Shown: piece by piece, positions 1 through 64,000 of the stretch
Position numbering within the stretch: position 1 is the stretch's first letter
Layout of the letters: each line of letters starts with the position of its first letter
Origin: an archaeon
Lineage (GTDB): Archaea > Micrarchaeota > Micrarchaeia > Norongarragalinales > UBA97
Length of the DNA: 64,000 bases
Direction of reading: 5' to 3'
NCBI GenBank assembly: GCA_020057405.1
Contig: JAGVFW010000013.1
Span: 23,144 to 87,143, forward strand
Program-made: the position numbers and the translations under genes
Notes under the pieces: model-generated
What the model saw: the letters and a program-made list of their open reading frames with translations, nothing else
The model's database searches: none
Told to the model about the DNA's origin: nothing

Positions 1-825
1 GGCAGGACTGACGACCAGGGAATGCCTGCCCCTGCAGGCTATGACGTTACCCGCGATTTTTCATTCATCCAAGGCGAGCTTGACAAGTGGATGTCGAAAG
101 TCGTTGAGAAAAACGCGATGAAGGCAAAGGGCAAAAAGCCCGCTGACTTCGCGCAATACTTAAGCGGCCTGGGCCTGCCTCCTGGCCGCATCCTCGATGA
201 AGTGAAAAAGGCGGGACTGCCGGACAACATCATGTCTTGGAAGCTCCCCGAATCGGGAGCAGTGCTTGCGCAGCGGCTGCGAAAACCCATCGCAATTGCC
301 GCAAACAAGATGGATGTAGAAGGCGCAAGGGCGAACTTTGAGAAAATCAAGGCGGCCTTCCCCACCACGCGCGCTTTTGCCTGCAGCGCGGATGTCGAAC
401 TTGCCCTCTTGCGCGCGACTGAAAAAGGTTTTGTGAAGTACGACGGCAGGCACGTCGAGGCACTTGAAACGGCCAAGGCCAATCCTGCAATCGCGAGCGC
501 CGTTGGCCGGCTGTCTGCCTTTGTCGAGGGCAACAATGGCACGGGCGTACAGGCGCTGATTGACAGCGTGGCATTTGACTTGCTAAATTGCATCGTCGTT
601 TATCCCGTCGAGGACGAGAAACGCTATTCCGACCACTACGGGAACGTGCTGCCTGACGCGATTCTTCTCCCGCAGGGAAGCACGCCGCTTGACTTGGCCG
701 GCAAGATTCACACTGACTTGGCAGAGGGCTTTCTGCACGCAGTCAACTGCCGGGTCAAAATGCGCATAGGCAAGGACGAGCCTCTCAAAAACGGCGACAT
801 CATCAAGATAGTGTCAAGCAACTAG
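1..825 (+). CDS. GTP-binding protein, YchF/Ygr210-like, C-terminal part with TGS-like end; 5' end lies outside the window
   Basis: The frame is open to the window start. NKMD G4 motif is present. The C-terminus (…GDIIKIV) resembles the TGS domain of Obg-family translation-associated GTPases. Confidence 0.5.
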   Translation, partial: GRTDDQGMPAPAGYDVTRDFSFIQGELDKWMSKVVEKNAMKAKGKKPADFAQYLSGLGLPPGRILDEVKKAGLPDNIMSWKLPESGAVLAQRLRKPIAIAANKMDVEGARANFEKIKAAFPTTRAFACSADVELALLRATEKGFVKYDGRHVEALETAKANPAIASAVGRLSAFVEGNNGTGVQALIDSVAFDLLNCIVVYPVEDEKRYSDHYGNVLPDAILLPQGSTPLDLAGKIHTDLAEGFLHAVNCRVKMRIGKDEPLKNGDIIKIVSSN

Positions 826-1908
826 TTTGACGAGCCGGCTGCCGTCCACCTGGGTCTTCGATTCGACTAGCTTCTTTTCTTCCAAGTTGCTAAGGTAGTT
901 GCGCACGCTTCGCTCGCTGCCGAGGGCCTTTTTCTCAAAAAGCGCGTAAATTTCCGCCGAGGTTAGGGAACCACCCGCGGCTTTTAGCATTTCAACAACT
1001 GCTCCCTCGCCTGCGGAAAGCAGTTCCTCGTCTCGCGAGCGCTTTTGTTCCGCGCTGGAACCGGTTTTGGAGAACGCGGCGCGCGCGTCATCCAGTGATA
1101 CGGCCTTTGCAACCCGACTCGACGCGTTTTTGCCGGCCAGCCAAAGCGCGTGGAGGGCAACGCGGGCGTCACCGCCGGCTTTTGCACCGTGGGCGGCGCA
1201 AAGCGCAATCACTTCCTCGCCGCAGGCACCCGGAACGAAGGCCAATGCGGCGCGCTCGGCGAGTATTTTCTTCAAGTCTGAGGGCGAATAGGCCTTGAAT
1301 TCGGTTTCTTTTGGTGAAAGTGACGAGCGCACGCGGCCGTCGGTGCGGGAAAGCATTCCCGAGTCGTTGGTAACCATCACGATTGAAAAGTGCACGCCGA
1401 ACATTTCAGCAGCGCGGCTAAAGTCGTAGAGCACTGCGTGCTCGCTGCCGATGAAGAGCCGGTCCGCCTCGTCTAAAACGACGACGGGCACGCGTTTTTC
1501 GTACTTTAGCCTCTGGCAAACTCTCGAGAAAACTTCGTCAGCGGCCAAGCCGCGTCGTGGCAGCGGCTCGCCTACCTCTTGGGCAAGCTGGGCAAGCACA
1601 CCCTGGCGAGTCGCGTGCTGCCAGCAGTTTACGTAAACGCAAAGGGGCTTGCCGCTAAATTCCTGTAGCTGCTTTAGCACGTGGCGGCACACGCTTGTCT
1701 TGCCGGTTCCCGGCGGGCCGTGGATGAAGAGGTTGGAAGCTCTGCCGCCTCGGGCTGCTGGTTCGAGTGCCGAGGCAAGCTCGCGTTCCTCATTCTCCCT
1801 TCCCGGCAGCCGGTCTGGCAAAAACTCTGGGGAAAGGAGGTCCTCGTCCTTGAAAATGCCTTTGCCTGAGGAAACTTCGCGGAAAACGTTTGAAGCCATT
1901 TGCGGCAC
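814..1908 (-). CDS. cdc6: Orc1/Cdc6 replication initiator (AAA+ plus winged helix)
   Basis: Walker A GPPGTGKT, Walker B VVVLDEAD, and a C-terminal wH domain. Overall length (364 aa) and motif pattern fit archaeal Orc1/Cdc6. Confidence 0.9.
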   Translation of the reverse strand: MPQMASNVFREVSSGKGIFKDEDLLSPEFLPDRLPGRENEERELASALEPAARGGRASNLFIHGPPGTGKTSVCRHVLKQLQEFSGKPLCVYVNCWQHATRQGVLAQLAQEVGEPLPRRGLAADEVFSRVCQRLKYEKRVPVVVLDEADRLFIGSEHAVLYDFSRAAEMFGVHFSIVMVTNDSGMLSRTDGRVRSSLSPKETEFKAYSPSDLKKILAERAALAFVPGACGEEVIALCAAHGAKAGGDARVALHALWLAGKNASSRVAKAVSLDDARAAFSKTGSSAEQKRSRDEELLSAGEGAVVEMLKAAGGSLTSAEIYALFEKKALGSERSVRNYLSNLEEKKLVESKTQVDGSRLVKLVA

Positions 1909-2025
1909 TAGTAGGCGGGCGGGGCTATTTATTGATGCAAGTGGCTTGCCGGCCTTTGCTAAGCGCGGGCGAGAGAGAGCGCCACCTTAAGCCGCAGTTT
2001 TATATGAGGAAGTTCGAATTGTTGC

Positions 2026-2397
2026 ATGGAACGCATGGCACTCAAGTCTTCGCGCAAACACTTCAATAGCTACGTCAACGCTAATCGCGAGTCAATATTG
2101 TCCTTGCTTGAAATGGTTCGAAGCGACCCCGCGCACAAGAACCTTGTCGAAAGCAATCGCTCCATTCAACACGCCATCGGACGGCTGGAAACCATTCACG
2201 ACTGGCTGGGCTACGCCATCAGCACGCGCTCAACAAACAAGCCCGAAGGCCTGCAAGAATTTGAAAAACTAATTGGAGCAGGTTCCTCAAAAACTGGGGA
2301 GAGCAAAAAGACGTTTGGGCTGGTTTCAATACTTTTGCAAGAGTCCCAAGTGCACCAGGCTACCTTGCGCGCCTTGTTCCAATCGTCAGGGCAATAG
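2026..2397 (+). CDS. hypothetical protein (123 aa)
   Basis: ORF lies in the cdc6-upstream intergenic region. No recognisable motif. Confidence 0.3.
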   Translation: MERMALKSSRKHFNSYVNANRESILSLLEMVRSDPAHKNLVESNRSIQHAIGRLETIHDWLGYAISTRSTNKPEGLQEFEKLIGAGSSKTGESKKTFGLVSILLQESQVHQATLRALFQSSGQ

Positions 2398-2444
2398 CCC
2401 GACGCCCGTTTTTAAGAGACCCTCGTCTTGCGCCAACTTATTTA

Positions 2445-3308
2445 TTGGCGGCCAGCGCCACTCATTGCATGAAAGCAGTTCTTTCCCTCATCCGGCCGGA
2501 ATTCCCGGCAATGACGTTTGCGGGCGTGCTATTTGGCGCGGCTGTTGCGACGAAAAGCTTCGCGCCTGCCTTCGCCCTAGCCGCAATCGGGCCCGCCCTG
2601 ATTACGGCGGGAAGTTTTGCGCTAAACGACTACTTTGACGTTGCGAGCGACCGGAAGCTCGGCCGAAAAGACAGGCCGCTAGTTAGCGGTGCAATGCATC
2701 CGGCACAAGTGCTTATTGCCGGTGCGGCGATGATGCTGGCCGGCCTGGGCCTTTCGTATTACTTTAGTGGCGCCCTCGCCTTCGCAATCGCCTTTGTTTT
2801 CGGCGTGCTCGCGCTTGCCTACAACGCTTGGCTGAAAAAAACGCTGGTGGTCGGAAACGTGGCAGTGTCGACCACCTACGCCATTCCCTTCATCTACGGC
2901 AATATCATCGCCGCGGGCAACCTTGGCGAACTCAACCAATTCGTCCTGCTTTTCGCCGCAGTCGCGTTTCTTGCCGGCCTTGGAAGGGAGTTTCTCAATA
3001 GCATCAAGGACATGGCGGGCGACAAGAAGTTGGGTGCCCTGTCGTTGCCGATGTTTGTAGGCGCGCGGCCGGTAATCGCAATTGCGGCAGTACTTTTCGC
3101 AGCGGCGATTTTCCTTAGCCTGATTCCAATGGCAAGCGGCATTCAACTGCCTTACTTGGCCCTAGTGGGGGCGTGCGATTTGCTTTTGCTAAAGAGCGCC
3201 TACTCGGCGTGGAACGACTATTCGTACGAAAATTTGGCGAAAGTCAGGAAGTGGACGATTTACGCACTCGTTCTTGGAGTAATTGGCTTTGCGACTCTCG
3301 CACTCTAA
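2445..3308 (+). CDS. UbiA-family prenyltransferase, probably digeranylgeranylglyceryl phosphate (DGGGP) synthase
   Basis: NDYFDVASDRKLGR aspartate-rich motif and multiple TM helices. The ~287 aa size is typical of archaeal DGGGPS. Confidence 0.75.
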   Translation: MAASATHCMKAVLSLIRPEFPAMTFAGVLFGAAVATKSFAPAFALAAIGPALITAGSFALNDYFDVASDRKLGRKDRPLVSGAMHPAQVLIAGAAMMLAGLGLSYYFSGALAFAIAFVFGVLALAYNAWLKKTLVVGNVAVSTTYAIPFIYGNIIAAGNLGELNQFVLLFAAVAFLAGLGREFLNSIKDMAGDKKLGALSLPMFVGARPVIAIAAVLFAAAIFLSLIPMASGIQLPYLALVGACDLLLLKSAYSAWNDYSYENLAKVRKWTIYALVLGVIGFATLAL

Positions 3309-3685
3309 GTAATTTGGTCTAGCGTCATTCCGGCCTCAAGGTCGCCGGTTAGAAGCGCGTAGCTTTTTTCAGTTTCCCGCAGGGCCTGCAGGGGGTAGAA
3401 GCGCCACTGCTGTCGGTGCGCCTTCCACGCAACGTAAGTCTGCAAGTTGGTCGCCTGCTCCCACTCGAGCATTTGCTTGAAGCGGTCTTTTGGAATGTAG
3501 ACCGAGTCCTTCCAGGCCTTGCATTCTAGTGCGAAGCGCTTTGTCTTGCCAAGCGCGATTAAGTCCGGCGTGTCGCCGGCAACCCCGCTGCCGGCGGCGC
3601 GGATGACCTTGAATCCAAGCACTTCAAGGCGCTTTTGCAGCTCGCGCTCGAAATGGCTTCCCTTCACGTAACGCCAGGCGGGCAT
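3305..3685 (-). CDS. hjc: Holliday junction resolvase Hjc (start moved to an internal Met of the listed ORF)
   Basis: …ERELQKRLEVLGFKVIRAAGSG…DLIALGK…ECK… is the archaeal Hjc nuclease core. Starting at MPAWRY gives ~126 aa, the typical Hjc size. Confidence 0.75.
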   Translation of the reverse strand: MPAWRYVKGSHFERELQKRLEVLGFKVIRAAGSGVAGDTPDLIALGKTKRFALECKAWKDSVYIPKDRFKQMLEWEQATNLQTYVAWKAHRQQWRFYPLQALRETEKSYALLTGDLEAGMTLDQIT

Positions 3686-3719
3686 GCAAGTGTGTAGGAA
3701 AAGGCTAAGTAATAAACGC

Positions 3720-4145
3720 TTAGAGCTTGCGTGCGCGCTCCAATGCCGCAATGGCTGCGTAAGCGCGAAGATACGTGTCATGACCCAGCTGATTTCGGTG
3801 GGCGAAGAGCAGTTCCTGCAAGTCATTTAGCAACAGTTCGCGGTTAGCTGCGGGCACGGTGCCGTGCAATAGCCCGGCCGAAGTGCGAATCGATTCAGTA
3901 CCCTGCCTGAATGCGAAATCGTAAAATTTCGCGTTTCCGGGCGAAGCGGCGTTGTTCAAAACGAGTTGGTCGTGTACGCTGGCAACGTTGCAAACGCCGT
4001 AAGCAAATTCAAGTGCCGCCTGCTTTCGCGCCTTGCCGGTGGCTGGAACGCTTGCAGCGCGCTTGCGCAAAACATCTATCGCGGCTTTGGGAAGCTCCAA
4101 ACCGTGCCATGCGGGCATATCAAACAATTCAGGTTGAGGCGCCAA
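3720..4145 (-). CDS. hypothetical protein (141 aa)
   Basis: ORF only. Confidence 0.3.
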   Translation of the reverse strand: MAPQPELFDMPAWHGLELPKAAIDVLRKRAASVPATGKARKQAALEFAYGVCNVASVHDQLVLNNAASPGNAKFYDFAFRQGTESIRTSAGLLHGTVPAANRELLLNDLQELLFAHRNQLGHDTYLRAYAAIAALERARKL

Positions 4146-4222
4146 TTAACGCCTTCGCTTCGGCCATTGCCGTAATGGAGTTCGACGATGCTCAAAAGCC
4201 TTTTATATTTGCGGCGGCATAA

Positions 4223-4648
4223 TTGTTCATGCGAACAGGAATCAAGGTAGGAGACTGCATGAAAACAACGCTTGTAGCAATAGGTGCTGGCGCCTCGATT
4301 TACGAGGCTGCCGAGCTGATGAAACGCGAGAGGGTAGGAAGCCTTCTTGTCGAGGACGGCAACGGCGACCTTAGCTCCATTGTTACCGACACGGACATCG
4401 TAGACAAGTGTGTTGCTACGCGCAACATGGACGTGACGGTAGGCTCAATCGCAAACAGCCCCCTCGTGGCAATTGACTTCGAGGCGGACTTAAGCGAGGC
4501 GGCTACGCTGATGGGGAAAAAGGGCGTCAAGCGCATCGTAGTTACAAAGGACGGCAGGCCCGCGGGCATGGTGTCGATGACCGACATCATCAGCCTCTCT
4601 CCTTCTTCGTATGAACTGGTCGCAGGCAAGGTAAGGGGCAGCCACTAG
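4223..4648 (+). CDS. CBS-domain pair protein
   Basis: Two CBS-like repeats (…ASIYEAAELMKRERVGSLLV… and …LSEAATLMGKKGVKRIVV…). Confidence 0.7.
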   Translation: MFMRTGIKVGDCMKTTLVAIGAGASIYEAAELMKRERVGSLLVEDGNGDLSSIVTDTDIVDKCVATRNMDVTVGSIANSPLVAIDFEADLSEAATLMGKKGVKRIVVTKDGRPAGMVSMTDIISLSPSSYELVAGKVRGSH

Positions 4649-4651
4649 GCA

Positions 4652-5089
4652 GTGGCGCATACTGAGCAAACCGGCCGGAAACGTTGTTTCCGCCCCCTAG
4701 CGAGAGAAAGGTTCATGGAAACGCAGGAAAAGCGAAAACTGCTCTCCAAAATCCGCCTCATGCTGGAAAAAGAAGCAGTGTTAGTGGAGGGAAAAAAAGA
4801 CGTTTCTGCGCTGGCAACCGCCGGCTTTACCGTGCCCCGCATAATCGCGGTGCAGGGAACAAAGCCCGAACGGATTGTTGGCAAATTGGAGCTTGACGGC
4901 ACTGGCGTGCTACTGCTCTTTGACTTTGACGACGAAGGAAAACGGAAAGAGGCCGCGTACGAGGCGATTCTCGCATCGTATGGCATCCCGGTTGATCGAC
5001 CGGGACGAAAGGCCTTCCGCGCGCTTTTCCGCGTACGCACGGTCGAAGACCTCCCGCACGCCATGGCGGAGCTCAGAAAAGAGGGTTGA
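4652..5089 (+). CDS. small Toprim-domain protein; possibly starts at an internal Met near 4715
   Basis: Conserved Glu (VLVEGKKD) and DxD (LLFDFDDEG) of the Toprim fold. Its stop overlaps the dnaG start. Confidence 0.55.
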   Translation: MAHTEQTGRKRCFRPLARERFMETQEKRKLLSKIRLMLEKEAVLVEGKKDVSALATAGFTVPRIIAVQGTKPERIVGKLELDGTGVLLLFDFDDEGKRKEAAYEAILASYGIPVDRPGRKAFRALFRVRTVEDLPHAMAELRKEG

Positions 5090-6504
5090 TTGACATGGGT
5101 AAGACTTATGTGGACATAGTAAAATATCAAATTCGCGCCTCGCTTGAAGTCAATGGCATCGTAGAGAAGCCAGACATTGTTGGTGCAATCTTCGGCCAGA
5201 CCGAAGGCCTTCTAGGCGACGACCTCGACTTGAGGGAACTGCAGAAGAGCGGACGCATCGGGCGCATCGAAGTCGAGACGCAAGTGCGCGGCGGAAAGTG
5301 CGTAGGCACGGTAATCATCCCCTCCAGCCTTGACATGGTCGAGACGAGCATTCTCGCGGCTGCCCTTGAAATCGTCGACAGGGTCGGCCCTTGCGACGCT
5401 CGCATCAAGACCGAACGCATTGAAGACACGCGAAACCTCAAGCGCAAGCAAGTCTTGGGCAGGGCGCGCGAACTGCTAAAGACCATGCTGATGAGCGAAA
5501 TTCCCGAAAGCAAGGAGCTCTCCGAGATGGTGCGCGATGACGTCAAAGTCGCCGAAATCGTCAACTACGGCCCCGACAACCTGCCTGCAGGACCTGCAAT
5601 CGACTCGAGCCCCGACATCATCGTCGTCGAGGGCCGTGCCGACGTGCTAAACTTGCTCAAAAACGGCATGAAGAACGCAATCGCCATCGGCGGTGCCAAT
5701 GTCGGCAAGGGAATTGCTGACCTCTGCCGCAAGAAGGAAGTCACGCTCTTCCTTGACGGCGACCGCGGCGGTGACATCATCCTAAAGGAGATGGTGAACG
5801 CCACCGAAGTCGAGTTCGTTGCCCGTGCTCCAATCGGCCACGAGGTCGAGGAACTTGCTCGCAAGGAAATCATCCAGTGCCTGCGTAGGCGCATCCCCAC
5901 CGAACAGGCGCTCTCCGAGGCAGCTAGCGGCACGGGCCAGCGTGGCGGAGACCGCGGACGCGAGCCCGAACGCAGCAGCCCTACTAGGCCTGAGCTTAAC
6001 CGCGGTCGTGACGACCGTGGCAGCGGAAGGTCTGGCGGCTTTGAGCGCGGCGGACGCGACGACCGTGGCGGCCGGCCCGGATTCGATAGGGGCAGGCCAA
6101 GCTACGACGGGCCACGCGACTCAAGCCCGGCGCAAGCGCCCTCGGCTCCGATGATGCAAGCGCCAGAGCCAATGCAGTCGGCCCCCGCTCCAGTGCAGGA
6201 GCCCCTCCCGCCGGTTCCCGCTGAAGTCGCAGAGCCCCTGCGTGCTTCGCTTAAGGAACTGAGCGGCTCGCTAAAGGCGCGCGTCTTTGATGTCGCAATG
6301 ACTGTGACGCAGGAAGTGCCTGTGCGCGAAGTGGTGCTTGAAGTGGGCAAGATGGATAACGTGCACGCTGTTGCCCTCGACGGCATCGTCACGCAGCGCC
6401 TGCTTGACCTGGCCGAGACAAAAGCCATCAAGTACGTCGCCGGCATCCGCCTTGGCAACGTCACGCGAAGGCCCGAAGGCATCGGAATAGTTCTCGCTGC
6501 TTAA
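5086..6504 (+). CDS. dnaG: archaeal DnaG (Toprim primase/exosome-associated) with an RG/RGG-rich low-complexity insertion
   Basis: The N-terminal archaeal DnaG signature and Toprim core (IIVVEGRADV…LFLDGDRGGD) are present. Residues ~280-370 are an Arg/Gly/Asp/Pro-rich low-complexity region. Confidence 0.85.
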   Translation: MIDMGKTYVDIVKYQIRASLEVNGIVEKPDIVGAIFGQTEGLLGDDLDLRELQKSGRIGRIEVETQVRGGKCVGTVIIPSSLDMVETSILAAALEIVDRVGPCDARIKTERIEDTRNLKRKQVLGRARELLKTMLMSEIPESKELSEMVRDDVKVAEIVNYGPDNLPAGPAIDSSPDIIVVEGRADVLNLLKNGMKNAIAIGGANVGKGIADLCRKKEVTLFLDGDRGGDIILKEMVNATEVEFVARAPIGHEVEELARKEIIQCLRRRIPTEQALSEAASGTGQRGGDRGREPERSSPTRPELNRGRDDRGSGRSGGFERGGRDDRGGRPGFDRGRPSYDGPRDSSPAQAPSAPMMQAPEPMQSAPAPVQEPLPPVPAEVAEPLRASLKELSGSLKARVFDVAMTVTQEVPVREVVLEVGKMDNVHAVALDGIVTQRLLDLAETKAIKYVAGIRLGNVTRRPEGIGIVLAA

Positions 6505-6627
6505 TTTTGAGCAACGCGCCGTAAACGGCGCGGGCATTTTTTTACAATCCCTTAGCCGGAGGCATGACTCGTGCAGCTGGCTTTTTCCCACATCATTTAT
6601 TACCCTTAACTGCGCTAAGCCCTAATC

Positions 6628-8169
6628 GTGGAGGAGGAAGCGGCGCCCGCCCAGGAGTTTGTCTTTTCGCACAAAGCGAGCGACAAGCAAATCAAAAAAC
6701 GCGTGAGCCTGCATGAGCTCATGGCGGCATACGAGTCGGCCCAGACTACGGCAGACATCCCGATTCCAAGAAACCCGCTTGACCAAATTATCGGCCAAGA
6801 CGAGGCGGTTCGAACGGCTGCGATTGCGGCAAAACAGCGCCGTCACCTGCTTTTAGTCGCTCCGCCAGGGACCGGCAAGTCATTGATTGCACAGGCAATC
6901 AGCCTGCAGCTGCCAAAACCAATGCAGCAGATAGAAATAATCCACAATCCCGAAAACCCGGAGCGGCCCATCGCGGAATCACGGACGCATGAAGAGATTG
7001 AGAAAGACAAGCGCAGCCTTAGGGAAGTGCAGGGCAAGACCGTAAACCCGCAGGAAGTGCCGGGGTTCGTCGCCGAGCGCCTGGGCTTCCGCTGCCGCCG
7101 CTGCGCAACTTACTCGCCGGCCCGCACTCAGTACTGTCCCAGCTGCAATTCAGACAAGTACGCCCGCGAGCAAATGCAGTCGCCCTTCGGCGACCTTCTC
7201 GCACCCTACTTTGAGGAAAACGAAAGGCAAGATAGGGTGCACACGACCAAGCTTGACCCCGGAGGCAGGGAGGAAGTAGTTGTTTACGAACGGTCGGGAG
7301 AGCAGGTGCTCGTGCTCGACCAAAAGTACCTCGAGCGCCTCAACACCTTGAAAAAACAGAATCCCCGCAGGATACTGGTGCCGTTTAACCGCAAGACTTT
7401 CGTCGTCGCAACTGGCGCAAGCGAGACTGAATTGCTTGGCGACGTTCGCCACGACCCCTACGGCGGGCACCCTGGCATCGGCACGCTACCGTACCTGCGC
7501 GTCGTGCCGGGGGCAGTGCACGAGGCGCATGAGGGCGTCCTCTTCATCGACGAGATTTCGGCACTCGCCTACATCCAACGCTTTTTGCTTACTGCAATGC
7601 AAGAAAAGAAGTACTCGATTGTCGGAAGGAACCCGCACAGCGCGGGCGCGTCTGTGAAAGTCGAGAGCGTGCCGTGCGACTTCATCCTCATCGCCGCAAG
7701 CAACATCAACGACTTGCCAAGCATCCTCCCGCCCCTGCGTTCCCGCATCATCGGAAACGGCTACGAGGTACTGCTTGAAACGCACGCGCCGGACACTCTT
7801 GAAAACCGCGCGAAGTTCGCGCAGTTCGTCGCACAGGAAATCAAAAAAGACGGCAAAATCCCGCACGCTTCCCGCGAGGCAATCGAGGCCATCATCGATG
7901 AGGCGAAAAGGCGAGCGAAAACAGTTGACGGAATCGACGGTGCCCTCACACTCCGCCTGCGCGAGCTCTCCGGCATCATCCGCCTCTCAGGCGACATCGC
8001 AAGCGCCCAAGGCGCACCCCTCATTGAAAAGGCTTTTGTCGAACTGGCCCGCACCAAGCGCGGCCGAAGGATTGAAGAGCAGCTAAAGGACCGCTACGGC
8101 TCGATGTACAAAGCCCAGATGGGCGACGTCGGAAAAGACAGCGAGCGCGAAGGACAGGAAGTAAGCTGA
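6628..8169 (+). CDS. Lon-related AAA+ ATPase lacking a protease domain, with an inserted C4 zinc ribbon
   Basis: The N-terminus resembles LonB (IIGQDEAVRTAAIAAKQRRHLLLVAPPGTGKS). A Walker B/sensor follows (VLFIDEISAL). CRRC…CPSC sits between Walker A and Walker B. There is no Ser-Lys protease domain at the C-terminus. Confidence 0.6.
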   Translation: MEEEAAPAQEFVFSHKASDKQIKKRVSLHELMAAYESAQTTADIPIPRNPLDQIIGQDEAVRTAAIAAKQRRHLLLVAPPGTGKSLIAQAISLQLPKPMQQIEIIHNPENPERPIAESRTHEEIEKDKRSLREVQGKTVNPQEVPGFVAERLGFRCRRCATYSPARTQYCPSCNSDKYAREQMQSPFGDLLAPYFEENERQDRVHTTKLDPGGREEVVVYERSGEQVLVLDQKYLERLNTLKKQNPRRILVPFNRKTFVVATGASETELLGDVRHDPYGGHPGIGTLPYLRVVPGAVHEAHEGVLFIDEISALAYIQRFLLTAMQEKKYSIVGRNPHSAGASVKVESVPCDFILIAASNINDLPSILPPLRSRIIGNGYEVLLETHAPDTLENRAKFAQFVAQEIKKDGKIPHASREAIEAIIDEAKRRAKTVDGIDGALTLRLRELSGIIRLSGDIASAQGAPLIEKAFVELARTKRGRRIEEQLKDRYGSMYKAQMGDVGKDSEREGQEVS

Positions 8170-8175
8170 TGCGCA

Positions 8176-8547
8176 ATGACGCACCTCGTTCTCAAAGTAA
8201 TGCCCTGGAAACTGGCGGTGTGCAAGCTGCCTCTAAACGCGCGCCTTCCCCGCGTCAAAGGCTTCTTCTGCATGACAAAGGCAGACGGGGAATACACGTT
8301 GGTCTGCGACTCCAAGTTCGTTCCTCCAGACGCGATTGCCGAAAGCGGTTGGACTGCTTTTAGGGTGGAGGGAAAGCTCGGCTTCGGCCTGACGGGAATA
8401 CTCTCGTCAATTGCCTCGCCACTGGCTGACGCGAAAATCGGCATTTTCGCAATTTCCACTTTTGACACCGACTACGTGCTAGTAAAGCAAGAGAAACTCG
8501 AGGCGGCAATTGCCACCTTGGGAAAAACTTTCGAAGTCAGGCGCTAG
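8176..8547 (+). CDS. ACT-domain (ACT_7-like) protein
   Basis: …GILSSIASPLADAKIGIFAISTFDTDYVLV… is the ACT fold signature. Confidence 0.5.
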   Translation: MTHLVLKVMPWKLAVCKLPLNARLPRVKGFFCMTKADGEYTLVCDSKFVPPDAIAESGWTAFRVEGKLGFGLTGILSSIASPLADAKIGIFAISTFDTDYVLVKQEKLEAAIATLGKTFEVRR

Positions 8548-8960
8548 CGCTTCCTAAAGCCGCGCGCATGCGCCTGCTTTGCTATGCGGATGAGCTTCTT
8601 GTGGTGCTCGGGAATGTCTTTCTCGTATTCCTCGAGAGGCACGACGATTTTCCCAGTCTGGTAGACTATGAGGGCAACAGTCGCAAGGGCGAGCCAGAAG
8701 AGGAACGCCGCAATCGGGCCCATGACAACGCCGACTACGTCCTCGCCCGTGAAGTTGTAGGGCGCTGCGATGCTCCAGCCGAAGAGCTGCACGATGAGCT
8801 CTGGGCGCGCTTGGGCGTAGATGGCCTTGTTGACGGTGACGAAGACCTGGTAGGCTGCCTCGAGTGCCTTTAGCACAAAAGCGAAGAGGAAGAAAGCGCC
8901 CGCAAGCTTGAGTAGATGGAAGCGTTTGCCGCCGACAGAGAGCCAAATTATGCGATGCAC
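8544..8960 (-). CDS. membrane protein (3-4 TM)
   Basis: Hydrophobic helices. ORF only. Confidence 0.4.
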   Translation of the reverse strand: MHRIIWLSVGGKRFHLLKLAGAFFLFAFVLKALEAAYQVFVTVNKAIYAQARPELIVQLFGWSIAAPYNFTGEDVVGVVMGPIAAFLFWLALATVALIVYQTGKIVVPLEEYEKDIPEHHKKLIRIAKQAHARGFRKR

Positions 8961-9064
8961 TCAAATCACCCTTAAATGAGTTAGTACTCTTGGCGGCCAT
9001 TTAAAGCTTGCGAAACGGCTTCTTTGGACCGCATTTTATTCCTTTCCAGCTAAATATACTACGG

Positions 9065-9137
9065 GGGCCCGTAGTCGAATGGTAAGACGTCTGCTTTACA
9101 CGCAGAAGACCCGGAGTCCGATTCTCCGCGGGCCCAC
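9065..9137 (+). tRNA. tRNA-Val (anticodon UAC)
   Basis: Cloverleaf folded by hand. Acceptor GGGCCCG/CGGGCCC, anticodon stem UCUGC/GCAGA, loop UUUACAC, T-arm CGGAG-UCCGAUU-CUCCG. Confidence 0.75.
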
Positions 9138-9175
9138 CTAATTTATTATACTTAATCTACGAGAAGTAACGCAGC

Positions 9176-9670
9176 ATGAAAGCGTTTATCACCGCAGTAA
9201 AGAGTAGGGATTTTGAGAAAGTGCGGCGAGCGCTGCCCGAGCTTAGTCTAAATGCCCCGGGAAATAAGAGATTCAACCTTAGCGGCAACTGGTTAGTGGC
9301 ACACGTCGACAAGCTAACGCGCGCGCTGCCGGGACCGGAAATCAGAAAAAATAACAAAATGGGCAAAAACTACGAGCTGAGGAAAAAAGTACTGGGGGCG
9401 CTGCTTGGCGAGGCCGTGATGCGCCACCTAGGCATAACCGGGCAGGAACGCGAAAAGGTCAGGGACGTGATTGCCCAAAGGATAGTTTCCGAATCTAGCG
9501 ACATCGACGAGAGCGACTTGGCTGAGGAAACGATGATGAGGGTATATGCGAAATTCAGCGAGCTCAAGACCCAGTTAAACGGCATGCGGACAAGGCATCG
9601 GATAAACGACGCGAAGCATTACGAAGTGTGGGACCACGCCTCAAAGGCCGCAATCTACTTCACGCCCTGA
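9176..9670 (+). CDS. hypothetical protein (164 aa)
   Basis: ORF only. Confidence 0.35.
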   Translation: MKAFITAVKSRDFEKVRRALPELSLNAPGNKRFNLSGNWLVAHVDKLTRALPGPEIRKNNKMGKNYELRKKVLGALLGEAVMRHLGITGQEREKVRDVIAQRIVSESSDIDESDLAEETMMRVYAKFSELKTQLNGMRTRHRINDAKHYEVWDHASKAAIYFTP

Positions 9671-9743
9671 GGCGAAACCCAAGACTAACCCTTAAAACGC
9701 TTGCCGGGCTAATAGTTGTTTAAACCGCTTTAGGCGGAAAAAG

Positions 9744-10310
9744 GTGAATTTGTTGAAGAACTATCCCTCGCCACTCAAACTCAACTTAGGCTGCCACTTC
9801 AAGAAACTGGACGGTTTTGTGAATGTCGACTTTGACAAGGAAGTCAAGCCCGAAGTCGTCTGGGACCTAAACAAGATGCCCTGGCCGTTTAAGGCAGGCA
9901 GCGTCGACTACATCAACGGCGACGGCGTCCTAGAGCACCTGGGCTACCTCGACCCCGTGTTTGCCGAGCTCTCGCGCATACTTAAAGTCGGAGGCGAGGC
10001 GTACTTCAGCGTCCCTTACGTGACTAACGCGTACTCCATTTCCTTGATGAACTACACGAAGTGGCACAACCACACGCACATCGGCTTCATCCACGACAGC
10101 TTCGACAGGTTGTGCGAAATCAACGGCATGGAAGTCTACAAGAGGCAAATCGCGTTTGCCAGGCCGTACCAGTGGCTTGGACTGCAATGGCTCTTCAACA
10201 AGATTCCCGGCATCTACAACCACTTTTTCCTCTTCAGCTACCCCGCCCACGAGTTGCGCGTGTGGGTGAGGAAAAAAGAGCAAGTCAAGAAAAAAGAGTT
10301 CCACAACTAG
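9744..10310 (+). CDS. class I SAM-dependent methyltransferase
   Basis: LNLGCH…VNVDFD…DGVLEHL…LKVGGEAYFSVP is the methyltransferase motif I / post-I / II pattern. Confidence 0.6.
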   Translation: MNLLKNYPSPLKLNLGCHFKKLDGFVNVDFDKEVKPEVVWDLNKMPWPFKAGSVDYINGDGVLEHLGYLDPVFAELSRILKVGGEAYFSVPYVTNAYSISLMNYTKWHNHTHIGFIHDSFDRLCEINGMEVYKRQIAFARPYQWLGLQWLFNKIPGIYNHFFLFSYPAHELRVWVRKKEQVKKKEFHN

Positions 10311-10377
10311 GGCGGAAAGCGCTTCCACAAGCGTTTAAATCACATTTCCCGCCCAAATAACTAAGCTGCTTCTAGAC

Positions 10378-10451
10378 GCCGCAGTAACTCAGCCTGGGAG
10401 AGTGATCGCCTGAAGAGCGATTTGTCGGGTGTTCAAATCACCCCTGCGGCA
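10378..10451 (+). tRNA. tRNA-Phe (anticodon GAA); integration target of the downstream element
   Basis: GCCGCAG acceptor, D-arm ACUC/GAGU, anticodon stem AUCGC/GCGAU with loop CUGAAGA, T-loop UUCAAAU. Confidence 0.85.
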
Positions 10452-10454
10452 TTC
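10434..10454 (+). repeat. attL (tRNA-Phe 3' end copy of the 21-bp core)
   Basis: Exact 21-nt match to 15771-15791. Confidence 0.75.
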
Positions 10455-10502
10455 CCTTTTTCTTGAAAGTTGGGGAGAACAACTTTTCTCCCCATCAACA
10501 GT

Positions 10503-11006
10503 TCAAACTCGCCCTAATGCCTCCCTTCTTCGAAAATAAACTCTACCTACCTGTTCCCTAGAGGGCGAGTCTATTTTTTCCATAAAATCCTCCCACTTAA
10601 GTTGCGAGCCTATGCAGACAAGGACATCGTTACCGTATGCCTCGAAATTCGTATTATAAAACTGGGAGGTATTAGCCGGCTGTTGATGCCAAGGATAGTC
10701 CTTTAGAATCTTTAATTCCCCGTATTGCTTCGTAACGAAATAGACGTCAACAGTGTTTCCGTCTTTTGTGTCTTGACGAACTTGAATGAACAAATTAGAA
10801 CCGCAGTCTGGCGCTATTTCCGCAACAAGCTGCGTACCGTTTTGGCGTAAATATCCAAATGCAACAATAGAAGCAGAGTCGGCGTAAGATTCGGCCCTTA
10901 GGTAGAATGGCATGGAGTCAATAAGACTGCCGGAGTTAACCACTAGTTTTTCGTCACCTTCGCTGTAGAACGGTTTCTTGATAGCTATGGCCAAGGCATT
11001 CACCAC
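10503..11006 (-). CDS. hypothetical protein (167 aa), immediately downstream of the integrase
   Basis: ORF abuts the integrase stop. No recognisable domain. Confidence 0.4.
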   Translation of the reverse strand: MVNALAIAIKKPFYSEGDEKLVVNSGSLIDSMPFYLRAESYADSASIVAFGYLRQNGTQLVAEIAPDCGSNLFIQVRQDTKDGNTVDVYFVTKQYGELKILKDYPWHQQPANTSQFYNTNFEAYGNDVLVCIGSQLKWEDFMEKIDSPSREQVGRVYFRRREALGRV

Positions 11007-12155
11007 CTATTTTTCTGATGGCAGGAGCAATTTTAAGCTCCTCATGGACTGCTGAAAACCACTCCACGCTCCTCTCCTCATTAGCTCTTGTTGGAAGTGT
11101 TTCTTGTTGCTGCCGTCTTGAAGGTAGACGGCCATTGCGTGAATTATTGTTGCAAGGTCGGCGTCAATTCTCGTCGGGTCATTCTTTCCATAAAGCTCTT
11201 CGAACTTTTCCTGCACTAGGTAACGGTCGGCGTGAACGTACCTGGCCGTCATGTCCGAGTCCGGCCTCCAACCGAAGTAATACTTTAGCTGCTGGTCAGT
11301 CAGGTGCTTGGCCATTTCGCTTGCCCTGGCGTGCCGCCATGAATGCGGATTGAGTTTCTTGTTAATTCCCGCAAGTTTCTGTAGGCGAGCAATAGTGTTA
11401 CAAGCGGCGGCGTAAGACAATTGCTTGCCCCATCCGTTAAGCCACAGGGGAACGTTGGAATTTTTCTCGAACTTCCTCGGGTGAACGTCAAGATATACCT
11501 GCATGAATTCCAAGGCCAACGGCCAGCCAACTGGCACAATCCTTTCACCAGTCTTGCCGTCTAGCCTAACGAGCGTCTCGTTTCCTTCCTTGAAGACATC
11601 ACTTACTTTCAGGTTGAGCATTTCGCCGATGCGGGCGCCCGTAGCGTAAAGAAGAGAGATGAACGCCTTTTCCTGCAGGCTAGCGGTTTGGTCGATTATG
11701 CGCTTTACTTCCTCTTCTGAAATCAGTTTTGACGGGTGAAGTAACGCCGGATGAGGCTTTGCCATGTAGAAGTTGTCAAGTATGCCAGGGTAGCGTTTCC
11801 CTTCGCCTAACAGCCATTTATAGAAAGTGCGAGTGGTTAGGAAGAGGTCAAACTTGTAGGGTTCAGAAATCGGCTTGCCTCTCTTGGCAGTTGCCTGCCT
11901 TATCTTGCGGGCAAGCTCCTCCAGGTCGTCTTTGGTAGCGTCCTTGAAATGCTTGCCTAGAAGGTCAGAAATCTTGCGCAGTTGCCAAGAGCGCTTAAAC
12001 CGGAGTCGCAGGCTTTTTCCCTGCGCTTCCAGATAAGCTAGGTAGCGTTTCGCCAGTTCTGCTTCCTCAGGCTGCATCGCTTTGAAGGCGGTAAACTGCC
12101 TCGCAATCATCCGTTCCCCTTGCTCCAATTGTTCCGAGTTCATCTTCTCCACCAA
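11007..12155 (-). CDS. int: tyrosine recombinase/integrase (intact, non-partitioned type)
   Basis: The C-terminal catalytic region has …HSWRHARASE… (HxxR) and …RYVHADRY… (catalytic Tyr). There is an N-terminal SAM-like domain. Confidence 0.85.
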   Translation of the reverse strand: MVEKMNSEQLEQGERMIARQFTAFKAMQPEEAELAKRYLAYLEAQGKSLRLRFKRSWQLRKISDLLGKHFKDATKDDLEELARKIRQATAKRGKPISEPYKFDLFLTTRTFYKWLLGEGKRYPGILDNFYMAKPHPALLHPSKLISEEEVKRIIDQTASLQEKAFISLLYATGARIGEMLNLKVSDVFKEGNETLVRLDGKTGERIVPVGWPLALEFMQVYLDVHPRKFEKNSNVPLWLNGWGKQLSYAAACNTIARLQKLAGINKKLNPHSWRHARASEMAKHLTDQQLKYYFGWRPDSDMTARYVHADRYLVQEKFEELYGKNDPTRIDADLATIIHAMAVYLQDGSNKKHFQQELMRRGAWSGFQQSMRSLKLLLPSEK

Positions 12156-12379
12156 ACGCCACTACCAATTCAATTACCGCCTGCACCACCGTTTTTGAAA
12201 CTGCCATCCAAAACCACCTCCGCAAAACGCTTTTTGCAATAGAAGAGCAAATGAAATGCCTCAGGCTCAGAGAGTTCTTGTCTGCAAAGCGAGCACTTCA
12301 TTCGACTTACCTCTTTACCTACATACCTATAGTAGTATAACGATAGGTGTATTTAAGGCTTTCGGTATATAGGTATGAT

Positions 12380-12517
12380 ATGGCACGTGTGAAAACTAGT
12401 ATTTCAATCGATGAGGAAACCTGGAAGGAGTTTCGCAAGAAGTGCATCGACGTAGGTAAAGATGCCAGCACAGTTCTCGAGGAACTCATGCATCGGTGGT
12501 TAAAGGAAAAAAGCTAG
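12380..12517 (+). CDS. ribbon-helix-helix (CopG/Arc-like) DNA-binding protein, 45 aa; not in the ORF track
   Basis: MARVKTSISIDEETWKEFRKKCIDVGKDASTVLEELMHRWLKEKS is the β-strand then two-helix RHH pattern. It is divergent from the integrase. Confidence 0.6.
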   Translation: MARVKTSISIDEETWKEFRKKCIDVGKDASTVLEELMHRWLKEKS

Positions 12518-12544
12518 CCTCATTTTGAAGTTTTTGGTGAAATA

Positions 12545-13714
12545 ATGGCTGTTGAAGAAACGCTTCGGGTCGTCGAAGAAATGGATCGCGACAAAGGCAA
12601 ACGCGTAGCTAGAGTTAGTAGAGAGACAATGCAAAAATTGTCTCTTGAAACCGGGGACCGAATCAAAATTGTCGGCAAGAAAACAACCCTCGGGCTCGTC
12701 TTACCAGCACACACAGAAGACGAAAAACTCGATATCATTAGAATTAGCGACATTTTGAGAGCATCCGCGGCAGTTGAACTTAACCAATTAGTTAAAATAT
12801 CAAAAATCGATGGCGAAATAGCTAGTCTAGTCGTATTAGCACCAAAACAACCAACTGCCTACGCGCCCGGATTTGACCAGTACGTCAAAAAGAATCTCAT
12901 CGGCAAGCCTATCGAGACTGGAGAAATAGTTGAGATAAAAGTGTATGAAACTAGCTATCCATTTACCGTCATAACAACTGTTCCCGACAGTGTTGTCGTA
13001 GTTAGTTATGAAACCGAAGTAAAACTAAGTACCGAACCGTCTGGGATGATTGACTCAAAAATATTCAGAGATAGAAAGTTTTTAGAAAGAAAATTAAAGT
13101 TTTTGAAAAACCGAACGAATAAGTCCAAGGCCGTATTGACAACGGAGTGGGGTTTGACCGGAATAAACATTACCGGAAATATAATCCAACTCAATGAAGA
13201 TGGATTTAAACAATTGAACGTAACAACTGGAGACATAGTTGAAATCACTAACCAGTTTGACTCGGATTCATTAGAACAAAAAACGGTTTTAGCTAGAGTC
13301 GAACCAATTACCGTCGGAAAATTCAATTTTGCAAGAATGCCGGAGAGTATTAAGGACGAATTAATTCTTTCAAGTTCATCAAAAAATATTGAAATCCGAA
13401 AATCAACGCTTAAACCGGCTAAGAAAATAGCGCTAGTTCGTCAATCGTTCGGACACGCATTTTTACCATCAGATTACGAAATTAATCTCCTTAAATTAGA
13501 CTCGATGTTAGACCGATTATTGTTGCCCGGAGATTCTTTCGACGTTGCCGTAAAGAATTCCAGCATTCCATTAGTTGTTGAAAAAATCGAGCCCATCGGC
13601 CCTACCATTGTAACAAAGGACACAATCGTCGAATTTACTGAAAAGCCATTAAATCACAACCAGCTTCTTGAAGATTTCCAAGCATTACGACAATATCTAC
13701 AAAACAAAGCCTGA
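12545..13714 (+). CDS. stand-alone tandem Cdc48/VAT N-domain-like (double-psi barrel) protein with no ATPase domain
   Basis: …VARVSRETMQKLSLETGDRIKIVGKK… and a second …NVTTGDIVEITNQ… module resemble the CDC48_N fold. The gene is AT-rich. Confidence 0.45.
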   Translation: MAVEETLRVVEEMDRDKGKRVARVSRETMQKLSLETGDRIKIVGKKTTLGLVLPAHTEDEKLDIIRISDILRASAAVELNQLVKISKIDGEIASLVVLAPKQPTAYAPGFDQYVKKNLIGKPIETGEIVEIKVYETSYPFTVITTVPDSVVVVSYETEVKLSTEPSGMIDSKIFRDRKFLERKLKFLKNRTNKSKAVLTTEWGLTGINITGNIIQLNEDGFKQLNVTTGDIVEITNQFDSDSLEQKTVLARVEPITVGKFNFARMPESIKDELILSSSSKNIEIRKSTLKPAKKIALVRQSFGHAFLPSDYEINLLKLDSMLDRLLLPGDSFDVAVKNSSIPLVVEKIEPIGPTIVTKDTIVEFTEKPLNHNQLLEDFQALRQYLQNKA

Positions 13715-13782
13715 GTTAAACACAAAATAGCGTCCACTACTACCAACCATTAACTTTAAATTAACCTATCATTAAATAGTTA

Positions 13783-15165
13783 ATGATAACCGTGGACATT
13801 GCAACCCTGAAAAAATTGATTGAGTCCGGCGAGGGCAACACCGTAGAATTTCAGCAAGCTGTAGCAAAGGACACGGGCCGAACTATATGTGCTTTCGCCA
13901 ATACCGATGGCGGCCACCTGATTATTGGAGTGGAAAAGAATGGCGGAATCGTGGGACTTGAACGGGCAAAGTTAGATGACCTCCAACAAGCTGTTTCAAA
14001 CTCCTACAAAATTTGTAGCCCCGTTCCGTTAACACAAGTAGGCACCGTAGAAATCGACGGTAAGTATGTCCTAGTTATTTCAACCGCAAAGCTGGGGGAT
14101 GGCGTATGCTATTACGCAGATGAAATTTTGCTTAGGGTTGGAAGCACCAACCATAAACTCACCGGGCCAGCCATCGAAGAGTTTCTACGAAAAAATCGCG
14201 TAATCAACTTTGACTGGACGCGAAGTTCGGCCAAACTTCAAGACGTAGATACAGAAAAAATGAAAAAGTACATGAACCGTAGGTCGCCAAATTATTTGTT
14301 CGACCCTGCCAGCGAAAAGGCTTTAAAAAACCTCCTTATTTCGCTTCATTTGGCGGGAGAAAACGGCGACTTTTACGTAAGGAATGGCGGCGTCCTGTTC
14401 TTCGCCAAGCACCCTGAAACTTTTATCCCGCAAAACAAGGTGAAGTTAGTCCGATTCAAGGGCAAAATACCAGTGGACGTGTTGGACATACTCGTCCTAC
14501 AAAATACGCTTGTGGAAAATATCGAGGAAAGCCTGGCCTTTATCCGCCGAAGCACCCGCAAGAGCTACGAAATAAAGAACCTTGAACGAGAAGAAAAAAC
14601 TGAGTACCCTGAAATCGCAATCAGGGAAGCAATAGTCAACGCCCTCGTCCATCGCGACTACTTCAGCTCTGCCGTGGTACAGGTCAATGTCTTTGACGAC
14701 AGGATAGACATTGCAAACCCCGGAATGCTCCCAACAGGAATAAGCCCCGAGGATTTGTCATCACTTGGACTAGGAGTGCCACGTAACCCAATCATCTACC
14801 AGATGTTGATAGACATCAAGGTGGTTGAAGGCATAGGAACCGGCATTCCACGAATGATTTCGGCAATGCGGGACGCAGGATTGCCAGATCCCGAGTTCAG
14901 ACAATTGGGTCCATTGTTCAAAACCACGCTGTTTAACGCCTTCCCCAACCAAGCAGGCAATCTCAACGTCAGGCAAAGGCGCTCCCTGATTTACTTGAAG
15001 GATAACAGCATCATCACCGCACCACAGTACCGAAAAATGTTCAAGATAAGCCACCCAATCGCAGTCGACGACCTCAACAAGCTCATCAAGCTCGGACTCG
15101 TCAAGAAGAGAGGGCGGGGACCGGCAACGGCCTACGTACTAGCAAAACCTAAAATAAAGCAATAA
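13783..15165 (+). CDS. AlbA_2 (Schlafen-like) domain ATP-binding protein / putative transcription regulator
   Basis: The N-terminus, …GEGNTVEFQQAV…AFANTDGGHLIIGV…, is the AlbA_2 signature. A C-terminal HATPase_c_4-like region plus an HTH-like end follow. Confidence 0.6.
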   Translation: MITVDIATLKKLIESGEGNTVEFQQAVAKDTGRTICAFANTDGGHLIIGVEKNGGIVGLERAKLDDLQQAVSNSYKICSPVPLTQVGTVEIDGKYVLVISTAKLGDGVCYYADEILLRVGSTNHKLTGPAIEEFLRKNRVINFDWTRSSAKLQDVDTEKMKKYMNRRSPNYLFDPASEKALKNLLISLHLAGENGDFYVRNGGVLFFAKHPETFIPQNKVKLVRFKGKIPVDVLDILVLQNTLVENIEESLAFIRRSTRKSYEIKNLEREEKTEYPEIAIREAIVNALVHRDYFSSAVVQVNVFDDRIDIANPGMLPTGISPEDLSSLGLGVPRNPIIYQMLIDIKVVEGIGTGIPRMISAMRDAGLPDPEFRQLGPLFKTTLFNAFPNQAGNLNVRQRRSLIYLKDNSIITAPQYRKMFKISHPIAVDDLNKLIKLGLVKKRGRGPATAYVLAKPKIKQ

Positions 15166-15224
15166 TTAAGAACCTAAAGATAGGTTAATAAATACTTAAA
15201 GATACAATAATCTGGGAAGCAGAA

Positions 15225-15476
15225 ATGGAAATAACTGGAATTAAGCTTTTTGACAAACCGAACATAGCGCTTACTTTCGTCTTTAATGGAAATCAGAGGC
15301 AGGAAGTAAGCTTTAACTTGCTTGGAATAATTCTCATCGCCCTAAGCTTGTTCATCCTGGTTTTTTCAGAGTCATTCCCTCAGCCGATACAGGGGTGGTT
15401 TCAAAGTCTGGGGGCGGCAATGCTGATAGCTGGAATCGTAATTTACGGACTAACTAAAAAACAAAAAGGCAAGTAA
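15225..15476 (+). CDS. small membrane protein (2 TM)
   Basis: Hydrophobic. Lies inside the element. Confidence 0.35.
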   Translation: MEITGIKLFDKPNIALTFVFNGNQRQEVSFNLLGIILIALSLFILVFSESFPQPIQGWFQSLGAAMLIAGIVIYGLTKKQKGK

Positions 15477-15478
15477 CC

Positions 15479-15715
15479 ATGTTGCAAGAGCTACTTCAAT
15501 CAAAAAATCCCCTGATAAAAATAGTGACGATAACCGCGATTGGTTTAGTCGTCTTCATAGTCTTCGGGATTCTCTCAATCATCCTCCTGCCCTGGATAGC
15601 CCAAAAGCAGGGAGCGACTCTTGGTCCTCAGGAGTGGCTTGCGTTCTACACTAACCTACTTGCCGGAATTGCCACCAGCATTACCATCGGTATACTGTTC
15701 TTTCTTCAAAAATAG
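15479..15715 (+). CDS. small membrane protein (2 TM)
   Basis: Hydrophobic. Lies inside the element and is adjacent to the previous ORF. Confidence 0.35.
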   Translation: MLQELLQSKNPLIKIVTITAIGLVVFIVFGILSIILLPWIAQKQGATLGPQEWLAFYTNLLAGIATSITIGILFFLQK

Positions 15716-15770
15716 TCAAATACCGTCGGCGTTCTATGCCTCCGGTTCTCCCCGTCTTTTGACTTTTGGG

Positions 15771-15791
15771 CAAATCACCCCTGCGGCATTC
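15771..15791 (+). repeat. attR (distal copy of the 21-bp core)
   Basis: Exact 21-nt match to the tRNA-Phe 3' end. Confidence 0.75.
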
Positions 15792-15881
15792 TAATACGAT
15801 AGCGTAATGCCTCCACGAGCTCTACAGCGGCAGCTCGTACGGATAAACCAATAAATACGGCTTTTCAAATAGCTTGATACG

Positions 15882-17360
15882 ATGAAAAGCTTGGAAACAC
15901 CATCGATTGCGCGTTTTCTATTGCTTGCTGCAATAATGATTTTGATTTCGCTTATGCTGACGAACTCGGAGTTTACAGGAAAAAGCACGGGCGGAGTTGT
16001 TTTGAATCTTCCGAATTTAAACCCTGGCGCCATAATTCAAACTACGCCGGGCCCCAGTCCCACCGCGTCGCCGCAACCCTCCCCGTCTCCCACGCCCCGA
16101 CCTACTCCTTCGCCCAGCCCCTCGACAACTCCGAGCCCGTCTCCAAGCGTTTCACCAAGCCCCAGTCCCTCTCCCACGCCAACTCCAAATCCGGACTTCG
16201 CGTGTGGGGTTAATGAAAGCGGAAAGACGAAGCGCTTCGTTTCATCCTGCGGCGACTTGAATCAGTCGAACAGCGCCTATTTCCTCACGCGAGACATCAT
16301 CAACTCTAACAACGAATACTGTTTCACCATCTCGGCCGACAACGTTGTTCTTGATTGCGGCAACCGCCGGATTGACGGCGACGGTTCCGGTTACGCGGCA
16401 ATCTTTGCCAAATCTAGGACTAATATAAGCGTAGTCAAGTGCAGCATGACTGACTGGTTCTACGGCGTGGAGGGAGAGTCTATCGGCAAAAGCGCCTTTT
16501 CCTGCAACAAATTCTCGAACCACATGTATGGCGGATTGCAATTCGACCGCGTTACGGACTCGGCAGCATTCAACAACACGTTCCTTTCTGGAGTTTATCA
16601 AGCGGCCGAATTAATGCGCTCTAACCGCAATTCATTTAATGAAAACAGCATTTTGAACGGCTTTGTCGGAGCACTGCTGACTCGGTCGTCACTCAATACG
16701 TTTTACAAAAACAAGTTCATCGGCCCCACCCAGCCCATAACCCTGATAGAAAACTCGAATGCGAACATCGTATCGGAAAACACGCTTAATGGCCCCGTAA
16801 ATCCAGGCATACTCGTCATCAATAGCCGCTCTAACACGCTCGAACTGAATAAGATCACTTCGGGAAGCGGAGCGCACTTGATTGACCTGCTTGTTGCAAA
16901 CGGTACCTCGATTCGAGACAACTATTTGGTACCTGCTCCTGGAGCGGCTGCAATCCGACTAGATCGATCCCAAAGCAATACATTGCTCAGAAACAAGATA
17001 GTGGGAAGCCAACTCTGTCCGGAGGGAATCTTGGTTGGCGAAGCAGGTGACGAGCAGCCTTCCAAGTTAAACACTATCGCCTATAACGACATTACGGGCT
17101 GCTTGTTCGGCCTCAACATCGATAACTCTGACGCGGACCGGATTATTTCAAACAAAATAGCCGGCTTCGGTATTAGCGGCATTTTCCTTACGCTGTCCAG
17201 CAACGAGTACTTGGCGTCAAATCGTGTTTGTGGCGCCAAATTTCCTAACGCCGACATTAGTGCGGAATCCTCTAGCGGCACGGGCAGGGAAAACACTTGC
17301 GACACTACTTCTTATTGGAACGACCAGGGACAAACCGGCTGCACATACCGGTGCAGCTAG
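15882..17360 (+). CDS. secreted right-handed parallel β-helix repeat protein (NosD/pectate-lyase-like) with a Pro/Ser/Thr-rich linker
   Basis: N-terminal TM/signal segment, then a PTPSPSP… linker, then repeated N/G/S-rich β-helix repeats (…NNTF…N.I.N…). Confidence 0.6.
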
Positions 17361-17574
17361 GCCGTTTAGCCTAGAACTAAATGAAACACGTCAATCAGAA
17401 TGCTAGTCTCACCGTGCTTTGGAAGTGCATCACTTGCTCCAACCAATGCATTCTGCTCGTTTCTCCCGGAATGAGGGCATCGTTATAGCGTAGTGTACCG
17501 CGCCCCTGCGGCACCCTAATTTTCTTAGACGTTTAAGCGCCTGCGAACGCGGGTTTAATAGGCGCGTCCGGCAC

Positions 17575-17895
17575 TTGACCTCGGGGATAGTTTCTATGTT
17601 TGGCCTTGACGAGTACGCGAAAAAGAAAGCCAAAGAAATAGAGGCAAAGCTCGCCCGAACGATAATGCTGGTTCAGGTGTTCGTCTTTGTCGCAGTTGCC
17701 TCGGTTGGCCTTCTTATTGGCTCTTTTTTCCTAGAGTCGGTTGAGCTAACTGAAATAGGCGTCGTCCTCGTAATTGCGGCAGCCGCTGCAGTTATGGTTG
17801 GCTCAAGGCTCTGGCGGATTTACAACGAGATAAAACAGGAAGCCCTCAGCTTCGTCGAAGACCAAAAAAGAAAGATTTCCGGGACGCAGAAGTAA
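17575..17895 (+). CDS. small membrane protein
   Basis: Two hydrophobic helices. ORF only. Confidence 0.35.
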   Translation: MTSGIVSMFGLDEYAKKKAKEIEAKLARTIMLVQVFVFVAVASVGLLIGSFFLESVELTEIGVVLVIAAAAAVMVGSRLWRIYNEIKQEALSFVEDQKRKISGTQK

Positions 17896-18243
17896 ACTAC
17901 CCGCAACGCATTAGAAAATCGCCGCCCGTTATTTCTTCGGTTTTCGCTTGTGCGCCCCCTCCGACACCCTATTAACTTGCAGGGACTAAATTTCTTTTAT
18001 GAAACACGGATTCCGCAAGGTTTGGGAACTTGATGCCGATACTCCGTTTCTAGGACGGGCTGAAAAAGTCATCATAATAAATGACAAGAAGCTGCTTGAG
18101 GGCGCCGAACAATATAGAAAATTGAATTTGCGCAACTTCGAAGTCGACCTTTTGATTTCAGAAGCTCCGCAAACCCACCTGAATCAGATAGGCGAACTGC
18201 GCGGAAAGATTTACCCCTGAGGCGATTCCGGTTACGCTTTGGC

Positions 18244-18654
18244 TTAGGGCGCGTGGCGGAGGATTTCGTGGTTTGCCGGCCGCTTGCCGCCCAATTCCTT
18301 TAGCGCCGTGACTGCTTCCTTTGGCACACCCTTGAGGACGATGTTGACGCGGTGAGGCAACGTTCCATCCTCGTCGTGCGTCTTTGCGACAAAATGGCGT
18401 GACTTGGAATCCCATTCGCGCACTTCAATATGGTGCACCGCAATGCCTGGTTTTTCGGTCCCGGGCCAATGGTCTTCGACAATTTTTTTCAGCTCTTGCT
18501 GCACGGAATTTCCGGAACCCTTAACGTTCATCTCGTGCTCGACGACTTTCCCGACTCCGTCAATGTCGAAAGAGAGCGTCCACGCGTTGTGGGGCTTCTC
18601 GTGCTTTAGCTCCATTACTTTTTTCCAAAACGCGACGTAAGGATTTGCCTTCAT
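18244..18654 (-). CDS. hypothetical protein (136 aa)
   Basis: ORF only. Confidence 0.35.
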   Translation of the reverse strand: MKANPYVAFWKKVMELKHEKPHNAWTLSFDIDGVGKVVEHEMNVKGSGNSVQQELKKIVEDHWPGTEKPGIAVHHIEVREWDSKSRHFVAKTHDEDGTLPHRVNIVLKGVPKEAVTALKELGGKRPANHEILRHAP

Positions 18655-18762
18655 TAAAAATCAACCCGAAGCACTAATGATTTGCAGCCATTAATAAAAC
18701 AACAGCCGGACCATGACCCCTATTTCCGCAAGTTTAAATTCTGGCCCGCACTGCGTTTCCCG

Positions 18763-19230
18763 ATGGACCTGCTGCCGCAAGACGATTGGCTCAAGCTTGG
18801 CGCGAGCGTAGCCGCCTGCGAGGTTGCAGGGATTGCGGGGGCGGCGTTTATGGGGCCCGGCGTAACAGGATTGGCCATAGGCGTGGGGCTTGATTTCGTG
18901 ACTCCCGACCTCGCCTTCGGCCCGCTCCTTACCGCACTCTACATCTTGATGGGCGTCGCGCTCTTTCTAGTCTGGAAGCGCGCTAGGCGACCGGGGTCGG
19001 GTAGGGCACTTGAGCTATTTGGCCTGCAGCTTGCGTTGGGCGTTATTTGGTCCGCAGTATTCTTCGGGCTAAAGTCGCCGGTAGGGGGGCTTGTTGTGAT
19101 AATCTCCTTGCTGGCGACCACGCTGTTAACTATTGCCGAGTTCTGGCGCCTTGACGCGCGGGCTGGCGCGCTTCTCTTGCCTTACCTAGCGTGGGTCACC
19201 TTCGCTGCAGTGACAAACTATTTCGCGTGA
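18763..19230 (+). CDS. tspO: TspO/MBR family tryptophan-rich sensory protein (start moved to an internal Met)
   Basis: Five TM helices and a W-rich sequence. …LPYLAWVTFAAVTNYF… is the TspO C-terminal hallmark. Confidence 0.7.
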   Translation: MDLLPQDDWLKLGASVAACEVAGIAGAAFMGPGVTGLAIGVGLDFVTPDLAFGPLLTALYILMGVALFLVWKRARRPGSGRALELFGLQLALGVIWSAVFFGLKSPVGGLVVIISLLATTLLTIAEFWRLDARAGALLLPYLAWVTFAAVTNYFA

Positions 19231-19255
19231 GCTTAAAGCGCAGGGGGGGAAGCGG

Positions 19256-19516
19256 CTACTCGTGCGAATCCTGAGTCCATGTTTCTTTAAATCTGCGCAG
19301 TAAAGCTGAGGCCCTCAAGCGGGTTATAGGAGTATACTGCACGGCGTGAAACCCGCCGATTTTTTTGTCGTGCTTGAGGTAAACGCCGTTAACTTCCTCC
19401 AAGTACGGCTCGTGGGTGGTTAAGCCGCCAACCGATACTACGTACTGTTTGCCGCCCTCCCGTTGGCGCATCAGGACGTAAGAGTTGGAAGTCACCAGCA
19501 TCTGCTTTGGTTTCAC
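19256..19516 (-). CDS. hypothetical protein (86 aa)
   Basis: ORF only. Confidence 0.3.
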   Translation of the reverse strand: MKPKQMLVTSNSYVLMRQREGGKQYVVSVGGLTTHEPYLEEVNGVYLKHDKKIGGFHAVQYTPITRLRASALLRRFKETWTQDSHE

Positions 19517-19593
19517 AACCGGTTTTGAACGAACAAAGCTTAAAATCTCACCCGGTGCAACTGCTTTTATTGCCGGAGTGGGCTAAACTGTTT

Positions 19594-20070
19594 ATGACAG
19601 CGCAGGTACTGGTCCTTCTCGGCAGCGCGTCCGACAAGCCGGTCTTCGAGAAGGCTAAAACCGTTTTCGACGAGCTTGGCATAAAGTGGGAAGTGCACGT
19701 GGCAAGCGCGCACCGAACGCCACAAAAAGTGGTAAAACTAGTCGAGTCAAGCAAGGCTGACGTCTTCATCGGCATCGCCGGCCTTAGCGCGGCACTCCCC
19801 GGAGTCATTGCCGCGCACACTACAAAACCCGTAATCGGGGTGCCCGTTGACTCAAAGCTAGGTGGCCTTGATGCGCTCCTCTCGGCGGCGCAGTTGCCGC
19901 CTGGCATTCCGGTCGCAAGCGTCGGAATCGACAGGGGGGAAAACGCGGCCCTACTCGCCGCTGCAATGCTTGCCCTCAAGGAACCCGAACTAGGCGAAAA
20001 GCTCGCTAGCTATCGAAAGAAAATGCGCGAGAAAATTGAGGCCGACGACGAAAGCGCGCAAAAGTGGTAA
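19594..20070 (+). CDS. purE: N5-carboxyaminoimidazole ribonucleotide mutase PurE (start moved to an internal Met)
   Basis: …VLVLLGSASDKPV…VASAHRTP…FIGIAGLSAALPGVIAAHTTKPVIGVP… are canonical PurE motifs. Confidence 0.85.
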   Translation: MTAQVLVLLGSASDKPVFEKAKTVFDELGIKWEVHVASAHRTPQKVVKLVESSKADVFIGIAGLSAALPGVIAAHTTKPVIGVPVDSKLGGLDALLSAAQLPPGIPVASVGIDRGENAALLAAAMLALKEPELGEKLASYRKKMREKIEADDESAQKW

Positions 20071-20109
20071 GTAACGAAATAAAGCTCGGCGCAACGCGCT
20101 TGAGAAAAC

Positions 20110-20823
20110 TTAGGCTTTCCGAATAATGTTGCCGCGGCCTTTCTTGATTTTCTTTAGCTTGCCTGCGGCCTCGAGAGAAGTTAGCACGAGGCTAACGCGC
20201 GCTTCCGACCAGTGGGGCAATGCCTTGCGCAGGTCCTTTTGGGTAATGAGGCCGCTTGAAGCGTCAAGCGCATTTAGCACGTCGCGCTCTTCCTCAAGCT
20301 CGAGCGCCCCGCCCGGTTCAGTGGCTTTTGCATCAGCTGGTTGGGGCGGATGTTTCTTTCGCCCGCGCAGGCGGTAGTACGCGCCAAGCACTATGGCCGC
20401 CAAGGCAACGCCTAAAAGGGCAAGCGGAACTGAGAAAGCGGAACCGCCGTCGACTCCCTCGCCCAAGTCGGGCAGGCCTCCGCCCGAGAGCTCGCCCAAA
20501 GACGCGTTTGCCGCCTGGCCCAAGCCAAGCTCGTCGATAAGCACCATGTCGAGACGGTAAGTGCCCGCGCGCTCAACAACGAGGGCTTGGGAGGCCGAGG
20601 CGTTCTCGCGCGAGGTGGCGGAGAGAAGGTAAGTGCCGGGGCCGACCTCGAAACGGTAAGAGCCGTTTGCCGCGACGACCTTTTGAACGGGCGTTGAGTT
20701 GACCTCGACTACCCCCGCCACGGGGCTAAAGGCATAGTCGTAAAGCGTGCCCTCAACAACCGCGGCCGAGGCGGCGGCTGAGAACGCCGTCAACAACACG
20801 AGTGCAACGAATAGCTGTCTCAT
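20110..20823 (-). CDS. membrane-anchored protein: signal peptide, extracytoplasmic β-sandwich, TM helix, cytoplasmic winged-helix domain
   Basis: Hydrophobic N-terminus, then a carboxypeptidase-regulatory-like region (…GTYLLSATS…), a TM helix (LALLGVALAAIVLGAYY), and a C-terminal wHTH-like end (…LNALD…GLITQKDLRKAL…). Confidence 0.4.
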   Translation of the reverse strand: MRQLFVALVLLTAFSAAASAAVVEGTLYDYAFSPVAGVVEVNSTPVQKVVAANGSYRFEVGPGTYLLSATSRENASASQALVVERAGTYRLDMVLIDELGLGQAANASLGELSGGGLPDLGEGVDGGSAFSVPLALLGVALAAIVLGAYYRLRGRKKHPPQPADAKATEPGGALELEEERDVLNALDASSGLITQKDLRKALPHWSEARVSLVLTSLEAAGKLKKIKKGRGNIIRKA

Positions 20824-20957
20824 AACTTAGTTTTGCCCAAAGAGCGTTAATAAGCCTTGTTTTTTCCTTAGGCGGTGGGGTAAAGTTTTGCGAGGCCTAC
20901 GCGGCCTGCCTAAAGCTTTGGCGCAAGTTTTTTTGAAAGATTGCTTATAAAGAAGGC

Positions 20958-22613
20958 TTGGCAGACTACTTACGCTCTGGTAATCCCGGGGCGGGTGATT
21001 GGATTATGAAATTGTTTGGATTAGCTGTTTTGGGCATACTGCTCGCGGCCACGTTTGCCAGCTTTGCTTGGGCCAACGAGAATGGCGCACCTGACGTGAC
21101 TGGTTCCGGAAGCGCGTTTGCAACGCCTAGCGCAGCTGCAACCGATGACAGTGGAACTGAAGAAAATTGGAATGAAGCAACCAAGTGCATAGTTAGTACT
21201 AATGGCATTAAGACCGTGGCGGCAAACTGTGCGGTAAAGTACTGCAACCGGCCGGTCGCCAACATCCTTGACTTTGAAAAGTGCGTCAAAATCCGCGCGA
21301 CCGCCTCTGACGGAGTATCGCCAGTACCGACAGCACTTGACGAGTCAAAGTGCGCAAAGCCCGTTGCCGACGCCAAGACCGCAGCACGCTGCGCCATGCG
21401 CGAATGCTACAAGCCCACCGCAAGCGCAACTGGCATCACGACCACAGCTGCTAATGTACGCACTTGCATCGTAAAGGCCTGCGCCGACCTTACTGCAGAC
21501 GAAACTGCGGCAAAGAACTGCGTTAGCGCCATACCGGCCCCGACTTCAATAAAGCCCCGGGCGACTTCCCGCGAGTACAGCAACTGCGGCAGGCCCGCAT
21601 CCAGCGCGTCTGACGCCGTAAAGTGCGCCCGCCTTGTTCCCACCGCCGTTTCAGCCGTTAGCGTAACTGCTGTTGCAGACGCAATAACTTCCGCCTCGCA
21701 GGAACACGCAAGGTGCAAGCGACTTACGCCTTCATCGGAAAAGGAAACGTGCTTGATAAAAGTCAAGGCAACCCTCGAGGATGCCAAGACACAGGCGACC
21801 GACGAAAGCATGGTGAAGGCAGGCCTGCGCTACGCAATGATTGCAAAGGCAATCGGCGTGAAGCTGACTGACGACGACGCGCCAACCAAGATTGACGCCG
21901 AAGTCACTGCCCGCGACGATGCTTACACAAAAGTTGACGGCGAGTACAAGCTGCGACTTGACGCGCTAAAAGAATGGCGCTCCAAGAAACTCGCGGACTT
22001 ATCTGACTCCGACCGCGGCAAATACCGCGAGGCAGTCAGCAACGTCGTGACCGGCCACATCAAGCGCTTCGGTGCAGTTCTTGCCAAGCTCGAAGCGAAG
22101 GGTGTTGACGTGACTGACGTGAAGGCCAAGGTTGACGCGTGGCTTACCGCATGGAACGCCGCGACGACCAAGGAAGCCAAGATGGCCGTAATCACGACTA
22201 TCAACAGCGAATGGCCGGGCATTAGAGCTAGCCTGCAGGAAAAGTTCGAGCTTGCAAGCGCTGACGAGCTTGCGACCCGCGTTCTAAGCGTGGCCGCAAC
22301 CGCCCGCGTGACTGCAGCCGGCGTTGACGTGCGCGGAGGCGACTCCAGCGCAATCATCACCGCAGCAGCCCAGCTCGAAGGCATTGCAGCCAAGCTAAAG
22401 GCAGCCACCACGGTTGAGCAAGCCAAGGCCGCAAAGGCAGAACTCGAGCCCGCGCTTAGGGAACTGCGCCAGGCGGTGAAAACCGCTGTTGCAACAGTCA
22501 CCGGCTCGGTGATTACCCCCGCCCCCGAGGCGAGTGTAACCGCCACTGCAGGCGCTGAGGCGACCGAAGAGCCCACTGCAGCTGCAACCGTCGTGGCCAC
22601 CACGACTGCATAA
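20958..22613 (+). CDS. secreted Ala/Thr-rich protein with ~8 imperfect Cys-pair repeats and a C-terminal Ala/Lys-rich helical region
   Basis: Signal/TM N-terminus. Recurring C-x(6-12)-C motifs (CAKPVADAKTAARCAMREC…, CIVKACADL…) are followed by a coiled-coil-like segment. Confidence 0.45.
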   Translation: MADYLRSGNPGAGDWIMKLFGLAVLGILLAATFASFAWANENGAPDVTGSGSAFATPSAAATDDSGTEENWNEATKCIVSTNGIKTVAANCAVKYCNRPVANILDFEKCVKIRATASDGVSPVPTALDESKCAKPVADAKTAARCAMRECYKPTASATGITTTAANVRTCIVKACADLTADETAAKNCVSAIPAPTSIKPRATSREYSNCGRPASSASDAVKCARLVPTAVSAVSVTAVADAITSASQEHARCKRLTPSSEKETCLIKVKATLEDAKTQATDESMVKAGLRYAMIAKAIGVKLTDDDAPTKIDAEVTARDDAYTKVDGEYKLRLDALKEWRSKKLADLSDSDRGKYREAVSNVVTGHIKRFGAVLAKLEAKGVDVTDVKAKVDAWLTAWNAATTKEAKMAVITTINSEWPGIRASLQEKFELASADELATRVLSVAATARVTAAGVDVRGGDSSAIITAAAQLEGIAAKLKAATTVEQAKAAKAELEPALRELRQAVKTAVATVTGSVITPAPEASVTATAGAEATEEPTAAATVVATTTA

Positions 22614-22627
22614 ACACCCCCTTGAAT

Positions 22628-22673
22628 CCCCCGCTAGTTTTTTAGGCGGGGGGCAAACCCTTTTTATTTATTA
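22628..22673 (+). terminator. hairpin plus T-tract downstream of the 551-aa secreted-protein gene
   Basis: CCCCCGC-(11 nt)-GCGGGGG, followed by CTTTTTATTTATT. Confidence 0.4.
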
Positions 22674-22697
22674 AAACGCTAGACTCCTGTAATCGAT

Positions 22698-22961
22698 TTG
22701 GAGGTGCTTTGGTTGAAGGAACTGTTGATTGCCCTTTTACTCGGACTTTTGGTAGTAGGATGCGTTGCGCAAGGCGGGTCAAATGCCACGCCCACACCGT
22801 CTGCCACGCCTACGGTTGAGGCCACGCCGCCCGCACCGCCCGGAATTGACTCGAACGAAACGCAAAACGCGATTAACTCAGGATTAGAGGCAAGCCAAGC
22901 ACAGCCGCCCGAAATTCCCGACGACTCGCTTGACATCACTGCAGGCGACCTCGGAGCGTAG
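22698..22961 (+). CDS. small secreted or lipoprotein-like protein (87 aa)
   Basis: Hydrophobic N-terminus ending VVGC, then a Thr/Pro-rich segment. Confidence 0.3.
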   Translation: MEVLWLKELLIALLLGLLVVGCVAQGGSNATPTPSATPTVEATPPAPPGIDSNETQNAINSGLEASQAQPPEIPDDSLDITAGDLGA

Positions 22962-23152
22962 ACAGCCGCTCCCGGCCCCTTCTTTTTTATTTCCCAATTA
23001 CCCCAAAAATACAGGGGATTGTTTTTAGTGACTGAATTCGAGGCAACTGTTGCCGTAATCATCGTGGCCCTCGCACTGCTGTGGCGCTGGTTTTGGCTCT
23101 ACGGCAGGTAACCACCCGGCGTGATTAAAAACAAAACTGCAGAAGAGTATTT

Positions 23153-24781
23153 GTGAAACTAATACCCGCAACCCTCGCCATCCTCCTTCTCTTGGGCGCA
23201 GTCGTTGCATTTGATTCAACAACGCCAAAGAACATTGGCACGGCCAAAGTGTTTTTGGAACTCAATTGGTCCGTCGGATTCCAAAACGGCCTGCCAAACA
23301 CGTTTACCTTCAAAACATTCAGCTTCCCGACGACAAAAGCGCAAGTGGCTAGAGTGGAGGCCGGGGGAAGCCACCCCTTTGCCCAAAAGACCGACTCGTT
23401 TGGCAACAACCTGCTGGAATTCTCTTTTAGCCCCAAGCGTTCGACTGAAAACATGGTGGCGCGCGCTTCAGTCGATGTTGACTACGCCAATGCAGCCCCA
23501 ATGACTGGAGGGGAAAAAGAGTACCTAGCGACTACCGACCTCACTAGAGTCAGCGCGGGCATCGCCGCCAAGGCACTTGGAATAAAGGCGGGAGCAAGTG
23601 GTGAAACCGACACAGTCGTTAGGATGACTGACTGGGTGCACAACCGCGTGCGCTACGACGGCCCGGGATATGGAGCGAGCATCCAGAACGCCAACTGGGT
23701 GTTCGAAAACCAGGTGGGCACGTGCGACGAGTACAGCCACCTCCTAATCAGCATGCTCCGTTCGCTATCCATCCCCGCCAAGTTCGTGGCGGGATACGTC
23801 TGCAGCGTCAACTGCACTGAATCTGCCAACTGGGGACCCCACGCGTGGGTCGAGGCGTACGCCGACGGCAAGTGGGTTCCAGCCGACCCCACCTTTAACG
23901 AAGCCATACTGCTTGACGCAACGCACGTGAAATTCGCGCAAGGCGCCGACCAAAACGACATCAAGGAATCGCTCTCGACAACGCCATTTGGCTACTCGCT
24001 TTCAAACGTGCGCGTCGACCGCGCGGCGACAATCGGGCTTGACGAAGCGGGGCCATTCCCCGCGCTCTTTGAACTCGAGGTAAGCGGGCCAAACACCACG
24101 TTGGGCGGCGGGGCGAGCGCGAACATCACCGCGCGCATCAAGTCAACTGCAAGTGAGCCAATCGCAGTGCCACTGTCGCTCTCGGCACCAGCCGAGACTA
24201 ATGTCATCGGAGAGACTGACTCGCTCGTCTACTTGCTTCCCGGAAAAGAAATAACGCGCCAGTGGCAAGTCATACTCCCCAATCAGTTGCAGGACGGCTA
24301 CACCTACAGTTTCCCAGCCAAGGTAAGCGCCCTTGGAGAAGAGCGCGAAATCACAATCAAGGCGCAAACGGGAGGCCAGAGCGACTCGCCCGAGGGGCTC
24401 CACATGCTTGACATTGACCCACGGCTTGAAGCCGACGGCTCACTCGCAGTCAAGATCCAGTTTCTCAACACCGGACAGAAGGAAATACGAAACGCGAACG
24501 TCGTTCTCGACACAAACGCAGGCAAGGAAGAACAAACGCTCAACCTCGAAGTCGGCTCGCGCGGCTCACTCGAGTTCACGCTGCACCCGCAGGGGCTTAC
24601 GACCGTGAGCGGCAGGATTACGGCTGACACTGGAACCTACAAAATCAGCCGGCCAATACTCGTTGACCTGCCCCAGCCAACGCCAACGCCGGGGCTCACC
24701 GAAACATTCTCCGACCAGACCATCTTCACGCTAATCAACGACTTCATTATCGGCGTGCTCAAGTTCCTCGGCATGGTCTGA
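23153..24781 (+). CDS. secreted transglutaminase-like (papain-fold) domain protein
   Basis: Signal peptide. The Cys-His-Asp core is GTCDEYSHLL…GPHAWVEAY…VPADPT. Confidence 0.7.
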   Translation: MKLIPATLAILLLLGAVVAFDSTTPKNIGTAKVFLELNWSVGFQNGLPNTFTFKTFSFPTTKAQVARVEAGGSHPFAQKTDSFGNNLLEFSFSPKRSTENMVARASVDVDYANAAPMTGGEKEYLATTDLTRVSAGIAAKALGIKAGASGETDTVVRMTDWVHNRVRYDGPGYGASIQNANWVFENQVGTCDEYSHLLISMLRSLSIPAKFVAGYVCSVNCTESANWGPHAWVEAYADGKWVPADPTFNEAILLDATHVKFAQGADQNDIKESLSTTPFGYSLSNVRVDRAATIGLDEAGPFPALFELEVSGPNTTLGGGASANITARIKSTASEPIAVPLSLSAPAETNVIGETDSLVYLLPGKEITRQWQVILPNQLQDGYTYSFPAKVSALGEEREITIKAQTGGQSDSPEGLHMLDIDPRLEADGSLAVKIQFLNTGQKEIRNANVVLDTNAGKEEQTLNLEVGSRGSLEFTLHPQGLTTVSGRITADTGTYKISRPILVDLPQPTPTPGLTETFSDQTIFTLINDFIIGVLKFLGMV

Positions 24782-24846
24782 GACGCTGTCGTCCAATACT
24801 CATTTAAGCCTGTCGCGAGCCTAAAACTATTGAGAGCGACTACCAT

Positions 24847-24919
24847 GCGGCGGTGGTCCAATGGTAAGATATGGCCTTGCCAAGGCTAAGACCCGGGTCC
24901 GATTCCCGGCCGCCGCACC
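24847..24919 (+). tRNA. tRNA-Gly (anticodon GCC)
   Basis: GCGGCGG/CCGCCGC acceptor, anticodon stem UGGCC/GGCUA with loop UUGCCAA, T-arm CCGGG-UCCGAUU-CCCGG. Confidence 0.75.
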
Positions 24920-24926
24920 TCTCTTC

Positions 24927-25421
24927 TTATTTTCTCCTAAGTGCCTGGTAGTCCTTGACTCCCTTTAGCCAGCCGCCTTGGAAACAACCGGCAGGGTTGA
25001 AGTTTTTGATCGAGACCCACTTGGACCTCCCGTGTTGCCCCGACAGCGCTATCTTCCCGCCCAAAAAAACCGCCAGGTAGCCAATGGCGAATATCCTCGC
25101 TTTTTTGCCCGTGCTTGCTTCCACCCGCTCGTGTCGCATGAACACAACGGGCTTTCCCAAGCGGTATCTTGCGGCGGGCCCCAGCTCCTCGCGCATTTTC
25201 CGCTCGAGAATCTTATCGAGTGGAATGTCAAACTCGTGACGCTGAATCCTGCCGCCAGGAATGTCCCAATCACCATAACTATCCTTGAAGATGAAAAACT
25301 TGTCGCCATGCTCGAGGAAAACCTTGACTGCCACAAAATACAAGTCACGTTCGGATGCGGTCATGTCCAGCAAATTAGTGCAAGAACTCTTAAAAGCGGC
25401 AGGTGGGAATTTAACCGGCAC
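24927..25421 (-). CDS. NUDIX hydrolase
   Basis: Nudix box GGRIQRHEFDIPLDKILERKMREELG. Confidence 0.65.
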   Translation of the reverse strand: MPVKFPPAAFKSSCTNLLDMTASERDLYFVAVKVFLEHGDKFFIFKDSYGDWDIPGGRIQRHEFDIPLDKILERKMREELGPAARYRLGKPVVFMRHERVEASTGKKARIFAIGYLAVFLGGKIALSGQHGRSKWVSIKNFNPAGCFQGGWLKGVKDYQALRRK

Positions 25422-25851
25422 CGGTTATTTGCGCGCCGTTTGCAAGTCCAAGCTCCGCCGCCTTGCCGGCATTGACTTCAACCACGTACTTGGCGGCCCG
25501 CTTGGGATAGTGAATGGGGCACTCCTGCGGAGTGCAGGGACTCGCGTTTTCCCACGAGTCGACGACCGAATAGCTCGCGTCAAGAAAGACTATGTCAAGC
25601 GGGAACTGCATGTCCTTCATCCAAAAGCCCCGAAAGTCAAGAGTTTCAAACGAAAAGAGCATGCAGCAGTCGGGACACAAGTAAGAGTAGTTAGATAAGC
25701 CCGCCTCCCGCGCTTGGGAAGTCGAGGCGACCTCGCACTGCAGGGTGGCACCGGAAGGAGTGGAGAGCTGCACGGTCGGGTTCCTTGGGAGAAAGAACGC
25801 AATTGCGGCGACCGCGAGGACTAGCACGGCGATTGCAACGAGCTTTGTCAC
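25411..25851 (-). CDS. DUF192 (COG1430) family protein with an N-terminal TM/signal segment
   Basis: …CMLFSFETLDFRGFWMKDMQFPLDIVFLD… matches the conserved DUF192 core. Confidence 0.6.
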   Translation of the reverse strand: MTKLVAIAVLVLAVAAIAFFLPRNPTVQLSTPSGATLQCEVASTSQAREAGLSNYSYLCPDCCMLFSFETLDFRGFWMKDMQFPLDIVFLDASYSVVDSWENASPCTPQECPIHYPKRAAKYVVEVNAGKAAELGLANGAQITGAG

Positions 25852-25863
25852 GCGGCATCCCCC

Positions 25864-26208
25864 CTAGCGCACTGTCGCGCCGTCACTGATTTCATCTATG
25901 ACAGTAAGAAGCGCAACCTTGCCGGCGCCGTCGTCGGCGGCCAAAAGCATGCCCTGGCTCTCGATGCCCCTAATTGTCCTCGGCTCGAGGTTGGCGACAA
26001 CGACAACTAGCCTGCCCAAAAGCTCGTCGGGAGCGTAGTGCTCGGCCAATCCGGCAGCCAAAGTGCGTGTCTCGGCGCCGATGCGAACGGAGAGGCGGTA
26101 GAGCTTGTCGCTGCCCTCGACAGGCTCGCACTCGATTATCTTGCCCACACGCAGCTCCAGCTTCTTGAAGTCGTCAAAACTTGCAGACATGCCTAAACCC
26201 CCCCACAA
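25864..26208 (-). CDS. tRNA-binding (Myf/EMAP/CsaA-like OB-fold) domain protein
   Basis: …FKKLELRVGKIIECEPVEGSDKLYRLSV…LVVVVANLEPRTIRGIESQGMLLAA… is the characteristic tRNA-binding domain. Confidence 0.7.
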   Translation of the reverse strand: MWGGLGMSASFDDFKKLELRVGKIIECEPVEGSDKLYRLSVRIGAETRTLAAGLAEHYAPDELLGRLVVVVANLEPRTIRGIESQGMLLAADDGAGKVALLTVIDEISDGATVR

Positions 26209-26418
26209 ACGCTTACATACGTCGCAACAACGGCTTAAAAACGCCGCGACGGCAAGCTGACGGCCACGTCATTCAGTGAATTTAATAGAACTATTAACAA
26301 ATTAATAATAGCGGTGCATTTTTGCTTTTAAAGTGGGCCGGAGGAACGCAAGCGGCGCAAGGCAAGCTTTAAGGGACTTTAAAACAAGTGGCGACCAAAT
26401 AATGTGGAGACGGTTTAG

Positions 26419-27651
26419 ATGGCAGTAGCAGTCATACTCGCCGCGGGCAGGGGCACACGGCTTGAGCCAATTAGCGAGAGTACGCCAAAGGCACTCGTAC
26501 GGATAGCCGGCAAGCCCCTTGCGGAGTACGCTGCCGAGGGCGTCGCGCCCCTTTTTGGCAAAATAGTTATCGTCATAAGCGCACAGGACAAGGAAGCCTT
26601 TGAAAAGCACTTTTCAGGCAAGGCCTATGCAAAGAAAATTGTTTACGCAATTCAGCAAAGCGCAAACGGCACGGCGCACGCGATCCTCGCCGCGTCAAAG
26701 CAAATCGGCGCAAGCGACTTTCTCGTGCTAAACGGCGACTGCTTCTTTTCCCCAGAGTTTTACCGAGAGCTGGCGGGCCGCTTGATGAAGCGCGCGCCGT
26801 TTATCGTCGGCAAACGCGTTAACGACGCTTACAACTTCGGATTGCTTAAGGAAAAGAACGGCAGCCTCACGGGCATTGCGGAAAAGGACCCTGCCGCTAA
26901 GGAAGGCATCATCAACACCGGGGCCTACTACGTCAAGAACGATTTTCTGGCCGTCCTTGCGAAGGTCAAAAAGTCTCCGCGCGGGGAACTCGAGGCAACC
27001 GATGGCCTGACCGCCTATGCGGTAAAACAGAAAGTGGAAATCGCAATGCACTCCGGTTTCTGGACTGATGTGGGATACTATTGGAACTATCTCGACGCCA
27101 ACGCCTATGCCCTCGAGCACATGGCGAAGGAAGGCATTGAAGGCGTTGTCGAGCCCGGCGTGACGGTTAAGGGCAAGGTGTTTGTTGGCAAGGGCAGCGT
27201 CGTTAAGGCCGGCACCTACATCGAGGGCCCGGTTTACATTGGCGAAAACTGCGTAGTCGGGCCAGGGTCGCACTTGCGGCCCTACGCGTTTCTAGAAAGA
27301 GACAACCACGTGGGCAACTCTAGTGAAGTCAAGAACAGCGTGCTTTTGGCCGGCGCAAACGCGCCGCACTTCAACTATGTCGGCGACAGCGTGCTTTGCG
27401 AGGAAGTCAATTTTGGCGCTGGTGCGAAGACCGCGAACTTCCGCTTCGACGCGGGAAACATTTCGTGTGAAGTGAAAGGCAAGCGCGTCGACTCCGGCAG
27501 GCGAAAGCTCGGAGCGTGCATCGGCAGGGGAGCGAAAATCGGGGTGAACGCCACTCTAAACTGCGGCGTGCTTGTTGGCTCGGGCAGCCGCGTGCTGCCA
27601 AACGCTTTTCTTGCAGGCAACCTGCCAAGCGGCACTACTTTCAGGGGATGA
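26419..27651 (+). CDS. bifunctional sugar-1-phosphate nucleotidyltransferase / left-handed β-helix acetyltransferase (archaeal GlmU-like)
   Basis: N-terminal AVILAAGRGTRLEP nucleotidyltransferase motif. The C-terminus has hexapeptide repeats (…VGENCVVGPGSHL…). Confidence 0.75.
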   Translation: MAVAVILAAGRGTRLEPISESTPKALVRIAGKPLAEYAAEGVAPLFGKIVIVISAQDKEAFEKHFSGKAYAKKIVYAIQQSANGTAHAILAASKQIGASDFLVLNGDCFFSPEFYRELAGRLMKRAPFIVGKRVNDAYNFGLLKEKNGSLTGIAEKDPAAKEGIINTGAYYVKNDFLAVLAKVKKSPRGELEATDGLTAYAVKQKVEIAMHSGFWTDVGYYWNYLDANAYALEHMAKEGIEGVVEPGVTVKGKVFVGKGSVVKAGTYIEGPVYIGENCVVGPGSHLRPYAFLERDNHVGNSSEVKNSVLLAGANAPHFNYVGDSVLCEEVNFGAGAKTANFRFDAGNISCEVKGKRVDSGRRKLGACIGRGAKIGVNATLNCGVLVGSGSRVLPNAFLAGNLPSGTTFRG

Positions 27652-28898
27652 ACTTTATGTTTAGGGGATACGACATCAGGGGCCTTTACGGCAGCGAAGT
27701 CACTGACGAGAAGTTCACTGCCCTAGGCCGGACGCTAAACGCTTTTGCAGGTCGGGAAATCATCGCCGGAATGGACTACCGGCCGGCAAGCGGCAAGCTC
27801 TTCAACGCATTTTGCAAGGGATTTTCAGGCACGGTTAAGTCGCTTGGCATCGTCCCAACTCCCGCAGCGTCGTTTTCCTCACGGGGGTGGGGTATTGTAT
27901 TTACTGCAAGCCACAACCCGGCCCAGTACGCGGGCGCCAAGTTCGTGCACTTGCAAAGAATGGCAAGCGAAGCGGAACTAAAGTCGCTTGAAGATGGTTA
28001 CGAAAAGCAGTTGAAGGCCGGCGGTGCAGCCGGAAGTGCAAACGCGAAAGTAATTGACTCCCCGGAATTGCTTGCGGCGTACATCGAATCTATTCCGGAA
28101 ATGGGTAACGCGATTTTCGACTTGGGCGGCGGCTCCGCGTGCGCAGTCAAGCAATTGTTCGGCAAAAGGCTTTTTGATGTGCCCGACCCGAATTTCGAGA
28201 AGCACTCGCCCGAACCAAAGGACGAAACTCTAGGCGAGCTAAAGCGCGCGACGGTGAAGGAAAAAGCGCTTGGCCTGGCTTTTGACGGTGACGGCGACAG
28301 GTGCATGGTCGCCGCAGGCGGCCGCGTGATTGACGGGGGGATTATGGCCGCGTGGCTTTGCGAAAACCATTTCAAAAAAGGCGACCGCATGGTGATTAAC
28401 ATCGACTTTACGGACGAGGTCAAGTACTACCTCGCCGACGCGGGCTTCCGCGTTTCAGTCTGCGCAGTTGGCACGACAAACGTCGTTCACGCGGTGCTAA
28501 AAGAAAGCGCCGCGCTTGGCGCAGAGCGAAACGGCCACTATTATTTCCCCAAGCATGTGCCTGACAGCGATGGCATTTACGCCGCGGCGCTCTTCTCGCA
28601 AGCAACGGCAAAGGAAATCCAAGAGTTTGCGGCCCGGTTCAAAAGCGTGCTGATTACGCAGGCGGTTGAGGGACCTGTGAACTTCATCAGGCTAAAGGAA
28701 ATCTTGGTGCAGGACGAAAGCTTGCTTGAAACTAGCTTTCTAGACGGCGTTTACGCGCGCTTTGAGGACTTTACCCTGCTAATACGCGAGTCGAAGACCG
28801 AACCCAAAGTGCGCATTAACTCCGAAGGAAAAAACAGGGAAAACGCGCTAAAGGGAATGGAGAAGGCAAAAGAAATGCTTGCCAAGTGCAGAGCCTAG
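27648..28898 (+). CDS. phosphohexomutase (phosphoglucosamine/phosphomannomutase family); ATGA overlap with the upstream gene
   Basis: Active-site TASHNPAQYAG and Mg site FDGDGDR. The start moved to MNFMFRGYD inside the listed ORF. Confidence 0.8.
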   Translation: MNFMFRGYDIRGLYGSEVTDEKFTALGRTLNAFAGREIIAGMDYRPASGKLFNAFCKGFSGTVKSLGIVPTPAASFSSRGWGIVFTASHNPAQYAGAKFVHLQRMASEAELKSLEDGYEKQLKAGGAAGSANAKVIDSPELLAAYIESIPEMGNAIFDLGGGSACAVKQLFGKRLFDVPDPNFEKHSPEPKDETLGELKRATVKEKALGLAFDGDGDRCMVAAGGRVIDGGIMAAWLCENHFKKGDRMVINIDFTDEVKYYLADAGFRVSVCAVGTTNVVHAVLKESAALGAERNGHYYFPKHVPDSDGIYAAALFSQATAKEIQEFAARFKSVLITQAVEGPVNFIRLKEILVQDESLLETSFLDGVYARFEDFTLLIRESKTEPKVRINSEGKNRENALKGMEKAKEMLAKCRA

Positions 28899-29293
28899 GG
28901 CTTACGCAGGGGAACTTTTGAAGCCATGGCCAGGAAGTCTTTTGAAAGCGCTATACGATAATGGCCGGCATTTACTTCAGTCACGGGCTCTGCTTTTGCG
29001 TGCCCCTGCGCTTGGAATCGCGAAAGAAAGGCACGGCCATTTGGCGTAGCGTCCCCAAAAAATATCTTGTTCCAGTGAGGGTGGGGCAGAAGGGCGTTTT
29101 TTGCATGAATCATTAGTTCAGTTGCAGCAGTGTGGCCGTAAGTCTCAAGAAAAGCTCTTGAAACCTCCCGATCGGTTTGGATATTTTCAATGTAGGCGGG
29201 ATACGTTTCCGTCGGGCGGTTAAACGCAATCAGGCCGGCAAGCTTTCCGGAATGAAAAAGAAATAGCGTAAGCCTTTTCTTGCCAAGATTCAA
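28895..29293 (-). CDS. hypothetical protein (132 aa)
   Basis: ORF only. Confidence 0.35.
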   Translation of the reverse strand: MNLGKKRLTLFLFHSGKLAGLIAFNRPTETYPAYIENIQTDREVSRAFLETYGHTAATELMIHAKNALLPHPHWNKIFFGDATPNGRAFLSRFQAQGHAKAEPVTEVNAGHYRIALSKDFLAMASKVPLRKP

Positions 29294-29416
29294 ATACTCT
29301 TTGCGTTCAGTAGGCTCGAAATTCTGGGAATCAAAAAAACTCTTCGGCTAGCCGCTTCTCCTTGGGCGTTAGAGCGAATTCACTTTTAGCGTAGCTGATG
29401 GGCTTCGCTGCCATTT

Positions 29417-31336
29417 TCAACGCCGGTCCTCGATGTCCTTTGCCGTGCGCGCGATGAACTCGTCGATGGCAATGCCTTCCTCGATTTTACCGTCGCGCGT
29501 GCGGACTGCGAGGCGGCCGCTTGCGGATTCCTTGTCGCCTACTACGAGCATAAGCGGAATCTTGCGCAGTTGCGCGTTGCGGATTTTCGCGCCCGTCTTT
29601 TCCTGCGAATCGTCAACTTGCGTGCGGATGCCTTTTGCGCGCATTTTTTCCGCCAGTTCGTTGCAAAATCCGTTGTGGCCGTCGTTGACGGGCAATAGCG
29701 TGACTTGCACTGGGGAGAGCCATAGTGGGAAGGCGCCGGCGTAATGCTCGATGAGAACGCCGAAGAAGCGCTCGAAGCTGCCGAAAATCGCGCGGTGAAC
29801 CATCACGCACCGGTGTTTCTTGCCGTCCTCCCCAACGTAAGTGACGTCAAAGCGCTCGGGGAGATTGAAGTCTAGCTGTATTGTGGTGCACTGCCACATT
29901 CTGCCGATGGCATCCTTGATTTTTATGTCGATTTTCGGGCCGTAGAAGGCTCCGCCGCCCTCGTCGACAACGTAAGCGAGCTTGAGGTCCTCAAGAGATG
30001 ACCTTAGCGCGTTCGTTGCCTTCTCCCACGCGGCGTTCTCGCCCATCGCCTTTTCCGGCTTTGTCGAGAGGGTGATGACGTACTCGCTAAAGCCGAAGGT
30101 CTTGAGAACTTTTAGCGCAAACTGCAGCAAGTCGCGCACTTCGCCCTGGATTTGACCGGGCGTCATGAAGAGATGGCCGTCGTCTTGGGTAAAGCCGCGC
30201 ACGCGGAAGAGGCCGCTTAGGACGCCCGAGAGCTCTTGTCTGTAGACCGTGCCGAATTCGAAGTAGCGGAGCGGCAGTTCCTTGTAGGAATGGCTGCCGG
30301 TGTTGTAAATCGTGATGTGGCCCGGGCAGTTCATGGGCTTGATGCCGTACTCATTGCCGTCGATTTCGGTGAAGAACATGTTTTCCTTGTAGTTGTCGTA
30401 GTGGCCGCTAGTCTTCCACAAGTCGGATTTTATGAGGTGCGGCTGGTAGACGGGCAGGTAGCCGCGCTTGAGGTTCTCCTGTCGCATGAATTCCTCTAGT
30501 TGCGAGCGAATGATGGCGCCATTGGGGTGGTAGAGAATGAGGCCGCCCCCGACGGTGTCGCTCACGCTAAAGAGGTCAAGCTGCGTTGCAATCTTGCGGT
30601 GGTCGCGCTTGGCCGCCTCCTCGAGCATCGCGAGGTGCTCGTCAAGTTCCTTCTTTGTGGGATAGGCGATGCCGTAAATGCGCTGGAGTTGCTCGCGCTT
30701 TGCGTCACCGCGCCAGAAGGCGGCGGCGACTTTTGTGAGCTTGAAGGCTTTGAGGCAGCCCGTGTTGGGCACGTGGGGTCCCTCGCACATGTCGACAAAC
30801 GGGCCCTGCTCGTAAAATGAGACTGACTCGAATGGAATGCCCTCAAGTATCTCGAGGCGGAAGCGGTTGAAGCTCTTCTTTTTCGCCAAGTATTTGGCTG
30901 CCTCGGCCTTGTGCATCTCGATTCTATGCACCTTGTAGTCGAGCTTGACGATTTCCTCCATCTTCGCCTCGATTTTGGCAAAGTCGTCGGGAGTGAAGGG
31001 AGTCGGCCGGAAAAAGTCATAGTAAAAGCCCTCGTCGATGGCGGGGCCGATGCCCAGGGCCACTTCGGGGTAAAGCTCGGCAACCGCCTGCGCGAGAACG
31101 TGGTTGACGCTGTGCCAGAAAACGCTCTTGCCTTCCGCGTCCTTGAAAGTGAGGATTTGAAGCTTGCAGTCTTTCTCGAGTTGGTGGCTCATGTCAACGA
31201 GCTTGCCGTCAACTTTGGCAGCCATGGCGGCTAGGGCCAAGCGCGGGCCGATTGCCTCGGCAACCTGCATGCAGGTGGAACCACGGGCCACTTCCTTTAC
31301 TGCCCCGTCGGGAAGGGTTACTTTGACTTTGGACAT
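29417..31336 (-). CDS. thrS: threonyl-tRNA synthetase (start moved to MSKVKVTLPDG)
   Basis: N-terminal TGS domain, class II motifs (…FRVRGFTQDDGH…, …HRAIFGSFERFFGVLIEHYAG…) and a C-terminal anticodon-binding domain. Confidence 0.9.
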   Translation of the reverse strand: MSKVKVTLPDGAVKEVARGSTCMQVAEAIGPRLALAAMAAKVDGKLVDMSHQLEKDCKLQILTFKDAEGKSVFWHSVNHVLAQAVAELYPEVALGIGPAIDEGFYYDFFRPTPFTPDDFAKIEAKMEEIVKLDYKVHRIEMHKAEAAKYLAKKKSFNRFRLEILEGIPFESVSFYEQGPFVDMCEGPHVPNTGCLKAFKLTKVAAAFWRGDAKREQLQRIYGIAYPTKKELDEHLAMLEEAAKRDHRKIATQLDLFSVSDTVGGGLILYHPNGAIIRSQLEEFMRQENLKRGYLPVYQPHLIKSDLWKTSGHYDNYKENMFFTEIDGNEYGIKPMNCPGHITIYNTGSHSYKELPLRYFEFGTVYRQELSGVLSGLFRVRGFTQDDGHLFMTPGQIQGEVRDLLQFALKVLKTFGFSEYVITLSTKPEKAMGENAAWEKATNALRSSLEDLKLAYVVDEGGGAFYGPKIDIKIKDAIGRMWQCTTIQLDFNLPERFDVTYVGEDGKKHRCVMVHRAIFGSFERFFGVLIEHYAGAFPLWLSPVQVTLLPVNDGHNGFCNELAEKMRAKGIRTQVDDSQEKTGAKIRNAQLRKIPLMLVVGDKESASGRLAVRTRDGKIEEGIAIDEFIARTAKDIEDRR

Positions 31337-31449
31337 AAGGTATTCTAGACTGGAAAGGTAGATAAAAACTGACGGTTGCAAGCCACTTAGATGAATGGGG
31401 GGTGCCGCACGCAATATATTTAAACGGCTGCCGATGAGTTTTAGGTGAT

Positions 31450-31830
31450 TTGATGAGCTACCCCAACTTCGTAACGCACGTTAGAGAACAACTGAAAGAA
31501 CACCCTAAATTCGGGCCACGGCTAGACCAAGTAACACAACTACCGGGATCCACAAACAGGCACGTAATCAGTTTCAAGGAAGGGACGAAACCGGCGACGG
31601 TAATAGCTGCAAAGAAATTTGTTGCAGGTCTTCTTTCGTCCACGGGACTGAAGGCTTCCAGAAAGGCAAAGAATGGCGAGCAGACCTGGGGTGTTCTCGT
31701 CAAACGAGAAGGAACCGCGGTGCACTTGCAGGCCTTTCCTAACGCAACGCTTGTCCAAAGCTCTCGGGCCGAAGTGCGCAGACGCTTTGAAAAAGGTAGG
31801 AACCGCACATTTACTGGCGAAGGGCTCTAA
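31450..31830 (+). CDS. hypothetical protein (126 aa)
   Basis: ORF only. Confidence 0.3.
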   Translation: MMSYPNFVTHVREQLKEHPKFGPRLDQVTQLPGSTNRHVISFKEGTKPATVIAAKKFVAGLLSSTGLKASRKAKNGEQTWGVLVKREGTAVHLQAFPNATLVQSSRAEVRRRFEKGRNRTFTGEGL

Positions 31831-31883
31831 TAAAGAGAAAAAGAAGGACTCCCGCCGCATTGCTGCAGCGGGGGGAAAGGAGC

Positions 31884-32294
31884 TTACGCTCCCTCTTCGC
31901 CCGTGTCGTCGCCGGAGTTGTCAGAGGGGGCTTCTTCTGACTCAGTGGCTGCCGGTGCGGTTGAAGCCTCACCTGAGCGTTCGCCAACTGCAAAGCGGTT
32001 GAAGACGCGCGAGATGCGGATCTTCATCCTGTCTCCCTGGCGTGCGCCGGGAACAAACACGACGAAATTGTTGACCTTGCCTACGCCATCACCGCGCGAG
32101 CCGACTGACTCGATGACGATGTCGTATTCCTGGCCTTCCTTGACGGGCTTCTCGAAGCTGCCGCCGCCGCTTCCACCACGGTCTCCACCGTAGTCTCCGC
32201 CACCGCCTCGACCACCGCCGCCATAACCGCGCGATTCGCCGCGGTCGCTGTCACGGTCTCTGCTGTGTCCGCCCCTGTCCGAATATCCTCTCAT
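31884..32294 (-). CDS. TRAM-domain protein with an N-terminal RGG/Gly-Arg-rich low-complexity region and an acidic tail
   Basis: …YDIVIESVGSRGDGVGKVNNFVVFVPGARQGDRMKIRISRV… is a TRAM fold. The N-terminus is GYGGGGRGGGGDYGGDRGG…. Confidence 0.6.
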   Translation of the reverse strand: MRGYSDRGGHSRDRDSDRGESRGYGGGGRGGGGDYGGDRGGSGGGSFEKPVKEGQEYDIVIESVGSRGDGVGKVNNFVVFVPGARQGDRMKIRISRVFNRFAVGERSGEASTAPAATESEEAPSDNSGDDTGEEGA

Positions 32295-32385
32295 GATTCC
32301 ACACTCCTTATGTATTTCTTTTCTTTCCGTCCCCCTAAAGCTCCGGGGAACAGAAATATTGTGTCAAAAGCTCCTTTTATTCCTC

Positions 32386-33696
32386 TCATCCGGCCGCGAA
32401 GACGTTGTCCACAATCCACTCGGCGTCAAACGGCCTTAGGTCATCGTACTCCTGGCCCACGCCGATGAAAAGCACCGGCAGCTTCGTCTCGTAAGCTATT
32501 GAGAGGGCTCCGCCACCTTTTGCGTCGCAGTCGAGCTTTGTTAGGATGATACCGTCGAGCTTGATTGCCGAATTGAACTTCTTGACCTGCTCGACTAGCG
32601 CGTTTCCGGCTATTGCCTCGCCGACGAAAATCTTGAGGTGAGGATGCAGCACCCTGTCCATCTTCTCCATCTCTTTTACGAGATTGTAGTTCGTCTCCTG
32701 GCGCCCCGCAGTGTCGATTAGCACACAAGCGATGCCGTTTGCTTTTGCGTGCGCGATTGCGTCAAAGGCGACTGCGGTTGGGTCGGCGCCATAAGCGTGC
32801 TTGACAACTCGGATGCCAAGCTTGTCGCCGTGAAGCTGCACTTGCTCGATTGCCGCGCGGCGGAAAGTGTCGCCGGCGGCGATGACTGTCGAAATTCCTT
32901 TGTCCTGCAAGTGCTTGGCGAGTTTTGCTATCGTAGTTGTCTTGCCGCTGCCGTTGGGGCCGACGAAGAGTACTATGCCGACCTCGCCTTTTGCCTTCAC
33001 TGCTGCAAGGTAGTTGAACAAGTCAAACTGCTCGACCTTCATGGTCTTTAGAAGCGACTCGCGCACGACTGCCTTGATTTCCTCGCCAGCGCGGGCTTTG
33101 TTCACGCGCTTTCCCGCAAGCCGCGAGCGCAGGTCGCTTGCAAGAAAGCTCGCCGCGTCGTAGGAAACGTCGCTCTCAAGGAGCGCCATTTCAAGCTCGT
33201 GTATCGCCGGGGCAACTTCCGCCCCAGTAAGCTCGATTTCGGGAGAGAAGAGTGAAGTGACGCGCTTTAGCAGGCCGACTTTCGGCGCGAGTTGGATTTC
33301 CTGCCTTTCGACTGGCCTTGCGGGAGCGACTTGCGCGGGCTTTAGGCGCTCGGGCTCGACGCGGGCGGGCGCCGATTGTTTGACAACGCTTTGGGCAGCA
33401 GGCGCGGGTTCGACGCGGGCTGGTTCGTAAACGGGCTTGGAAATTGGTGCGGGCTCAGGGTGGACTTGCTTTTCTGGAATTGCCTTGACTACGGCAGTGG
33501 GCTTTTCAAAAACAGGTTCTGGCTCGACTTGAATGGGTTCGGGTCGCGAAATTTCCTGTGCAATGGGCGGCCTCACCGCGGGCTTTTCCTCGGGCGCCGG
33601 CTTTGGCGCTATAGTTGGTTCGGTTGGCTTTTCCTCGGCCTTTCCGACAATAGAGCTTACGAAAGAGGAGAGCTTGTTGCGCAGGCTATCGAACAA
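32386..33696 (-). CDS. ftsY: signal recognition particle receptor FtsY with a Pro/Ala/Glu-rich N-terminal region
   Basis: NG domain with GPNGSGKTTT, DTAGR, TKLD. Confidence 0.9.
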   Translation of the reverse strand: MFDSLRNKLSSFVSSIVGKAEEKPTEPTIAPKPAPEEKPAVRPPIAQEISRPEPIQVEPEPVFEKPTAVVKAIPEKQVHPEPAPISKPVYEPARVEPAPAAQSVVKQSAPARVEPERLKPAQVAPARPVERQEIQLAPKVGLLKRVTSLFSPEIELTGAEVAPAIHELEMALLESDVSYDAASFLASDLRSRLAGKRVNKARAGEEIKAVVRESLLKTMKVEQFDLFNYLAAVKAKGEVGIVLFVGPNGSGKTTTIAKLAKHLQDKGISTVIAAGDTFRRAAIEQVQLHGDKLGIRVVKHAYGADPTAVAFDAIAHAKANGIACVLIDTAGRQETNYNLVKEMEKMDRVLHPHLKIFVGEAIAGNALVEQVKKFNSAIKLDGIILTKLDCDAKGGGALSIAYETKLPVLFIGVGQEYDDLRPFDAEWIVDNVFAAG

Positions 33697-33697
33697 C

Positions 33698-34099
33698 TTA
33701 ATTCACGCCGGCTTTTTGAAGTTCGTCTACAAGAGCGTCGTTGCGGTCCATCAGTTTTTTGAGCTCAACCTGGATGCTGTTGGCGGCCTTGTCGACTTCG
33801 TCGAGTCGTGACTGCAGGATTACCGCCGTTTCTTCAGGCGTCTTTTCGGCAACCACGCCGGCGCCGATTTCGACGAGCACTTTTGCGCCGTCGCGGACGC
33901 TCGCGCGCACGAAGACGCCCGAGCCGATGGGAAAGAGGCTCTCGCCTTTTGAGGCGTCCTTGATGTTCTTGACTGTGTTTAGGGCGATTATGACGTCGTT
34001 TGTGAAGGACTGGAGTGACGAGAGCTGATGCTGGCCTTCCTCAATCTGGGCCTGGATTGCGCGCATTTCCCTTATCTTGCGAGTAGTCTGTTCGTCCAT
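33698..34099 (-). CDS. pfdA: prefoldin alpha subunit
   Basis: Coiled-coil / β-hairpin / coiled-coil pattern. Conserved position after aIF6 and before ftsY. Confidence 0.8.
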   Translation of the reverse strand: MDEQTTRKIREMRAIQAQIEEGQHQLSSLQSFTNDVIIALNTVKNIKDASKGESLFPIGSGVFVRASVRDGAKVLVEIGAGVVAEKTPEETAVILQSRLDEVDKAANSIQVELKKLMDRNDALVDELQKAGVN

Positions 34100-34104
34100 G
34101 TGAT

Positions 34105-34770
34105 TTAATCGCCTCCAAGCGCTTCGTAAATCTTTTGCGTCTCAACACCACTCGTCAGGCCCCCAACGATGGCGCCGTTCGAATTTGCTACGACGCTTAG
34201 GGAATTAAAGTAAACGCCCATGTTGCTCGTGGTGTTGACGCCCTTGACGCCGAAAATGTGCTCGAGCTTCTTTAGCTCAAGTTCGGTGAGCTCGTTGTAG
34301 GCCAGCAAGCCCTTGTTTGTCACAACAGTTGTTGGAGCGAGTGGGAATTCGCCAAAGCGCGGGTGGTGCACTTCGACGCCAAGGCAGTCGGAAAGCTTGC
34401 CGAGTTCAGCGCGCGGCATTTTCTCGCCAACCACGCCAGCGTGGTCGTTGGCGGCGATGTTGTTGCCGGGCGAGAGCCGCTCGATTGTGCAGACGTTGAG
34501 CCCTGCCTTTCGCAGTTCTTTGCACTCGCGCTCGTCCGCAAAAGAAGGAAGCACTACGCCGTTTGAGTTCATTGCGCAAAACACGCCCAGTAGCGGCGAG
34601 CTGTTGACAAAGAGCTTGAGGACCGGCACTGCGAGGGCGTCCTCTACCTGCTCGAGTAGTTTCGCGCTTATCGTGGGCGGTGAAAGCACGAGCCTATCGC
34701 TAGCGCGCAAGTACAAGCCAACGAAGGGATTGTTGTAAAAAGAGGCTTTATGTAACTTCACAGAAATCAT
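34105..34770 (-). CDS. eif6: translation initiation factor 6 (aIF6) (start moved to MISVKL…)
   Basis: Pentameric-repeat aIF6 sequence (…NSNGVVLP…, …NDHAGVVGE…). The listed N-terminal extension is a frame artefact overlapping rpl31e. Confidence 0.85.
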   Translation of the reverse strand: MISVKLHKASFYNNPFVGLYLRASDRLVLSPPTISAKLLEQVEDALAVPVLKLFVNSSPLLGVFCAMNSNGVVLPSFADERECKELRKAGLNVCTIERLSPGNNIAANDHAGVVGEKMPRAELGKLSDCLGVEVHHPRFGEFPLAPTTVVTNKGLLAYNELTELELKKLEHIFGVKGVNTTSNMGVYFNSLSVVANSNGAIVGGLTSGVETQKIYEALGGD

Positions 34771-34780
34771 CACTTCGGAC

Positions 34781-35398
34781 TTAAGCGGGAGACGCCTTTG
34801 GCGCGGGCTTGACTTGCGCCTTTGCCGGGGCCGCGGGCTTTTCGGCTTTAGGGGCCTTGGGCGTTGCGGCGGGCTTGGGTTTAGCCTTTGAAGCCGCGCG
34901 CTGTGCGGCTTTCTTCGCCTTTCGGGTGGCTGCCTTGGCTTCATTCGCCTTCCTTACGGCATCGTCTACGACGAGCGTCACGAGTGCGAGGCCGGCGTCG
35001 TCCTTTGCCACGTGCACTTTGACGTGCTTGGGCGGGTTGCGCGAGCCGCGCGCCAGGATTAATGAGTTGATTTCGGTGCTGATGCGTACGTTCTCAAGCG
35101 CCGTTTTCGCGTGCCTTGCAAGAAACGCCTTTAGTAGCGACATTGCGCGGCGGCCGCGGTGCGAACGTGACTTTAGGTAGGCGTCCATGAGTGGGACGGT
35201 GTAAACGCGGTCGAGAACTAGCTTCTTTTTCTCTTCCTTCTTCTCGGAAGTCTTTGCCGGAGCGGCTGCCTTCACGGCGGGCTTTGCGTCTGCGGCCTCG
35301 GCCTTTTCCTTGGCTTCCTCGCGCTTTTGCCCCTGCTTGGCTACTTCCTGGTTTTCTTTTGCCTGTTGGATTGCTTCAACTTTGTCGGACATTTTCAA
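34781..35398 (-). CDS. rpl31e: ribosomal protein L31e with Lys/Ala-rich N- and C-terminal extensions
   Basis: The core …RVYTVPLMDAY…SRGSRNPPKHVKVHV… matches L31e. Confidence 0.8.
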   Translation of the reverse strand: MKMSDKVEAIQQAKENQEVAKQGQKREEAKEKAEAADAKPAVKAAAPAKTSEKKEEKKKLVLDRVYTVPLMDAYLKSRSHRGRRAMSLLKAFLARHAKTALENVRISTEINSLILARGSRNPPKHVKVHVAKDDAGLALVTLVVDDAVRKANEAKAATRKAKKAAQRAASKAKPKPAATPKAPKAEKPAAPAKAQVKPAPKASPA

Positions 35399-35402
35399 CC
35401 AC

Positions 35403-35576
35403 TCACTTGACCTTTAAATCTAGCTTCTTGCCGCGCCAGTGGCGCGCTTTCGGGTTTCTTGAGACCTTGCGCTTGGTCTTGGCAATCACGAATATGGGCA
35501 GGCGCCGGTTCTGGCGGAGTGCCTTTCCGAGCGCTCTTTTCTTTGCGTTAGACTTGCGTGCAGACATTTTTTTCAT
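35403..35576 (-). CDS. rpl39e: ribosomal protein L39e (57 aa; below the ORF-track cutoff)
   Basis: Hand translation of the minus strand gives [57 protein letters not shown]. This is the L39e signature and sits in the canonical position between the DNA-binding protein and L31e. Confidence 0.75.
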
Positions 35577-35854
35577 TTCCTCTCAAACGTTATCTTCGGC
35601 TCGCGTTTCTGCTCAAGCACGCGCGCCACAAGCGACTTTAGCTGCTCTTCCGACACTTTCCCGGAAATCCTTCCCTGCTGGTAGAGCGTCACGAGGAGCT
35701 GCACGAGCTGCTCGAACATGTCCGGGCTTGAAATCCTGATGTTGTTCAGGCGTTCGAGGGCCGGGGGTTCAAGCAGTTGTTGCAACACCATTTTGAGGCG
35801 AGCGTCCTGTTCCTTCCTCTTGCGAAAATCATCTTGCTCGGAAGAAGGCTCCAC
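35573..35854 (-). CDS. PDCD5/TFAR19-like dsDNA-binding protein (COG2118 family)
   Basis: Helical sequence …[40 protein letters not shown]…. It sits in the conserved operon position. Confidence 0.55.
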
Positions 35855-35863
35855 TTGCCCAAC

Positions 35864-36259
35864 TCACACCTTTAGCTCTGCAGCGACATGGTCGACAAGC
35901 GAACGGCCTGCGGGCGAAATGCTGCGGCCAATCTTTTCCTTCTTCACAAGCCCAGCCTTCTCAAGCTGCTGCATGGCAACGCGAATGAGCTTGCCGCCGG
36001 CTGGTCGGTGGTGGCTTCGGGAAACGACGTGCGCGTGCCTGCCGCCGTACTTGTGCTGCAAGCGTCGGACGCCGACGTTGTGAGTGTAAAGAGTGACTAG
36101 GACTGAAGCGCAGCGCTTGAACCAGAAGTCGGCCTCCTGGGGAGGGCGCTCTGCGTGGCTGCCGGTCTTGACGACAGCTGACCACGGGGGAATCTGGATG
36201 GCCTCCATACCCTGTAGCTTCTTGGCAATCAAATCAATGAACGCGTTCAAAACACACAC
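35864..36259 (-). CDS. rps19e: ribosomal protein S19e
   Basis: …PPWSAVVKTGSHAERPPQE…GGKLIRVAMQQLEKAGLV… matches S19e. Confidence 0.8.
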   Translation of the reverse strand: MCVLNAFIDLIAKKLQGMEAIQIPPWSAVVKTGSHAERPPQEADFWFKRCASVLVTLYTHNVGVRRLQHKYGGRHAHVVSRSHHRPAGGKLIRVAMQQLEKAGLVKKEKIGRSISPAGRSLVDHVAAELKV

Positions 36260-36371
36260 TCTCCGTTAAGCAAATTAAACCGCTGCAAAAGGCGACTTAC
36301 ATAACACTTTAGCCTGCCAAGGCTTTAAATACGTTATTCTGGGGGGTGGGCGCAAGCCCCTGGCCGGCCCC

Positions 36372-36695
36372 TTACTTGCCGCTCTTCTTCCTTGCAGACG
36401 GCGCCCGCTTTGCCGAAAAGCCCTTCTTCGCCGCCGTTCCGCACTCGATGCAGATGGTGAGGAGGAGCTTTTGTGCGCCCAAGCGGGTTTTGGCGGTGAG
36501 GCCCGGCACCAGAGGCGCGCCACAGCCCTTGCAGGCAACGGCAGGCCCTAGCGGGAAGCGGTGGCGCATGGCAATGGCGCGGGCAAGGGAAACATAGCGC
36601 TTGGCGAGCCTCTTGTCGCCCGCGCGCCATTTCCCAACCGCCATGCGCAATAGCTCGACGCACCGTTCCTTTGCAATCTGGTCTGCGGACTTCAA
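36372..36695 (-). CDS. rnp4: RNase P protein subunit Rpp21/Rpr2 (zinc ribbon)
   Basis: N-terminal helical region plus CKGCGAPLVPG…CIECG zinc ribbon. ~107 aa. Confidence 0.7.
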   Translation of the reverse strand: MKSADQIAKERCVELLRMAVGKWRAGDKRLAKRYVSLARAIAMRHRFPLGPAVACKGCGAPLVPGLTAKTRLGAQKLLLTICIECGTAAKKGFSAKRAPSARKKSGK

Positions 36696-36709
36696 GTTTT
36701 CACCGTTAG

Positions 36710-36856
36710 TGGGCCTACGGGGATTTGAACCCCGGCGCTCTGGTTGGCCTAGAAACGCGTCCGTTGCGGACGCGCGTCATATAAGACTTGCGCGAAAAAA
36801 GGGCGGGAAAACCAACCCCGTTTCACAGCGCTCTGGCCAGACTGAGCTATAGGCCC
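36710..36856 (-). tRNA. intron-containing tRNA: 5' acceptor/D-arm and 3' T-arm/acceptor are clear but separated by ~75 nt; isotype unresolved
   Basis: Minus strand reads GGGCCUA-UA-GCUC-AGUCUGGCCA-GAGC-G…[~85 nt]…CGGGG-UUCAAAU-CCCCG-UAGGCCC-A. The best fits need a short intron in or next to the anticodon stem plus a ~60 nt intron in the anticodon loop. Confidence 0.6.
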
Positions 36857-36897
36857 GTTGCAAGGAATATAATGCCTTGGCAGGCTAATTAATTCGT

Positions 36898-37395
36898 ATG
36901 GCTTTATCGAAGACCGGTCTCGGTTTGAAGGACGTCCTGACCCTAGCTAGCGCAGCCGCAGGCGTTGCCGCGATTTCGTTTGCGCTAAAAGGCAACATTC
37001 CAAACGCTTCGGCACTCATTGTCGCCGCCGCTTTTCTTGACTACGGCGACGGCGTTGTCGCACGCACTCTTTCAAGCGCAAACGAGTTTGGAAAACAGCT
37101 CGACTCGCTAGCCGACGCGATTAGTTTTGCAGCAGCGCCCGCGGTAATCGCACTTGTCCTCAATAACGGCCTGCCGTCGCTCATTGCGGCGATAGTCTAC
37201 GCCATTGCGGGTGCGTATAGGCTCGCTCGGTTCAACGTGCAGAAAGAAAAAGGCGTCTTCCACGGCCTGCCCGCCCCCGCGGCGGGAGTGTGTTTTGCGG
37301 CTGTTGCGCTAGTCGCACCCGACTACGCGTGGATCTCGCTATTCGCGCTTGCGGCGCTCATGGTAAGCTCAATTGAGTTTAGGAAAGTCGGTTAA
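36898..37395 (+). CDS. CDP-alcohol phosphatidyltransferase family protein
   Basis: DYGDGVVARTLSSANEFGKQLDSLAD is the D-x2-DG-x2-AR…G-x3-D-x3-D motif. Multiple TM helices. Confidence 0.65.
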   Translation: MALSKTGLGLKDVLTLASAAAGVAAISFALKGNIPNASALIVAAAFLDYGDGVVARTLSSANEFGKQLDSLADAISFAAAPAVIALVLNNGLPSLIAAIVYAIAGAYRLARFNVQKEKGVFHGLPAPAAGVCFAAVALVAPDYAWISLFALAALMVSSIEFRKVG

Positions 37396-37434
37396 ACGCC
37401 GGAAGTCGAACTTCGGTTTCTGCGGCTTTTTGAT

Positions 37435-37977
37435 TCAATGCGTTTCAAAGGGATTGTGCTGGCTTATACCACGCGAGTGGGCAAGAAGAACAGCGTAAGC
37501 GACTATCTGCTCGTGCAGACTCTTCAAATAGGGCTCCAAATTTGGCATCGACGTCACCTTGCCCGACAGCGTCTCGTATTTGCCAGTGCCGGTTATCTTG
37601 TGGGCGCTCATGCCTTTTTCGGGCTTTTCCAAATCTAACACGTCAGTTGATATGGTAAGGAAATCAGGCTTACCTAGTTTCTCGAAAATCGTGCCGCGGC
37701 CTGTGCTTACGCTGTGGCGTATTTCCCAATCCGGACTCATGTGAGCTTTGACTACTGCCTGATGGCTGGACGCAATGCCTTTAACCTGCTTTGCCAACTC
37801 TTCTAGCACGGCATTTGCTTGATCGGAATCGAACCTTACGTTAAGCGCCACATGCGTAGTAAAATCAGGAGGGCGCTCTTCGTTTGGAAATATTTCGCTG
37901 ACTATGGCCGAGGACTTCTTGACTGGATTGGCTTCTAGCTTGGGCGCTGGCTTGGAACGGCGCCAGGGTGTTACCAT
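37435..37977 (-). CDS. hypothetical protein (180 aa)
   Basis: ORF only. Confidence 0.35.
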   Translation of the reverse strand: MVTPWRRSKPAPKLEANPVKKSSAIVSEIFPNEERPPDFTTHVALNVRFDSDQANAVLEELAKQVKGIASSHQAVVKAHMSPDWEIRHSVSTGRGTIFEKLGKPDFLTISTDVLDLEKPEKGMSAHKITGTGKYETLSGKVTSMPNLEPYLKSLHEQIVAYAVLLAHSRGISQHNPFETH

Positions 37978-38136
37978 GAGTTATTTTTTCCGACCGGTAC
38001 TTAAATAAGTTGCGTAAGTTTGAAGCCTGGTCTGGGCTGCCTTTTACCTGCGGTGCTGGCGCCAGCCCGAGGGGGTTTTATTGGCTCTTACCTCTAAAAC
38101 CTATTGGCGGGCACTAATTCCGCCAAAGGCAATTGC

Positions 38137-39453
38137 ATGGGACTTGGCGAAGGCATTCGAAAGGCACTCGCGCGCATTACCGGCGCGACGCTAGTCGACG
38201 AGGTGGCGGTAAAGGAACTCGTCAAGGACTTGCAACGCGCGTTAATCTCAAGCGACGTCAACGTCAAGCTCGTTTTTGACATCACGAAACGCATCGAAGA
38301 GCGCGCGATTTCGGAAAAGCCTCCCGCGATGCTCTCACAGCGCGAGCACGTCATCCAGATAGTCTACGGCGAGCTCGTGAAAATGCTCGGCGAGAAGCAC
38401 GAGGCTCGCGTGGGCAAGCAAAAAGTGATGATGCTTGGCCTCTTTGGAAGTGGAAAGACGACGACAATCTCAAAACTCGCGAAGTTCTTCCAAAAGCACG
38501 GCCTTAGCGTGGGCGTGATTGCAGGCGACGTGCACAGGCCGGCTGCCTACGAGCAGCTCGAGCAGCTCTCGAAGATAGTCAACTGCGGGTTTTACGGGAG
38601 AAAGGGCGGCACGGCAGTAGAGATTGCGCGGGAAGGAATGCAGGCGCTTGCGAAAAACGACGTCATCATCCTAGACACCGCCGGCAGGAGCGCCTTTGAC
38701 GAGGAGCTTGCAAAAGAGCTAAAGGAACTCAACGCCGTTTTCGAGCCAGACGAAAAGTTTCTGGTCGTGAGCGCCGATGTCGGCCAAGTTGCCGGCAAGC
38801 AGGCTGACGAGTTCAACAAAAACATCGGCGTCACCGGCGTCATTGTCACGAAAATGGATGGCTCGGGCAAGGGCGGCGGCGCGCTCTCAAGCGTGCACAA
38901 GAGCGGCGCTAAAGTCGCCTTCATCGGCACTGGCGAAAAGCCAGACGCGCTTGAAGAGTTTGACGCGACCAAGTTCGTCGCCCAATTGTGCGGATTCCCT
39001 GACCTCGCGGCGCTCTTGGAGAAGGCAAAAGAGGCGACTGAAGAGCAGGACCTCTCAACGGCAATGGAGAGCGGCAAGCTTGACTACAATAGTTTTATGG
39101 CGCAAATGAAGGCAATGCGCAAGATGGGTCCCCTCAAAAGCATTTTGCAGATGATGGGCGCTTACGACCTGCCCGAAGAGCTCGTCGTGAAAAGCGAAGA
39201 GAAGATGAAGAAATTTGAGGCAATCGTGCACAGCATGACACCCGACGAACGGACTACGCCGGACTCGATGAAGAACGCCAAGCGCCAGGAACGCGTCGCG
39301 CGCGGGGCCGGCGTCAAGCCCGACGAAGTCAAGGAACTCGTCAACAACTTTGAGAAATCGCAGAAGATGATGAAAGCAATGCAGGGCAACCGCGGGCTCA
39401 TGAAGCGCTTCAACAAGATGGGCGGCAACCTCGGCGGCCTGCTTGGAAGGTAA
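38137..39453 (+). CDS. srp54: signal recognition particle protein SRP54 (start moved to MGLGEGIRKAL)
   Basis: N domain, G domain (GLFGSGKTTT, DTAGR, TKMDG) and Met-rich M domain. Confidence 0.9.
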   Translation: MGLGEGIRKALARITGATLVDEVAVKELVKDLQRALISSDVNVKLVFDITKRIEERAISEKPPAMLSQREHVIQIVYGELVKMLGEKHEARVGKQKVMMLGLFGSGKTTTISKLAKFFQKHGLSVGVIAGDVHRPAAYEQLEQLSKIVNCGFYGRKGGTAVEIAREGMQALAKNDVIILDTAGRSAFDEELAKELKELNAVFEPDEKFLVVSADVGQVAGKQADEFNKNIGVTGVIVTKMDGSGKGGGALSSVHKSGAKVAFIGTGEKPDALEEFDATKFVAQLCGFPDLAALLEKAKEATEEQDLSTAMESGKLDYNSFMAQMKAMRKMGPLKSILQMMGAYDLPEELVVKSEEKMKKFEAIVHSMTPDERTTPDSMKNAKRQERVARGAGVKPDEVKELVNNFEKSQKMMKAMQGNRGLMKRFNKMGGNLGGLLGR

Positions 39454-39458
39454 TTGAA

Positions 39459-40532
39459 ATGCTAGAACTCGTTGCAATCGCAGTTGCCCTCATCGGCACT
39501 GCAAAGGCTGCGTGGCAGGACTTTAAGACGAGCTTCATCGACGAGAAAATCACTTACTCCATGATTGGCGCTGGCTTTTCATTGACGTTAATGAACACGT
39601 TGAACGCTCCAATCGAACTTGCCCTCGCTTTTACAGCCATCATCTTAGCGGCAGGCTATTTCTTCCTCAAACAGTATCCGAATATTACACCCCAATCCAA
39701 ACACGGCGGGTTCTTCGTTATTTTTCTCCTCATAGTTCCACATCTCCTAAAACAAACTCAGGCATTTGGCCCGAACGTAGACTACGGGCTACTCATCTTA
39801 TCGTTTAACGGCGCGGCAGTCATCTTCGGCCTCGGCTGGCTCCTCTACAAGACGGGCAAGCTTGGCGGGGGGGATGTGCTGCTTTACACTGGCCTTCAAC
39901 TGCTTTTGCCCGTAAAGCCGCACGCACTTGACGGCATCATCCTGCCTTACGTTCTTACTCCCGACAAGCTATTCCAATGGCAACTGCTTTCCGACATCGG
40001 CCTGCCGTTCTTTCTTAGCATCTTTCTCCTTAGCACGATGCTTGCGCTCTTGGGCAGCTCGATTGTATACGCTTGGAGGTTGCGCAAGCTCAAGCTAAAA
40101 CCCGAATTGCTCTCCGCCGGCCTTGGCTTGGTTGCAGTAATCGGGTTTGCGTACGTGATGAACGTAATGGGCGCCTCACTCAAGGCAACCGCCTTCTACG
40201 CAATATTCCTCTTGCCTTCGGCGCTGCTATTGGCGTTTAGAAAGCAGCTGATGGACGAAGTCATCGTCCAGAAAGTGACTATAGCGCAAGTGGAGGACGA
40301 GGACATTCTCGTGCTCGACAAGATGCCCCAAGCCATTGTAAAGAAATACTCGCTTGGGCCTGTGCTCACCAAGTCGGAGGTCGAGAAGCTAAAACTCATC
40401 GTCAAGAAAGAGAAGATAACGAAATTCCCGGTCGCAAAAGTGCTTCCGCGCCTTGGGCCCTACGTTTTCCTCGCAGTGTTGCTTGGCGTGCTTGGGCTCG
40501 ACTTGTTTACAATCATTCTGGCAATCGCGTAA
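39459..40532 (+). CDS. polytopic membrane protein, possibly an A24-family prepilin/preflagellin peptidase-like
   Basis: Many TM helices. An Asp near the first TM and KLGGGDVLLY resemble the two catalytic Asp regions of type IV prepilin peptidases. This is weak. Confidence 0.4.
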   Translation: MLELVAIAVALIGTAKAAWQDFKTSFIDEKITYSMIGAGFSLTLMNTLNAPIELALAFTAIILAAGYFFLKQYPNITPQSKHGGFFVIFLLIVPHLLKQTQAFGPNVDYGLLILSFNGAAVIFGLGWLLYKTGKLGGGDVLLYTGLQLLLPVKPHALDGIILPYVLTPDKLFQWQLLSDIGLPFFLSIFLLSTMLALLGSSIVYAWRLRKLKLKPELLSAGLGLVAVIGFAYVMNVMGASLKATAFYAIFLLPSALLLAFRKQLMDEVIVQKVTIAQVEDEDILVLDKMPQAIVKKYSLGPVLTKSEVEKLKLIVKKEKITKFPVAKVLPRLGPYVFLAVLLGVLGLDLFTIILAIA

Positions 40533-41574
40533 AGCCCGTGCCGCTAACTTTCACTTCGCCTTTTTCGCCTTCGTTACCTCTAAGTTCAATTTCGCACTCC
40601 GGCAGGAACTGCCTTAGTACCCATGCGTTGGTGATTAAGTGGCGGTCCACGCGGCTGACGGTAAAGCTGCTTTCGCCTTTCGCTAGCGCGGCGTAAAGCA
40701 ATAGCTGGTCAGCCAAGTGCTCCTCAAGCGTTGTGCCGGCCTCAAGAAAAACCTTGAGCGCATGGACTGCCTCGCCGGCAACCTTGTGCGCCGGCTTGCT
40801 CTTCTCGCCGAGGGCAGAAAAGCCGTTGGCCAACCCGTTTGACTCGGCAAGCAAAAACAGCTCCGCGCCGATGCCGATTGATGGCGCGTTAAGCAACTCT
40901 ATCTTCGCGTCGCTTTGGCCCATATCCGCAAGCTCCCTCAAGGCTTTCGCCTTCATGCGCTCGGCAATCTCAAGCGGCAGGTTCGAGACAATCGAGTGAC
41001 CGCGGATTTTAGGGTGCGGGTTTGTTGCCTCGGGCGCAATCGGCTTTAGTGACTCGACAGGCTTGATTGTAGACTCAAGCACGCCGGCGCCTTGCGGAAA
41101 CCAGCCCCAGCGCTTGACGTCAACGGAAACGCGGCCGCCAAATTTGGCGAGCGCTGGAGCGAAGGCCTTTTGCATGAAGAAGCCGCTTGGCGCAAACGGG
41201 TTTGACGTTCCGCCGGTGATTTTTACTCGCGAGTCGGCGGAGGCGAAGAGAAGCGGGGGTAGAATTGTCTGCAGGACTAGCGTCGTGCTCCCCGCACTGC
41301 CGATGTCGAAGTCGTAGTCGCCGCCCTTGACTTGCGATGGTGAGAAATGGACTTCCTGCGAGCCTAGACTTGCGCCTTTGACAGCCGCGTCGCAAATTTC
41401 GGCGGCGGCCTTCACTGCAGTCAGGTGCTGAAGCTGCAGGCCGGGGTTGGAGCGCCCCGCGCGAATGCGCGAAATGCGGACGGGCTTTTGAAGCAGCGCG
41501 CTAAGCGACAGGCTCGTACGCAGGATTTGCCCGCCACCCTCAAGGTAGGAACCGTCGATTGAAATAAAATCCAC
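40513..41574 (-). CDS. rtcA: RNA 3'-terminal phosphate cyclase
   Basis: MDFISIDGSYLEGGGQILRTSLSLSAL… is the RtcA N-terminus, with repeat-domain architecture over 353 aa. Confidence 0.85.
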   Translation of the reverse strand: MDFISIDGSYLEGGGQILRTSLSLSALLQKPVRISRIRAGRSNPGLQLQHLTAVKAAAEICDAAVKGASLGSQEVHFSPSQVKGGDYDFDIGSAGSTTLVLQTILPPLLFASADSRVKITGGTSNPFAPSGFFMQKAFAPALAKFGGRVSVDVKRWGWFPQGAGVLESTIKPVESLKPIAPEATNPHPKIRGHSIVSNLPLEIAERMKAKALRELADMGQSDAKIELLNAPSIGIGAELFLLAESNGLANGFSALGEKSKPAHKVAGEAVHALKVFLEAGTTLEEHLADQLLLYAALAKGESSFTVSRVDRHLITNAWVLRQFLPECEIELRGNEGEKGEVKVSGTGFTRLPE

Positions 41575-41603
41575 GAAAATAGTTTTGGAGAAGGCCGTTT
41601 AAA

Positions 41604-42371
41604 CTAGACGCGCTTTCTGCCTTCTGCCCTAACGGCGCGCACCATGCGCTTGATTTTTGAGGAAACGTCGCCGACTTCAAAAGCCGTGCCGACCTGGATG
41701 CCGCAGGCGCCTGCCTTGATTTGGGCAGCCGCTTGCGCGGGAGTGCGGACGCCGCCTGCGCTAAAGAGCATTACTTCGTCAGCGCACGCCTTTGCCATCC
41801 CCTGAATCAAAGGCAGGGGCGCTGGCGATGGGGCGCCGCTTCCTGAATCTGCAATGAGTACGTGGCTACCGGAAAAGCGAGCGGAGAGCGCGCAGGCAGC
41901 GCCCAGGTCGGGCCTGTCGCGCGGCAAAAGGTTGGCGTTTCCAATCCAGCCAACTGCGCGGCCGGGTTCGACAACTAGGTAAGTCGTTGCGATTGGCTCG
42001 ATGCCCAGCTTCGCGACAACGGGTGCGGCCTGGATTTGCGCGGTCGAGAGCCAGTAGACGTCGCGCGAGTTGAGCATGTGCATGAAATAGACTGCGTCGG
42101 CGTAGGCGGTGAGGCCGGAGATGTTGCCGGGAAAGAGCACGATTGGGATTGGGACTTCTTCCTTGATGCGTCTGACTGTCTCGTCAACCGCATTGCCCTG
42201 GGCGCCGATGCTGCCGCCGATTAAGATGACGTCGGCACCGGCCTCGTAGCTGCTTTTAGCTATTGCCACGCCCTTTTCCATGAAGCTCTTGTCGGGGTCG
42301 ATTAATGAGCAGAGCATTGCCCCCTGGGATGACAGTTTTTCCCTATAGTACTTCTCTACTTTTCCAACCAT
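41604..42371 (-). CDS. geranylgeranylglyceryl phosphate synthase (PcrB/GGGPS family) (start moved to an internal Met)
   Basis: TIM-barrel PcrB motifs …DPDKS…GADVILIGGS…, …VLFPGN…, …SGSGAP…. Confidence 0.8.
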   Translation of the reverse strand: MVGKVEKYYREKLSSQGAMLCSLIDPDKSFMEKGVAIAKSSYEAGADVILIGGSIGAQGNAVDETVRRIKEEVPIPIVLFPGNISGLTAYADAVYFMHMLNSRDVYWLSTAQIQAAPVVAKLGIEPIATTYLVVEPGRAVGWIGNANLLPRDRPDLGAACALSARFSGSHVLIADSGSGAPSPAPLPLIQGMAKACADEVMLFSAGGVRTPAQAAAQIKAGACGIQVGTAFEVGDVSSKIKRMVRAVRAEGRKRV

Positions 42372-42463
42372 AGCGACCACGCCAAAACGAGTTAGCGCCC
42401 GCAAGTATATAAAGTTCCTTTTGCCTTCAACTTGCGGTGGGGCAAAAAAACCGTTTTTTGTGA

Positions 42464-43816
42464 GTGGATTTGATGGTCGGGACACTGGAAGACGAGGTAA
42501 TTGAAAAGACCGGCTGGGAAGCCGAGCGGCTCGAAAAAGAAGTTTTCACCCGCCAAGAGCGCTTTGCGGGACTCTTGACCCGCGAGGCCGCAGTGCAGAT
42601 TATTGCCGAAGAAAGCGGTGTGAAGCCCGCACCCGAAAAAGAAGTCATCTACGACCAACTCTCTCGCGCCAAGACAACGCCAGGCGCTTCAGTCAACGTA
42701 CGCGCGCGCGTTTTCCACGCCTTTGCGCCAAAACGGTTTTCAAAACCCGACGGCAAGGGCGGCGAACGGCAGGGAAAAGTCTGCAACGTGATTCTCAAGG
42801 ACGCAACAGGCGAGGCGACTCTAGTTCTTTGGGGCAACGACGTCGACCTCGTAGAGAAGGACGGGCTTGAGCGCGGCGACGTTGTCGAAATCAAGGGCGC
42901 TTACGTCAAGAGCGTCTCACCACTAGAGCTTCATACTAGCATGCTCACGCGGTTAGACATTGCCGAAGGCGATTTTCCCGACCTGCCCCTGCCGACCAAG
43001 AAACCCGTGCAGCTAAGCGCCCTTTCGCCGGGAATGCAGGACACGGACTTTTACGGCCGCGTGATGCGCGTTGGCAAGGCAAACGAGTTCGTCCGCGTGA
43101 CGAAAAAAGGCACGCAGGAGAAAGGGCTAGTGTGCGACTGCACTCTATCAGACGGCAAGGCAAGCATGCGCTTTGTCGCCTGGGACGAAAACGCCCGGTG
43201 CCTCGAGCGCGCAGAGGCAGGCGATGCAGTCAAAGTCGAAGGCGCCTATGTCAAGAGCAACGCGAGTGCCGAAGTCGAGGCGCACGCTGGGTGGACCAGC
43301 CACGTCGTCCTCTCGCCCAAAGGCCACACATTGGCCTCAACGCAGGAAATGCTCTCGAGCCTCTATCCAAGAAAACTTTTGTCTGAATTAAACGACGGGG
43401 AAACGGCGCTCGTGACCGCCAAAGTCATCGAGCTGCGAAGCGCCGCAGTGATTACCAAGTGCACCGCCTGCGGGGCGCGCACTGAAAGCGGGAAGTGCGC
43501 GACTTGCGGCTCTGAAAAGACGCGGAGCTTCCTGATGGTGCGCTGCCGCCTCGACGACGGTTTCGCAAACCTCCCGGCAGTGCTTTTTGGCCGCGAGGCA
43601 ATGGACTTGCTTGGGCTAAAGCAGCTTGGCATCGACGCGGGCACTGCACTAGAGCTGAAGAAAGACTACTTGATTGGCAAGGACGCGTCGTTTGTCCTCC
43701 AAGCGAAGAAAAACGACGTCTCAGGCGAGCTCGAAGTCGTCGTGCGCCAAGTAGTCAGCACGAATCCTAACCCGGCTGACGTTGCCGGCGATCTCTCAAA
43801 GCGGCTTGAAAACTAA
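42464..43816 (+). CDS. rpa: replication protein A (euryarchaeal-type RPA with OB folds and a C4 zinc ribbon)
   Basis: N-terminal RPA-like helical domain, several OB-fold segments, and CTACGARTESGKCATCGS. Confidence 0.8.
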   Translation: MDLMVGTLEDEVIEKTGWEAERLEKEVFTRQERFAGLLTREAAVQIIAEESGVKPAPEKEVIYDQLSRAKTTPGASVNVRARVFHAFAPKRFSKPDGKGGERQGKVCNVILKDATGEATLVLWGNDVDLVEKDGLERGDVVEIKGAYVKSVSPLELHTSMLTRLDIAEGDFPDLPLPTKKPVQLSALSPGMQDTDFYGRVMRVGKANEFVRVTKKGTQEKGLVCDCTLSDGKASMRFVAWDENARCLERAEAGDAVKVEGAYVKSNASAEVEAHAGWTSHVVLSPKGHTLASTQEMLSSLYPRKLLSELNDGETALVTAKVIELRSAAVITKCTACGARTESGKCATCGSEKTRSFLMVRCRLDDGFANLPAVLFGREAMDLLGLKQLGIDAGTALELKKDYLIGKDASFVLQAKKNDVSGELEVVVRQVVSTNPNPADVAGDLSKRLEN

Positions 43817-43870
43817 GGCCGGCAAGCCACTGGCGAAAGTTTTTCTAAAGCTAACTAAACTAAGGTATAT

Positions 43871-44077
43871 GTGAAGCACATGACCCGGGTTTCCCTTACA
43901 TCTGAAGCTTACGCCCGGCTAAAGGCAGTCAAGCAGCAGGGCGAGAGTTTCAGCGACGTCGTCATGCAGCACGTTCCGCAGAAAATAGACTTGAAGGACT
44001 TTTTGGGCTCCTGCAAGGGAATGGATGCAGACAAGCTCAACGTGAGGATTAAATCCGAGAGGCGAAGACGATGGTGA
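43871..44077 (+). CDS. putative antitoxin-like protein (COG1753-type: …SLTSEAYARLKAVKQQGESFSDVV…)
   Basis: The SL[ST].EAY.RLK…GESFSDV motif is characteristic of a small archaeal VapB-like antitoxin family. Confidence 0.5.
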   Translation: MKHMTRVSLTSEAYARLKAVKQQGESFSDVVMQHVPQKIDLKDFLGSCKGMDADKLNVRIKSERRRRW

Positions 44078-44136
44078 AACGGGTCGGCAAACCGGTTCCG
44101 AAAACCTAATTAACTTCCGTATAACTAAGTATAACT

Positions 44137-44367
44137 ATGGCTGGAGCGGAAGTGATTAGGGTGACGGTGAAGCAGTGGGGTAACTCGAAGGGCGTCGTAA
44201 TTCCCAAAGGGGTTGACGCCGAAGTGGGGGACGAACTAGATTTGCGGATAGAGAAGTCAGTAAAACCCCTTAGAGTTAGAGACATTTTTGGCATAATCAA
44301 GCGCAAGGGCGTGCGGCCTGACGCGATAAAGGTATTGAAAGACCTACGCAGGAGCGACTGGAAATGA
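44137..44367 (+). CDS. vapB: AbrB/MazE/SpoVT-type antitoxin (VapB-like)
   Basis: VKQWGNSKGVVIPKGV swapped-hairpin motif. 4-nt overlap with the downstream PIN gene. Confidence 0.6.
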   Translation: MAGAEVIRVTVKQWGNSKGVVIPKGVDAEVGDELDLRIEKSVKPLRVRDIFGIIKRKGVRPDAIKVLKDLRRSDWK

Positions 44368-44726
44368 ACTACTTCTTCGATTCTTCAGCTATCATTGAGG
44401 TCATCGAAGGAAACCCCGGCTACTCTAAATTCGGGGCTTGCCAAGTGGTTACTGCACCCATAAACTTCGCCGAAGTCCACTACTACGGTTTGCGTGAAAA
44501 CCACGAAGGGGAAGTGGCGGCCGCGTTCGCAGGCGGAAACGCTGTTTTTCTTTCCCCGAACCTTGCCGACTGGAAAAAGGCAGCGGAATTCCGATTCGCC
44601 CATAAAAAGAAAGACTTCAGCATCGCCGACTGCGTCGGATACACCTTGGCCAAGAAGAACGGACTCGTATTTCTGACCCGCGACAAGGCATTTAGCGGAA
44701 TGCCGGGTACGGAAGTAGTCATCTAA
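44364..44726 (+). CDS. vapC: PIN-domain ribonuclease toxin VapC
   Basis: N-terminal FFDSSAII (Asp-5-like), a conserved acidic later in the sequence, and TRDK near the C-terminus. Confidence 0.7.
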   Translation: MNYFFDSSAIIEVIEGNPGYSKFGACQVVTAPINFAEVHYYGLRENHEGEVAAAFAGGNAVFLSPNLADWKKAAEFRFAHKKKDFSIADCVGYTLAKKNGLVFLTRDKAFSGMPGTEVVI

Positions 44727-45314
44727 CTAGTTTTTGTAGAGCCCGCGGTTGCGCAGGAAGCCCTTGAGGTTCTCCCGCATCTCGTCAAGCTGGCCTTCGT
44801 TGAGAACCACGGCATCAGCGCCGTGGGCGACGTGGCCGATGTTCTGCTCGAACGGCTTGGCGTCGGGCTTGTTCTCTTTTTCTTCCGAAAGCACGAAATC
44901 CTCGAATGAAAGCTCGTCGCCCTTGTCGCGGTGGCGCTTTTTTATGCGTTCGTAGCGGACTTTGACGCCCGCCTCGACGAAAATCAGCTCGAAATCCTTG
45001 CCGAATGCCTCTCGCAGCACGTCGATTTCTCCTTGGGTGCGCAGGGAATCGACTAAGGCAAGCTTGGTTTCTTTAGGCAGGGCCTTCATTTTCTCGACGA
45101 CCCTGCGCGCGGGCTCGCCGGGACCGAACTTCTTTCTGATGTCGTTGGCAACTTCCTGCTTCGTCGGCCTGTCGGTTCCAAGGCCGCGCCGGATGCACTC
45201 TTCAGTGATTTCGTCACTGGTGCTGAAAGCGGCAGCGCCGGTAAGCTCTTGAATTAGCTGGATTGCCGTACCCTTTCCCGCGCCGAAAAACCCGACGAAA
45301 CCAAGAACCTTCAT
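44727..45314 (-). CDS. P-loop nucleotide kinase (UPF0200 / dephospho-CoA-kinase-like archaeal family)
   Basis: GFFGAGKGT Walker A at the N-terminus. ~195 aa. Confidence 0.55.
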   Translation of the reverse strand: MKVLGFVGFFGAGKGTAIQLIQELTGAAAFSTSDEITEECIRRGLGTDRPTKQEVANDIRKKFGPGEPARRVVEKMKALPKETKLALVDSLRTQGEIDVLREAFGKDFELIFVEAGVKVRYERIKKRHRDKGDELSFEDFVLSEEKENKPDAKPFEQNIGHVAHGADAVVLNEGQLDEMRENLKGFLRNRGLYKN

Positions 45315-45364
45315 AAAAGAAATTAGGTCGGCTGCAGGCTAATAAACACTGGCGCGCCGGCGGC

Positions 45365-46399
45365 TTAATCGACGACTTTAGTCTCTAGCTTCTCGAGGTC
45401 GCAGAAGTCGGACGCGAAGTTGTAGGCCCCCGCGTTGATGAAAACAAGCGGTTGCCCGACTTTGGGCGCCTCTAGGTAAACGCGGTAGCGGAACAAGTCG
45501 ACCGAGCATGGCGTCACGCCCTTGACGACGTACGGCTCGCCATTGCCTGCAGGCAATTCACCCTCGATTAGTAGCTTTACCGGCACGATTACCGCGTCCA
45601 TGTCGGAATTGTAGACCGAGGCGTTGACGATGACGTTGTTCTCGTGGATGCCGATGATGGTCGTGACGAGCTTGCAGGCCGGCGCTGCGATGAAGCGGCC
45701 GGGCTCGATGACGAGCTTGATTCCGCGGCCGTTAGTCCACTGGCGGAACTCTTGGATTTTCTCAAGGATGCCTGGCAGGATGCCGGGGTTGGTGTTGGCG
45801 TAGTCTGAAGGCAGGCCACCGCCGATGTTGATGAGCTGGATTGCCTTTAGCGACTCTTCGGAGAGCAGGCTTGACACTTCGTAGACTAGGTTCCATTCAC
45901 TCACGTTCTGCGTTTTTCGGTGGAAGTGCACGCCAAGGGCGGCGATTGACGCGTGCCCGGTGAGTTCCTTTAGCCGCCTGTTGACAACATCGGCAGTCAT
46001 GCCGAAAACGAAGAACCTTTCGGTGCGAAGCGTGTGCTCGCGCAGCTTGATGCGCAGGTAAAGTGTGATTTTCTCGCTCCTTGAGGGCAGGTGCGCCATT
46101 AGCACGTCGAGGTCGGACTCGTTGTCGACAACAAAACTGCGGATGCCCATTTGCAGGAGGCCGTTGATTTGTTCTGGTGTCCAGGCTTGCGCGAGGAACA
46201 ACACGCGGCTCTTGTCTGCAAGGTGCTTTAGCTCGCCCTCAAAGTGCACGCTGAAGAGCGAATCCGTGTTTTCCTCGAGGATTGGCGTGACTTGCTGGTT
46301 TGTTTTCGAGCTATAGGAGACCGCGTCGCCAAGCTCGCGCACTTTGGCGTACTGCCTTAGCACGGTCTTTTTCGAGAGCTCAAAGTAAGGTTCTTCCAT
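45365..46399 (-). CDS. PLP-dependent decarboxylase of the Orn/DAP/Arg decarboxylase (alanine-racemase fold) family
   Basis: …YAKVRELGDAVSYSSKTN… has the PLP-Lys context. Barrel plus C-terminal β domain over ~344 aa. Confidence 0.65.
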   Translation of the reverse strand: MEEPYFELSKKTVLRQYAKVRELGDAVSYSSKTNQQVTPILEENTDSLFSVHFEGELKHLADKSRVLFLAQAWTPEQINGLLQMGIRSFVVDNESDLDVLMAHLPSRSEKITLYLRIKLREHTLRTERFFVFGMTADVVNRRLKELTGHASIAALGVHFHRKTQNVSEWNLVYEVSSLLSEESLKAIQLINIGGGLPSDYANTNPGILPGILEKIQEFRQWTNGRGIKLVIEPGRFIAAPACKLVTTIIGIHENNVIVNASVYNSDMDAVIVPVKLLIEGELPAGNGEPYVVKGVTPCSVDLFRYRVYLEAPKVGQPLVFINAGAYNFASDFCDLEKLETKVVD

Positions 46400-46405
46400 C
46401 GCAAA

Positions 46406-47359
46406 TCACTTCCTAAGCAGGTTCTCGGCGTCAAGCTCCTCAAACGCGCGAATCATCACGAGCGGGAAGGTGATTGTCACGTCGCCGATGACGGTCGCCA
46501 CGTCGCTCTCGTCCTTGACTTTGCCCCACGACTTGGCTTCATTCGTCGTCGCACCGCTCATTGAACCTGACGTCTTGTGCGCAGTTGTCATGTAGACGGC
46601 GTATTCCGCACCGCCGTTTAGGAGAGTGGCGAGGATGGCGTGGTGCTTTGAAATGCTGCCGCCGAGGGCGATGACGCCCTTCTTGTCGTCGTGGCTGGTC
46701 GCGTAGAGAATGTTTCCGAAGTCCTTGACGACATCAATGACGAAGTCAGGGTGATCCTGCTGGAAGAGATATAGGTGAAAGCCGAAAGCGCCGTCGGTCA
46801 CTGCGGGGCAGAAGATTGGCACATTGTTTTTCGCCGCTTGGTAGAGAATAGAGTCCTCATCGTTTAGCTGCAGGCCGATTTCGCGAAGCATTTCCGAGAC
46901 TGCCCAGCGCTTTTTCTTGGCGTAGAGGCCGGCGATGACTGGGCGCAGGAGGTTCTCGAAGTTCATGTAACTCTCGTTCTTCACAAGAATGTTGCCAACG
47001 CGGTTGATTCCCTGCTCGTGCAGCTCGACGTCGTCGCGCTCGAAAGTGCCTAACTGGAAGCGCTCGCCCTTGGCCTTCATTATGTCTTCTTCAATGCCCC
47101 CAACGGTGGTGATGACGATGTCCGCCATGCCAAGGCGAATGCATTGTGCAAAGAAGCCCCTGAGGCCGGAAGTGACCATGTTGGAAGTGAAAGTGAGGAA
47201 AATCTTTGCGCCGTCCTTCTTCATTTTCACGATGACGTCTGACGCTTTCTTGAGCTCGACGCTCTGGTAACCGATTTGCGAGTAGCCGGCGACCAGTTCT
47301 CGCACGGTAATGCCTTTTTTCCAAGTAAAGTCCTTAACGTAATCAACCATTGAAATCAC
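46406..47359 (-). CDS. dys: deoxyhypusine synthase
   Basis: Length and motifs (…GGSISKHHAIL…, …TTVGGIEEDI…) match DHS. Confidence 0.8.
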   Translation of the reverse strand: MISMVDYVKDFTWKKGITVRELVAGYSQIGYQSVELKKASDVIVKMKKDGAKIFLTFTSNMVTSGLRGFFAQCIRLGMADIVITTVGGIEEDIMKAKGERFQLGTFERDDVELHEQGINRVGNILVKNESYMNFENLLRPVIAGLYAKKKRWAVSEMLREIGLQLNDEDSILYQAAKNNVPIFCPAVTDGAFGFHLYLFQQDHPDFVIDVVKDFGNILYATSHDDKKGVIALGGSISKHHAILATLLNGGAEYAVYMTTAHKTSGSMSGATTNEAKSWGKVKDESDVATVIGDVTITFPLVMIRAFEELDAENLLRK

Positions 47360-47494
47360 CTTTATGAATTATGGCGTAAAAGCCAGCGAAGCTGGCGCTA
47401 GAAATGAAAAGTAGGAATTACGGACAGTCTTTCTTCTGGTTTAGCATCAAAATCGTTATCCCAAAAATAATATGCCCGCCAACGTATTTAAACG

Positions 47495-47809
47495 TCAGTG
47501 AACGCGCTTGATTTTGGGGAAGCGGTCGAAGCCTGAATCCGGGGTTCGGGACTTTTTGGACAATAAATCTGCCTTGCGAAGTTGTTTTTTCCTTAGGATA
47601 AGTTCAACCCATTCTTTGCATGAAGGGCAGAGGGTATGCATTTCAACCGTTTCTCCGCTCAGGGTGGAGTGCTTAGGGGAAAGCCGAGTCCACTCGTACG
47701 AGTCAAGACTGCATCCCATGTCTTTGGTCTGGAATCCGCCAATCTTCTTGCCACAATAAGGGCAGAAAAAATTTCCACGAATTGAATCGAACAGCCCCAC
47801 GTTAATCAC
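47495..47809 (-). CDS. zinc-ribbon protein (CPYC…CPSC)
   Basis: Two CxxC pairs. ORF only. Confidence 0.35.
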   Translation of the reverse strand: MINVGLFDSIRGNFFCPYCGKKIGGFQTKDMGCSLDSYEWTRLSPKHSTLSGETVEMHTLCPSCKEWVELILRKKQLRKADLLSKKSRTPDSGFDRFPKIKRVH

Positions 47810-47945
47810 TTAGAAAAGCTGGTTGTCAGCGTATTAAAATACATTTTGAAGTGGCTTGCCAGCCTTGCCGGGGTGCCTTTCGGGCCGCTGCCGTTTGGTG
47901 GCCCCAGTTCCAAACGCTTTTTAACGCGGGCGGTGTGATGCTTGC

Positions 47946-48692
47946 ATGCCAGTAGAACGGGTCCAGAGCGGCATTTACGGCCTTGACGAGCTGATTACGG
48001 GAGGGTTCCCAAAGGGCCGCACCATCCTCATTAGCGGCGCGTGCGGCACGGGCAAGAGCATTTTGTGCAGCCAGTACCTCTACCGCGGGGCCGCCGAGTT
48101 CGACGAACCCGGAGTTTACGTCGCTTTTGACGAGCGGCCGGAAGAAATTAGGAGCGACATGGCGAACTTCGGCTGGGACATCGAAGCAATGGAAAAGAAA
48201 GGCAAGCTCGCGATTGTTGACGTTACTAGCGCCAAAGCCGGCGTGCCAAGCGAGGAAGACCACGCAATCCTCCCAGGCCAGCTTGACATTGACAAGATTC
48301 TCGTCGACGCGATTAGCGTGGCGCGCAACATTGGCGCGAAAAGAATGGTTTTCGACTCTATTCCCTCAATGGCCTTCCGCATGGACACCGTCCACGAAAT
48401 CCGCAAAGGCATCTTGAAGCTCGCCTACATTTCGGCCAAAGCCGGCTTGACGACGCTGATTACAACTGAAGCCGAGGAATCGCCTTCCGGCGTTCCAATC
48501 AAGTTTTCCCGCTACGAAGTCGAAGAATACGTTGCAGATGGCGTCGTCGTCCTAGGACTCTTCGGCGGCGGCCAAAGCGCCTTCCGCACACTCCACGTCC
48601 GCAAGATGCGAGGCACCAAACACGCCCTCGAACTCCACCCAATGGAAATAGGCGACAAGGGAATAACAGTCAAGAAGATAGGCGGAATTTAG
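47946..48692 (+). CDS. KaiC-like RecA-superfamily ATPase (single domain), copy 1
   Basis: …GIYGLDELITGGFPKGRTILISGACGTGKS… Walker A in a KaiC/RadA-like context. ~248 aa. Confidence 0.75.
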   Translation: MPVERVQSGIYGLDELITGGFPKGRTILISGACGTGKSILCSQYLYRGAAEFDEPGVYVAFDERPEEIRSDMANFGWDIEAMEKKGKLAIVDVTSAKAGVPSEEDHAILPGQLDIDKILVDAISVARNIGAKRMVFDSIPSMAFRMDTVHEIRKGILKLAYISAKAGLTTLITTEAEESPSGVPIKFSRYEVEEYVADGVVVLGLFGGGQSAFRTLHVRKMRGTKHALELHPMEIGDKGITVKKIGGI

Positions 48693-49225
48693 CTTCCACT
48701 GGTTTTTGGTTTCAAAATAAAAACACACTCTGCTTCCCCAGTACAAACACACTTGGTTTCTACGCATTCAATCTCTTTGTCATATATTGTCGTAAAAATA
48801 CCCGCAAAAAAACCCGCTATAAAATAATCCATAACTACCTTGGTCTTTTCGTTTTTTCGTAAATCATCTTTAGCTAATGAAGAAATTGCTCCGACGATTA
48901 TACTCCCATCTGGGTTTGAAGAAATTCGGTTTATTTTCGCAAGACCTTGTAACTCCACGATATTGCGCCATAACGCTACGCTCTCCATGCCCTTAACCTT
49001 AAAACGCTTATCTAAATCCTCGGAAAAATCCTTAGATGTCCTAAAACCCAAAGTGTACAGAAGTTTTCCAGATTTGGCACTGTTTCCTTCGTTAAGAAGA
49101 CTTCTCAAATGAGAGTGGATAGACGCAGGGTATAACAAATACGTAGAGTTGAAAATAGCCACATCGCCTTCAATAAAGCGCAATTGTTTTGCCATAAGCA
49201 ATTTTTTAAAAAAGCCGGATAACAA
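48689..49225 (-). CDS. V4R-domain (hydrocarbon/small-ligand binding, COG1719-like) protein
   Basis: C-terminal …ECVETKCVCTGEAECVFIL… is the V4R C-x-x-G…C-x-F pattern. The gene is AT-rich. Confidence 0.55.
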   Translation of the reverse strand: MLSGFFKKLLMAKQLRFIEGDVAIFNSTYLLYPASIHSHLRSLLNEGNSAKSGKLLYTLGFRTSKDFSEDLDKRFKVKGMESVALWRNIVELQGLAKINRISSNPDGSIIVGAISSLAKDDLRKNEKTKVVMDYFIAGFFAGIFTTIYDKEIECVETKCVCTGEAECVFILKPKTSGS

Positions 49226-49699
49226 CTAAGTCTCCCCACGTATTCGTTTTATTTTTTCCCACTTTTCAAAATTCAGTACTAAATCGGCTTCTTGGTCGCT
49301 AACAATCGTGCTAACCAAAACTTCTCGGATTTTGGGATTACGCACTAGTTTTGATATAGAAGCTGAAAGCGCTCGAGAAAACTTATCAGAACGCAATTTT
49401 GTAGTAAAATGCGCGGATATTGCTACTGGAACACCCGTCATAATCTCAATAAAGCCGCCTTTTTCGAAGAGAAACCGCTTGTAAAACTTTTCGCCAACGA
49501 TATCTTCACCAATGAAACAGGTTTTTTCTCCGAAGTTTCTCTCCAGTGACTTAACGAATTCAAACAAAGCACGATCAGTTTCAGATTCTGAATTTTGAGT
49601 CGCCAGCGCTACGAGATCCGCAGAGTCCGGCGTATCTGAACCAAAAGGTAGCGCTTCGGGAAGATCGATTAAAGTCACATACGAGTGTCTTAGTTTCAT
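49226..49699 (-). CDS. hypothetical protein (157 aa), co-oriented and contiguous with the V4R gene
   Basis: ORF only. AT-rich. Confidence 0.35.
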   Translation of the reverse strand: MKLRHSYVTLIDLPEALPFGSDTPDSADLVALATQNSESETDRALFEFVKSLERNFGEKTCFIGEDIVGEKFYKRFLFEKGGFIEIMTGVPVAISAHFTTKLRSDKFSRALSASISKLVRNPKIREVLVSTIVSDQEADLVLNFEKWEKIKRIRGET

Positions 49700-49872
49700 C
49701 CGGTACCTCCCACTAACACATTACGCATACTGTAACGCTATTTAAAAACACTAATCTACCCGCATCTCAAAAGACACAGCAGACTTAAAAAGAGACCTAG
49801 CCTACGGGTATATACGCTAAACGCAGGTAGAAGGAAAGAAACTAACCGATAGTAAAAAAACTGGGGTAGATT

Positions 49873-51171
49873 TTGTTGAAAAACTTGCAAGTTGGCATTG
49901 GCTTTTCGGAAGTAGCAGATTCAAAAAAGGCGGCTAAGGCGGCCTCTGAACAAGCGCTGAAAACACTTAAGAAAAAGCCAACAATCACCTACGTTTTCTT
50001 CGCAGGGGAATACGATCCTAAAGAAATAAGCAGGGGGTTAGTTGAAGCACTTGGCGATAGTGAATTTGTCGGGGGTTCCGGTGACGCGGTATTTTTTGAG
50101 GACAAGATATACCGGACCGGAATAGTGGTTGCGGCAATATACAGCGAATATCTCCACGTAGGAATCTCCTCAATCGAAGGAATATCAAAAGACCCCCACG
50201 GACTAGCTAGGAAAGTAACTGCAGAAGCAATGAAGAAAATTGCAATAGACAAGTATGTAGATCCATACTTACAGTTTACTAGAATGAGAAATAGCAGCAT
50301 AAAGTGGATGATTAAAAAACCATCATTCCACATTACAGTTTTTGCGAAAGGTATGAAATTGCCTCAGATGGGAGAAGAAACCAAAATATTACAAGGAATA
50401 ACTAGGGAAATGGGATTCAATGTTCCGATTTGGGGGGGCAGTTTCGGAGTACACCTCGAAAAGCTATTCGAACAAAAACCATACGACATTCACCTCTTAC
50501 ATTCAGGTAAAATACTCACAGACGGCTTAATCGTAGTAGTGAATTCAACAAGTCTACTCTACGGACTATCCTTAGCGCATGGTTCGCAACGGACAAACAA
50601 AATAGGCTTCATTTCTGGCGTTACGGGGGGCGGGTACGTGATAACGGGAATTTCCGGTAAAAACCCCATAGACTGGTATTGTGAAAACCTAAACATACCT
50701 CGAAAAGAGTTTTTAAAAAATTCCATAGTTATTACTCAGAAAAACCCATTAGGAATTCCTGACAACTATGGCGGATTTATTATTAGGGCGGGCGGAGTAC
50801 CCGCTGGAGAAAATCTAGCCTTTACTGCAACGTTCGAAGAAGGTTGGCCGGTATACATCATGGATTCGAGCATAAGCAATATGGCCACGGCACCGGGTAA
50901 AGTAATCGAAGACCTGCGTGCAAGTACCAACGAAGCAACTCCGGCTCTAGCTCTAGCAATCATCTGCGCATCATGCAGAATCGTCACAGGAGAAAAAGGC
51001 GTCGCCGGAGAACTCAAAGAATTAAAGAAAAAGCTCGGCGGGGCGCCAATCGTAGGTTTCTCGTCATTTACTGAAATTGGAGCTAAAGAGGGCGTACCCA
51101 CTACGGTACAGCACGAAGCTACAACCCTACTAACAATTTACGATAAATTGTTGCACGAAGTTAGGGATTGA
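49873..51171 (+). CDS. FIST-domain (FIST_N + FIST_C) putative small-ligand sensor protein
   Basis: N-terminal …PTITYVFFAGEYD… and C-terminal …PIVGFSSFTEIG… match the FIST N and C signatures. Confidence 0.6.
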   Translation: MLKNLQVGIGFSEVADSKKAAKAASEQALKTLKKKPTITYVFFAGEYDPKEISRGLVEALGDSEFVGGSGDAVFFEDKIYRTGIVVAAIYSEYLHVGISSIEGISKDPHGLARKVTAEAMKKIAIDKYVDPYLQFTRMRNSSIKWMIKKPSFHITVFAKGMKLPQMGEETKILQGITREMGFNVPIWGGSFGVHLEKLFEQKPYDIHLLHSGKILTDGLIVVVNSTSLLYGLSLAHGSQRTNKIGFISGVTGGGYVITGISGKNPIDWYCENLNIPRKEFLKNSIVITQKNPLGIPDNYGGFIIRAGGVPAGENLAFTATFEEGWPVYIMDSSISNMATAPGKVIEDLRASTNEATPALALAIICASCRIVTGEKGVAGELKELKKKLGGAPIVGFSSFTEIGAKEGVPTTVQHEATTLLTIYDKLLHEVRD

Positions 51172-51182
51172 GTTGAACCTGC

Positions 51183-52730
51183 GTGACACCTATTCGAAAC
51201 GCAACAATTTTAGTGCTGGGCGGAGCAGGACAAGTAGGCTTCGAATTTTGTTCACAAATCCTATCCAAAAATCCACTGAAGCTCATTATTTGCGATATAA
51301 ATGAGAAAAAAGTTAAGTCTGCCATTAGTAGATTAAATTCAAAAAGTCGTACGACCGCAAAAATCGGAGAATGGGGAGATATTTTTTCAGATAAACCGAC
51401 AGCGAAGTCTGCGCTCATTCAAATAAAAAGCAGCATTGTCGAACTGACGAACCGAACTGGCGTGCTGGCGGCTAGCGATGCCTCAGATACCTTCCTTTAC
51501 AAGCTGATATGCAAATACAAGCCCGACATCCTTGTTGATGCGGTCAATACAGCTACTGCACTGGCTTACAAAGATAGTCGCGAATCAAAAACGCGCGAAT
51601 CTACGCAACAAAACGACCTACCAGAACCGGTGCCGATTATGCAATTAATTCGACACACGCAAGTGTTGTTTCAGGCGTTCAGAAAAGCACAAACTAAGGA
51701 ATATATAAAAATAGGAACTGGCGGAACCGGCGGCCTTGGTTTCACTTTGCCATATACACACGGTGAAAATGAAGTTCCGTCAAAACTCCTAATGAGTAAA
51801 TCTGCCGTTGCAGGCGCGCAAACCATGCTTTTGTGGGTTTTGGCAAGAACTCCAATGATGCCAATAATAAAGGAAATTAAAGTTACGGCACTCATAGGAT
51901 GGAGAGAAATTGGGCGGGGTGAATTCACCATCGACTCCGAACCAATCGCACTCTATGATTGCCCAATTGAAAAGAGCCTAACTATCAGCGATGCGCTAAA
52001 AAAACACAATTCAATCAGATTAAATAAAAATCTACACGGGACGTGGATTGACACTGGAGAAAATGGAATATTTACTAAAGATATGTTCGCGGCTATTACT
52101 TCGAGAAACAACATGGAGCTAATTACTCCAGCAGAAATAGTCAAAATAATCATAGACGAAATTGAAGGCAAGCACACCGGGAAAGACACAATATCGGCCA
52201 TGGATAATGCAGTACTTGGCCCTACACTAATCGGAAGCGGAATGCGGCAAGTCGCTATAGATCGAATGAAGGATGACGACGAAGTTGTGGCAAGTATACC
52301 GACGCTAGGCCCCCTAACGGCAAAAATATTGTGGGAAGCCGCATTACTGAAAACCTCTTTCGAGAATATCGATCAAGTAATAAAAGAAAATGAAAAACAT
52401 ATATCGGAAAGGACTTTTGAAAAAATAAGCAGAGATCAAACGCTGAGAGCTAAAATAATATCCATAGGAATACCCATCCTCTTACCTTCTGGTAAGCTTC
52501 TTCGCGGTCCAACTATATCAATTCCAGATCAGAGTCGAGTATCCTCAAACCTGCGAGATGTCGAGACTTGGGCCGCCACTGGCTGGGTAGACCTTAGGCC
52601 TAAAAACTGGCTGCTTTGGAAAACCTGGCTCCGCGACTATCGCACATCTAATAACAATTCATTCAATATCGGCGAGATTTGCGGATGGATTTTTGCGCAT
52701 AAGCTTGGCGGAATGAGGATAAAACGGTGA
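51183..52730 (+). CDS. Rossmann-fold NAD(P)-binding oxidoreductase of uncertain family (515 aa)
   Basis: N-terminal ILVLGGAGQVGFEF…LIICDINEKK… (GxGxxG plus an acidic residue after β2) and …PDILVDAVN…. The remainder is unassigned. Confidence 0.5.
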   Translation: MTPIRNATILVLGGAGQVGFEFCSQILSKNPLKLIICDINEKKVKSAISRLNSKSRTTAKIGEWGDIFSDKPTAKSALIQIKSSIVELTNRTGVLAASDASDTFLYKLICKYKPDILVDAVNTATALAYKDSRESKTRESTQQNDLPEPVPIMQLIRHTQVLFQAFRKAQTKEYIKIGTGGTGGLGFTLPYTHGENEVPSKLLMSKSAVAGAQTMLLWVLARTPMMPIIKEIKVTALIGWREIGRGEFTIDSEPIALYDCPIEKSLTISDALKKHNSIRLNKNLHGTWIDTGENGIFTKDMFAAITSRNNMELITPAEIVKIIIDEIEGKHTGKDTISAMDNAVLGPTLIGSGMRQVAIDRMKDDDEVVASIPTLGPLTAKILWEAALLKTSFENIDQVIKENEKHISERTFEKISRDQTLRAKIISIGIPILLPSGKLLRGPTISIPDQSRVSSNLRDVETWAATGWVDLRPKNWLLWKTWLRDYRTSNNNSFNIGEICGWIFAHKLGGMRIKR

Positions 52731-53884
52731 TAACTAACTTCGAGGAGCTTTTAACAACATCCTCACGCACATTAGACCCGAAACAGATTTCACCAGCCGT
52801 ATGGGCTTCAAAAAATTGGGAAAAACTAGATAGGAAAAGTACTGAAACGACCCTTCTTCCGTTTATTAAGTTTCAAATTAATCGCGCTGGCAAAGCAATG
52901 CCAGATATTTACTCGCCATACACGAAAAAAAATACGCCAATAAACGAGTTTGAAGATTTTTTTAATTTACCTGCACTAGTAAAAGACACGGGAACCCACT
53001 CCATCGGATTTAGAGAAAAGGTCAAACTTAATCCGTATATACTATTACCAAAAGATACGAGTTCAGCTACGGTCGTCTATAAATCAGGCGGTACTCGGGG
53101 TACAGCCACTCCCACGTTTCTAACCACTTGGGATCACGAAGTTGAAGCGCTTTCCTTAAAAAAGTGCTTCGAGTATATGGGAATAAAGAAAGATGTGGTT
53201 GCGCTTAATTCTTACAATCCGACACATAAAGGCGGACAACTGATTACCAATGCACTCTTAGCTCTGGGCGTAAAAGTTATACCTAGGCGTACAACCGATA
53301 CGCCAACAGAAATGATTAACACGATAAAAACCTACGGCGTATCAATGTTAGCAACAGTACAAGGCCCACTTAGTGAAGATGATAATGTTCGAAAAGGCGC
53401 AGGGATAGATTTCCTATCACTTATTGAAGCGGGACAAGATGTACTCGAACAACACTTAGACTTGTTGTTCATTACCGGCTATTCGCTCATTCCGGAAGTT
53501 ATTGCTTGGTCAGAAAGTAATAAAAAAAACCTCGCTACGTGTTTAGGTTCTTCGGAAGCAATTCCCCAAGCAACTAGCACAGTAAAAGGTACAAAGTGCA
53601 AATACAACAACCTGCACCTGATTAACGGCCCCCACTACCTCGAAATCGTAAAGCTGGAATCTGGAACACTCGTTCCAGTAAAACGGGGAGAAACTGGCCT
53701 GCTACTATACACCACCATTGCAAGAGACGGTACGATATACATCCGATACGCTCCGGGTGACGCGGCAACACTAACGGCTTACGGTGGAGAATGCGACTGT
53801 GGAATACGTACACCCATCATTTCAAATATTCGAAGAATAGATATACCTGAAGATACTATTGCCGCCGGCTGTTGCATAGGGTAG
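52727..53884 (+). CDS. adenylate-forming acyl-protein synthetase-like enzyme (LuxE / PaaK / F390-synthetase superfamily)
   Basis: …VYKSGGTRGTATPTF… is P-loop-like [ST]SG[ST]xG. …YAPGDAATL… is present. The C-terminus ends …GCCIG, as with the LuxE acyl-Cys near its C-terminus. Confidence 0.5.
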   Translation: MITNFEELLTTSSRTLDPKQISPAVWASKNWEKLDRKSTETTLLPFIKFQINRAGKAMPDIYSPYTKKNTPINEFEDFFNLPALVKDTGTHSIGFREKVKLNPYILLPKDTSSATVVYKSGGTRGTATPTFLTTWDHEVEALSLKKCFEYMGIKKDVVALNSYNPTHKGGQLITNALLALGVKVIPRRTTDTPTEMINTIKTYGVSMLATVQGPLSEDDNVRKGAGIDFLSLIEAGQDVLEQHLDLLFITGYSLIPEVIAWSESNKKNLATCLGSSEAIPQATSTVKGTKCKYNNLHLINGPHYLEIVKLESGTLVPVKRGETGLLLYTTIARDGTIYIRYAPGDAATLTAYGGECDCGIRTPIISNIRRIDIPEDTIAAGCCIG

Positions 53885-55311
53885 AACAAATGACCCACCT
53901 AAAATTTAACAACTATATAGGCGGAAAGGAAGTTCTACTTTCAGGACAAACTTTTACAGTTGAAAGCAGCATATATCCCGACTATCAGTTTCTAGCTCCT
54001 GAAGCGGGACTATTTGATATTAAAACGGCAATTTCTAAGGCGCGTACATCTGTAAAAGACTGCCACGCACTTACCTTTAGCGAACGAATAGAAATACTTG
54101 AACGAGCGGCGGCTTCTTTTTCGCCAACTGCAACTGATTTCGAGTTCGCTGTCAAAACCACAGGCATGCCCATATCAAATGTTAGGTCTTTTTCAGAAGA
54201 TATTCGAAATATTTACCGCAATGTACCGATTGCTATAGAAAAGCACATAGGCCGGCTGGGCGACCGGTTCGGACATGACCTTAGACACTCAGAAGGCACC
54301 GTGCATTTTGAACCAATAAATGGAATAGTATATGCAATTACGCCAGGTAACGATATTCGCGTAACCGCATTCATTGCAAGTTGGCTAGTAGCCTTAGGAA
54401 TACCCGGAATATTTAAATGCTCAAAAAACGACCTCGCGTTTGCTAATAAAACTTTACAAAAGTTAGTCGAGGCGGGCTATCCGGAAGGCGGTCTTAACCT
54501 GCTTTGTTGGGATACACAAAAAAAGGAAAATGCTAAATTAAATTTCGAATTGGTAGATTCTTCGAAAGTTGTTTGGGCATATGGAGCCGATTCGACCGTT
54601 GATTTCATGCTTCGATTTGAAACAAAATCTGAAAACCAAGTTTTAGATCACTTTTCGGACAAAACCATACTAAGACATGCAACCGGAAGAACCGCAGCTA
54701 TATCCTCTCCGAAAACAGACATCGAAAAAGTATCTGAACGCGCGACTACCTCCGCTTTAACTTGGCCGATTGGTTGTAACTCGCTAAAAGCACTATTTAA
54801 CGCATCCAACAAAAACACCGAGGTTGTTAGCGCCCTAACGGAAAAGTTCGAGCAACTTGCTAAACATACCGGCGACCCCATGAAAAACACTACGAAGATA
54901 GGCTTCACGGAACCAAAACTACTAGCCCAGGTGTGGAACAGAATAAATGACCTCAAAAAAACCGGTCAGCTTAGCTTGCTTACTGGAGAAAAAATTAGTG
55001 AAAGACAATGCACGCCGCTACTCTTAGAAACTCTCGACCTTAATTCGGAATTCCTAAACACTGAATTTTCTACTTATCTACTAACTATCAAAAACTGCTC
55101 CGGGTTTAGTGAAGCGATAGATGAGGTCAATGTAACTTCAGGTGCGAATAGACGACTCGTAGTAACTGTTTTTTCTTCTGAAAATGAAAAACTCGGAAGA
55201 ATTCACGCGCACCGAATAAATATGAACACCATAACAACCGATCTCGACCTATTATTTCAAGAAGGAAACGACTACTTTAGCAAACTGACTACGCCCCAAC
55301 TTCATAAATGA
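53872..55311 (+). CDS. LuxC-like acyl-CoA/acyl-protein reductase (divergent ALDH superfamily)
   Basis: Segment-by-segment similarity to the LuxC pattern. AITPGNDIRVTAFIASWLVAL matches LLAGNVPLSGIMSILRAIL. GIFKCSKNDLAFAN matches CIIKTSSTDPFTAN. VVWAYGAD matches VIVAWGGPD. ERQC matches QRAC (catalytic Cys). Confidence 0.6.
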   Translation: MHRVEQMTHLKFNNYIGGKEVLLSGQTFTVESSIYPDYQFLAPEAGLFDIKTAISKARTSVKDCHALTFSERIEILERAAASFSPTATDFEFAVKTTGMPISNVRSFSEDIRNIYRNVPIAIEKHIGRLGDRFGHDLRHSEGTVHFEPINGIVYAITPGNDIRVTAFIASWLVALGIPGIFKCSKNDLAFANKTLQKLVEAGYPEGGLNLLCWDTQKKENAKLNFELVDSSKVVWAYGADSTVDFMLRFETKSENQVLDHFSDKTILRHATGRTAAISSPKTDIEKVSERATTSALTWPIGCNSLKALFNASNKNTEVVSALTEKFEQLAKHTGDPMKNTTKIGFTEPKLLAQVWNRINDLKKTGQLSLLTGEKISERQCTPLLLETLDLNSEFLNTEFSTYLLTIKNCSGFSEAIDEVNVTSGANRRLVVTVFSSENEKLGRIHAHRINMNTITTDLDLLFQEGNDYFSKLTTPQLHK

Positions 55312-55325
55312 ACGAATAGAACGCA

Positions 55326-56099
55326 TTAAAGCTTCAAAACGTCTTCATCGGAAACAAACTCGATTCCGCTCTTTGAAAATCTATACGATAACGCCTTCCG
55401 TTCATGATCAGTATACCTCATTTTTCTAACTTGCAAAGATCGAAATTCGGCAGTACCTATTCCAAAAAAACTCAGGAAAATTACACCATCGGCAAGAAAT
55501 TCTGAAATTCCGTCCGAACTCATACCTTTTCCTCGCTCTGGCAATTCTGAAGTGAGAAAAATTGTCGCACCCAACGCCCTTAGACTAGAAATAACCGTAG
55601 CTAACATTCGCTTAGTCATAGTTTTCTCCGAAGTACTCCTAGGTGGAATTTTATCTAAACTTCGTGAAGGCACCCCTCCGCGCTTAAGCAATACTTCCTT
55701 TGCAAAATCAGATACCAAGGCAAACTCAGAAAAAGTACTCATAGAGTCTAAAACCAGCCGTTGCGGAGAAAACTGACGAATCGCAGTGAAAATTTCGCTC
55801 AAAAAAGACTCGTCCTTTAATATATCTACATAAACTATTTTGAGCAAGTTTTTATCTACCCAAAGATTCAAATCCCACCCGTATTGGGCAGCTTGCTTAT
55901 TCAATTCTTCAAACGTCTGTTCGGTTGAAACGTACATACTTCGCTCATTATTTGCTATCCCCTGAAGTAAGAAATGCAAACATAAGGTACTCTTACCAGT
56001 TCCGGCCCCCCCCGAAATTAATACTACGTTCCCCTTAGGAATGCCCCCACTAATGGCCTCATCCAAGCCGATAATGCCAGTTTTAACTCTCTCAATCAT
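55326..56099 (-). CDS. KaiC-like RecA-superfamily ATPase (single domain), copy 2; ~35% identical to copy 1
   Basis: …GIIGLDEAISGGIPKGNVVLISGGAGTGKS… plus a Walker B-like VLDSMS. Confidence 0.75.
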   Translation of the reverse strand: MIERVKTGIIGLDEAISGGIPKGNVVLISGGAGTGKSTLCLHFLLQGIANNERSMYVSTEQTFEELNKQAAQYGWDLNLWVDKNLLKIVYVDILKDESFLSEIFTAIRQFSPQRLVLDSMSTFSEFALVSDFAKEVLLKRGGVPSRSLDKIPPRSTSEKTMTKRMLATVISSLRALGATIFLTSELPERGKGMSSDGISEFLADGVIFLSFFGIGTAEFRSLQVRKMRYTDHERKALSYRFSKSGIEFVSDEDVLKL

Positions 56100-56120
56100 C
56101 GAGATACTTAGGCTTGCCCA

Positions 56121-57011
56121 TTAAAAAAGCATATCGGATCGGGTAGCTTTACCCCGTTTGAATCCACCTTTAGTCGGGCCTACCTCAAACACGCATTTTT
56201 GGTCGCCTTTTGCTATGCACTTGGTTTCTTTTGCTTCGATTGCTGGGTCACCATACATTACGGCGAATCCTCCCGCTAGGCAGCCGCGCAGAAAATCGTC
56301 CACAGGCTCCTTGCTTTTTCCGAAACGATTAAGGTATTCGACTGCGAAGGGAGAATAATCTACTGTGACGAAAGCGGTTTTATTTGCCGTATCTATCTGC
56401 TCGATGTTTAGACTCCCCCAGCCGACTATTGAGAGCGTGTCAATGCCGTGCTGGAGTTCTACATCCAAGTCGCCACGGGTTACGCCCGTTCTACGCATTT
56501 CAGAATACCAACTGACGCTCATATCTCTTACCGTTTTGTAAAGAAGGCCGGGCTTCTTTTTGAGTTCAATGTGCCAAAGTAGGTACTGATACATCGGAAT
56601 CATGCAAATCTTGTGCCCAAATAAGTAAAGCTCATCCTTCGACAGGGTGAGATTTCCACTAAGCAAAAGATGTTTGAGCAGCGACAATGCCCTAAATGCA
56701 GAAAACATCCGGCCCTTGGCCGGAATGGCGAAAAAAGTTTTTGAATCGGAAGACGCCTGTATTGTCGAAATTTCTTGCGCCAAATTTCCCAACCAAACGC
56801 GATTAATAGAATAACCGGCATCATCTTTCACTAGCATTCCGGCGGCGGCCATTTCGCCGAGCGCCTTGTGTACGCCTTGGTAGGTAGCTTTGGTGCCTTC
56901 CTTTTGCACTGCCTTGAACGTTTCTTTTGCCGTTAGGGGCGCTTGCTCGGAGAGCGCGTTAAGCGTGGCGCCTTTCACACCGCCCAATGCAGAGCCTAGG
57001 ACTGAACTCAT
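56121..57011 (-). CDS. winged-helix plus V4R-domain putative ligand-responsive regulator (start moved to MSSVLGS…)
   Basis: The N-terminal wHTH (…PLTAKETFKAV…ATYQGVHKALGEM…GYSIN…) is shared with the three upstream paralogues. The C-terminus has …KCIAKGDQKCVFEV…, a V4R pattern. Confidence 0.55.
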   Translation of the reverse strand: MSSVLGSALGGVKGATLNALSEQAPLTAKETFKAVQKEGTKATYQGVHKALGEMAAAGMLVKDDAGYSINRVWLGNLAQEISTIQASSDSKTFFAIPAKGRMFSAFRALSLLKHLLLSGNLTLSKDELYLFGHKICMIPMYQYLLWHIELKKKPGLLYKTVRDMSVSWYSEMRRTGVTRGDLDVELQHGIDTLSIVGWGSLNIEQIDTANKTAFVTVDYSPFAVEYLNRFGKSKEPVDDFLRGCLAGGFAVMYGDPAIEAKETKCIAKGDQKCVFEVGPTKGGFKRGKATRSDMLF

Positions 57012-57835
57012 TTTCTCCCTCCGCACAGTGCAATCGTTTCTTTCTTTAGTTGGTCGGCGAGGGCTTGGTTGCGGATGACTGCAACTGGCACTCGCGCCTT
57101 TTTCATGAAAACCGCCTCGTAGAAGCTGTCGACATCGAAGTCGCTCATTTTGGAGGCGGAGTTGTAGACTTTGTCGAGTGCTTTCTTGAACTCGAGCGGG
57201 TAGTAGACGCGCACAACGAAGTCCTTGTAGACGACGGTATCCGTGCTCGTCGCTTCCTTCACGCCAATCCGGTGCTTCAGCTTGGAGTTCTTGCGCCAGT
57301 AGTCCGCGCACCAGCGGTCAAGCGGCGTGTCGGCAGGCGTTATCGAGTAGCTGTCGGACACGCTTACCAGCTCCTTCATGCGCAAGTAAGTCTCGCGGTT
57401 GAGGAACAGGGGAACCCAGAAGTGGCACCACTGCAGCGCCAGTACCTTGTCCTTTGGGTCAAAAACCTTCTGCGCGAAAGAGACAAGGAAATCGTCAACC
57501 TCGGCAACAGAATCAAAAAAAAGCACCGACTGGCCGGCGGGCATGCTTAAACCGGTCTTCGAATAGGAAGACTTGAGCTCGTCAGAAAACCGTGAGAGTC
57601 CATCAATCCAATCAAAGGAAAGAGAGTAACCCTCTGGAGAACGGGAAATCACGCCCTCCAAAGAAAGCTCGCCTAAAGACTTGTGGATTGCCTGATAAGT
57701 AAGGTGCGTTCCGTTCTTCGCAATTGCGGAATGGATTTGCTTGGCAGAGAGCGGCCACTTGGCAGAGAGAACACTGATAATCGCGCTTTTCGCGTCCGCT
57801 TTTCCTCGACTGCCTAGAGTAGGTAATTCAATCAT
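57008..57835 (-). CDS. winged-helix regulator-family paralogue 2, unknown C-terminal domain (start moved to MIELPTLG…)
   Basis: wHTH …PLSAKQIHSAIAKNGTHLTYQAIHKSLGEL…GYSLS…. C-terminal …DFVVRVYYPLEFKK…RVPVAVIRNQALADQL…. Confidence 0.5.
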   Translation of the reverse strand: MIELPTLGSRGKADAKSAIISVLSAKWPLSAKQIHSAIAKNGTHLTYQAIHKSLGELSLEGVISRSPEGYSLSFDWIDGLSRFSDELKSSYSKTGLSMPAGQSVLFFDSVAEVDDFLVSFAQKVFDPKDKVLALQWCHFWVPLFLNRETYLRMKELVSVSDSYSITPADTPLDRWCADYWRKNSKLKHRIGVKEATSTDTVVYKDFVVRVYYPLEFKKALDKVYNSASKMSDFDVDSFYEAVFMKKARVPVAVIRNQALADQLKKETIALCGGRK

Positions 57836-58683
57836 TTCCTTCCCCTCCTGAACTCGGCGAGCGTTTCGTCGATGATTTGTTTTGCCATTGCCTTGTTGCG
57901 GGTGATGACTACTGGGACTTTCATGCGGGCGCCGATTCCGACGAGCACGTAGTCGTAGACGACACGCATTACGCTGGCCGCTGACTGGGACGAGAAAGTC
58001 AGGTGCATGAACTTTTTGAATGCGGGGGGCCAGTAGATGTTGATTACGTAGTCGTTGAAGGCGAGCACGTCGCACGCTTCGGCAACGTCAACACCGGCAA
58101 GCCATTTGAGGGCTATTGGACCCTCCAAGTACTTCAGGCAGTAAATGTCCCCAGGTGAGTTGCCTCGGCAGAGAGCGTAATTGCCCTTGCTTTTCTTGAA
58201 TCTGGCCATTTTCTTGTATTGCTCCTCGCCAACCATTTGCGCCGCCCAAGCGAACCCGCAGTGCTGCACAATCACGCTCTTGCCTGCGGCGATTGGAGGC
58301 ATCTCATCAATGACCCAATAGGGGGCGGAGATTATGCCCGTAAAAGTGTAGGAAACCGAAGAGTTGGGAGGAATTTCCAAGAGACGAGGAGGCTCTCCGC
58401 CCGAATATCGCTTGCTAGCGTCATTCCACCAAGCTTTCTGCGCTTCGACCCACCCTGGCGAAAGCGAATATCCTTCCGGCAAGCGCGAGATAACGCCATC
58501 GGCCGACAACTCGCCCAAGACCTTGTGCACCGCTTGGTAAGTAAGTGGCTTGCCGCCGTCCTTTGAAACTACAGCGTGCAACTGCTTTGCAAACAAGGGC
58601 CATTTGACTGCTAGCGCGTTGATCACGCGCGAGCGGGCGTCATGCCTGCCGCTTGCGAGCAGTCCCGCGTTAAGTTCAGCCAC
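57832..58683 (-). CDS. winged-helix regulator-family paralogue 3
   Basis: Same wHTH (…PLFAKQLHAVVSKDGGKPLTYQAVHKVLGEL…) and the same C-terminal motifs (…DYVINIYWPPAFKK…KVPVVITRNKAMAKQI…). Confidence 0.5.
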   Translation of the reverse strand: MAELNAGLLASGRHDARSRVINALAVKWPLFAKQLHAVVSKDGGKPLTYQAVHKVLGELSADGVISRLPEGYSLSPGWVEAQKAWWNDASKRYSGGEPPRLLEIPPNSSVSYTFTGIISAPYWVIDEMPPIAAGKSVIVQHCGFAWAAQMVGEEQYKKMARFKKSKGNYALCRGNSPGDIYCLKYLEGPIALKWLAGVDVAEACDVLAFNDYVINIYWPPAFKKFMHLTFSSQSAASVMRVVYDYVLVGIGARMKVPVVITRNKAMAKQIIDETLAEFRRGRK

Positions 58684-59578
58684 TGCGCTTGCCTCCGGTT
58701 TTGAAGTGCGTTGCCAGCTTCCTTCTCATTTCTCTTGCAAGCGCGGCGTTTCGGGTGATGACTAGCTTGATTTTGAATTTCTTTTGGAAGCAAATCTTGT
58801 AGAGGGAATTGAGGTCCATGATTTTTTTTATCATGTTCTTACTGAACCACGCCATTACTTCGGGGGGCGTGTAAATCTGGACGATAAAATCGCCGAAAAC
58901 CACGGAGTCTACCTTGTTTGCAGGGTCGGTGCCCATAACGTAGGGCGTGCCGAAACCACGCTTCCAAAACTCTAGAGTGAACCTATCGAGAAAGAAGTTC
59001 GTCGTGCACACGAGCCTTGTGCGGGCCGAGGAAGTAAGCTGCCTGATTTCATCATACTCTTTCTTGCTAACAATAAAGACCGGCCAGGCGCCGTACATCA
59101 CGATGAAAACATCGCCCTCGACCCTGTGCTTGAGAGTATACTCCGCCATCTCGGAAAGAACCCAGTAAAAGGGCGCGGCCAGACTCTCGTTAAACTCCAC
59201 AGTTGTGCTGGAATCAGGCGCAATGTCGGCAAACGAAATGCGGTCAGGCGAGACGTGACGCACTTCCGCCTCCTGCAAAAACTTCTTAGAACGCGAAATC
59301 CAGTCAAGAGACAAACGATAATTGCTAGAAAAATTGCGCTCAAGCACGCCCTCAGAAGCAAGGCGCCGAACCACCTTGTGGACGGCCTGGTAAGTCAACT
59401 GCTTGCCGCCGTCAGATAAAAGAAGCGAGTGAACATGCTTTGCGGACAACGGGGACTTTCTAGCCAGTGCCGAGATTACACGCGAGCGGGCGTCACGGCG
59501 CCCCGACGCTAGGACACTTTCCGAAAGCCCCCGATCTAAGTTGCCAACCAAACCCCAAACCACCACTCCGCAGGACAC
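58676..59578 (-). CDS. winged-helix regulator-family paralogue 4
   Basis: …PLSAKHVHSLLLSDGGKQLTYQAVHKVVRRL…, …DFIVQIYTPPEV…, …KLVITRNAALAREM…. Confidence 0.5.
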   Translation of the reverse strand: MSCGVVVWGLVGNLDRGLSESVLASGRRDARSRVISALARKSPLSAKHVHSLLLSDGGKQLTYQAVHKVVRRLASEGVLERNFSSNYRLSLDWISRSKKFLQEAEVRHVSPDRISFADIAPDSSTTVEFNESLAAPFYWVLSEMAEYTLKHRVEGDVFIVMYGAWPVFIVSKKEYDEIRQLTSSARTRLVCTTNFFLDRFTLEFWKRGFGTPYVMGTDPANKVDSVVFGDFIVQIYTPPEVMAWFSKNMIKKIMDLNSLYKICFQKKFKIKLVITRNAALAREMRRKLATHFKTGGKRSG

Positions 59579-59620
59579 GAAGAGTCCCGGGGATTGCCAA
59601 CTGGATAGTGGTGACGACCG

Positions 59621-59697
59621 GCTATAAACTTTTAGTTGATTGCAGTTCTACCGCACCTCTTTATTCGGGCACAAACACAATAATTTCGACAAAGAAG
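59621..59697 (+). promoter_or_regulatory. conserved upstream motif, copy 1 (AACTTTTAGTTGATTG-CA-GTTCTACC plus a ~30 nt extension)
   Basis: Shares a ~30-nt block with 61668-61699, and a ~75-nt block with 63238-63306. Confidence 0.5.
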
Positions 59698-59710
59698 GCG
59701 GTGAGCAAAT

Positions 59711-60592
59711 ATGATAGAAAATAATCGTGAGCGGATTCTTCTTCGGCTCTTGCTGACGCCGGTTCCTCTCCTTGCACTCGTGACGACCGCACTCTTGCTG
59801 GCGGCTGGAACCGCACATGCGGACGGTAACTTCACGCTCATACAATTCAACACTACGAACATAACCGCCATAAACGCGACGCGGTTGCTGCCGGATTTGA
59901 TTACTGGATTGTCTGCAGACCGGACGGAACTCTATGTAGGCGAGAGCTTCACCGTAACCGAGCGCACGCTCAACATCGGCCGCGGACGCGCGAAGGCGTC
60001 GTCAACCGCATCCCACATGGTGTTCAGGGGGAATGGCTATGGCAACGGCGGCTCGGCGTATGTTCCAAAACCAGTTTTGCGGCCGGGGCAATACGCCGAC
60101 TACAACGGAACATTCTACTGCGGCGACGTTGGCAACTACACCTTCAGCGCGCAAGCGGACTACTTCAACAACGTCACCGAGTCCAACGAGACCAACAACA
60201 ACGCGTGGGCGGCCGTCAACGTGACCTGCACTGCGCCACAAGGGTCGGACCTAGTCACGCGGTTCGACAAGGCAACAATAGGAAATTACACATACTACCC
60301 CAGCAACGGCAGGATTTTCATTCCGTTCAACACCAACGTTACTTTTTATGAAACGACTTCGAACATAGGGGGAGCTTTTGCCTCACCTTCCACCACCGTA
60401 ATCGGAACTGTCTCCGGTAGGCATTACCTAGCCAAACCGAGCATCGCCCCCAACTCGTCAATTCAGTCAACATTTACGTACAAGTGCAGATGGGACGAAA
60501 CAATTAACGTCACTGCAGATTACTTTGGCGAAGTGAGCGAAAGCAATGAATCGAACAATTTCGTCGAGCTATACGTCGGTTGCGTGTGGTAG
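59711..60592 (+). CDS. secreted protein with two CARDB-like (Ig-like) repeats
   Basis: Signal peptide. Repeated …SFTVTERTLNIGRGRAKAS… and …YETTSNIGGAFASP… segments, each ending …NN.V…V.C…. Confidence 0.5.
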   Translation: MIENNRERILLRLLLTPVPLLALVTTALLLAAGTAHADGNFTLIQFNTTNITAINATRLLPDLITGLSADRTELYVGESFTVTERTLNIGRGRAKASSTASHMVFRGNGYGNGGSAYVPKPVLRPGQYADYNGTFYCGDVGNYTFSAQADYFNNVTESNETNNNAWAAVNVTCTAPQGSDLVTRFDKATIGNYTYYPSNGRIFIPFNTNVTFYETTSNIGGAFASPSTTVIGTVSGRHYLAKPSIAPNSSIQSTFTYKCRWDETINVTADYFGEVSESNESNNFVELYVGCVW

Positions 60593-60803
60593 ACGAAAAC
60601 GCATTGACGCGGAATCCACACGAGAAGCTGGTACTGAAAGCAATGCGGCGGTTGTTGACCCGGTCACCGGCGCGGACATTGCAAGCGGCACCGTAAGCCC
60701 GAGAGGAAGCGCACTTGAAATCAGGTCGCACTCCCAGTTGGCAATAAGGTACGCAAGCGAACTGGCAAGCGCGAAGTTCTCCTTTGACAAGATGAATTAA
60801 GCG

Positions 60804-61664
60804 ATGGGGCAGGTGGTTGGAATGGGTTTGCTTGGAAAACTTTTGGGCGGAGAAAAGCCTATGCCCAAGAAGAGCGGGGGGCACGGCAGCCACTGGCAAA
60901 CGCTTTTCCCCCAGTTGGACGACGTGTTTGTAAAAGCGCTCGTGGCCGGAGCGGAGTCAAGTAAGGTAGAATTAAGCCGCAAGGGCACGTTTGCAGGAAT
61001 GCGGGACACTACGCTGGCGTACGCGGTGTTTGGAGAGAAACTTGCGTTCGTTTACGCGCTTTTCTTAAAAGAAGTCGAACGCGATGGAAAGAAGCTGAAA
61101 GGCCTGATTGTTGACGAACCGTTCACCGCATACCCCGCTTACTTTGCCGCAAAGCCACATAACGGCACGATCAAGGCGGTTGAGGAATGGGCAAACGGGA
61201 CCGAAGCGCAGGTGCAAGTCAAGCTCGACGCTGGACCTGCTTTGTGGTTTTTCGCGACCGACTACTTGGAGAAGAAGGAAAAGTACGCAGTTGGAAGCAA
61301 GGCGGCACCCAAACTCGCGGGTTTTGCATATCGGCTGAACAAATTAGGCGACGAAAAACGCGAAGTCACGCTTCCTGACGGGAGCAAGGCGTCAATGGAC
61401 AACTTCGCGGGCATTATCCCCATGCAGATGACGCACAAGGCTGGCGATGTCGACGATTATGCCGTGTGGGCGAAGGTAGAGCGGCTTTCGCAAGAGAAAA
61501 CGCCAGTTAGCGCGAAAGTCGTCGAGGCGATTGTGGCGTACGGAGGCGAAAACCACAAGACAGCCATATCGATTCCCATCGTGACCACGGAAAAAACACT
61601 TCCCGATGCAGTCAAGCCCGGCGAGAAAATCACGGGAACGATTTGGTTAACTGGATCGCTTTGA
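60804..61664 (+). CDS. hypothetical protein (286 aa)
   Basis: ORF only. Confidence 0.35.
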   Translation: MGQVVGMGLLGKLLGGEKPMPKKSGGHGSHWQTLFPQLDDVFVKALVAGAESSKVELSRKGTFAGMRDTTLAYAVFGEKLAFVYALFLKEVERDGKKLKGLIVDEPFTAYPAYFAAKPHNGTIKAVEEWANGTEAQVQVKLDAGPALWFFATDYLEKKEKYAVGSKAAPKLAGFAYRLNKLGDEKREVTLPDGSKASMDNFAGIIPMQMTHKAGDVDDYAVWAKVERLSQEKTPVSAKVVEAIVAYGGENHKTAISIPIVTTEKTLPDAVKPGEKITGTIWLTGSL

Positions 61665-61667
61665 GAC

Positions 61668-61699
61668 AATCAACTTTTAGTTGATTGTGGTTCTACCCA
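61668..61699 (+). promoter_or_regulatory. conserved upstream motif, copy 2 (perfect CAATCAAC-TTTTA-GTTGATTG palindrome, then TG-GTTCTACC)
   Basis: 8-bp inverted repeat with a 5-nt spacer, ~45 nt upstream of the radical-SAM GTG start. Confidence 0.5.
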
Positions 61700-61732
61700 A
61701 CAAATAAGATTCTGCAAAAATAAAACAAGTTA

Positions 61733-62635
61733 GTGAACATCGAAGTTGTTGATTGGAAGATTATTGGAACCTGCAATTTGCGTTGTTTGCACTGCTACGG
61801 CCCGCCCAAAACGGATACGGCCCTCCCATTAGAGAAATTACTAGCAATCATCGACAAGTTCAAACTTCTTAAAATAAAATGGGTGGTGCTAACTGGAGGT
61901 GAACCCTTGCTCGTACAGAATATAGAAACAGTATTCCGTCACTTAAATCAGCACAACATCAAAATCGCTTTATCGACTAACACCACCTACTTCAGAAAAT
62001 TTCAACCATCCATTGAAAAGTACGTTTCGTCACTGAATATTCCGATTGACGGTTCCACACCAGAAATTCACGCTAAATCACGTAAAGACACGGCGTCATA
62101 TCATTCAGCAGCCGATGTCCTTAAGTTCTACCTTGAAAATCCGGAAAATAAACCCGAACTACTTCGAGTGGGGACTGTTTTCTCGAAAGCTAACCAAGGA
62201 GATTTCATCAACATTGCAAGGCTGCTTGAACCCTACGAATCAATCATAAGCACGTGGAAGATCTACGAATTAATGAACTCCGACACGCACCTTGATCTCA
62301 GAGCGCCGATTCTCCACGAACACGCTAATTTTGAACTGGAAATGGAGGAACTACACTCTACGGGCTTGCTTTCATCGAAAATATTGGTTTCCCGCGCTAG
62401 CTCGAGAAATAAGGCCTACTTTATGCTTAATCCCCAAGGGCAAGTCGTAGTTCCGACAAACCTAGATGGCATCTCCACGGACATGCCTGCCGGAGACTTC
62501 TTATGGACTCCAACGGACAAGTTGTTGGCACGCTGGCAAACAATGGTTTCCACAGAAAACTATAACTCAAACCACACTCGCCACTATGGCAAGATTAAGC
62601 TAACTCCGATTATGCTTGAGATGAAAGCGCGATGA
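61733..62635 (+). CDS. radical SAM protein (GTG start)
   Basis: CNLRCLHCY (C-x3-C-x2-C) and VVLTGGEPLL SAM-binding motif. No SPASM extension. AT-rich. Confidence 0.75.
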   Translation: MNIEVVDWKIIGTCNLRCLHCYGPPKTDTALPLEKLLAIIDKFKLLKIKWVVLTGGEPLLVQNIETVFRHLNQHNIKIALSTNTTYFRKFQPSIEKYVSSLNIPIDGSTPEIHAKSRKDTASYHSAADVLKFYLENPENKPELLRVGTVFSKANQGDFINIARLLEPYESIISTWKIYELMNSDTHLDLRAPILHEHANFELEMEELHSTGLLSSKILVSRASSRNKAYFMLNPQGQVVVPTNLDGISTDMPAGDFLWTPTDKLLARWQTMVSTENYNSNHTRHYGKIKLTPIMLEMKAR

Positions 62636-63201
62636 CTGGGGAACTGATGGACGTAGTCAACCACGCAAATGCCGTTATTGGAAGCGCGACAGTAAGCGAA
62701 GTGTATGAGCGTAAATTATCGCACCGGATAGTACATGTTTTTGTCCTCAACCAAAATGGCGAAGTATACCTGCAACAGCGGGCCCTAACTGACTCATTTC
62801 TTCCAGGGTACTGGTGCACCTCTGCAGGAGGGCACGTAAGAAAAGGAGAATCGTACGAAGATGCAGCGCGCAGAGAACTTGAAGAAGAGCTTGGCCTCAA
62901 AGATGCACCACTCGCCCCGCTAGGCAGCACTTTTCAATTCCAGCCCGACGAACACCAACGCCACCTGCAAGTCTTTGTCGCGTTCTCACCAAAAAGTCCG
63001 GCCCCAAACAAAGCCGAGGTGCATAAGGGTAAATTTTTTGACCTAGGGGAAGCGATACGAAAAGTCAAGTCAAACAAGCAAATTCATCCTCAACTTCAGC
63101 CCTGCTTGGCTCTGCTTTATGAAAACAGGGAAAGGCTTAAGGAAAGTCTGATCTTCTCTCCGAAAACCGAGCGGGAGCTATCGGCGAAATCCTCAAAATA
63201 G
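62632..63201 (+). CDS. NUDIX hydrolase (IDI/YfcD-like)
   Basis: Nudix box GGHVRKGESYEDAARRELEEELGL. ATGA overlap with the radical-SAM gene. Confidence 0.7.
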   Translation: MTGELMDVVNHANAVIGSATVSEVYERKLSHRIVHVFVLNQNGEVYLQQRALTDSFLPGYWCTSAGGHVRKGESYEDAARRELEEELGLKDAPLAPLGSTFQFQPDEHQRHLQVFVAFSPKSPAPNKAEVHKGKFFDLGEAIRKVKSNKQIHPQLQPCLALLYENRERLKESLIFSPKTERELSAKSSK

Positions 63202-63237
63202 GTTAGTTTTCAGATTGTCGAAATCCCGACATTCCAC

Positions 63238-63306
63238 CAATCAACTTTTAGTTGATTTCAATTCTACCGAGCTAATTTATTCCGGCACTTCCACAATAAT
63301 TTCGAC
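63238..63306 (+). promoter_or_regulatory. conserved upstream motif, copy 3 (CAATCAAC-TTTTA-GTTGATTT, then CA-ATTCTACC and a TTTATTCCGGCAC…CACAATAATTTCGACA extension)
   Basis: Aligns over ~75 nt with copy 1. Confidence 0.5.
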
Positions 63307-63500
63307 ATGGATGCGCGGGCCAACAAAGTAAAAACACGGGGGCGCTTATTTTCATTAAGGCGTTCACTGCGGCCAGCGCCAAAATCTCCTCTTCTTAAGT
63401 TCGAGCGGGAACCGGCAGCGGAAGGGTTGCCTACCAAAAGCGGATTGCCTCAAAGCGTATCCGCGCCGGTTGCCCGACTTAAAGGGGACAACGGGAGCAC

Positions 63501-64000
63501 ATGCTGAAAACGCCTAGGAATATCATAATCGAGGGCGTGGAATGCGCAGGCAAGACCACGCTAATAGACGCGCTTAGCCGTGAATGCCGCGGGTGGGACA
63601 TCAAGTACCTGCCGCACAAGGACGGCAACCAATTCAAGAGATACGTGCACGAGTACCTCACCAACGAAAAGACGATTTTCAACCGCTCGCACTTAAGCGA
63701 AGTCGTGTGCGGGAGTTTGTGGAGAGGCGGACCTGGAATGAGTGAAGAGGAAACGAGTACCCTAAACAAGCTAGTTGGAGAAGAATTCGTCGTGGTGCTT
63801 GTTGACGCCGACCCCGAAGTGATTAAACAGCGCTTTAGGGAAAGAGGCTATGTCGAGGGGGCTAAAATTGACGAAGTGGAAGCCGTCCAAAAGGGATTCA
63901 AAAACGCATTTGAAAACGTGACGCACATAACTTGCGTGTCAAACGACGAGGACGACTTGAAACGAAATGTCGGGACTATAGCGAAGTTCATGAGGGGGAT
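63501..64000 (+). CDS. thymidylate-kinase-like P-loop kinase; 3' end lies outside the window
   Basis: IIIEGVECAGKTT resembles the Tmk P-loop (EGxDGxGKxT). The frame is open to the window end. Confidence 0.5.
   Translation, partial: MLKTPRNIIIEGVECAGKTTLIDALSRECRGWDIKYLPHKDGNQFKRYVHEYLTNEKTIFNRSHLSEVVCGSLWRGGPGMSEEETSTLNKLVGEEFVVVLVDADPEVIKQRFRERGYVEGAKIDEVEAVQKGFKNAFENVTHITCVSNDEDDLKRNVGTIAKFMRG

What the first reader, a model, noticed from the sequence alone, without database searches (positions are those of the whole stretch)
10434..15791. Intact integrated element at tRNA-Phe with a 21-bp att duplication
The last 21 nt of tRNA-Phe plus 3 nt downstream, CAAATCACCCCTGCGGCATTC, recur exactly at 15771-15791. 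The 5.3 kb between is AT-rich. It carries an intact 382-aa tyrosine integrase next to the tRNA, an RHH protein, a Cdc48-N-like protein, an AlbA_2-domain ATPase and small membrane proteins. It has no recognisable capsid or replication genes, so it looks like a minimal integrative element or a decayed provirus or plasmid. Because the integrase is intact and the att sites are perfect, the element may still be excisable.
Basis: seen in the sequence. Interest (0 to 1): 0.6.

Follow-up and report, generated by a model that had tools for sequence, protein, structure and literature searches.

The report
Small integrated element at tRNA-Phe
A 5.3-kb mobile DNA element carrying its own integrase sits in the end of the tRNA-Phe gene of a tiny DPANN archaeon (Micrarchaeota); it looks intact and recently inserted, but it is an ordinary kind of element with some unusual cargo genes.

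Summary
An exact 21-bp direct repeat lies at 10434-10454 and 15771-15791. It brackets 5,316 bp of lower-GC DNA (45% against 53%).

The host is a Micrarchaeota archaeon. In related genomes tRNA-Val, tRNA-Phe, a transglutaminase gene and tRNA-Gly lie within about 2 kb. Here 12.7 kb separates tRNA-Phe from the transglutaminase gene. The closest relative (L001) has tRNA-Phe joined directly to the sequence that follows attR in this window.

The integrase has all six catalytic residues. Its nearest relatives (38-51% identity) sit at tRNA 3' ends. Two of them bound 7.0-kb and 9.1-kb elements marked by direct repeats.

The cargo is:
- an RHH regulator;
- a protein made of two tandem Cdc48/VAT N-domains with no ATPase;
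- an AlbA_2/HATPase_c_4/wHTH protein;
- two small membrane proteins;
- a 167-aa beta-rich protein from a small uncharacterised family.

No replication or virion gene was found.

Verdict: a classical (type II) tRNA-targeting "cryptic integrated element", intact and probably recent. It is a new member of a known kind. Excision competence is plausible but untested.

The parts
10378..10451 (+). tRNA-Phe(GAA), intact and without an intron. Its 3' 18 nt lie inside attL and are supplied by the recombined core.
   Evidence: ARAGORN. Rfam RF00005, 62.2 bits, full length.
10434..10454 (+). attL core: 21-bp exact direct repeat, made of 18 nt of the tRNA 3' end plus 3 nt.
10455..10502 (.). Element-side arm next to attL. 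It has a T-rich tract (CCTTTTTCTT) directly after the tRNA and a perfect 9-bp-stem hairpin, TGGGGAGAA-N6-TTCTCCCCA, at 10471-10494. I infer that it ends both the tRNA transcript and the convergent ORF167/integrase unit.
   Evidence: Native tRNA-Phe flanks in L004, L008 and L031 are likewise T-rich.
10503..11006 (-). ORF167, a beta-rich protein from a small uncharacterised family of about 145-aa proteins. Conserved motifs are RQDxKDG, WHHQPxN and IGSG. The true start is probably a few codons inside the ORF. It lies in the same frame as the integrase, directly after its stop codon.
   Evidence: 14 homologues among 1.84 billion representatives. Alignment A3. AlphaFold2 mean pLDDT 86, pTM 0.78. 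No match in Pfam, PDB or BFVD.
11007..12143 (-). Tyrosine integrase, 378 aa from the ATG at 12143 (the mechanical ORF runs to 12155). It is intact after integration and converges on the tRNA.
   Evidence: PF00589, E = 8.6e-24. Catalytic R175, K201, H271, R274, W296, Y306. Homologues at 56%, 51%, 44% and 38% identity, 371-396 aa long.
12170..12301 (-). 43-codon ORF upstream of the integrase. Doubtful as a gene.
   Evidence: Listed mechanically only. No family hit.
12316..12379 (.). Putative promoter and operator of the cargo operon. A TATA-like TATTTAAG at 12350-12357 lies about 23 nt before the RHH ATG. It is bracketed by a perfect 10-bp inverted repeat, CATACCTATA / TATAGGTATG (12322-12331 and 12368-12377).
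   Evidence: The function is inferred.
12380..12517 (+). Ribbon-helix-helix (Arc/CopG/ParG-like) protein of 45 aa. Probable regulator of the element.
   Evidence: phrog_3180 Arc-like repressor, 6.9e-5. ParG, 1e-3, below the Pfam cut-off.
12545..13714 (+). 389-aa protein made of two tandem Cdc48/VAT N-domains (double-psi barrel plus beta-clam) with no AAA+ ATPase. Copy 1 is 47-48% identical to the N-domains of Micrarchaeota Cdc48. Copy 2 is strongly diverged.
   Evidence: CDC48_N 2.6e-24 and CDC48_2 5.6e-21. VAT-N structure 1cz4, 4.6e-15. Homologues match only the N-terminal ~41-54% of the query. hhalign of the second half against an N-domain profile: probability 96.4%, E = 1e-9. tblastn with P0122 gives two hits.
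13783..15165 (+). 460-aa protein with SLFN_AlbA_2, HATPase_c_4 and, from my reading of the sequence, a C-terminal wHTH. This is the architecture usually assigned to COG2865 (assigned from memory, not searched). It is commonly mis-annotated as 'RecG-like helicase'.
   Evidence: Pfam. phrog_12156. PADLOC pAgo-associated profiles, 1e-27. 436 homologues; among the top hits that carry a source name most are DPANN, best 65% and 58% identity.
15225..15476 (+). 83-aa protein with two predicted membrane segments.
   Evidence: Hydropathy scan. JGI names it DUF308/HdeD-like.
15479..15715 (+). 78-aa protein with two predicted membrane segments.
   Evidence: Hydropathy scan.
15771..15791 (+). attR core: the second copy of the 21-bp repeat. 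It is not part of a tRNA.
15789..15814 (+). Flank right of attR (TTCTAATACGATAGCGTAATGCCTCC). In the closest relative, L001, the homologous sequence follows tRNA-Phe directly. This marks the pre-insertion junction.

Best explanation
Window 10434-15791 is a small cryptic integrated element in the chromosome of a Micrarchaeota (DPANN) archaeon.

Inferred mechanism: a circular form carried an attP whose 21-bp core matches the 3' end of tRNA-Phe. The element's own tyrosine recombinase recombined attP with that tRNA end (attB). This regenerated a complete tRNA-Phe at attL, with the element supplying a T-rich trailer, and left a 21-bp copy at attR. The integrase gene stays whole, which is classical or type II behaviour, and converges on the tRNA.

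The element has two divergent transcription units:
- integrase plus ORF167 on the - strand;
- RHH, tandem Cdc48-N protein, AlbA_2/HATPase_c_4 protein and two small membrane proteins on the + strand. A TATA-like box bracketed by a perfect 10-bp inverted repeat lies in front of this unit and is the likely RHH operator.

The element has no replication or virion gene. It would persist by integration and could spread only by excision together with some helper or passive transfer.

It is the newest layer of a larger variable region downstream of tRNA-Phe, 10452-23152.

Shown: the repeat, the intact catalytic set, the insertion relative to related genomes, and the same design in related elements. Inferred: current excision competence, the RHH operator role, and all cargo functions.
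For: 1. An exact 21-bp repeat includes the tRNA 3' end. None is expected by chance, and identity ends sharply.

2. GC is 45.0% against 53.3%.

3. The host is Micrarchaeota. The flanking AAA+ gene is 69-72% identical, and the DnaG-like Toprim gene (named from its Toprim hit and its Micrarchaeota matches) 72-75% identical, to Micrarchaeota MAGs.

4. Relatives L007, L012 and L031 between them give a compact order. The AAA+ gene, tRNA-Phe and the transglutaminase gene are present in all three, tRNA-Val in L007 and L031, and tRNA-Gly in L012 and L031, with spacers of about 0.1-0.4 kb between the tRNAs and the transglutaminase gene. None of the element's genes occurs in any of the related loci then held; the only matches are the N-domains of full-length Cdc48 genes.

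5. In L001, tRNA-Phe is followed directly by CCTAATACGATATTGTAATGCC. This matches window 15790-15812, right after attR.

6. The integrase is full length and has R175, K201, H271, R274, W296, Y306.

7. Its three nearest relatives with usable context (P0003, P0004, P0005) all have the integrase 3' end overlapping a convergent, intron-bearing tRNA gene. Direct repeats delimit a 9.1-kb element (L085, which carries a Prim-Pol gene) and a 7.0-kb element (L192).

8. In the wider family, about 30 loci have a tRNA within roughly 50-150 nt upstream of the integrase gene.

9. All element ORFs are as long as their homologues.

10. Every element protein looked up (five) is in a cluster confined to this single contig, among 15 billion sequences.
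Against: - No circular form, empty site or attP junction was seen. The attP junction is absent from IMG/VR, and the window's own contig could not be retrieved.
- No excisionase-like directionality factor was identified beyond the RHH candidate.
- No replication gene is present, so autonomous propagation is unexplained.
- Unlike its three nearest relatives, this integrase gene does not overlap the att core. 553 nt containing ORF167 intervene. The ancestral layout has therefore been altered, and I cannot exclude that this impairs recombination.
- The junction in L001 is probably not a pristine host attB. Native tRNA-Phe flanks in L004, L008 and L031 are T-rich, and L001 has a different integrase right after the conserved flank. 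It therefore shows the state before this insertion, not a never-occupied site.
Confidence: 0.85

Rival explanations
1. It is the stripped remnant of a larger plasmid-like integrative element. Relatives of 7-9 kb include one with a 1173-aa Prim-Pol replicase. This element lost its replication module and is now fixed, or movable only with help in trans.
For: The 44%-identical integrase in L085 belongs to a 9.1-kb element with a Prim-Pol gene. L192 is 7.0 kb. The window element is smaller and has no replication gene. The integrase-att overlap seen in relatives is lost here.
Against: The att copies are identical, every ORF is intact, and the genes are tightly packed in two units. No pseudogene fragment of an integrase or replicase was found in the window. 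None of the genes of L085 or L192 has even a remnant here. Small cryptic integrated elements with no recognisable replication gene are a documented class (PMC6563490).
Confidence: 0.2
2. It is a provirus of a capsid-less pleomorphic (pleolipovirus-like) virus, and the small membrane proteins are its structural proteins.
For: The best hit for the integrase among annotated viruses is Geoglobus acetivorans pleomorphic virus 1: 30% identity over 87% of the query, E = 2e-31. Two small membrane proteins lie at the distal end. Pleolipoviruses have no capsid protein (established knowledge of the family).
Against: There is no similarity to VP3-like or VP4-like proteins, to Rep, or to any other protein of that virus. 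PHROGs gives no structural hit beyond one weak tail-assembly match (E = 1.7e-3) to the 83-aa membrane protein. No large spike or fusion protein lies inside the att boundaries. From memory, 5.3 kb is below the size of known pleolipoviruses (about 7-17 kb).
Confidence: 0.04
3. The mobile or acquired unit is really the whole 12.7 kb between tRNA-Phe and the transglutaminase gene (10452-23152). On this reading the 21-bp repeat marks only an internal boundary of a composite island.
For: Relatives have only about 0.1-0.2 kb between tRNA-Phe and the transglutaminase gene. None of the genes in 15792-23152 has a homologue in the related loci. The flank after attR matches the flank that precedes a different integrase in L001, which suggests an older element layer. 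GC is somewhat low up to about 18.5 kb.
Against: No second att remnant exists anywhere in the window. Genes from 18.7 kb onward (TspO, PurE, a wHTH protein) have host-like GC and GC3. L004 also has non-syntenic metabolic genes here without an integrase, so ordinary rearrangement would suffice. This reading complements the main explanation for 10434-15791 rather than replacing it.
Confidence: 0.3
4. The repeat is a chance match or a duplicated tRNA fragment with no connection to the integrase.
For: None beyond the general occurrence of tRNA fragments in archaeal genomes.
Against: No match in 100 shuffles. The repeat brackets exactly the low-GC, integrase-bearing segment. Related integrases show the same tRNA-end repeats.
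Confidence: 0.01

Closest known systems
Cryptic integrated elements (CIE) of archaea, as defined for Thaumarchaeota (PMC6563490)
   Same: Integrase-bearing DNA bounded by att repeats, commonly at tRNA genes, with no viral, conjugative or casposon hallmark genes. Many have no identifiable replication protein, and sizes start at 2.6 kb. RHH and wHTH regulators are typical cargo.
   Different: The host is a DPANN archaeon (Micrarchaeota). The cargo includes a tandem Cdc48 N-domain protein and the ORF167 family. Neither had a counterpart in any of the related loci fetched here.
Type II ('classical', pNOB8-like) archaeal integrative elements (PMC8371274)
   Same: The integrase gene stays intact after integration. 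The att core is the 3' part of a tRNA gene. The overall scheme follows the lambda paradigm.
   Different: Box II reads HxxR (HSWR), as in XerA/XerC and bacterial enzymes, not the YxxR signature of the pNOB8 subfamily. No conjugation genes are present, and the element is far smaller than pNOB8.
Related integrative elements found here, one (L081) in a Micrarchaeota MAG and two (L085, L192) in unassigned groundwater contigs: L081 at tRNA-Asn, L085 at tRNA-Tyr, L192 at tRNA-His
   Same: Integrases are 38-51% identical. The integrase converges on the target tRNA. Short direct repeats of the tRNA 3' end are present, and element sizes are 7-9 kb.
   Different: In those elements the last 20-35 nt of the integrase gene overlap the tRNA/att core. 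Here 553 nt containing ORF167 separate them. No cargo gene is shared. L085 has a Prim-Pol replicase and this element has none.
SSV-type ('suicidal', type I) integrases
   Same: Archaeal tyrosine recombinases that target tRNA genes.
   Different: In the SSV type, attP lies inside the integrase ORF and integration splits the gene. Here the gene is intact, the KxxR motif is absent, and no SSV virus appears among the 15 best hits listed of 60 phage records.

Membership tests
tRNA-targeting integrative element with a classical (type II) tyrosine integrase | Direct repeats flank the element, and one of them is the 3' part of an intact tRNA gene. | tested here: met
   Exact 21-bp repeat. tRNA-Phe is full length by ARAGORN and Rfam.
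tRNA-targeting integrative element with a classical (type II) tyrosine integrase | The integrase gene is uninterrupted in the integrated state. | tested here: met
   382-codon ORF covering 94-97% of the query against homologues of 384-396 aa.
tRNA-targeting integrative element with a classical (type II) tyrosine integrase | Complete tyrosine-recombinase catalytic set: R, K, H-x-x-R, H/W, Y. | tested here: met
   R175, K201, H271, R274, W296 and Y306 are invariant or nearly invariant columns of alignment A2.
tRNA-targeting integrative element with a classical (type II) tyrosine integrase | The element is absent from the same site in related genomes. | tested here: met
   L007, L012 and L031 have tRNA-Phe followed directly by the transglutaminase gene. 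L001 joins tRNA-Phe to the post-attR flank. The nearest relative is only about 70% identical at the protein level, so this is not a strain-level empty site.
tRNA-targeting integrative element with a classical (type II) tyrosine integrase | Demonstrated integration and excision activity. | not testable with these tools
   Needs read-level data or experiment. The attP junction was not found in IMG/VR.
pNOB8-type integrase subfamily | Signature R...YxxR...Y (PMC8371274). | tested here: not met
   Box II is H271-S-W-R274.
SSV-type (suicidal) integrase | attP lies within the integrase ORF, the gene is split on integration, and the motif is KxxR. | tested here: not met
   The gene is intact, the att core is 553 nt beyond the stop codon, and the motif is HxxR.
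XerA chromosome-dimer resolvase | Score above the NCBIfam XerA_Arch equivalog cut-off, in a chromosomal housekeeping context. | tested here: not met
   86.3 bits against a cut-off of 220. The gene lies inside the att-bounded low-GC segment.
Provirus (head-tailed or pleolipovirus) | Virion hallmark genes: major capsid protein, terminase or portal, or VP3/VP4-like membrane proteins. | tested here: not met
   Pfam, PHROGs and NCBIfam give no virion hallmark hit; the only structural-category match is a weak tail-assembly hit (phrog_32, E = 1.7e-3) to the 83-aa membrane protein. tblastn against GacPV1 matches only the integrase.
Integrated plasmid | A replication initiator or replicase (Rep, Prim-Pol, MCM, Orc1) or conjugation genes. 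| tested here: not met
   No such domain in any ORF. The phrog 'DNA helicase' label on the AlbA_2 protein reflects the HATPase_c_4 'RecG-like' naming, not a helicase domain.
Cryptic integrated element (PMC6563490) | An att-bounded, integrase-encoding element with no hallmark genes of viruses, ICEs, casposons or IS elements. | tested here: met
   Follows from the rows above.

The most novel reading that the evidence does not exclude
The + strand operon (RHH, tandem Cdc48/VAT N-domain protein without ATPase, AlbA_2/HATPase_c_4/wHTH protein, two small membrane proteins) could be a host-manipulation or defence module.

In particular, the N-domain protein appears to have been captured from a Micrarchaeota Cdc48 gene and duplicated. 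It might act as a decoy or competitor for substrates or cofactors of the host Cdc48-proteasome unfoldase.

That would be a mobile-element strategy I do not know to have been described in archaea. It would sit in a lineage where one large provirus survey found nothing integrated (PMC13573593).
Probability: 0.1. Interest if true: 0.6.

Novelty: new member of a known kind. Interest (0 to 1): 0.33.

Why it matters
Integrated elements in Micrarchaeota are poorly documented. One survey of 1,356 Micrarchaeota genomes reported no provirus (PMC13573593), and DPANN viruses were described as largely lytic (PMC12647753).

This is a cleanly bounded, apparently intact element with known att sites and an integrase. 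It shows that classical tRNA-targeted integration operates in this reduced-genome lineage, and that the tRNA-Val/Phe/Gly cluster is a recurrent site of gene gain.

The att/integrase pair could serve as a starting point for genetic tools. The related elements whose integrase 3' end overlaps an intron-bearing tRNA are a tidy small family for comparative study.

The ATPase-less tandem Cdc48 N-domain protein is a curiosity that deserves a biochemical look. None of this overturns current understanding.

Tried and rejected
- Exact-protein look-ups of the window's own genes, including the 100%-identical database entries P0001 and P0121, returned nothing. The source contig (151,710 bp, in JGI and NCBI) could not be retrieved, so no strain-level comparison was possible.
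- IMG/VR scans with the single integrase sequence and with the Cdc48-N protein found no relatives. The attP junction is absent from IMG/VR.
- blastn of the whole element against PLSDB plasmids and GenBank phages gave no match.
- Single-sequence AlphaFold2 of the Cdc48-N protein was useless, with mean pLDDT 30. Profile comparison was used instead.
- I looked for a second, decayed att copy that would delimit the older layer at 15792-23152. None was found.
- I looked for integrase pseudogene fragments elsewhere in the window. None was found.
- I checked whether neighbours of the closest AlbA_2 homologues (L170, L171) share other cargo genes. They do not.
- I considered that ORF167 might be a read-through extension of the integrase, because it is in the same frame directly after the stop codon. 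I rejected this because homologous integrases end where this one ends, and ORF167 has its own family of stand-alone homologues of about 145 aa.
- The DPANN mobile-element paper by Wu et al. 2024 (Nat Microbiol) is not held in the library. Overlap with their catalogue could not be checked.


Full report
**Observation**

ARAGORN places tRNA-Phe(GAA) at 10378-10451 on the + strand. Rfam scores it as a complete tRNA: 62.2 bits, model positions 1-71 of 71. The 21-mer CAAATCACCCCTGCGGCATTC occurs exactly twice in the 64-kb window, at 10434-10454 and 15771-15791. No further copy appears at up to three mismatches, and none appeared in 100 shuffles. A scan for degenerate copies (at least 16 of 21 matches, both strands) found nothing else.

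Reading the sequence shows that the repeat is the last 18 nt of the tRNA plus 3 nt downstream. Identity ends abruptly on both sides. The 5,316 bp between the repeats have 45.0% GC. The rest of the window has 53.3% and the left flank 57%. Low GC alone is not diagnostic, because a second island at about 49-56 kb has 40-44%.

**Gene content**

- Tyrosine integrase (11007-12155, - strand; PF00589, E = 8.6e-24).
- Arc/ParG-like RHH protein. The likely ATG is at 12380.
- Protein with CDC48_N and CDC48_2 and no ATPase domain (12545-13714).
- SLFN_AlbA_2 plus HATPase_c_4 protein (13783-15165).
- Two small proteins with two predicted membrane segments each (15225-15476 and 15479-15715).

Nothing resembles a capsid, terminase, Rep, Prim-Pol, MCM or conjugation protein.

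A 167-codon ORF (10503-11006, - strand) and a perfect hairpin (10471-10494) lie between them. The integrase stop codon is therefore 553 nt from the att core.

**Host and locus history**

The flanking AAA+ ATPase gene (6628-8169) was used to fetch relatives. All the best hits are Micrarchaeota MAGs at 58-72% identity. The DnaG-like Toprim gene (named from its Toprim hit and its matches in these MAGs) gives 72-75%. The window therefore comes from a DPANN archaeon of the Micrarchaeota, and no species-level relative is in the genome collection.

tRNA scans, blastn with the three window tRNAs and tblastn with the window proteins give a compact order in relatives L007, L012 and L031 taken together: AAA+ gene, tRNA-Val, tRNA-Phe, transglutaminase gene, tRNA-Gly. 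The AAA+ gene, tRNA-Phe and the transglutaminase gene are in all three; tRNA-Val is found in L007 and L031, and tRNA-Gly in L012 and L031. The spacers between the tRNAs and the transglutaminase gene are about 0.1-0.4 kb. In the window, 12.7 kb separates tRNA-Phe (10451) from the transglutaminase gene (23153). None of the genes in between has a homologue in any of the related loci held. The only matches are the N-domains of full-length Cdc48 genes.

The closest relative, L001, has an intron-bearing tRNA-Phe followed directly by CCTAATACGATATTGTAATGCC. This aligns base for base with window 15790-15812, the sequence just right of attR. So the 5.3 kb is an insertion, exactly at the repeat boundaries, relative to that arrangement.

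One caveat applies. Native tRNA-Phe 3' flanks in L004, L008 and L031 are T-rich, as is the element-supplied flank at attL in the window. The flank shared by L001 and the window's attR side is not T-rich, and in L001 it precedes a different integrase (30% identity, cut by the contig end). The shared flank is therefore probably the arm of an older element. On that reading the window shows tandem accretion: a newer element inserted between tRNA-Phe and an older layer, 15792 to somewhere before 23152. The older layer's distal att is no longer recognisable.

**The integrase and its family**

A search of 5.8 billion protein clusters found the following:
- the identical protein from a single 151,710-bp contig;
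- relatives at 56%, 51% (Micrarchaeota CG1_02_55_22), 44% and 38% identity;
- a broad set of archaeal integrases of about 400 aa at 28-39% identity.

The alignment (A2) shows R175, K201, H271-x-x-R274, W296 and Y306 conserved. The catalytic set is complete. By the criteria of the review of archaeal tyrosine recombinases (PMC8371274), the enzyme behaves as type II or classical, because the gene stays intact. Its box II is HxxR, not the pNOB8 YxxR or the SSV KxxR. It scores 86 bits against the XerA equivalog cut-off of 220, so it is not the host's XerA.

Context look-ups, with ARAGORN run allowing introns, show that the three nearest relatives with usable context share one design. The integrase converges on a tRNA gene and its last 20-35 nt overlap the tRNA 3' end.

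| Relative | Locus | Target tRNA | Direct repeat | Element size |
|---|---|---|---|---|
| P0003 | L081 | tRNA-Asn | none found; integrase lies about 1 kb from the contig end | unknown |
| P0004 | L085 | tRNA-Tyr | shared core of about 17 nt | 9.1 kb, includes a 1173-aa Prim-Pol protein |
| P0005 | L192 | tRNA-His | 15 nt | 7.0 kb |

In the wider family, about 30 metagenomic loci have a tRNA within roughly 50-150 nt upstream of the integrase gene, in the same orientation. L001 has this arrangement too. The family is thus consistently tRNA-associated.

The window element keeps the convergent orientation of its nearest relatives but has lost the overlap. No cargo gene is shared with any related locus.

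Among annotated viruses and plasmids the best hits are archaeal. They include Geoglobus acetivorans pleomorphic virus 1 (30% identity, E = 2e-31) and a Methanomicrobiales tailed virus. Nothing else in the element matches that pleolipovirus.

**Cargo**

*Cdc48-N protein.* Only its N-terminal ~41-54% matches anything in the database. The best hits are the N-domains of Micrarchaeota Cdc48 AAA ATPases at 47-48% identity. The solved VAT-N structure matches at E = 4.6e-15. Its second half matches an N-domain profile with 96.4% probability, E = 1e-9. tblastn with a Micrarchaeota Cdc48 also hits it at 27% identity, E = 1e-8. The protein is therefore a tandem pair of Cdc48 N-domains without any ATPase. 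No other protein with this architecture turned up.

*AlbA_2/HATPase_c_4 protein.* It belongs to a large family. Among the best hits that carry a source name, most are DPANN archaea. The best hits are 65% and 58% identical, and their neighbouring genes are unrelated to this element. It also matches PADLOC profiles of Argonaute-associated proteins. That is a lead towards a defence role, not evidence for one.

*ORF167.* It is a real gene. HMMER against 1.84 billion representatives found 14 homologues, mostly about 145 aa. One is a 6085-aa protein with 19 matching stretches. The family alignment gave a confident AlphaFold2 model, mean pLDDT 86 and pTM 0.78. It is an all-beta fold with C-terminal helices. 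It has no significant counterpart in Pfam, in PDB by sequence or fold, or in BFVD.

*Putative operator.* Upstream of the RHH gene, a TATA-like box (12350-12357) is bracketed by a perfect 10-bp inverted repeat. This suits an autoregulated operator. It is an inference.

**Interpretation**

The simplest account is a cryptic integrated element in the sense used for Thaumarchaeota (PMC6563490). It was inserted by its own classical tyrosine recombinase into the 3' end of tRNA-Phe. It is recent enough that the att copies are identical and all ORFs are intact. It has no replication or virion module.

I put 0.85 on 'integrated mobile element inserted by site-specific recombination at these boundaries'. 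I put about 0.5 on 'still able to excise'.

The alternatives are scored in the report sections: remnant of a Prim-Pol plasmid-like element, pleomorphic provirus, part of a larger composite island, and chance. The composite-island view complements the main account rather than competing with it.

**Novelty and interest**

The kind of element is well known, so this is a new member. Three things are mildly new:
- the host lineage. One survey found no provirus in 1,356 Micrarchaeota genomes (PMC13573593). A DPANN mobile-element catalogue exists that I could not read;
- the small family of elements whose integrase 3' end overlaps intron-bearing tRNAs;
- the ATPase-less tandem Cdc48 N-domain cargo.

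Interest is 0.33.

Noticed in passing
window 15792-23152: A second layer of non-syntenic DNA lies between attR and the conserved transglutaminase gene. It holds a NosD/beta-helix secreted protein with a P/S/T-rich linker (15882-17360), a small membrane protein, TspO, PurE, a DUF7343 wHTH protein and a 551-aa protein with no family. No att remnant was found. Its first 25 nt match the flank that follows tRNA-Phe in L001 and precedes a different integrase there. This suggests an older, decayed element.
   Followed up: partly
window 9139-10377: Two ORFs lie between tRNA-Val and tRNA-Phe: a 164-aa protein of unknown family and a 188-aa methyltransferase. In relatives L007 and L031 these tRNAs are only about 100 nt apart. 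Neither ORF has a homologue in the related loci, yet their GC3 is host-like.
   Followed up: partly
window 49000-56100: A second low-GC island (40-44% GC) encodes a FIST-domain protein, an SDR/polysaccharide-synthesis-like protein, an aldehyde dehydrogenase/LuxC-like protein and a KaiC-like ATPase. KaiC-like and V4R-domain genes flank it. No integrase or tRNA was seen there.
   Followed up: partly
L081 2205-2329; L085 11136-11314; L192 11097-11265: In the three nearest relatives of the integrase, the last 20-35 nt of the integrase ORF overlap the 3' end of a convergent tRNA gene (Asn, Tyr, His) that carries a 51-86-nt intron. The att core therefore encodes the integrase C-terminus. This layout sits between the SSV type (att inside the integrase gene) and the classical type.
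   Followed up: partly
L081 4898-5189 (also L082): The 3' end of tRNA-Pro (TCTCAGATCCCCCATCAGCGTCT) is repeated 68 nt and 269 nt downstream with almost nothing in between. These look like stacked att scars without cargo.
   Followed up: no
L004 13692-14267; L001 14088-14192: tRNA-Phe in relatives is interrupted. L001 has a 37-nt intron. L004 has an insert of about 40 nt in the D-arm region, with an adjacent ORF whose motifs I read as LAGLIDADG-like, on the opposite strand. The window's tRNA-Phe has no intron.
   Followed up: no
window 10515-10524 and 15805-15814: The 10-mer TAATGCCTCC occurs exactly twice in the window, 61 nt and 14 nt to the right of the two att cores. A near copy, TATGCCTCC, is at 15735. 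It could be an arm-type integrase site or a shared relic of related element arms. With one mismatch allowed, the count is not above chance.
   Followed up: partly
window 10503-11006 (ORF167 family): One homologue of ORF167 is a 6085-aa protein with 19 matching stretches, so this domain of about 140 aa also occurs as a repeat in a giant protein. The stand-alone family has invariant R77, H107, N112 and Y117 in window numbering, and a fold with no match in PDB or BFVD.
   Followed up: partly

Follow-up and report, generated by a model that had tools for sequence, protein, structure and literature searches.

Micrarchaeota are already known for interrupted tRNAs (PMC3239211). In ARMAN-2 (Candidatus Micrarchaeum acidiphilum), 56% of the tRNA genes are interrupted, with non-canonical and multiple introns among them, and the ARMAN-2 epsilon2 endonuclease cleaves in vitro a pre-tRNA-Ile(UAU) that carries a 25-nt intron at position 37/38 in a strict bulge-helix-bulge (BHB) motif, and also cleaves a relaxed BHB (PMC3239211). 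The ARMAN lineages possess tRNA-Ile(UAU) and are without TiaS and tRNA-Ile(CAU) (Fujishima et al. 2011, PMC3239211). This isoacceptor is otherwise rare in Archaea, being found in 2 of 167 genomes, those of Korarchaeum cryptofilum and Nanoarchaeum equitans (PMC6000648). Genes with up to three BHB introns have been described in Thermoproteales/Crenarchaeota (Sugahara et al. 2007, 2008; reviewed in PMC4090602), and 29/30 is a listed site of both non-canonical introns and gene splitting (PMC4090602). In Eukaryotes, the 37/38 intron of tRNA-Ile(UAU) pairs with the anticodon in yeast and in Cyanidioschyzon merolae, whose gene has three introns including additional ectopic BHB-type introns, and in yeast Psi34 and Psi36 of this tRNA are made by Pus1 in an intron-dependent manner (PMC9602550).

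The locus described here lies in a 64,000-nt stretch of archaeal DNA (the window) and is very probably the gene for tRNA-Ile(UAU) of a member of the Micrarchaeota (DPANN), interrupted by two BHB introns, one of 38 nt at 29/30 and one of 34 nt at 37/38. It shares with ARMAN-2 the phylum-level lineage, the UAU isoacceptor and a canonical 37/38 intron with an hBHBh' motif. Whereas the ARMAN-2 gene, known to us by description, has a single intron of 25 nt, the window gene has a 34-nt intron at this site and an extra one of 38 nt at 29/30, leaving a middle exon of only 8 nt. Like the multi-intron genes of Thermoproteales/Crenarchaeota, among whose non-canonical sites is 29/30, it combines a canonical with a non-canonical intron in the same gene; unlike them it belongs to the DPANN, probably with another endonuclease architecture, and its two-intron layout has been kept for one tRNA across many divergent relatives. 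The tRNA-Ile(UAU) gene of Korarchaeum cryptofilum also has an intron, but Korarchaeum and Nanoarchaeum are other lineages and the Korarchaeum gene, compared by description, has only one. The yeast and C. merolae genes are similar in the pairing of the 37/38 intron with the anticodon, but they are eukaryotic genes processed by eukaryotic enzymes.

Much of the tRNA can be read directly in the sequence, namely the acceptor stem GGGCCUA/UAGGCCC, the D-arm GCUC/GAGC, the T-arm CGGGG-UUCAAAU-CCCCG and the discriminator A. The 147 nt match the Rfam tRNA model RF00005 over its full length (1-71) with a score well above the gathering score of 29 bits (Table 1), and the alignment places an 83-nt insertion within the anticodon arm. 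The universal tRNA positions U8, A14, G18G19, A21, U33, purine 37, U54U55C56, A58 and G53:C61 are all intact, and the interrupted tRNA gene of the original prediction is on this evidence real. In its default mode ARAGORN reported no gene at the locus. A 9-nt internal repeat that had also been pointed out, CCAGAGCGC, is indeed present at pre-tRNA positions 21-29 and 114-122. Its copies lie in unrelated parts of the tRNA (the D-loop/D-stem/26/27 region, and the anticodon-stem 3' strand with the variable loop), shuffling these 147 nt produces an exact repeat of at least 9 nt in 3.5% of cases, and the repeat is treated as a coincidence. The variable loop AGCGC is atypical, with relatives having AGGUC or UGGUC.

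To place the junctions, the precursor was numbered 1-147 (index k = 36857 minus the window coordinate) and two procedures were used. All pairs of cut sites were scanned for BHB motifs, defined by a central helix of 4 bp, by flanking helices and by a pair of 3-nt bulges in which the cut follows the second base, and a 17-nt anticodon arm was built from index 29-117 by the removal of one or two segments in every possible way. This enumeration gave 10,880 one- and two-intron solutions. The best, with cuts 31/70 and 77/112 (a slash between indices or bases marks the cut), scored 13.0 and the runner-up 9.0, and it was the only solution to combine a 5-bp Watson-Crick stem, U33, a purine at 37 and a complete central helix (H=4) at both BHBs. 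Since the bases flanking each cut differ, both junctions are unambiguous. That a single canonical intron would not suffice, as had been proposed, agrees with the finding that single-intron solutions reached at most three of five anticodon-stem pairs. At the top of the first BHB scan stood an 88-nt 'intron' (index 23-110), which was rejected; its removal deletes the whole anticodon arm, and its source is a fortuitous match of GGCC with CUAG which, judged by eye, the relatives checked do not conserve.

Table 1. Features of the tRNA locus and its neighbours in window coordinates. H, h and h' are the lengths in bp of the central, outer and inner helices of a BHB.
Feature	Position	Strand	Remarks
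Complete pre-tRNA-Ile(UAU) coding region	36710..36856	-	147 nt; Rfam RF00005 43.4 bits; CCA not encoded
Exon 1	36826..36856	-	31 nt; acceptor 5' strand, D-arm, position 26, anticodon-stem 27-29 (CUG); from enumeration and BHB scan
BHB 1 central helix, 5' strand GCGC	36828..36831	-	index 26-29; followed by bulge UG/U with the 5' splice site
Intron 1	36788..36825	-	38 nt; index 32-69; non-canonical, 29/30; 3-4-3 BHB, h=3, H=4, h'=4
BHB 1 central helix, 3' strand GCGC	36790..36793	-	index 64-67; followed by bulge AA/G with the 3' splice site
Exon 2, GUCUUAUA	36780..36787	-	8 nt; tRNA positions 30-37 including the anticodon; GTCTTATA common to all homologs
Anticodon UAU (reads AUA, isoleucine)	36781..36783	-	ARAGORN on the spliced sequence: tRNA-Ile(tat)
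Intron 2	36746..36779	-	34 nt; index 78-111; canonical, 37/38; 3-4-3 BHB, H=4, h=5 after removal of intron 1, h'=2
BHB 2 central helix, 3' strand UAGG	36748..36751	-	pairs with C32-A35 (36785..36782); followed by bulge CC/A
Exon 3	36710..36745	-	36 nt; position 38, stem 3' strand ACCAG, variable loop AGCGC, T-arm, acceptor 3' strand, A73
AT-rich box AATTAATTA	36886..36894	-	-38 to -30 relative to the 5' end of the mature tRNA; putative TATA box for the tRNA gene
rnp4 (RNase P protein Rpp21/Rpr2)	36372..36695	-	TTG start at 36695; Pfam PF04032 39.4 bits, cut-off 29.3
CDP-alcohol phosphatidyltransferase gene	36898..37395	+	divergent neighbour; Pfam PF01066; followed by SRP54

The second BHB has the central helix CUUA(72-75):UAGG(106-109) and the bulges UA/U and CC/A, and the intron it delimits forms an 8-bp hairpin, CGCGUCCG-CAA-CGGACGCG, which a G-U pair extends to 9 bp in the computed fold. 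A search of both introns by eye for C/D-box motifs (RUGAUGA, CUGA) found none. Removal of both introns yields the sequence GGGCCUAUAGCUCAGUCUGGCCAGAGCG-CUGGU-CUUAUAA-ACCAG-AGCGC-CGGGGUUCAAAUCCCCG-UAGGCCC-A, in which the anticodon arm has a 5-bp stem CUGGU/ACCAG and a 7-nt loop CUUAUAA with U33, A37 and the anticodon UAU, and which ARAGORN identifies as tRNA-Ile(tat). Several elements of the original prediction are recovered in this product, in that there are two introns, one of them non-canonical and one in the anticodon loop, BHBs can be placed at both junctions, and the mature tRNA has the expected 75 nt.

The intron sizes and the anticodon, on the other hand, were predicted differently, as an intron of about 13 nt in the 5' strand of the anticodon stem and one of about 60 nt in the loop, giving a tRNA-Gly(UCC) or a GCC, UUC or UGC variant. 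A 13+59-nt solution of this kind does occur in the enumeration, with a score of 6.5; its cuts 31/45 and 52/112 yield the same stem CUGGU/ACCAG, and ARAGORN accepts the product as tRNA-Gly(tcc). Its score is, however, to be set against 13.0 for the 38+34-nt solution, position 37 becomes a C, and at both junctions it has only three of the four central-helix pairs and no inner helix. It would moreover throw away GUCUUAUA, which is kept beside the anticodon stem in all 38 homologous genes, and the tRNA body (GGGCC..UAGCUCAG..AGAGCG, A73) aligns with the tRNA-Ile(UAU) of Micrarchaeota, which argues against a glycine tRNA. We regard this arrangement as extremely improbable. Still less credible, with practically no chance of being correct, is a 95-nt tRNA-Arg(CCG) with a long extra arm and a single 53-nt intron after index 33. 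This was the sole call of ARAGORN in its intron mode (-i), but the junctions have no BHB (H=2, h=0, h'=0), the loop lacks the U33 geometry, and the same program likewise mislabels clear homologs as Ser, Gln or Gly. Arg tRNAs are not known to belong to class II, the tRNAs whose variable arms are long. The 38+34-nt arrangement with the anticodon UAU is therefore the one adopted below.

Computed folding bears on the arrangement only in part. The minimum-free-energy fold of the precursor (-73.8 kcal/mol, z = -5.7) contains the central helix, the 5' bulge and the inner helix of BHB 1; in the rest of the fold an alternative helix pairs GGCCAGAG (D-loop/D-stem) with CUAGGCC (3' end of intron 2), a complementarity that, judged by eye, is at best partial in the relatives checked. 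Conformers with full BHBs built by hand reached only -45 to -47 kcal/mol against -73.8, and the full BHB conformers were not reproduced when the precursor and both splicing intermediates were folded. Therefore the case rests on comparative data, and energy was not used to derive the splicing order.

Two sets of homologs were assembled. The first was obtained by S19e-anchored retrieval, which gave 80 genome loci, and six of these, all from Micrarchaeota (L002, L005, L006, L013, L063 and L068), contain this tRNA, again with GTCTTATA in the anticodon loop and interrupted at 37/38. In intron mode ARAGORN named only the L002 gene correctly as Ile and gave the other five wrong identities (Ser-TGA, Gln-CTG, Gly-ACC) because it misplaced the intron, and the two-intron homolog of L013 was missed by Rfam at the gathering threshold. 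The second set came from a metagenome scan with the pattern AGAGYG-N{18,48}-GTCTTATA-N{30,60}-GGTTCRAATCC, which returned 70 loci. These and the window were filtered for at least four of five anticodon-stem pairs and at least six of seven acceptor pairs, a filter that 23 of the 71 pattern matches failed, and two unrelated tRNA-like sequences (L083 and L103) were taken out by hand. This left 32 distinct metagenomic genes besides that of the window with a 29/30 intron and an anticodon-loop intron, the latter at 37/38 or, in nine of them, at 38/39. Since the scan selects for an anticodon-loop intron, the frequency with which this intron is absent cannot be read from the metagenome set.

Across the 33 homologous genes, with strands taken at fixed offsets from the anchors, the central helix of BHB 1 is paired in 126 of 132 cells, compared with 2-61% when the partner strand is slid by 1-3 nt as a control. 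Within this helix there are double changes, from C:G to U:A at 27:66 and between C:G, A:U and U:G at 29:64, and the inner helix of BHB 1 shows A:U, U:A, G:C and C:G at every position. The outer helix is uninformative, being invariant by construction because the pattern fixes AGAGYG and GTCTTATA. At BHB 2 the central helix is complete (H=4) in most homologs, with UAAG, UAGG or UGGG opposite CUUA. The 30 distinct spliced sequences fold into cloverleafs in which 99.2% of cells are paired and the anticodon stem is 100% paired, percentages that the stem filter inflates somewhat, with covariation in all four helices. Compensatory changes affect three of the five anticodon-stem pairs (27:43, 28:42 and 29:41), and these are pairs between exon 1 and exon 3 which form only once both introns are gone. 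At the level of sequence, these comparative data settle the junctions and the identity of the tRNA.

Several homologs vary the theme. In a clade of nine (L084, L086, L087, L091, L092, L116, L118, L120 and L121) the second BHB fits 38/39 (UUAU:GUAA or GUAG), and since both flanking bases are A the mature sequence is unchanged. The syntenic Micrarchaeota tRNA-Ile(UAU) gene at L013:2929-3063 has its second intron, of 22 nt, at 24/25 in the D-stem and not at 29/30; placed by hand, it has a 4-bp central helix TCAG:CTGA with the bulges AG/G and AA/C. Extra introns have therefore been gained or have moved within this tRNA family. Two metagenomic relatives, L146:150-239 and L102:1535-1634, have some 15 additional nucleotides where the variable loop meets the T-stem, which suggests three-intron versions of the gene, the acceptor 5' strand of L102 being unrecognisable. 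Upstream of the rps19e cluster of an unclassified archaeal genome bin, at L028:1094-1241, lies a different 147-nt tRNA (Rfam 37.4 bits) that looks like a tRNA-Gly(UCC) with one intron in the anticodon loop and one in the T-loop.

The assignment to isoleucine draws on the anticodon UAU and discriminator A73 in a tRNA-Ile-like body, and on the full-length alignment of the spliced product with the UAU tRNAs of named Micrarchaeota genomes (76 columns, mean column identity 85%). In 21 genes of the window AUA accounts for 41 of 406 Ile codons and, since the codon is in use, a decoder for it is needed. The gene is probably this genome's AUA decoder, because no other was seen in the 64 kb, and neither were tRNA-Ile(CAU) and TiaS, and because the ARMAN genomes are reported to be without the alternative system. 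It is very unlikely that the locus is instead a decaying pseudogene, or a remnant disrupted by insertion, that is not processed to a working tRNA. The unusual variable loop and a computed fold that does not show both BHBs would suit such a remnant, but the universal tRNA positions and both BHBs are all intact, dozens of divergent genes share the architecture and show compensatory substitutions in it, the AUA codon is used and a promoter-like box is present.

The organism is placed among the Micrarchaeota by its ribosomal protein S19e, whose best named relatives are Candidatus Micrarchaeota, and by the syntenic loci, which belong to the same phylum. The expectation that multiple introns would point to Thermoproteales or Thaumarchaeota is not upheld by these data. 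The order tRNA, rnp4, rps19e recurs in L013 and L068. The closest relatives by Rps19e, L081 (87% identity) and L001, are on contigs that end inside or just before rnp4, where the tRNA region is unreadable, and L082 is too short. On the other side of the tRNA, the pairing with the divergent phosphatidyltransferase gene is kept in L119, L149 and L098/L113, and in L119 it extends to SRP54 (65% identity), rnp4 and rps19e; the two-intron genes therefore include relatives of the organism of the window.

Directly downstream of the tRNA, after a gap of 14 nt, lies the RNase P subunit gene that had been predicted there, an Rpp21 homolog by its Pfam match, and a Shine-Dalgarno-like GGTGA (36704..36700) precedes its TTG by 5 nt. 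No T-rich terminator is found between the two genes. Since the terminator is lacking and the GGTGA is in place, the tRNA and rnp4 may be co-transcribed. Beyond rnp4 follow genes for ribosomal protein S19e, a dsDNA-binding protein, L39e, L31e and eIF6. The L31e ORF (34781-35398, -) encodes 205 aa, of which the Pfam domain covers residues 64-131 only, the remainder forming Lys/Ala/Pro-rich tails, and these extensions seem real because L081 has a similar L31e of 207 aa. Upstream of the tRNA, AT-rich boxes occur at about the same distance as the putative TATA box of the window gene in most of the 13 homologs displayed. The spacer between the tRNA and the phosphatidyltransferase gene (36857-36897, 41 nt) contains two AT-rich boxes, a layout shared by L013 and L119. 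The second box, ATTATATT (36866-36873), is 25-32 nt upstream of the ATG at 36898, a distance that points to a leaderless phosphatidyltransferase mRNA expressed from a back-to-back promoter.

From established archaeal tRNA biology, the following steps can be proposed. The 147-nt precursor would be transcribed from the TATA box about 30-38 nt upstream, with a short leader and possibly together with the rnp4 mRNA. Its ends would be trimmed by RNase P and RNase Z, the latter separating the tRNA from the rnp4 mRNA, and CCA would then be added. The tRNA splicing endonuclease would cut both 3-nt bulges of each BHB to leave 2',3'-cyclic phosphate and 5'-OH ends, and an RtcB-type ligase would join exon 1, the 8-nt exon 2 and exon 3. 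The introns are probably removed one after the other, most simply with intron 1 first, since the D-stem lends its 3' strand to BHB 1, since BHB 1 shares C72 and U73 with the central helix of BHB 2, and since the outer helix of BHB 2 has two pairs before the removal of intron 1 and its full five pairs only afterwards. In this order the 8-nt exon would remain covalently bound throughout. The non-canonical position implies an endonuclease of broad specificity, which would be of the epsilon2 or (alpha-beta)2 type, with its gene in another part of the genome. When 60 ORFs in the 64-kb window were scanned with Pfam, no splicing endonuclease (EndA), RtcB or TiaS was found. An RNA 3'-terminal phosphate cyclase (RtcA) gene is present at 40513-41574 (-), 3.7 kb from the intron-containing tRNA; the RtcA family makes the 2',3'-cyclic phosphate ends that are used by RtcB-type ligation.

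Two further regions of the window stand out by their composition. At 10378-15791 there is probably a mobile element integrated at tRNA-Phe(GAA) (10378-10451), the last 21 nt spanning the 3' end of this tRNA (CAAATCACCCCTGCGGCATTC) being repeated exactly at 15771-15791. Between the 21-nt copies are genes for a tyrosine integrase (11007-12155, -), a CDC48-N-domain protein and a Schlafen/AlbA_2 protein, and the G+C content is 42-46% compared with about 56% elsewhere. A second stretch of low G+C (41-46%) at 48000-56000, which may be an acquired island, encodes two KaiC-like ATPases, V4R-domain proteins, a FIST protein, an SDR-like protein and an aldehyde dehydrogenase.

The gene is a normal, functional-looking one, and both the phenomenon and its occurrence in this lineage have been described before. 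Its one addition is modest, namely that a 29/30 plus 37/38 layout with an 8-nt anticodon exon has been kept across many divergent environmental relatives. For annotation the correction is a practical one, in that default tRNA finders miss the gene or misidentify it as Arg, Ser, Gln or Gly, and an AUA decoder that is missed or mislabelled would make the tRNA set look incomplete.

An anticodon-loop intron is found in every unbiased example of this tRNA, that is, in the window, in the six Micrarchaeota genomes and, from the literature, in ARMAN-2, which invites the idea of an intron-dependent modification of the anticodon. That this intron, through its pairing with C32-A35, is kept for the modification of U34 and U36 is a speculation that we think unlikely to be right. 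If it were true, the modification would stop the UAU anticodon from misreading AUG and would constitute an archaeal counterpart of the Pus1 system that makes Psi34 and Psi36 in yeast, and the extra intron at 29/30 would impose a further, ordered step on the processing of the 8-nt anticodon exon.

Independently of this idea, the gene is one more sign that Micrarchaeota and related DPANN retain a tRNA-Ile(UAU) interrupted at the canonical site, and it shows the stable retention, in one sub-lineage, of a second intron at 29/30, so that the anticodon lies on an exon of 8 nt. Such a picture agrees with what is known of interrupted tRNAs, which occur together with splicing endonucleases of broad specificity.

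Follow-up and report, generated by a model that had tools for sequence, protein, structure and literature searches.

We analysed a 64,000-nucleotide stretch of archaeal DNA (hereafter the window) with an AT-rich block at 48,693-56,100. The open reading frames of the initial annotation were all found in place; a conserved 157-aa gene (49226-49699, minus strand), absent from its gene list, was added. The genes and features in and beside the block are as follows.

47946-48692 (+): KaiC-A, a single-domain KaiC-like ATPase (Pfam KaiC, 1.3e-67)
48689-49225 (-): stand-alone V4R-domain protein, 178 aa (Pfam V4R, 4.5e-10, 39.9 bits vs. a cut-off of 31)
49226-49699 (-): p157, a conserved protein without a Pfam domain, obligate neighbour of V4R
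49700-49872 (no strand): intergenic region from which p157 and FIST diverge, containing the AT-rich, TATA-like stretches ATTTAAAAAC, CTTAAAAAG and GTATATAC
49873-51171 (+): stand-alone FIST_N+FIST_C protein, first in the predicted enzyme operon (FIST_N, 1.9e-17; FIST_C, 3.1e-12)
51183-52730 (+): SDR-fold NAD(P) oxidoreductase (Rossmann protein), in the accessory slot of the cassette
52727-53884 (+): LuxE-like putative acyl-protein synthetase, with a PaaK-type adenylation domain and no ANL C-terminal subdomain
53872-55311 (+): LuxC-like putative acyl-thioester reductase of the ALDH superfamily (Aldedh, 4.7e-18)
55326-56099 (-): KaiC-B, a second single-domain KaiC-like ATPase, within the low-GC block (Pfam KaiC, 2.2e-48)
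56121-57020 (-): probable winged-helix + V4R one-component regulator (V4R, 3.7e-7, 30.6 bits, just missing the cut-off of 31)
57008-59578 (-): three further tandem paralogues (57008-58075, 57832-58683 and 58676-59578), sharing the probable winged-helix N-terminal domain of the preceding gene product, with host-like GC

Windowed GC and GC3 both confirmed that the block is AT-rich relative to its surroundings (0.42 vs. 0.553). Within the full 64 kb, the 7.4-kb segment with the lowest GC begins at 48,701 (GC 0.420); 1-kb windows in the block ranged from 0.39 to 0.445, whereas the background was 0.553 ± 0.029 (mean of the 47 one-kb windows lying in neither low-GC area of the 64 kb). GC3 was 0.36-0.41 in the eight genes of the block vs. 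0.63-0.75 in flanking genes, and GC2 and amino-acid composition were nearly equal in block and flanks; the shift sits at the codon level. On the left, the boundary is abrupt and coincides with the KaiC-A stop codon at ~48,690. On the right, GC rises gradually across 56,000-56,800; the winged-helix/V4R gene at 56121-57020 has an intermediate GC3 of 0.51. The two KaiC genes had been taken as the boundaries of an island. KaiC-A, however, lies outside the low-GC block because its GC3 is host-like (0.69), whereas KaiC-B (GC3 0.38) lies inside.

The initial annotation implied that the same genes should be found together in other genomes. The set recurred in ~17 distinct loci besides the window, in metagenomes and MAGs mostly labelled as DPANN. 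Mapping of 20 loci with HMMs gave the typical order (KaiC>) sHTH> FIST> LuxE> LuxC> [Ross/ApbA/AT4] p157> V4R> <KaiC, in which sHTH is a small winged-helix gene and the bracketed slot is occupied by a carbonyl enzyme. FIST, LuxE and LuxC were found wherever at least 1.5 kb of upstream sequence was available, V4R lay directly downstream of p157 in 16/16 readable loci, and a KaiC gene was present within the cluster in 12 loci; the linkage of KaiC to the cassette is based on this gene neighbourhood. The small winged-helix gene of most relatives is absent from the window. The best explanation, to which we give an even chance, is that a conserved cassette, carried by uncultivated archaea mostly labelled as DPANN, is present in the block as a single rearranged copy. 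No description of the cassette was found in the literature searched, in which the 2017 survey of KaiC is represented by papers citing it; the cassette is real, conserved and, to all appearances, undescribed.

Pairwise comparisons separated the cassette genes into two groups. Between loci L001 and L092, identity was 92% for KaiC, 93% for sHTH and 89% for V4R, vs. 58% for FIST, 50-52% for LuxE and 51% for LuxC; between L001 and L088, it was 69-83% for the frame genes (KaiC, V4R, p157 and the small winged-helix gene), vs. 30-32% (FIST), 22-23% (LuxE) and 20-23% (LuxC). Between the window and L001 the relation is inverted, with 34-54% for the frame vs. 76%, 62% and 56% for FIST, LuxE and LuxC. The GC3 of the FIST-LuxE-LuxC module was low in every genome checked, whereas the frame genes track host lineages. 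We propose, at even odds, that this low-GC3 module has been exchanged horizontally while the KaiC/V4R/p157 frame around it was conserved; in the window, the import would extend to V4R, p157 and KaiC-B. The block had been described as a self-contained system on a foreign island. Because no integrase, tRNA or flanking repeats were found in it, and only the FIST-enzyme module behaves as transferable, we rejected a mobile island.

Both KaiC proteins, V4R and FIST passed their Pfam thresholds, in support of the earlier domain assignments. KaiC-A, in which the Walker A motif GACGTGKS was read directly, is 35.3% identical to KaiC-B over 255 aa, close to the ~35% estimated before. With 51-57% identity to the cassette-adjoining KaiC of L001, L086, L088 and L092, KaiC-A is, as judged from sequence, the orthologue of the KaiC of the relatives. 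KaiC-B was rejected as that orthologue (28-30% identity only to cluster KaiCs); against the KaiCs of type-3 loci, its identity is 28-34%. KaiC-A and V4R converge and overlap by 4 nt at their stop codons, and convergent abutting or overlapping V4R/KaiC ORFs were likewise found in L095, L097, L098 and L099.

In V4R, E156, C159 and C167 are invariant among four orthologues. The p157 family has ~130 members and no Pfam domain, and a fold search with p157 gave no informative match. Promoters on both the p157 side and the FIST side are presumed to lie in the divergent region 49700-49872. FIST is the best-conserved protein of the module, 76-77% identical to those of L001 and L085; a sequence search found no relative of solved structure. 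FIST type co-varies with LuxE/LuxC type, whereas V4R, p157 and KaiC show no co-variation with the type of the enzyme module, which argues against V4R as a product-specific receptor. For both FIST and V4R, fusions to a probable winged-helix domain also occur, either within the cassette or next to it. The N-terminal domain of the 56121-57020 product aligns with a family whose profile matches the Hop2 winged helix (4e-4). The N-termini of the three tandem paralogues are 29-41% identical to those of cassette-flanking winged-helix-FIST proteins (L086, L088, L090 and L092); their matches to Pfam winged-helix models were sub-threshold only, and their C-terminal domains received no assignment.

The Rossmann, ligase and ALDH-like genes overlap by 4 and 13 nt, as the initial annotation had indicated; such overlaps point to an operon. 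The ligase contains an SGGTRG P-loop and a CxCG motif. The alignment with PaaK ends at residue 332 of 436; the ANL C-terminal subdomain is thus absent, and in its place is a short tail with the last residues AAGCCIG. R370 and G381-C382 are invariant (R370 and C382 in 9/9 orthologues and analogues), and of the 61 best relatives from a library of 1.84 billion representatives, 43 end in a Gly-Cys tail. The ANL subdomain is likewise missing from LuxE, in which the acyl group is borne by Cys364 on a ~20-aa tail, TRxxKGCxLS (PMC9157457; PMC12041015). By sequence, however, Pfam and profile results ruled out the ligase as a member of the LuxE family: it had no Pfam LuxE match and only 0.0065 for AMP-binding, and a profile of type-1 ligases alone matched PaaK (1.4e-12) but not LuxE in the PDB, whereas a mixed profile matched LuxE (7xc6_E, 2.6e-21). 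The GGWK loop, which bears the essential Lys238 of LuxE (PMC9157457), is absent from type-1 ligases.

The ALDH-like protein probably starts at the ATG at 53890. It scored 21.1 bits with LuxC (cut-off 21), outscored by the generic Aldedh model (65.4 bits), and the type-1 ALDH profile matched P5C dehydrogenase (P5CDH) but not LuxC; membership in the LuxC family by sequence was ruled out, with P5CDH as the best solved relative. Aligned to P5CDH 3rjl, C302 (invariant, 9/9) corresponds to the catalytic Cys and the conserved N160 to the Asn, and an invariant His269 occupies the position of the general-base Glu. LuxC retains the active-site Cys alone (PMC9157457; PMC12041015), and the same Glu-to-His substitution is present in reductive ALDH18 enzymes according to a review (PMC12041015). 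Bona fide Pfam LuxE and LuxC fill the same slots in L094, L098 and L102; the positional equivalents matched LuxE at 2e-38 and 2e-31 (L098 and L102) and LuxC at 4e-37, 1e-50 and 1e-74. The earlier LuxE/LuxC assignment thus held as an adenylating enzyme beside a thioester-reductase-type ALDH and failed as sequence membership of the two families. Architecture and position suggest that the pair works like LuxE/LuxC.

In its SDR part, the Rossmann protein is similar to many ketoreductases, 3-ketodihydrosphingosine reductase among them. Its large C-terminal domain has no close structural match and carries the precomputed Pfam label PF27054, Beta_methylindole_red_C, a family presumably named after beta-methylindolepyruvate reductase. 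Elsewhere, the accessory slot is filled by an ApbA/KPR reductase (as in L086 and L088) or a class IV or class III aminotransferase.

We propose, with confidence no greater than an even balance, a cassette of two layers: a FIST-headed, acid-reducing enzyme operon and a V4R/p157/KaiC/winged-helix signalling frame. The PaaK-derived, LuxE-like enzyme would adenylate a small carboxylic acid and move the acyl group onto its own Cys382, on a ~20-residue tail that takes the place of the usual ANL C-terminal subdomain. Cys302 in the ALDH-fold, LuxC-like partner would receive the thioester from this tail, and reduction with NAD(P)H would yield an aldehyde. The accessory enzyme may act on the carbonyl either before these steps (on a 2-oxo acid) or after them (aldehyde to alcohol or amine). 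FIST and/or V4R may bind the substrate or product and modulate the ATPase activity or autophosphorylation of KaiC and, through KaiC, transcription. Because a probable acid-to-aldehyde machine is joined to three proteins of small-molecule-sensor type and a KaiC-like ATPase, the cassette may link a metabolite to archaeal signalling; the gene set could both make and sense that metabolite.

The locus may instead be an ordinary substrate-inducible operon, in which FIST, V4R, winged-helix and KaiC proteins are local regulators of the reduction of an external or host acid (salvage, detoxification or assimilation) and no signal is self-made; we consider this rather unlikely. In the phenol-responsive regulators PoxR and MopR, the effector is bound by a V4R domain (PMC5847659), the fusions of a winged helix to FIST or to V4R resemble one-component regulators, and frame genes that do not co-vary with the module are as expected for generic regulators. 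Aminotransferases and 2-oxo-acid/ketone reductases also fit the salvage of amino acids or oxo acids, for which DPANN symbionts of reduced metabolism would have a need. However, simple induction needs no KaiC ATPase, no DNA-binding domain was found in V4R or p157, and a FIST protein that is encoded in the predicted enzyme operon and co-varies with its enzymes is atypical of a simple repressor or activator.

It is improbable that the LuxE/LuxC pair produces a fatty or isoprenoid-type aldehyde, and from it an alcohol or amine, for the membrane or surface, with V4R as carrier of the hydrophobic intermediate. The likeness of the SDR part to 3-ketodihydrosphingosine reductase would fit such a role, as would a GT2/Glyco_transf_21 glycosyltransferase beside bacterial PF27054 homologues. 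LuxC/LuxE homologues are reportedly mentioned in a paper on Aeromonas flagellin glycosylation gene clusters, and cassettes of low GC that can be swapped within a conserved frame are characteristic of loci for surface structures. The canonical substrate reduced by LuxCE is myristic acid (PMC12041015; PMC9157457). The window enzymes, however, are PaaK-like and P5CDH-like rather than of fatty-acid type; genes for a glycosyltransferase, an acyl carrier protein, a thioesterase or a membrane protein are lacking from the archaeal cassettes, which have more regulatory genes than enzymes.

An anti-virus or conflict system, in which a KaiC/RecA-like ATPase triggers a variable, exchanged effector module in a conserved sensing frame, is very unlikely. 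The module is low in GC3 and replaced between close relatives, an AbiEi/AbiEii pair and SbcCD adjoin the cassette in L086 and in L001, L088 and L092, and KaiC-B showed weak PADLOC matches (mad8, 1.7e-6; AbiO, 2e-4). However, these matches cover the P-loop region alone, 0/9 other proteins matched any PADLOC model, the cassette encodes no nuclease, protease, TIR/Sir2 or membrane effector, and a search of viral contigs and plasmids found no relatives. Chance juxtaposition on a foreign fragment or an assembly chimera, suggested by the sharp GC break at 48,690, is scarcely credible against the linkage of the same genes in other loci from different samples and lineages, the overlaps that indicate an operon, the left flank shared with L085 (RPA, AAA_17, then FIST) and ORFs of full length relative to their orthologues.

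As an acid-reducing operon in a signalling frame, the cassette resembles several known systems in part. Like LuxC-LuxE of luminous bacteria (PDB 7XC6), it pairs an adenylating enzyme lacking the ANL C-terminal subdomain, with a conserved Arg and Gly-Cys in a short tail, with an ALDH-fold partner, encoded by the next gene, that has a nucleophilic Cys and no general-base Glu; sister loci bear true Pfam LuxE/LuxC in the same positions. It differs in that the best solved relatives are PaaK and P5CDH, the Lys238 GGWK loop is missing, and the window contains no LuxD thioesterase or luciferase; the substrate is probably not myristate. Unlike the window pair, the lux operon is not linked to FIST, V4R, p157 or KaiC.

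KaiC-like ATPases have been proposed as archaeal signal-transduction hubs (Makarova, Galperin and Koonin 2017, as cited in PMC5847659 and PMC6393860). Like these hubs, the cassette combines a single-domain KaiC-like ATPase with small sensor-type proteins and putative transcription factors, but its KaiC frame is tied to an enzyme operon and to p157, for which there is no Pfam model. NosP, the one characterised stand-alone FIST protein, binds an adjacent kinase and tunes its autophosphorylation (PMC12570481). The window similarly has a stand-alone FIST_N+FIST_C protein beside an ATPase, but the putative partner is KaiC-like rather than a histidine kinase, FIST lies in a predicted operon with enzymes, and its identity as NosP was rejected (NCBIfam equivalog, 25 bits vs. 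a cut-off of 450).

In indolmycin biosynthesis, Ind2, an NADH ketone reductase, converts a 2-oxo acid into a 2-hydroxy acid that then undergoes ATP activation, Ind3 being an ATP-dependent coupling enzyme; in chuangxinmycin biosynthesis, a KPR/ApbA homologue has been proposed as the functional equivalent of Ind2. The likeness to the window is by family name (PF27054), and ApbA shares the accessory slot; the window differs in lacking methyltransferase and arginine-tailoring genes and in its archaeal signalling context vs. an antibiotic cluster. The agr and comQXP pherotypes are polymorphic signal-plus-receptor loci. By analogy only, the cassette may be likened to these, with a variable block of synthesis enzymes and a sensor-type protein exchanged as a whole among close relatives inside conserved regulatory flanks.

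Employing windowed GC analysis, we located the lowest-GC 7.4-kb stretch of the 64 kb at a start position of 48,701 (GC 0.420); this minimum, together with the expected placement of the genes, bore out the position of the AT-rich block (48,693-56,100) proposed in the initial annotation. In 1-kb windows, GC was 0.39-0.445 in the block and 0.553 ± 0.029 elsewhere (n = 47). The left border was sharp, at about 48,690, and the right border gradual, between 56,000 and 56,800. The genes in and next to the block are:

47946-48692, + strand: KaiC-A, a KaiC-like ATPase
48689-49225, - strand: V4R-domain protein
49226-49699, - strand: p157, a 157-aa protein
49873-51171, + strand: FIST-domain protein
51183-52730, + strand: Rossmann (PF27054) protein
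52727-53884, + strand: ligase (LuxE-like)
53872-55311, + strand: aldehyde dehydrogenase (ALDH)-like protein (LuxC-like)
55326-56099, - strand: KaiC-B, a KaiC-like ATPase

GC3 was 0.36-0.41 in the eight genes from V4R to KaiC-B and 0.63-0.75 in the flanks, so that the block differed from its surroundings in codon usage as well as GC, as had been expected; KaiC-A, with a GC3 of 0.69, was flank-like. GC2 and amino-acid usage were nearly unchanged between block and flanks, placing the compositional shift at the codon level. Amino-acid composition was ruled out as the cause of the low GC, because the shift was in GC3 and not in GC2. The flanks encode a GGGP synthase, a deoxyhypusine synthase, an RPA-like OB-fold protein and an RNA cyclase; the host is therefore archaeal. 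Deoxyhypusine synthase is too strongly conserved to place the host more closely, its matches in DPANN and in Methanosarcinaceae all falling at ~77-81% identity.

Both KaiC-like proteins passed the Pfam KaiC model (PF06745; cut-off 26.6 bits), KaiC-A with 228 bits (1.3e-67) and KaiC-B with 165 bits (2.2e-48). GTGKS and hhhhD motifs (Walker A and B) were present in both sequences, which are 35.3% identical, in agreement with the ~35% given earlier. Circadian KaiC (NCBIfam TIGR02655 / PRK09302) was ruled out: the two proteins are single-domain (248 and 257 aa), and their scores of 195 and 119 bits fall below the 408-bit cut-off. The two sensor assignments also held. The FIST protein was over threshold for FIST_N (PF08495; 1.9e-17, 64.2 bits, cut-off 23.2) and FIST_C (PF10442; 3.1e-12, 47.2 bits, cut-off 28.5), and its profile detected no solved relative by sequence. 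The V4R protein scored 39.9 bits with Pfam V4R (PF02830; cut-off 31) and has a conserved Cys cluster, with E156, C159 and C167 invariant; such a V4R cluster has been described (PMC5847659).

Each of the two sensor domains, FIST and V4R, is also found joined to a domain that by profile matches the Hop2 winged helix (4e-4), with a weak FUR match besides. These fusions to a probable winged-helix domain support a ligand-sensing role of FIST and V4R in these lineages. Downstream of the cassette in the window, four tandem paralogues (56,121-59,578, - strand) carry a probable winged-helix domain of ~90 aa and share WPLSAK...TYQ(A/G)(V/I)HK motifs; the first is fused to V4R, and the C-terminal domains of the other three had no Pfam match.

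Between V4R and FIST lies p157, which the initial annotation did not include. It had no Pfam or NCBIfam match, its profile had no PDB match, and its family comprises only ~130 clusters among 5.8 billion. Relatives of the locus were gathered from groundwater and sediment metagenomes and MAGs, starting from the Rossmann protein and then from the p157 alignment. Approximately 17 distinct related loci were recovered in which the gene set is linked, and the co-localisation that the initial annotation had anticipated was thus confirmed. Where source names are given, they are almost always DPANN: the genome of locus L001 is named Candidatus Norongarragalinales, and other members of the p157 family come from Micrarchaeota, Aenigmarchaeota and Woesearchaeota, with one labelled Hydrothermarchaeota. 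Profile-HMM maps of all loci gave a canonical order of (KaiC), a small winged-helix gene, FIST, LuxE, LuxC, p157 and V4R, all in one direction, with the [accessory enzyme] between LuxC and p157. After V4R comes either KaiC in convergent orientation, in some loci as two genes, or a gene in which a winged helix is fused to FIST. p157 adjoins V4R in 16/16 readable loci; it can be used as a marker for the cassette and represents an apparently new protein family with an obligate V4R partner. FIST, LuxE and LuxC were all present wherever at least 1.5 kb of upstream sequence was available, and KaiC lay within the cluster in 12 loci.

In the window this order is rearranged: KaiC-A on the + strand, V4R and p157 on the - strand, then FIST, Rossmann, ligase and ALDH-like genes on the + strand and KaiC-B on the - strand. 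The small winged-helix gene of the relatives (~90 aa) is missing from the window. The convergent V4R/KaiC junction, at which the ORFs abut or overlap, is retained between V4R and KaiC-A. Since this junction is kept and KaiC-A shares 51-57% identity with the KaiC that relatives carry in their cassettes (KaiC-B, 28-30%), KaiC-A is part of the system even though it lies outside the low-GC block.

Several further features were seen at these loci. In the left flanks of L001, L088 and L092, the cassette KaiC directly adjoins SbcC/SbcD-like genes, and in L086 (1,237-3,197) it lies beside an AbiEi/AbiEii toxin-antitoxin pair. The ApbA/ketopantoate-reductase-like gene of the type-2 cassette is whole in L086 and L087 (404 aa). 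In the near-identical contigs L088 and L089 (8,765-9,989) it is broken into two ORFs, the break falling elsewhere in each contig, which may reflect decay of the accessory enzyme or sequencing error. On a 123-kb contig, L104, a p157 homologue is present in two overlapping ORF pieces (9,992-10,443) with no V4R, LuxE or LuxC detected nearby; it may be the remnant of a decayed cassette. In the contig profile search with the Rossmann alignment, 79/80 loci represented a bacterial paralogue family and one was archaeal. The bacterial PF27054 branch (L002-L004 and most of L006-L084; Gemmatimonadota, Acidobacteriota, Ignavibacteria and others) consists of proteins of ~561-569 aa that share 33-40% identity with the Rossmann protein of the window. 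Three of its loci were inspected; in these, the gene adjoins a GT2/Glyco_transf_21 glycosyltransferase gene and a cation-efflux gene and has no ligase or ALDH neighbour.

Comparison of the loci separated a frame (KaiC, V4R, p157 and the small winged-helix gene) from a module (FIST and the LuxE-like and LuxC-like enzymes). The module trio occurs in three sequence types, and all three genes change type together:

Type 1: the window, L001, L085, L090 and L092
Type 2: L086 and L088
Type 3: L094, L098 and L102, with bona fide Pfam LuxE and LuxC (up to 2e-38 and 1e-74)

Between L001 and L092, KaiC, the small winged-helix protein and V4R are 92%, 93% and 89% identical, compared with 58% for FIST, 50-52% for LuxE and 51% for LuxC; between L001 and L088, frame genes are 69-83% and module genes 20-32% identical. 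The relation is reversed between the window and L001, where FIST (76%), LuxE (62%) and LuxC (56%) are above the frame (34-54%). In every genome checked (L001, L086, L088 and L092), GC3 of FIST and the enzymes was depressed (0.24-0.53), and that of KaiC and the small winged-helix gene was at host level (0.50-0.63), as it was for p157 and V4R in 3/4 loci. In L086, for example, GC3 was 0.24 in FIST and ~0.31-0.35 in the enzymes, versus 0.52-0.63 in KaiC, the small winged-helix gene, p157 and V4R.

We read these patterns as the work of horizontal transfer, in which the module of FIST and the enzymes would have been replaced repeatedly and the frame around it inherited vertically. The stretch of the window that appears to be imported also takes in V4R, p157 and KaiC-B. 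Alternatively, an AT bias could be maintained locally, e.g. in weakly expressed accessory genes; such a bias leaves the incongruent identities unexplained. Because the GC3 pattern is seen repeatedly, in genomes sharing 70-93% identity in their frame genes, one recent insertion does not explain it. The initial annotation had described an island delimited by the two KaiC genes. This did not stand: KaiC-A is outside the low-GC block yet orthologous to the cassette KaiC, and with the module-versus-frame pattern recurring in other genomes, a single recent island insertion bounded by the KaiC genes was rejected. The block also lacks the hallmarks of an integrative island (integrase or recombinase, tRNA or attachment site, flanking direct repeats). 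No integrase was found among its genes, no tRNA near it, and nothing convincing by way of flanking repeats or attachment sites; the sole repeat pair spanning it, D7 (19 nt, 84% identity), is located inside KaiC-A and the winged-helix-V4R gene, off the block edges. Searches of viral contigs and plasmids found no cassette relatives on either. In L105, whose deoxyhypusine synthase (DHS) is 89% identical to that of the window, common synteny is confined to DHS-OrnDC.

Other low-GC stretches were present in the window. One (10,378-17,400, ~0.42-0.48) starts directly after tRNA-Phe (10378-10451) and has the appearance of a textbook element integrated at a tRNA gene. Its first gene is:

11007-12155, - strand: tyrosine integrase

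This is followed by genes for a CDC48_N-domain protein, a Schlafen/AlbA_2-HATPase_c_4 protein and a NosD/beta-helix protein. A further dip (0.42-0.47) at 61,500-63,200 contains overlapping radical-SAM (61733-62635) and NUDIX hydrolase (62632-63201) genes. Between deoxyhypusine synthase and KaiC-A, where local GC falls to 0.46, a 104-aa ORF (47,495-47,809, - strand) with two CxxC pairs had zinc-ribbon matches below threshold only.

The LuxE-like and LuxC-like assignments were upheld in part. The ligase did not match Pfam LuxE (PF04443) at E<=0.01, and the type-1-only ligase profile found PaaK in the PDB (1.4e-12) and no LuxE chain at E<=0.1; its positional equivalents in L098 and L102 pass Pfam LuxE (2e-38 and 2e-31). 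What stood was the LuxE architecture. In the 385-aa ligase, an SGGTRG P-loop and the CxCG motif of PaaK are present, and the chain ends ~25 residues after the latter. Its profile aligned to residues 8-332 of 436 in PaaK 4r1l and 30-366 of 373 in LuxE; because the PaaK alignment stops at 332, the ANL C-terminal subdomain is absent. In the tail, Arg370 and Gly381-Cys382 are invariant in 9/9 sequences, and in a search of 1.84 billion representatives a Gly-Cys tail closes 43/61 of the best relatives. Just 21 of these representatives reached E<=1e-30 with the ligase, so the type-1 family is rare. For the ALDH-like protein, Pfam LuxC (PF05893) barely reached its cut-off (21.1 bits vs 21) and was outscored by generic Aldedh (65.4 bits); the active-site Cys is kept and the general-base Glu lost, as the LuxC-like call implies. 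The best PDB match was P5C dehydrogenase (8e-11), not LuxC, for the type-1 profile and LuxC 7xc6_A (1.2e-34) for a mixed profile. Cys302, invariant in 9/9, aligns with the catalytic Cys, and an invariant His269 stands at the general-base Glu (of EMGGK) of hydrolytic ALDHs.

Overlaps of 4 and 13 nt link the three enzyme genes, the 13-nt one lying between the ligase and ALDH-like genes, whose pairing is kept in all loci with enough sequence. The two proteins probably work like LuxE and LuxC, converting an acid via acyl-AMP and an acyl-S-enzyme to an aldehyde. They are not filed as members of the LuxE and LuxC families, because type-1 profiles find PaaK and P5C dehydrogenase and the GGWK loop, present in type-3 ligases, is missing from type 1.

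A role as signalling hubs has been proposed for the KaiC-like ATPases of archaea; to our knowledge, there is no archaeal KaiC-hub case with a defined input. We suggest, as a conjecture that we regard as rather unlikely, that DPANN archaea use the cassette for KaiC-based chemical communication or host sensing. In this scheme a small aldehyde, or a derived alcohol or amine, would be made by the FIST-LuxE-LuxC module, which would bring along its own matched sensor, FIST; the module would be polymorphic and exchanged between lineages like a bacterial pherotype locus, and the conserved V4R-p157-KaiC core would turn the signal into an ATPase/phosphorylation output and then transcription. If true, an archaeal KaiC hub would for the first time have a defined input, and the signal would belong to a class new to episymbiotic archaea. 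The main alternative to the general reading that the cassette both makes and senses a metabolite is, in our judgement, possible though doubtful: an operon for salvage or detoxification, induced by its substrate and served by local regulators. The two differ chiefly on whether the cassette makes the molecule that is sensed. It is improbable that the enzymes instead serve a lipid or envelope-modification pathway. A conflict or defence role appears very unlikely; PADLOC gave no match for 9/10 proteins and only weak P-loop matches for KaiC-B. Chance juxtaposition or an assembly chimera is hardly credible, being contradicted by the synteny.

Each domain family is already known, and KaiC hubs with sensor partners are a published idea. 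Novelty appears to lie in the conserved seven-gene cassette, the p157 family, the PaaK-derived LuxE-type lineage and the swappable FIST-enzyme module. No description of the gene combination was found in the literature searched; the 2017 KaiC-hub paper lay outside this search and may already list it. DPANN-type archaea have reduced genomes in which few regulatory or metabolic systems are kept. Because the cassette is retained and repeatedly exchanged in such genomes, it is likely to matter for their symbiotic life. It offers a compact, testable KaiC case: its two enzymes are soluble and their chemistry is predictable, and conserved along with them are three small proteins of sensor type and one or two KaiC-like ATPases.

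Among known systems, the only characterised stand-alone FIST protein is NosP, which binds a kinase encoded next to it and modulates the autophosphorylation of that kinase (PMC12570481). The window FIST was rejected as a NosP (25 bits vs an equivalog cut-off of 450); unlike this NO-sensing haem protein with its adjacent histidine kinase, it is encoded in a locus without a histidine kinase. The ALDH-like protein resembles LuxC in keeping the active-site Cys without the general-base Glu, but differs from described LuxC in retaining Asn160. The general-base Glu is reported as lost in reductive and thioester-handling ALDH branches, and Glu-to-His is reported specifically for gamma-glutamyl-phosphate reductases (PMC12041015). 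LuxE has no C-terminal subdomain and ends in a ~20-residue tail, TRxxKGCxLS, in which Cys364 carries the acyl group into LuxC, and its Arg355 is essential (PMC9157457; PMC12041015). Similarly, the ligase is a PaaK-type adenylation domain without the C-terminal subdomain, and its tail has an Arg followed by Gly-Cys, comparable to Arg355 and the KGC Cys364. It differs from LuxE in that the essential Lys238 (GGGWK loop) is missing, type-1 ligases including that of the window having FITGY, with no Lys there. The cassette would extend the swinging-Cys-arm mechanism of LuxE to a PaaK-derived lineage outside bioluminescence.
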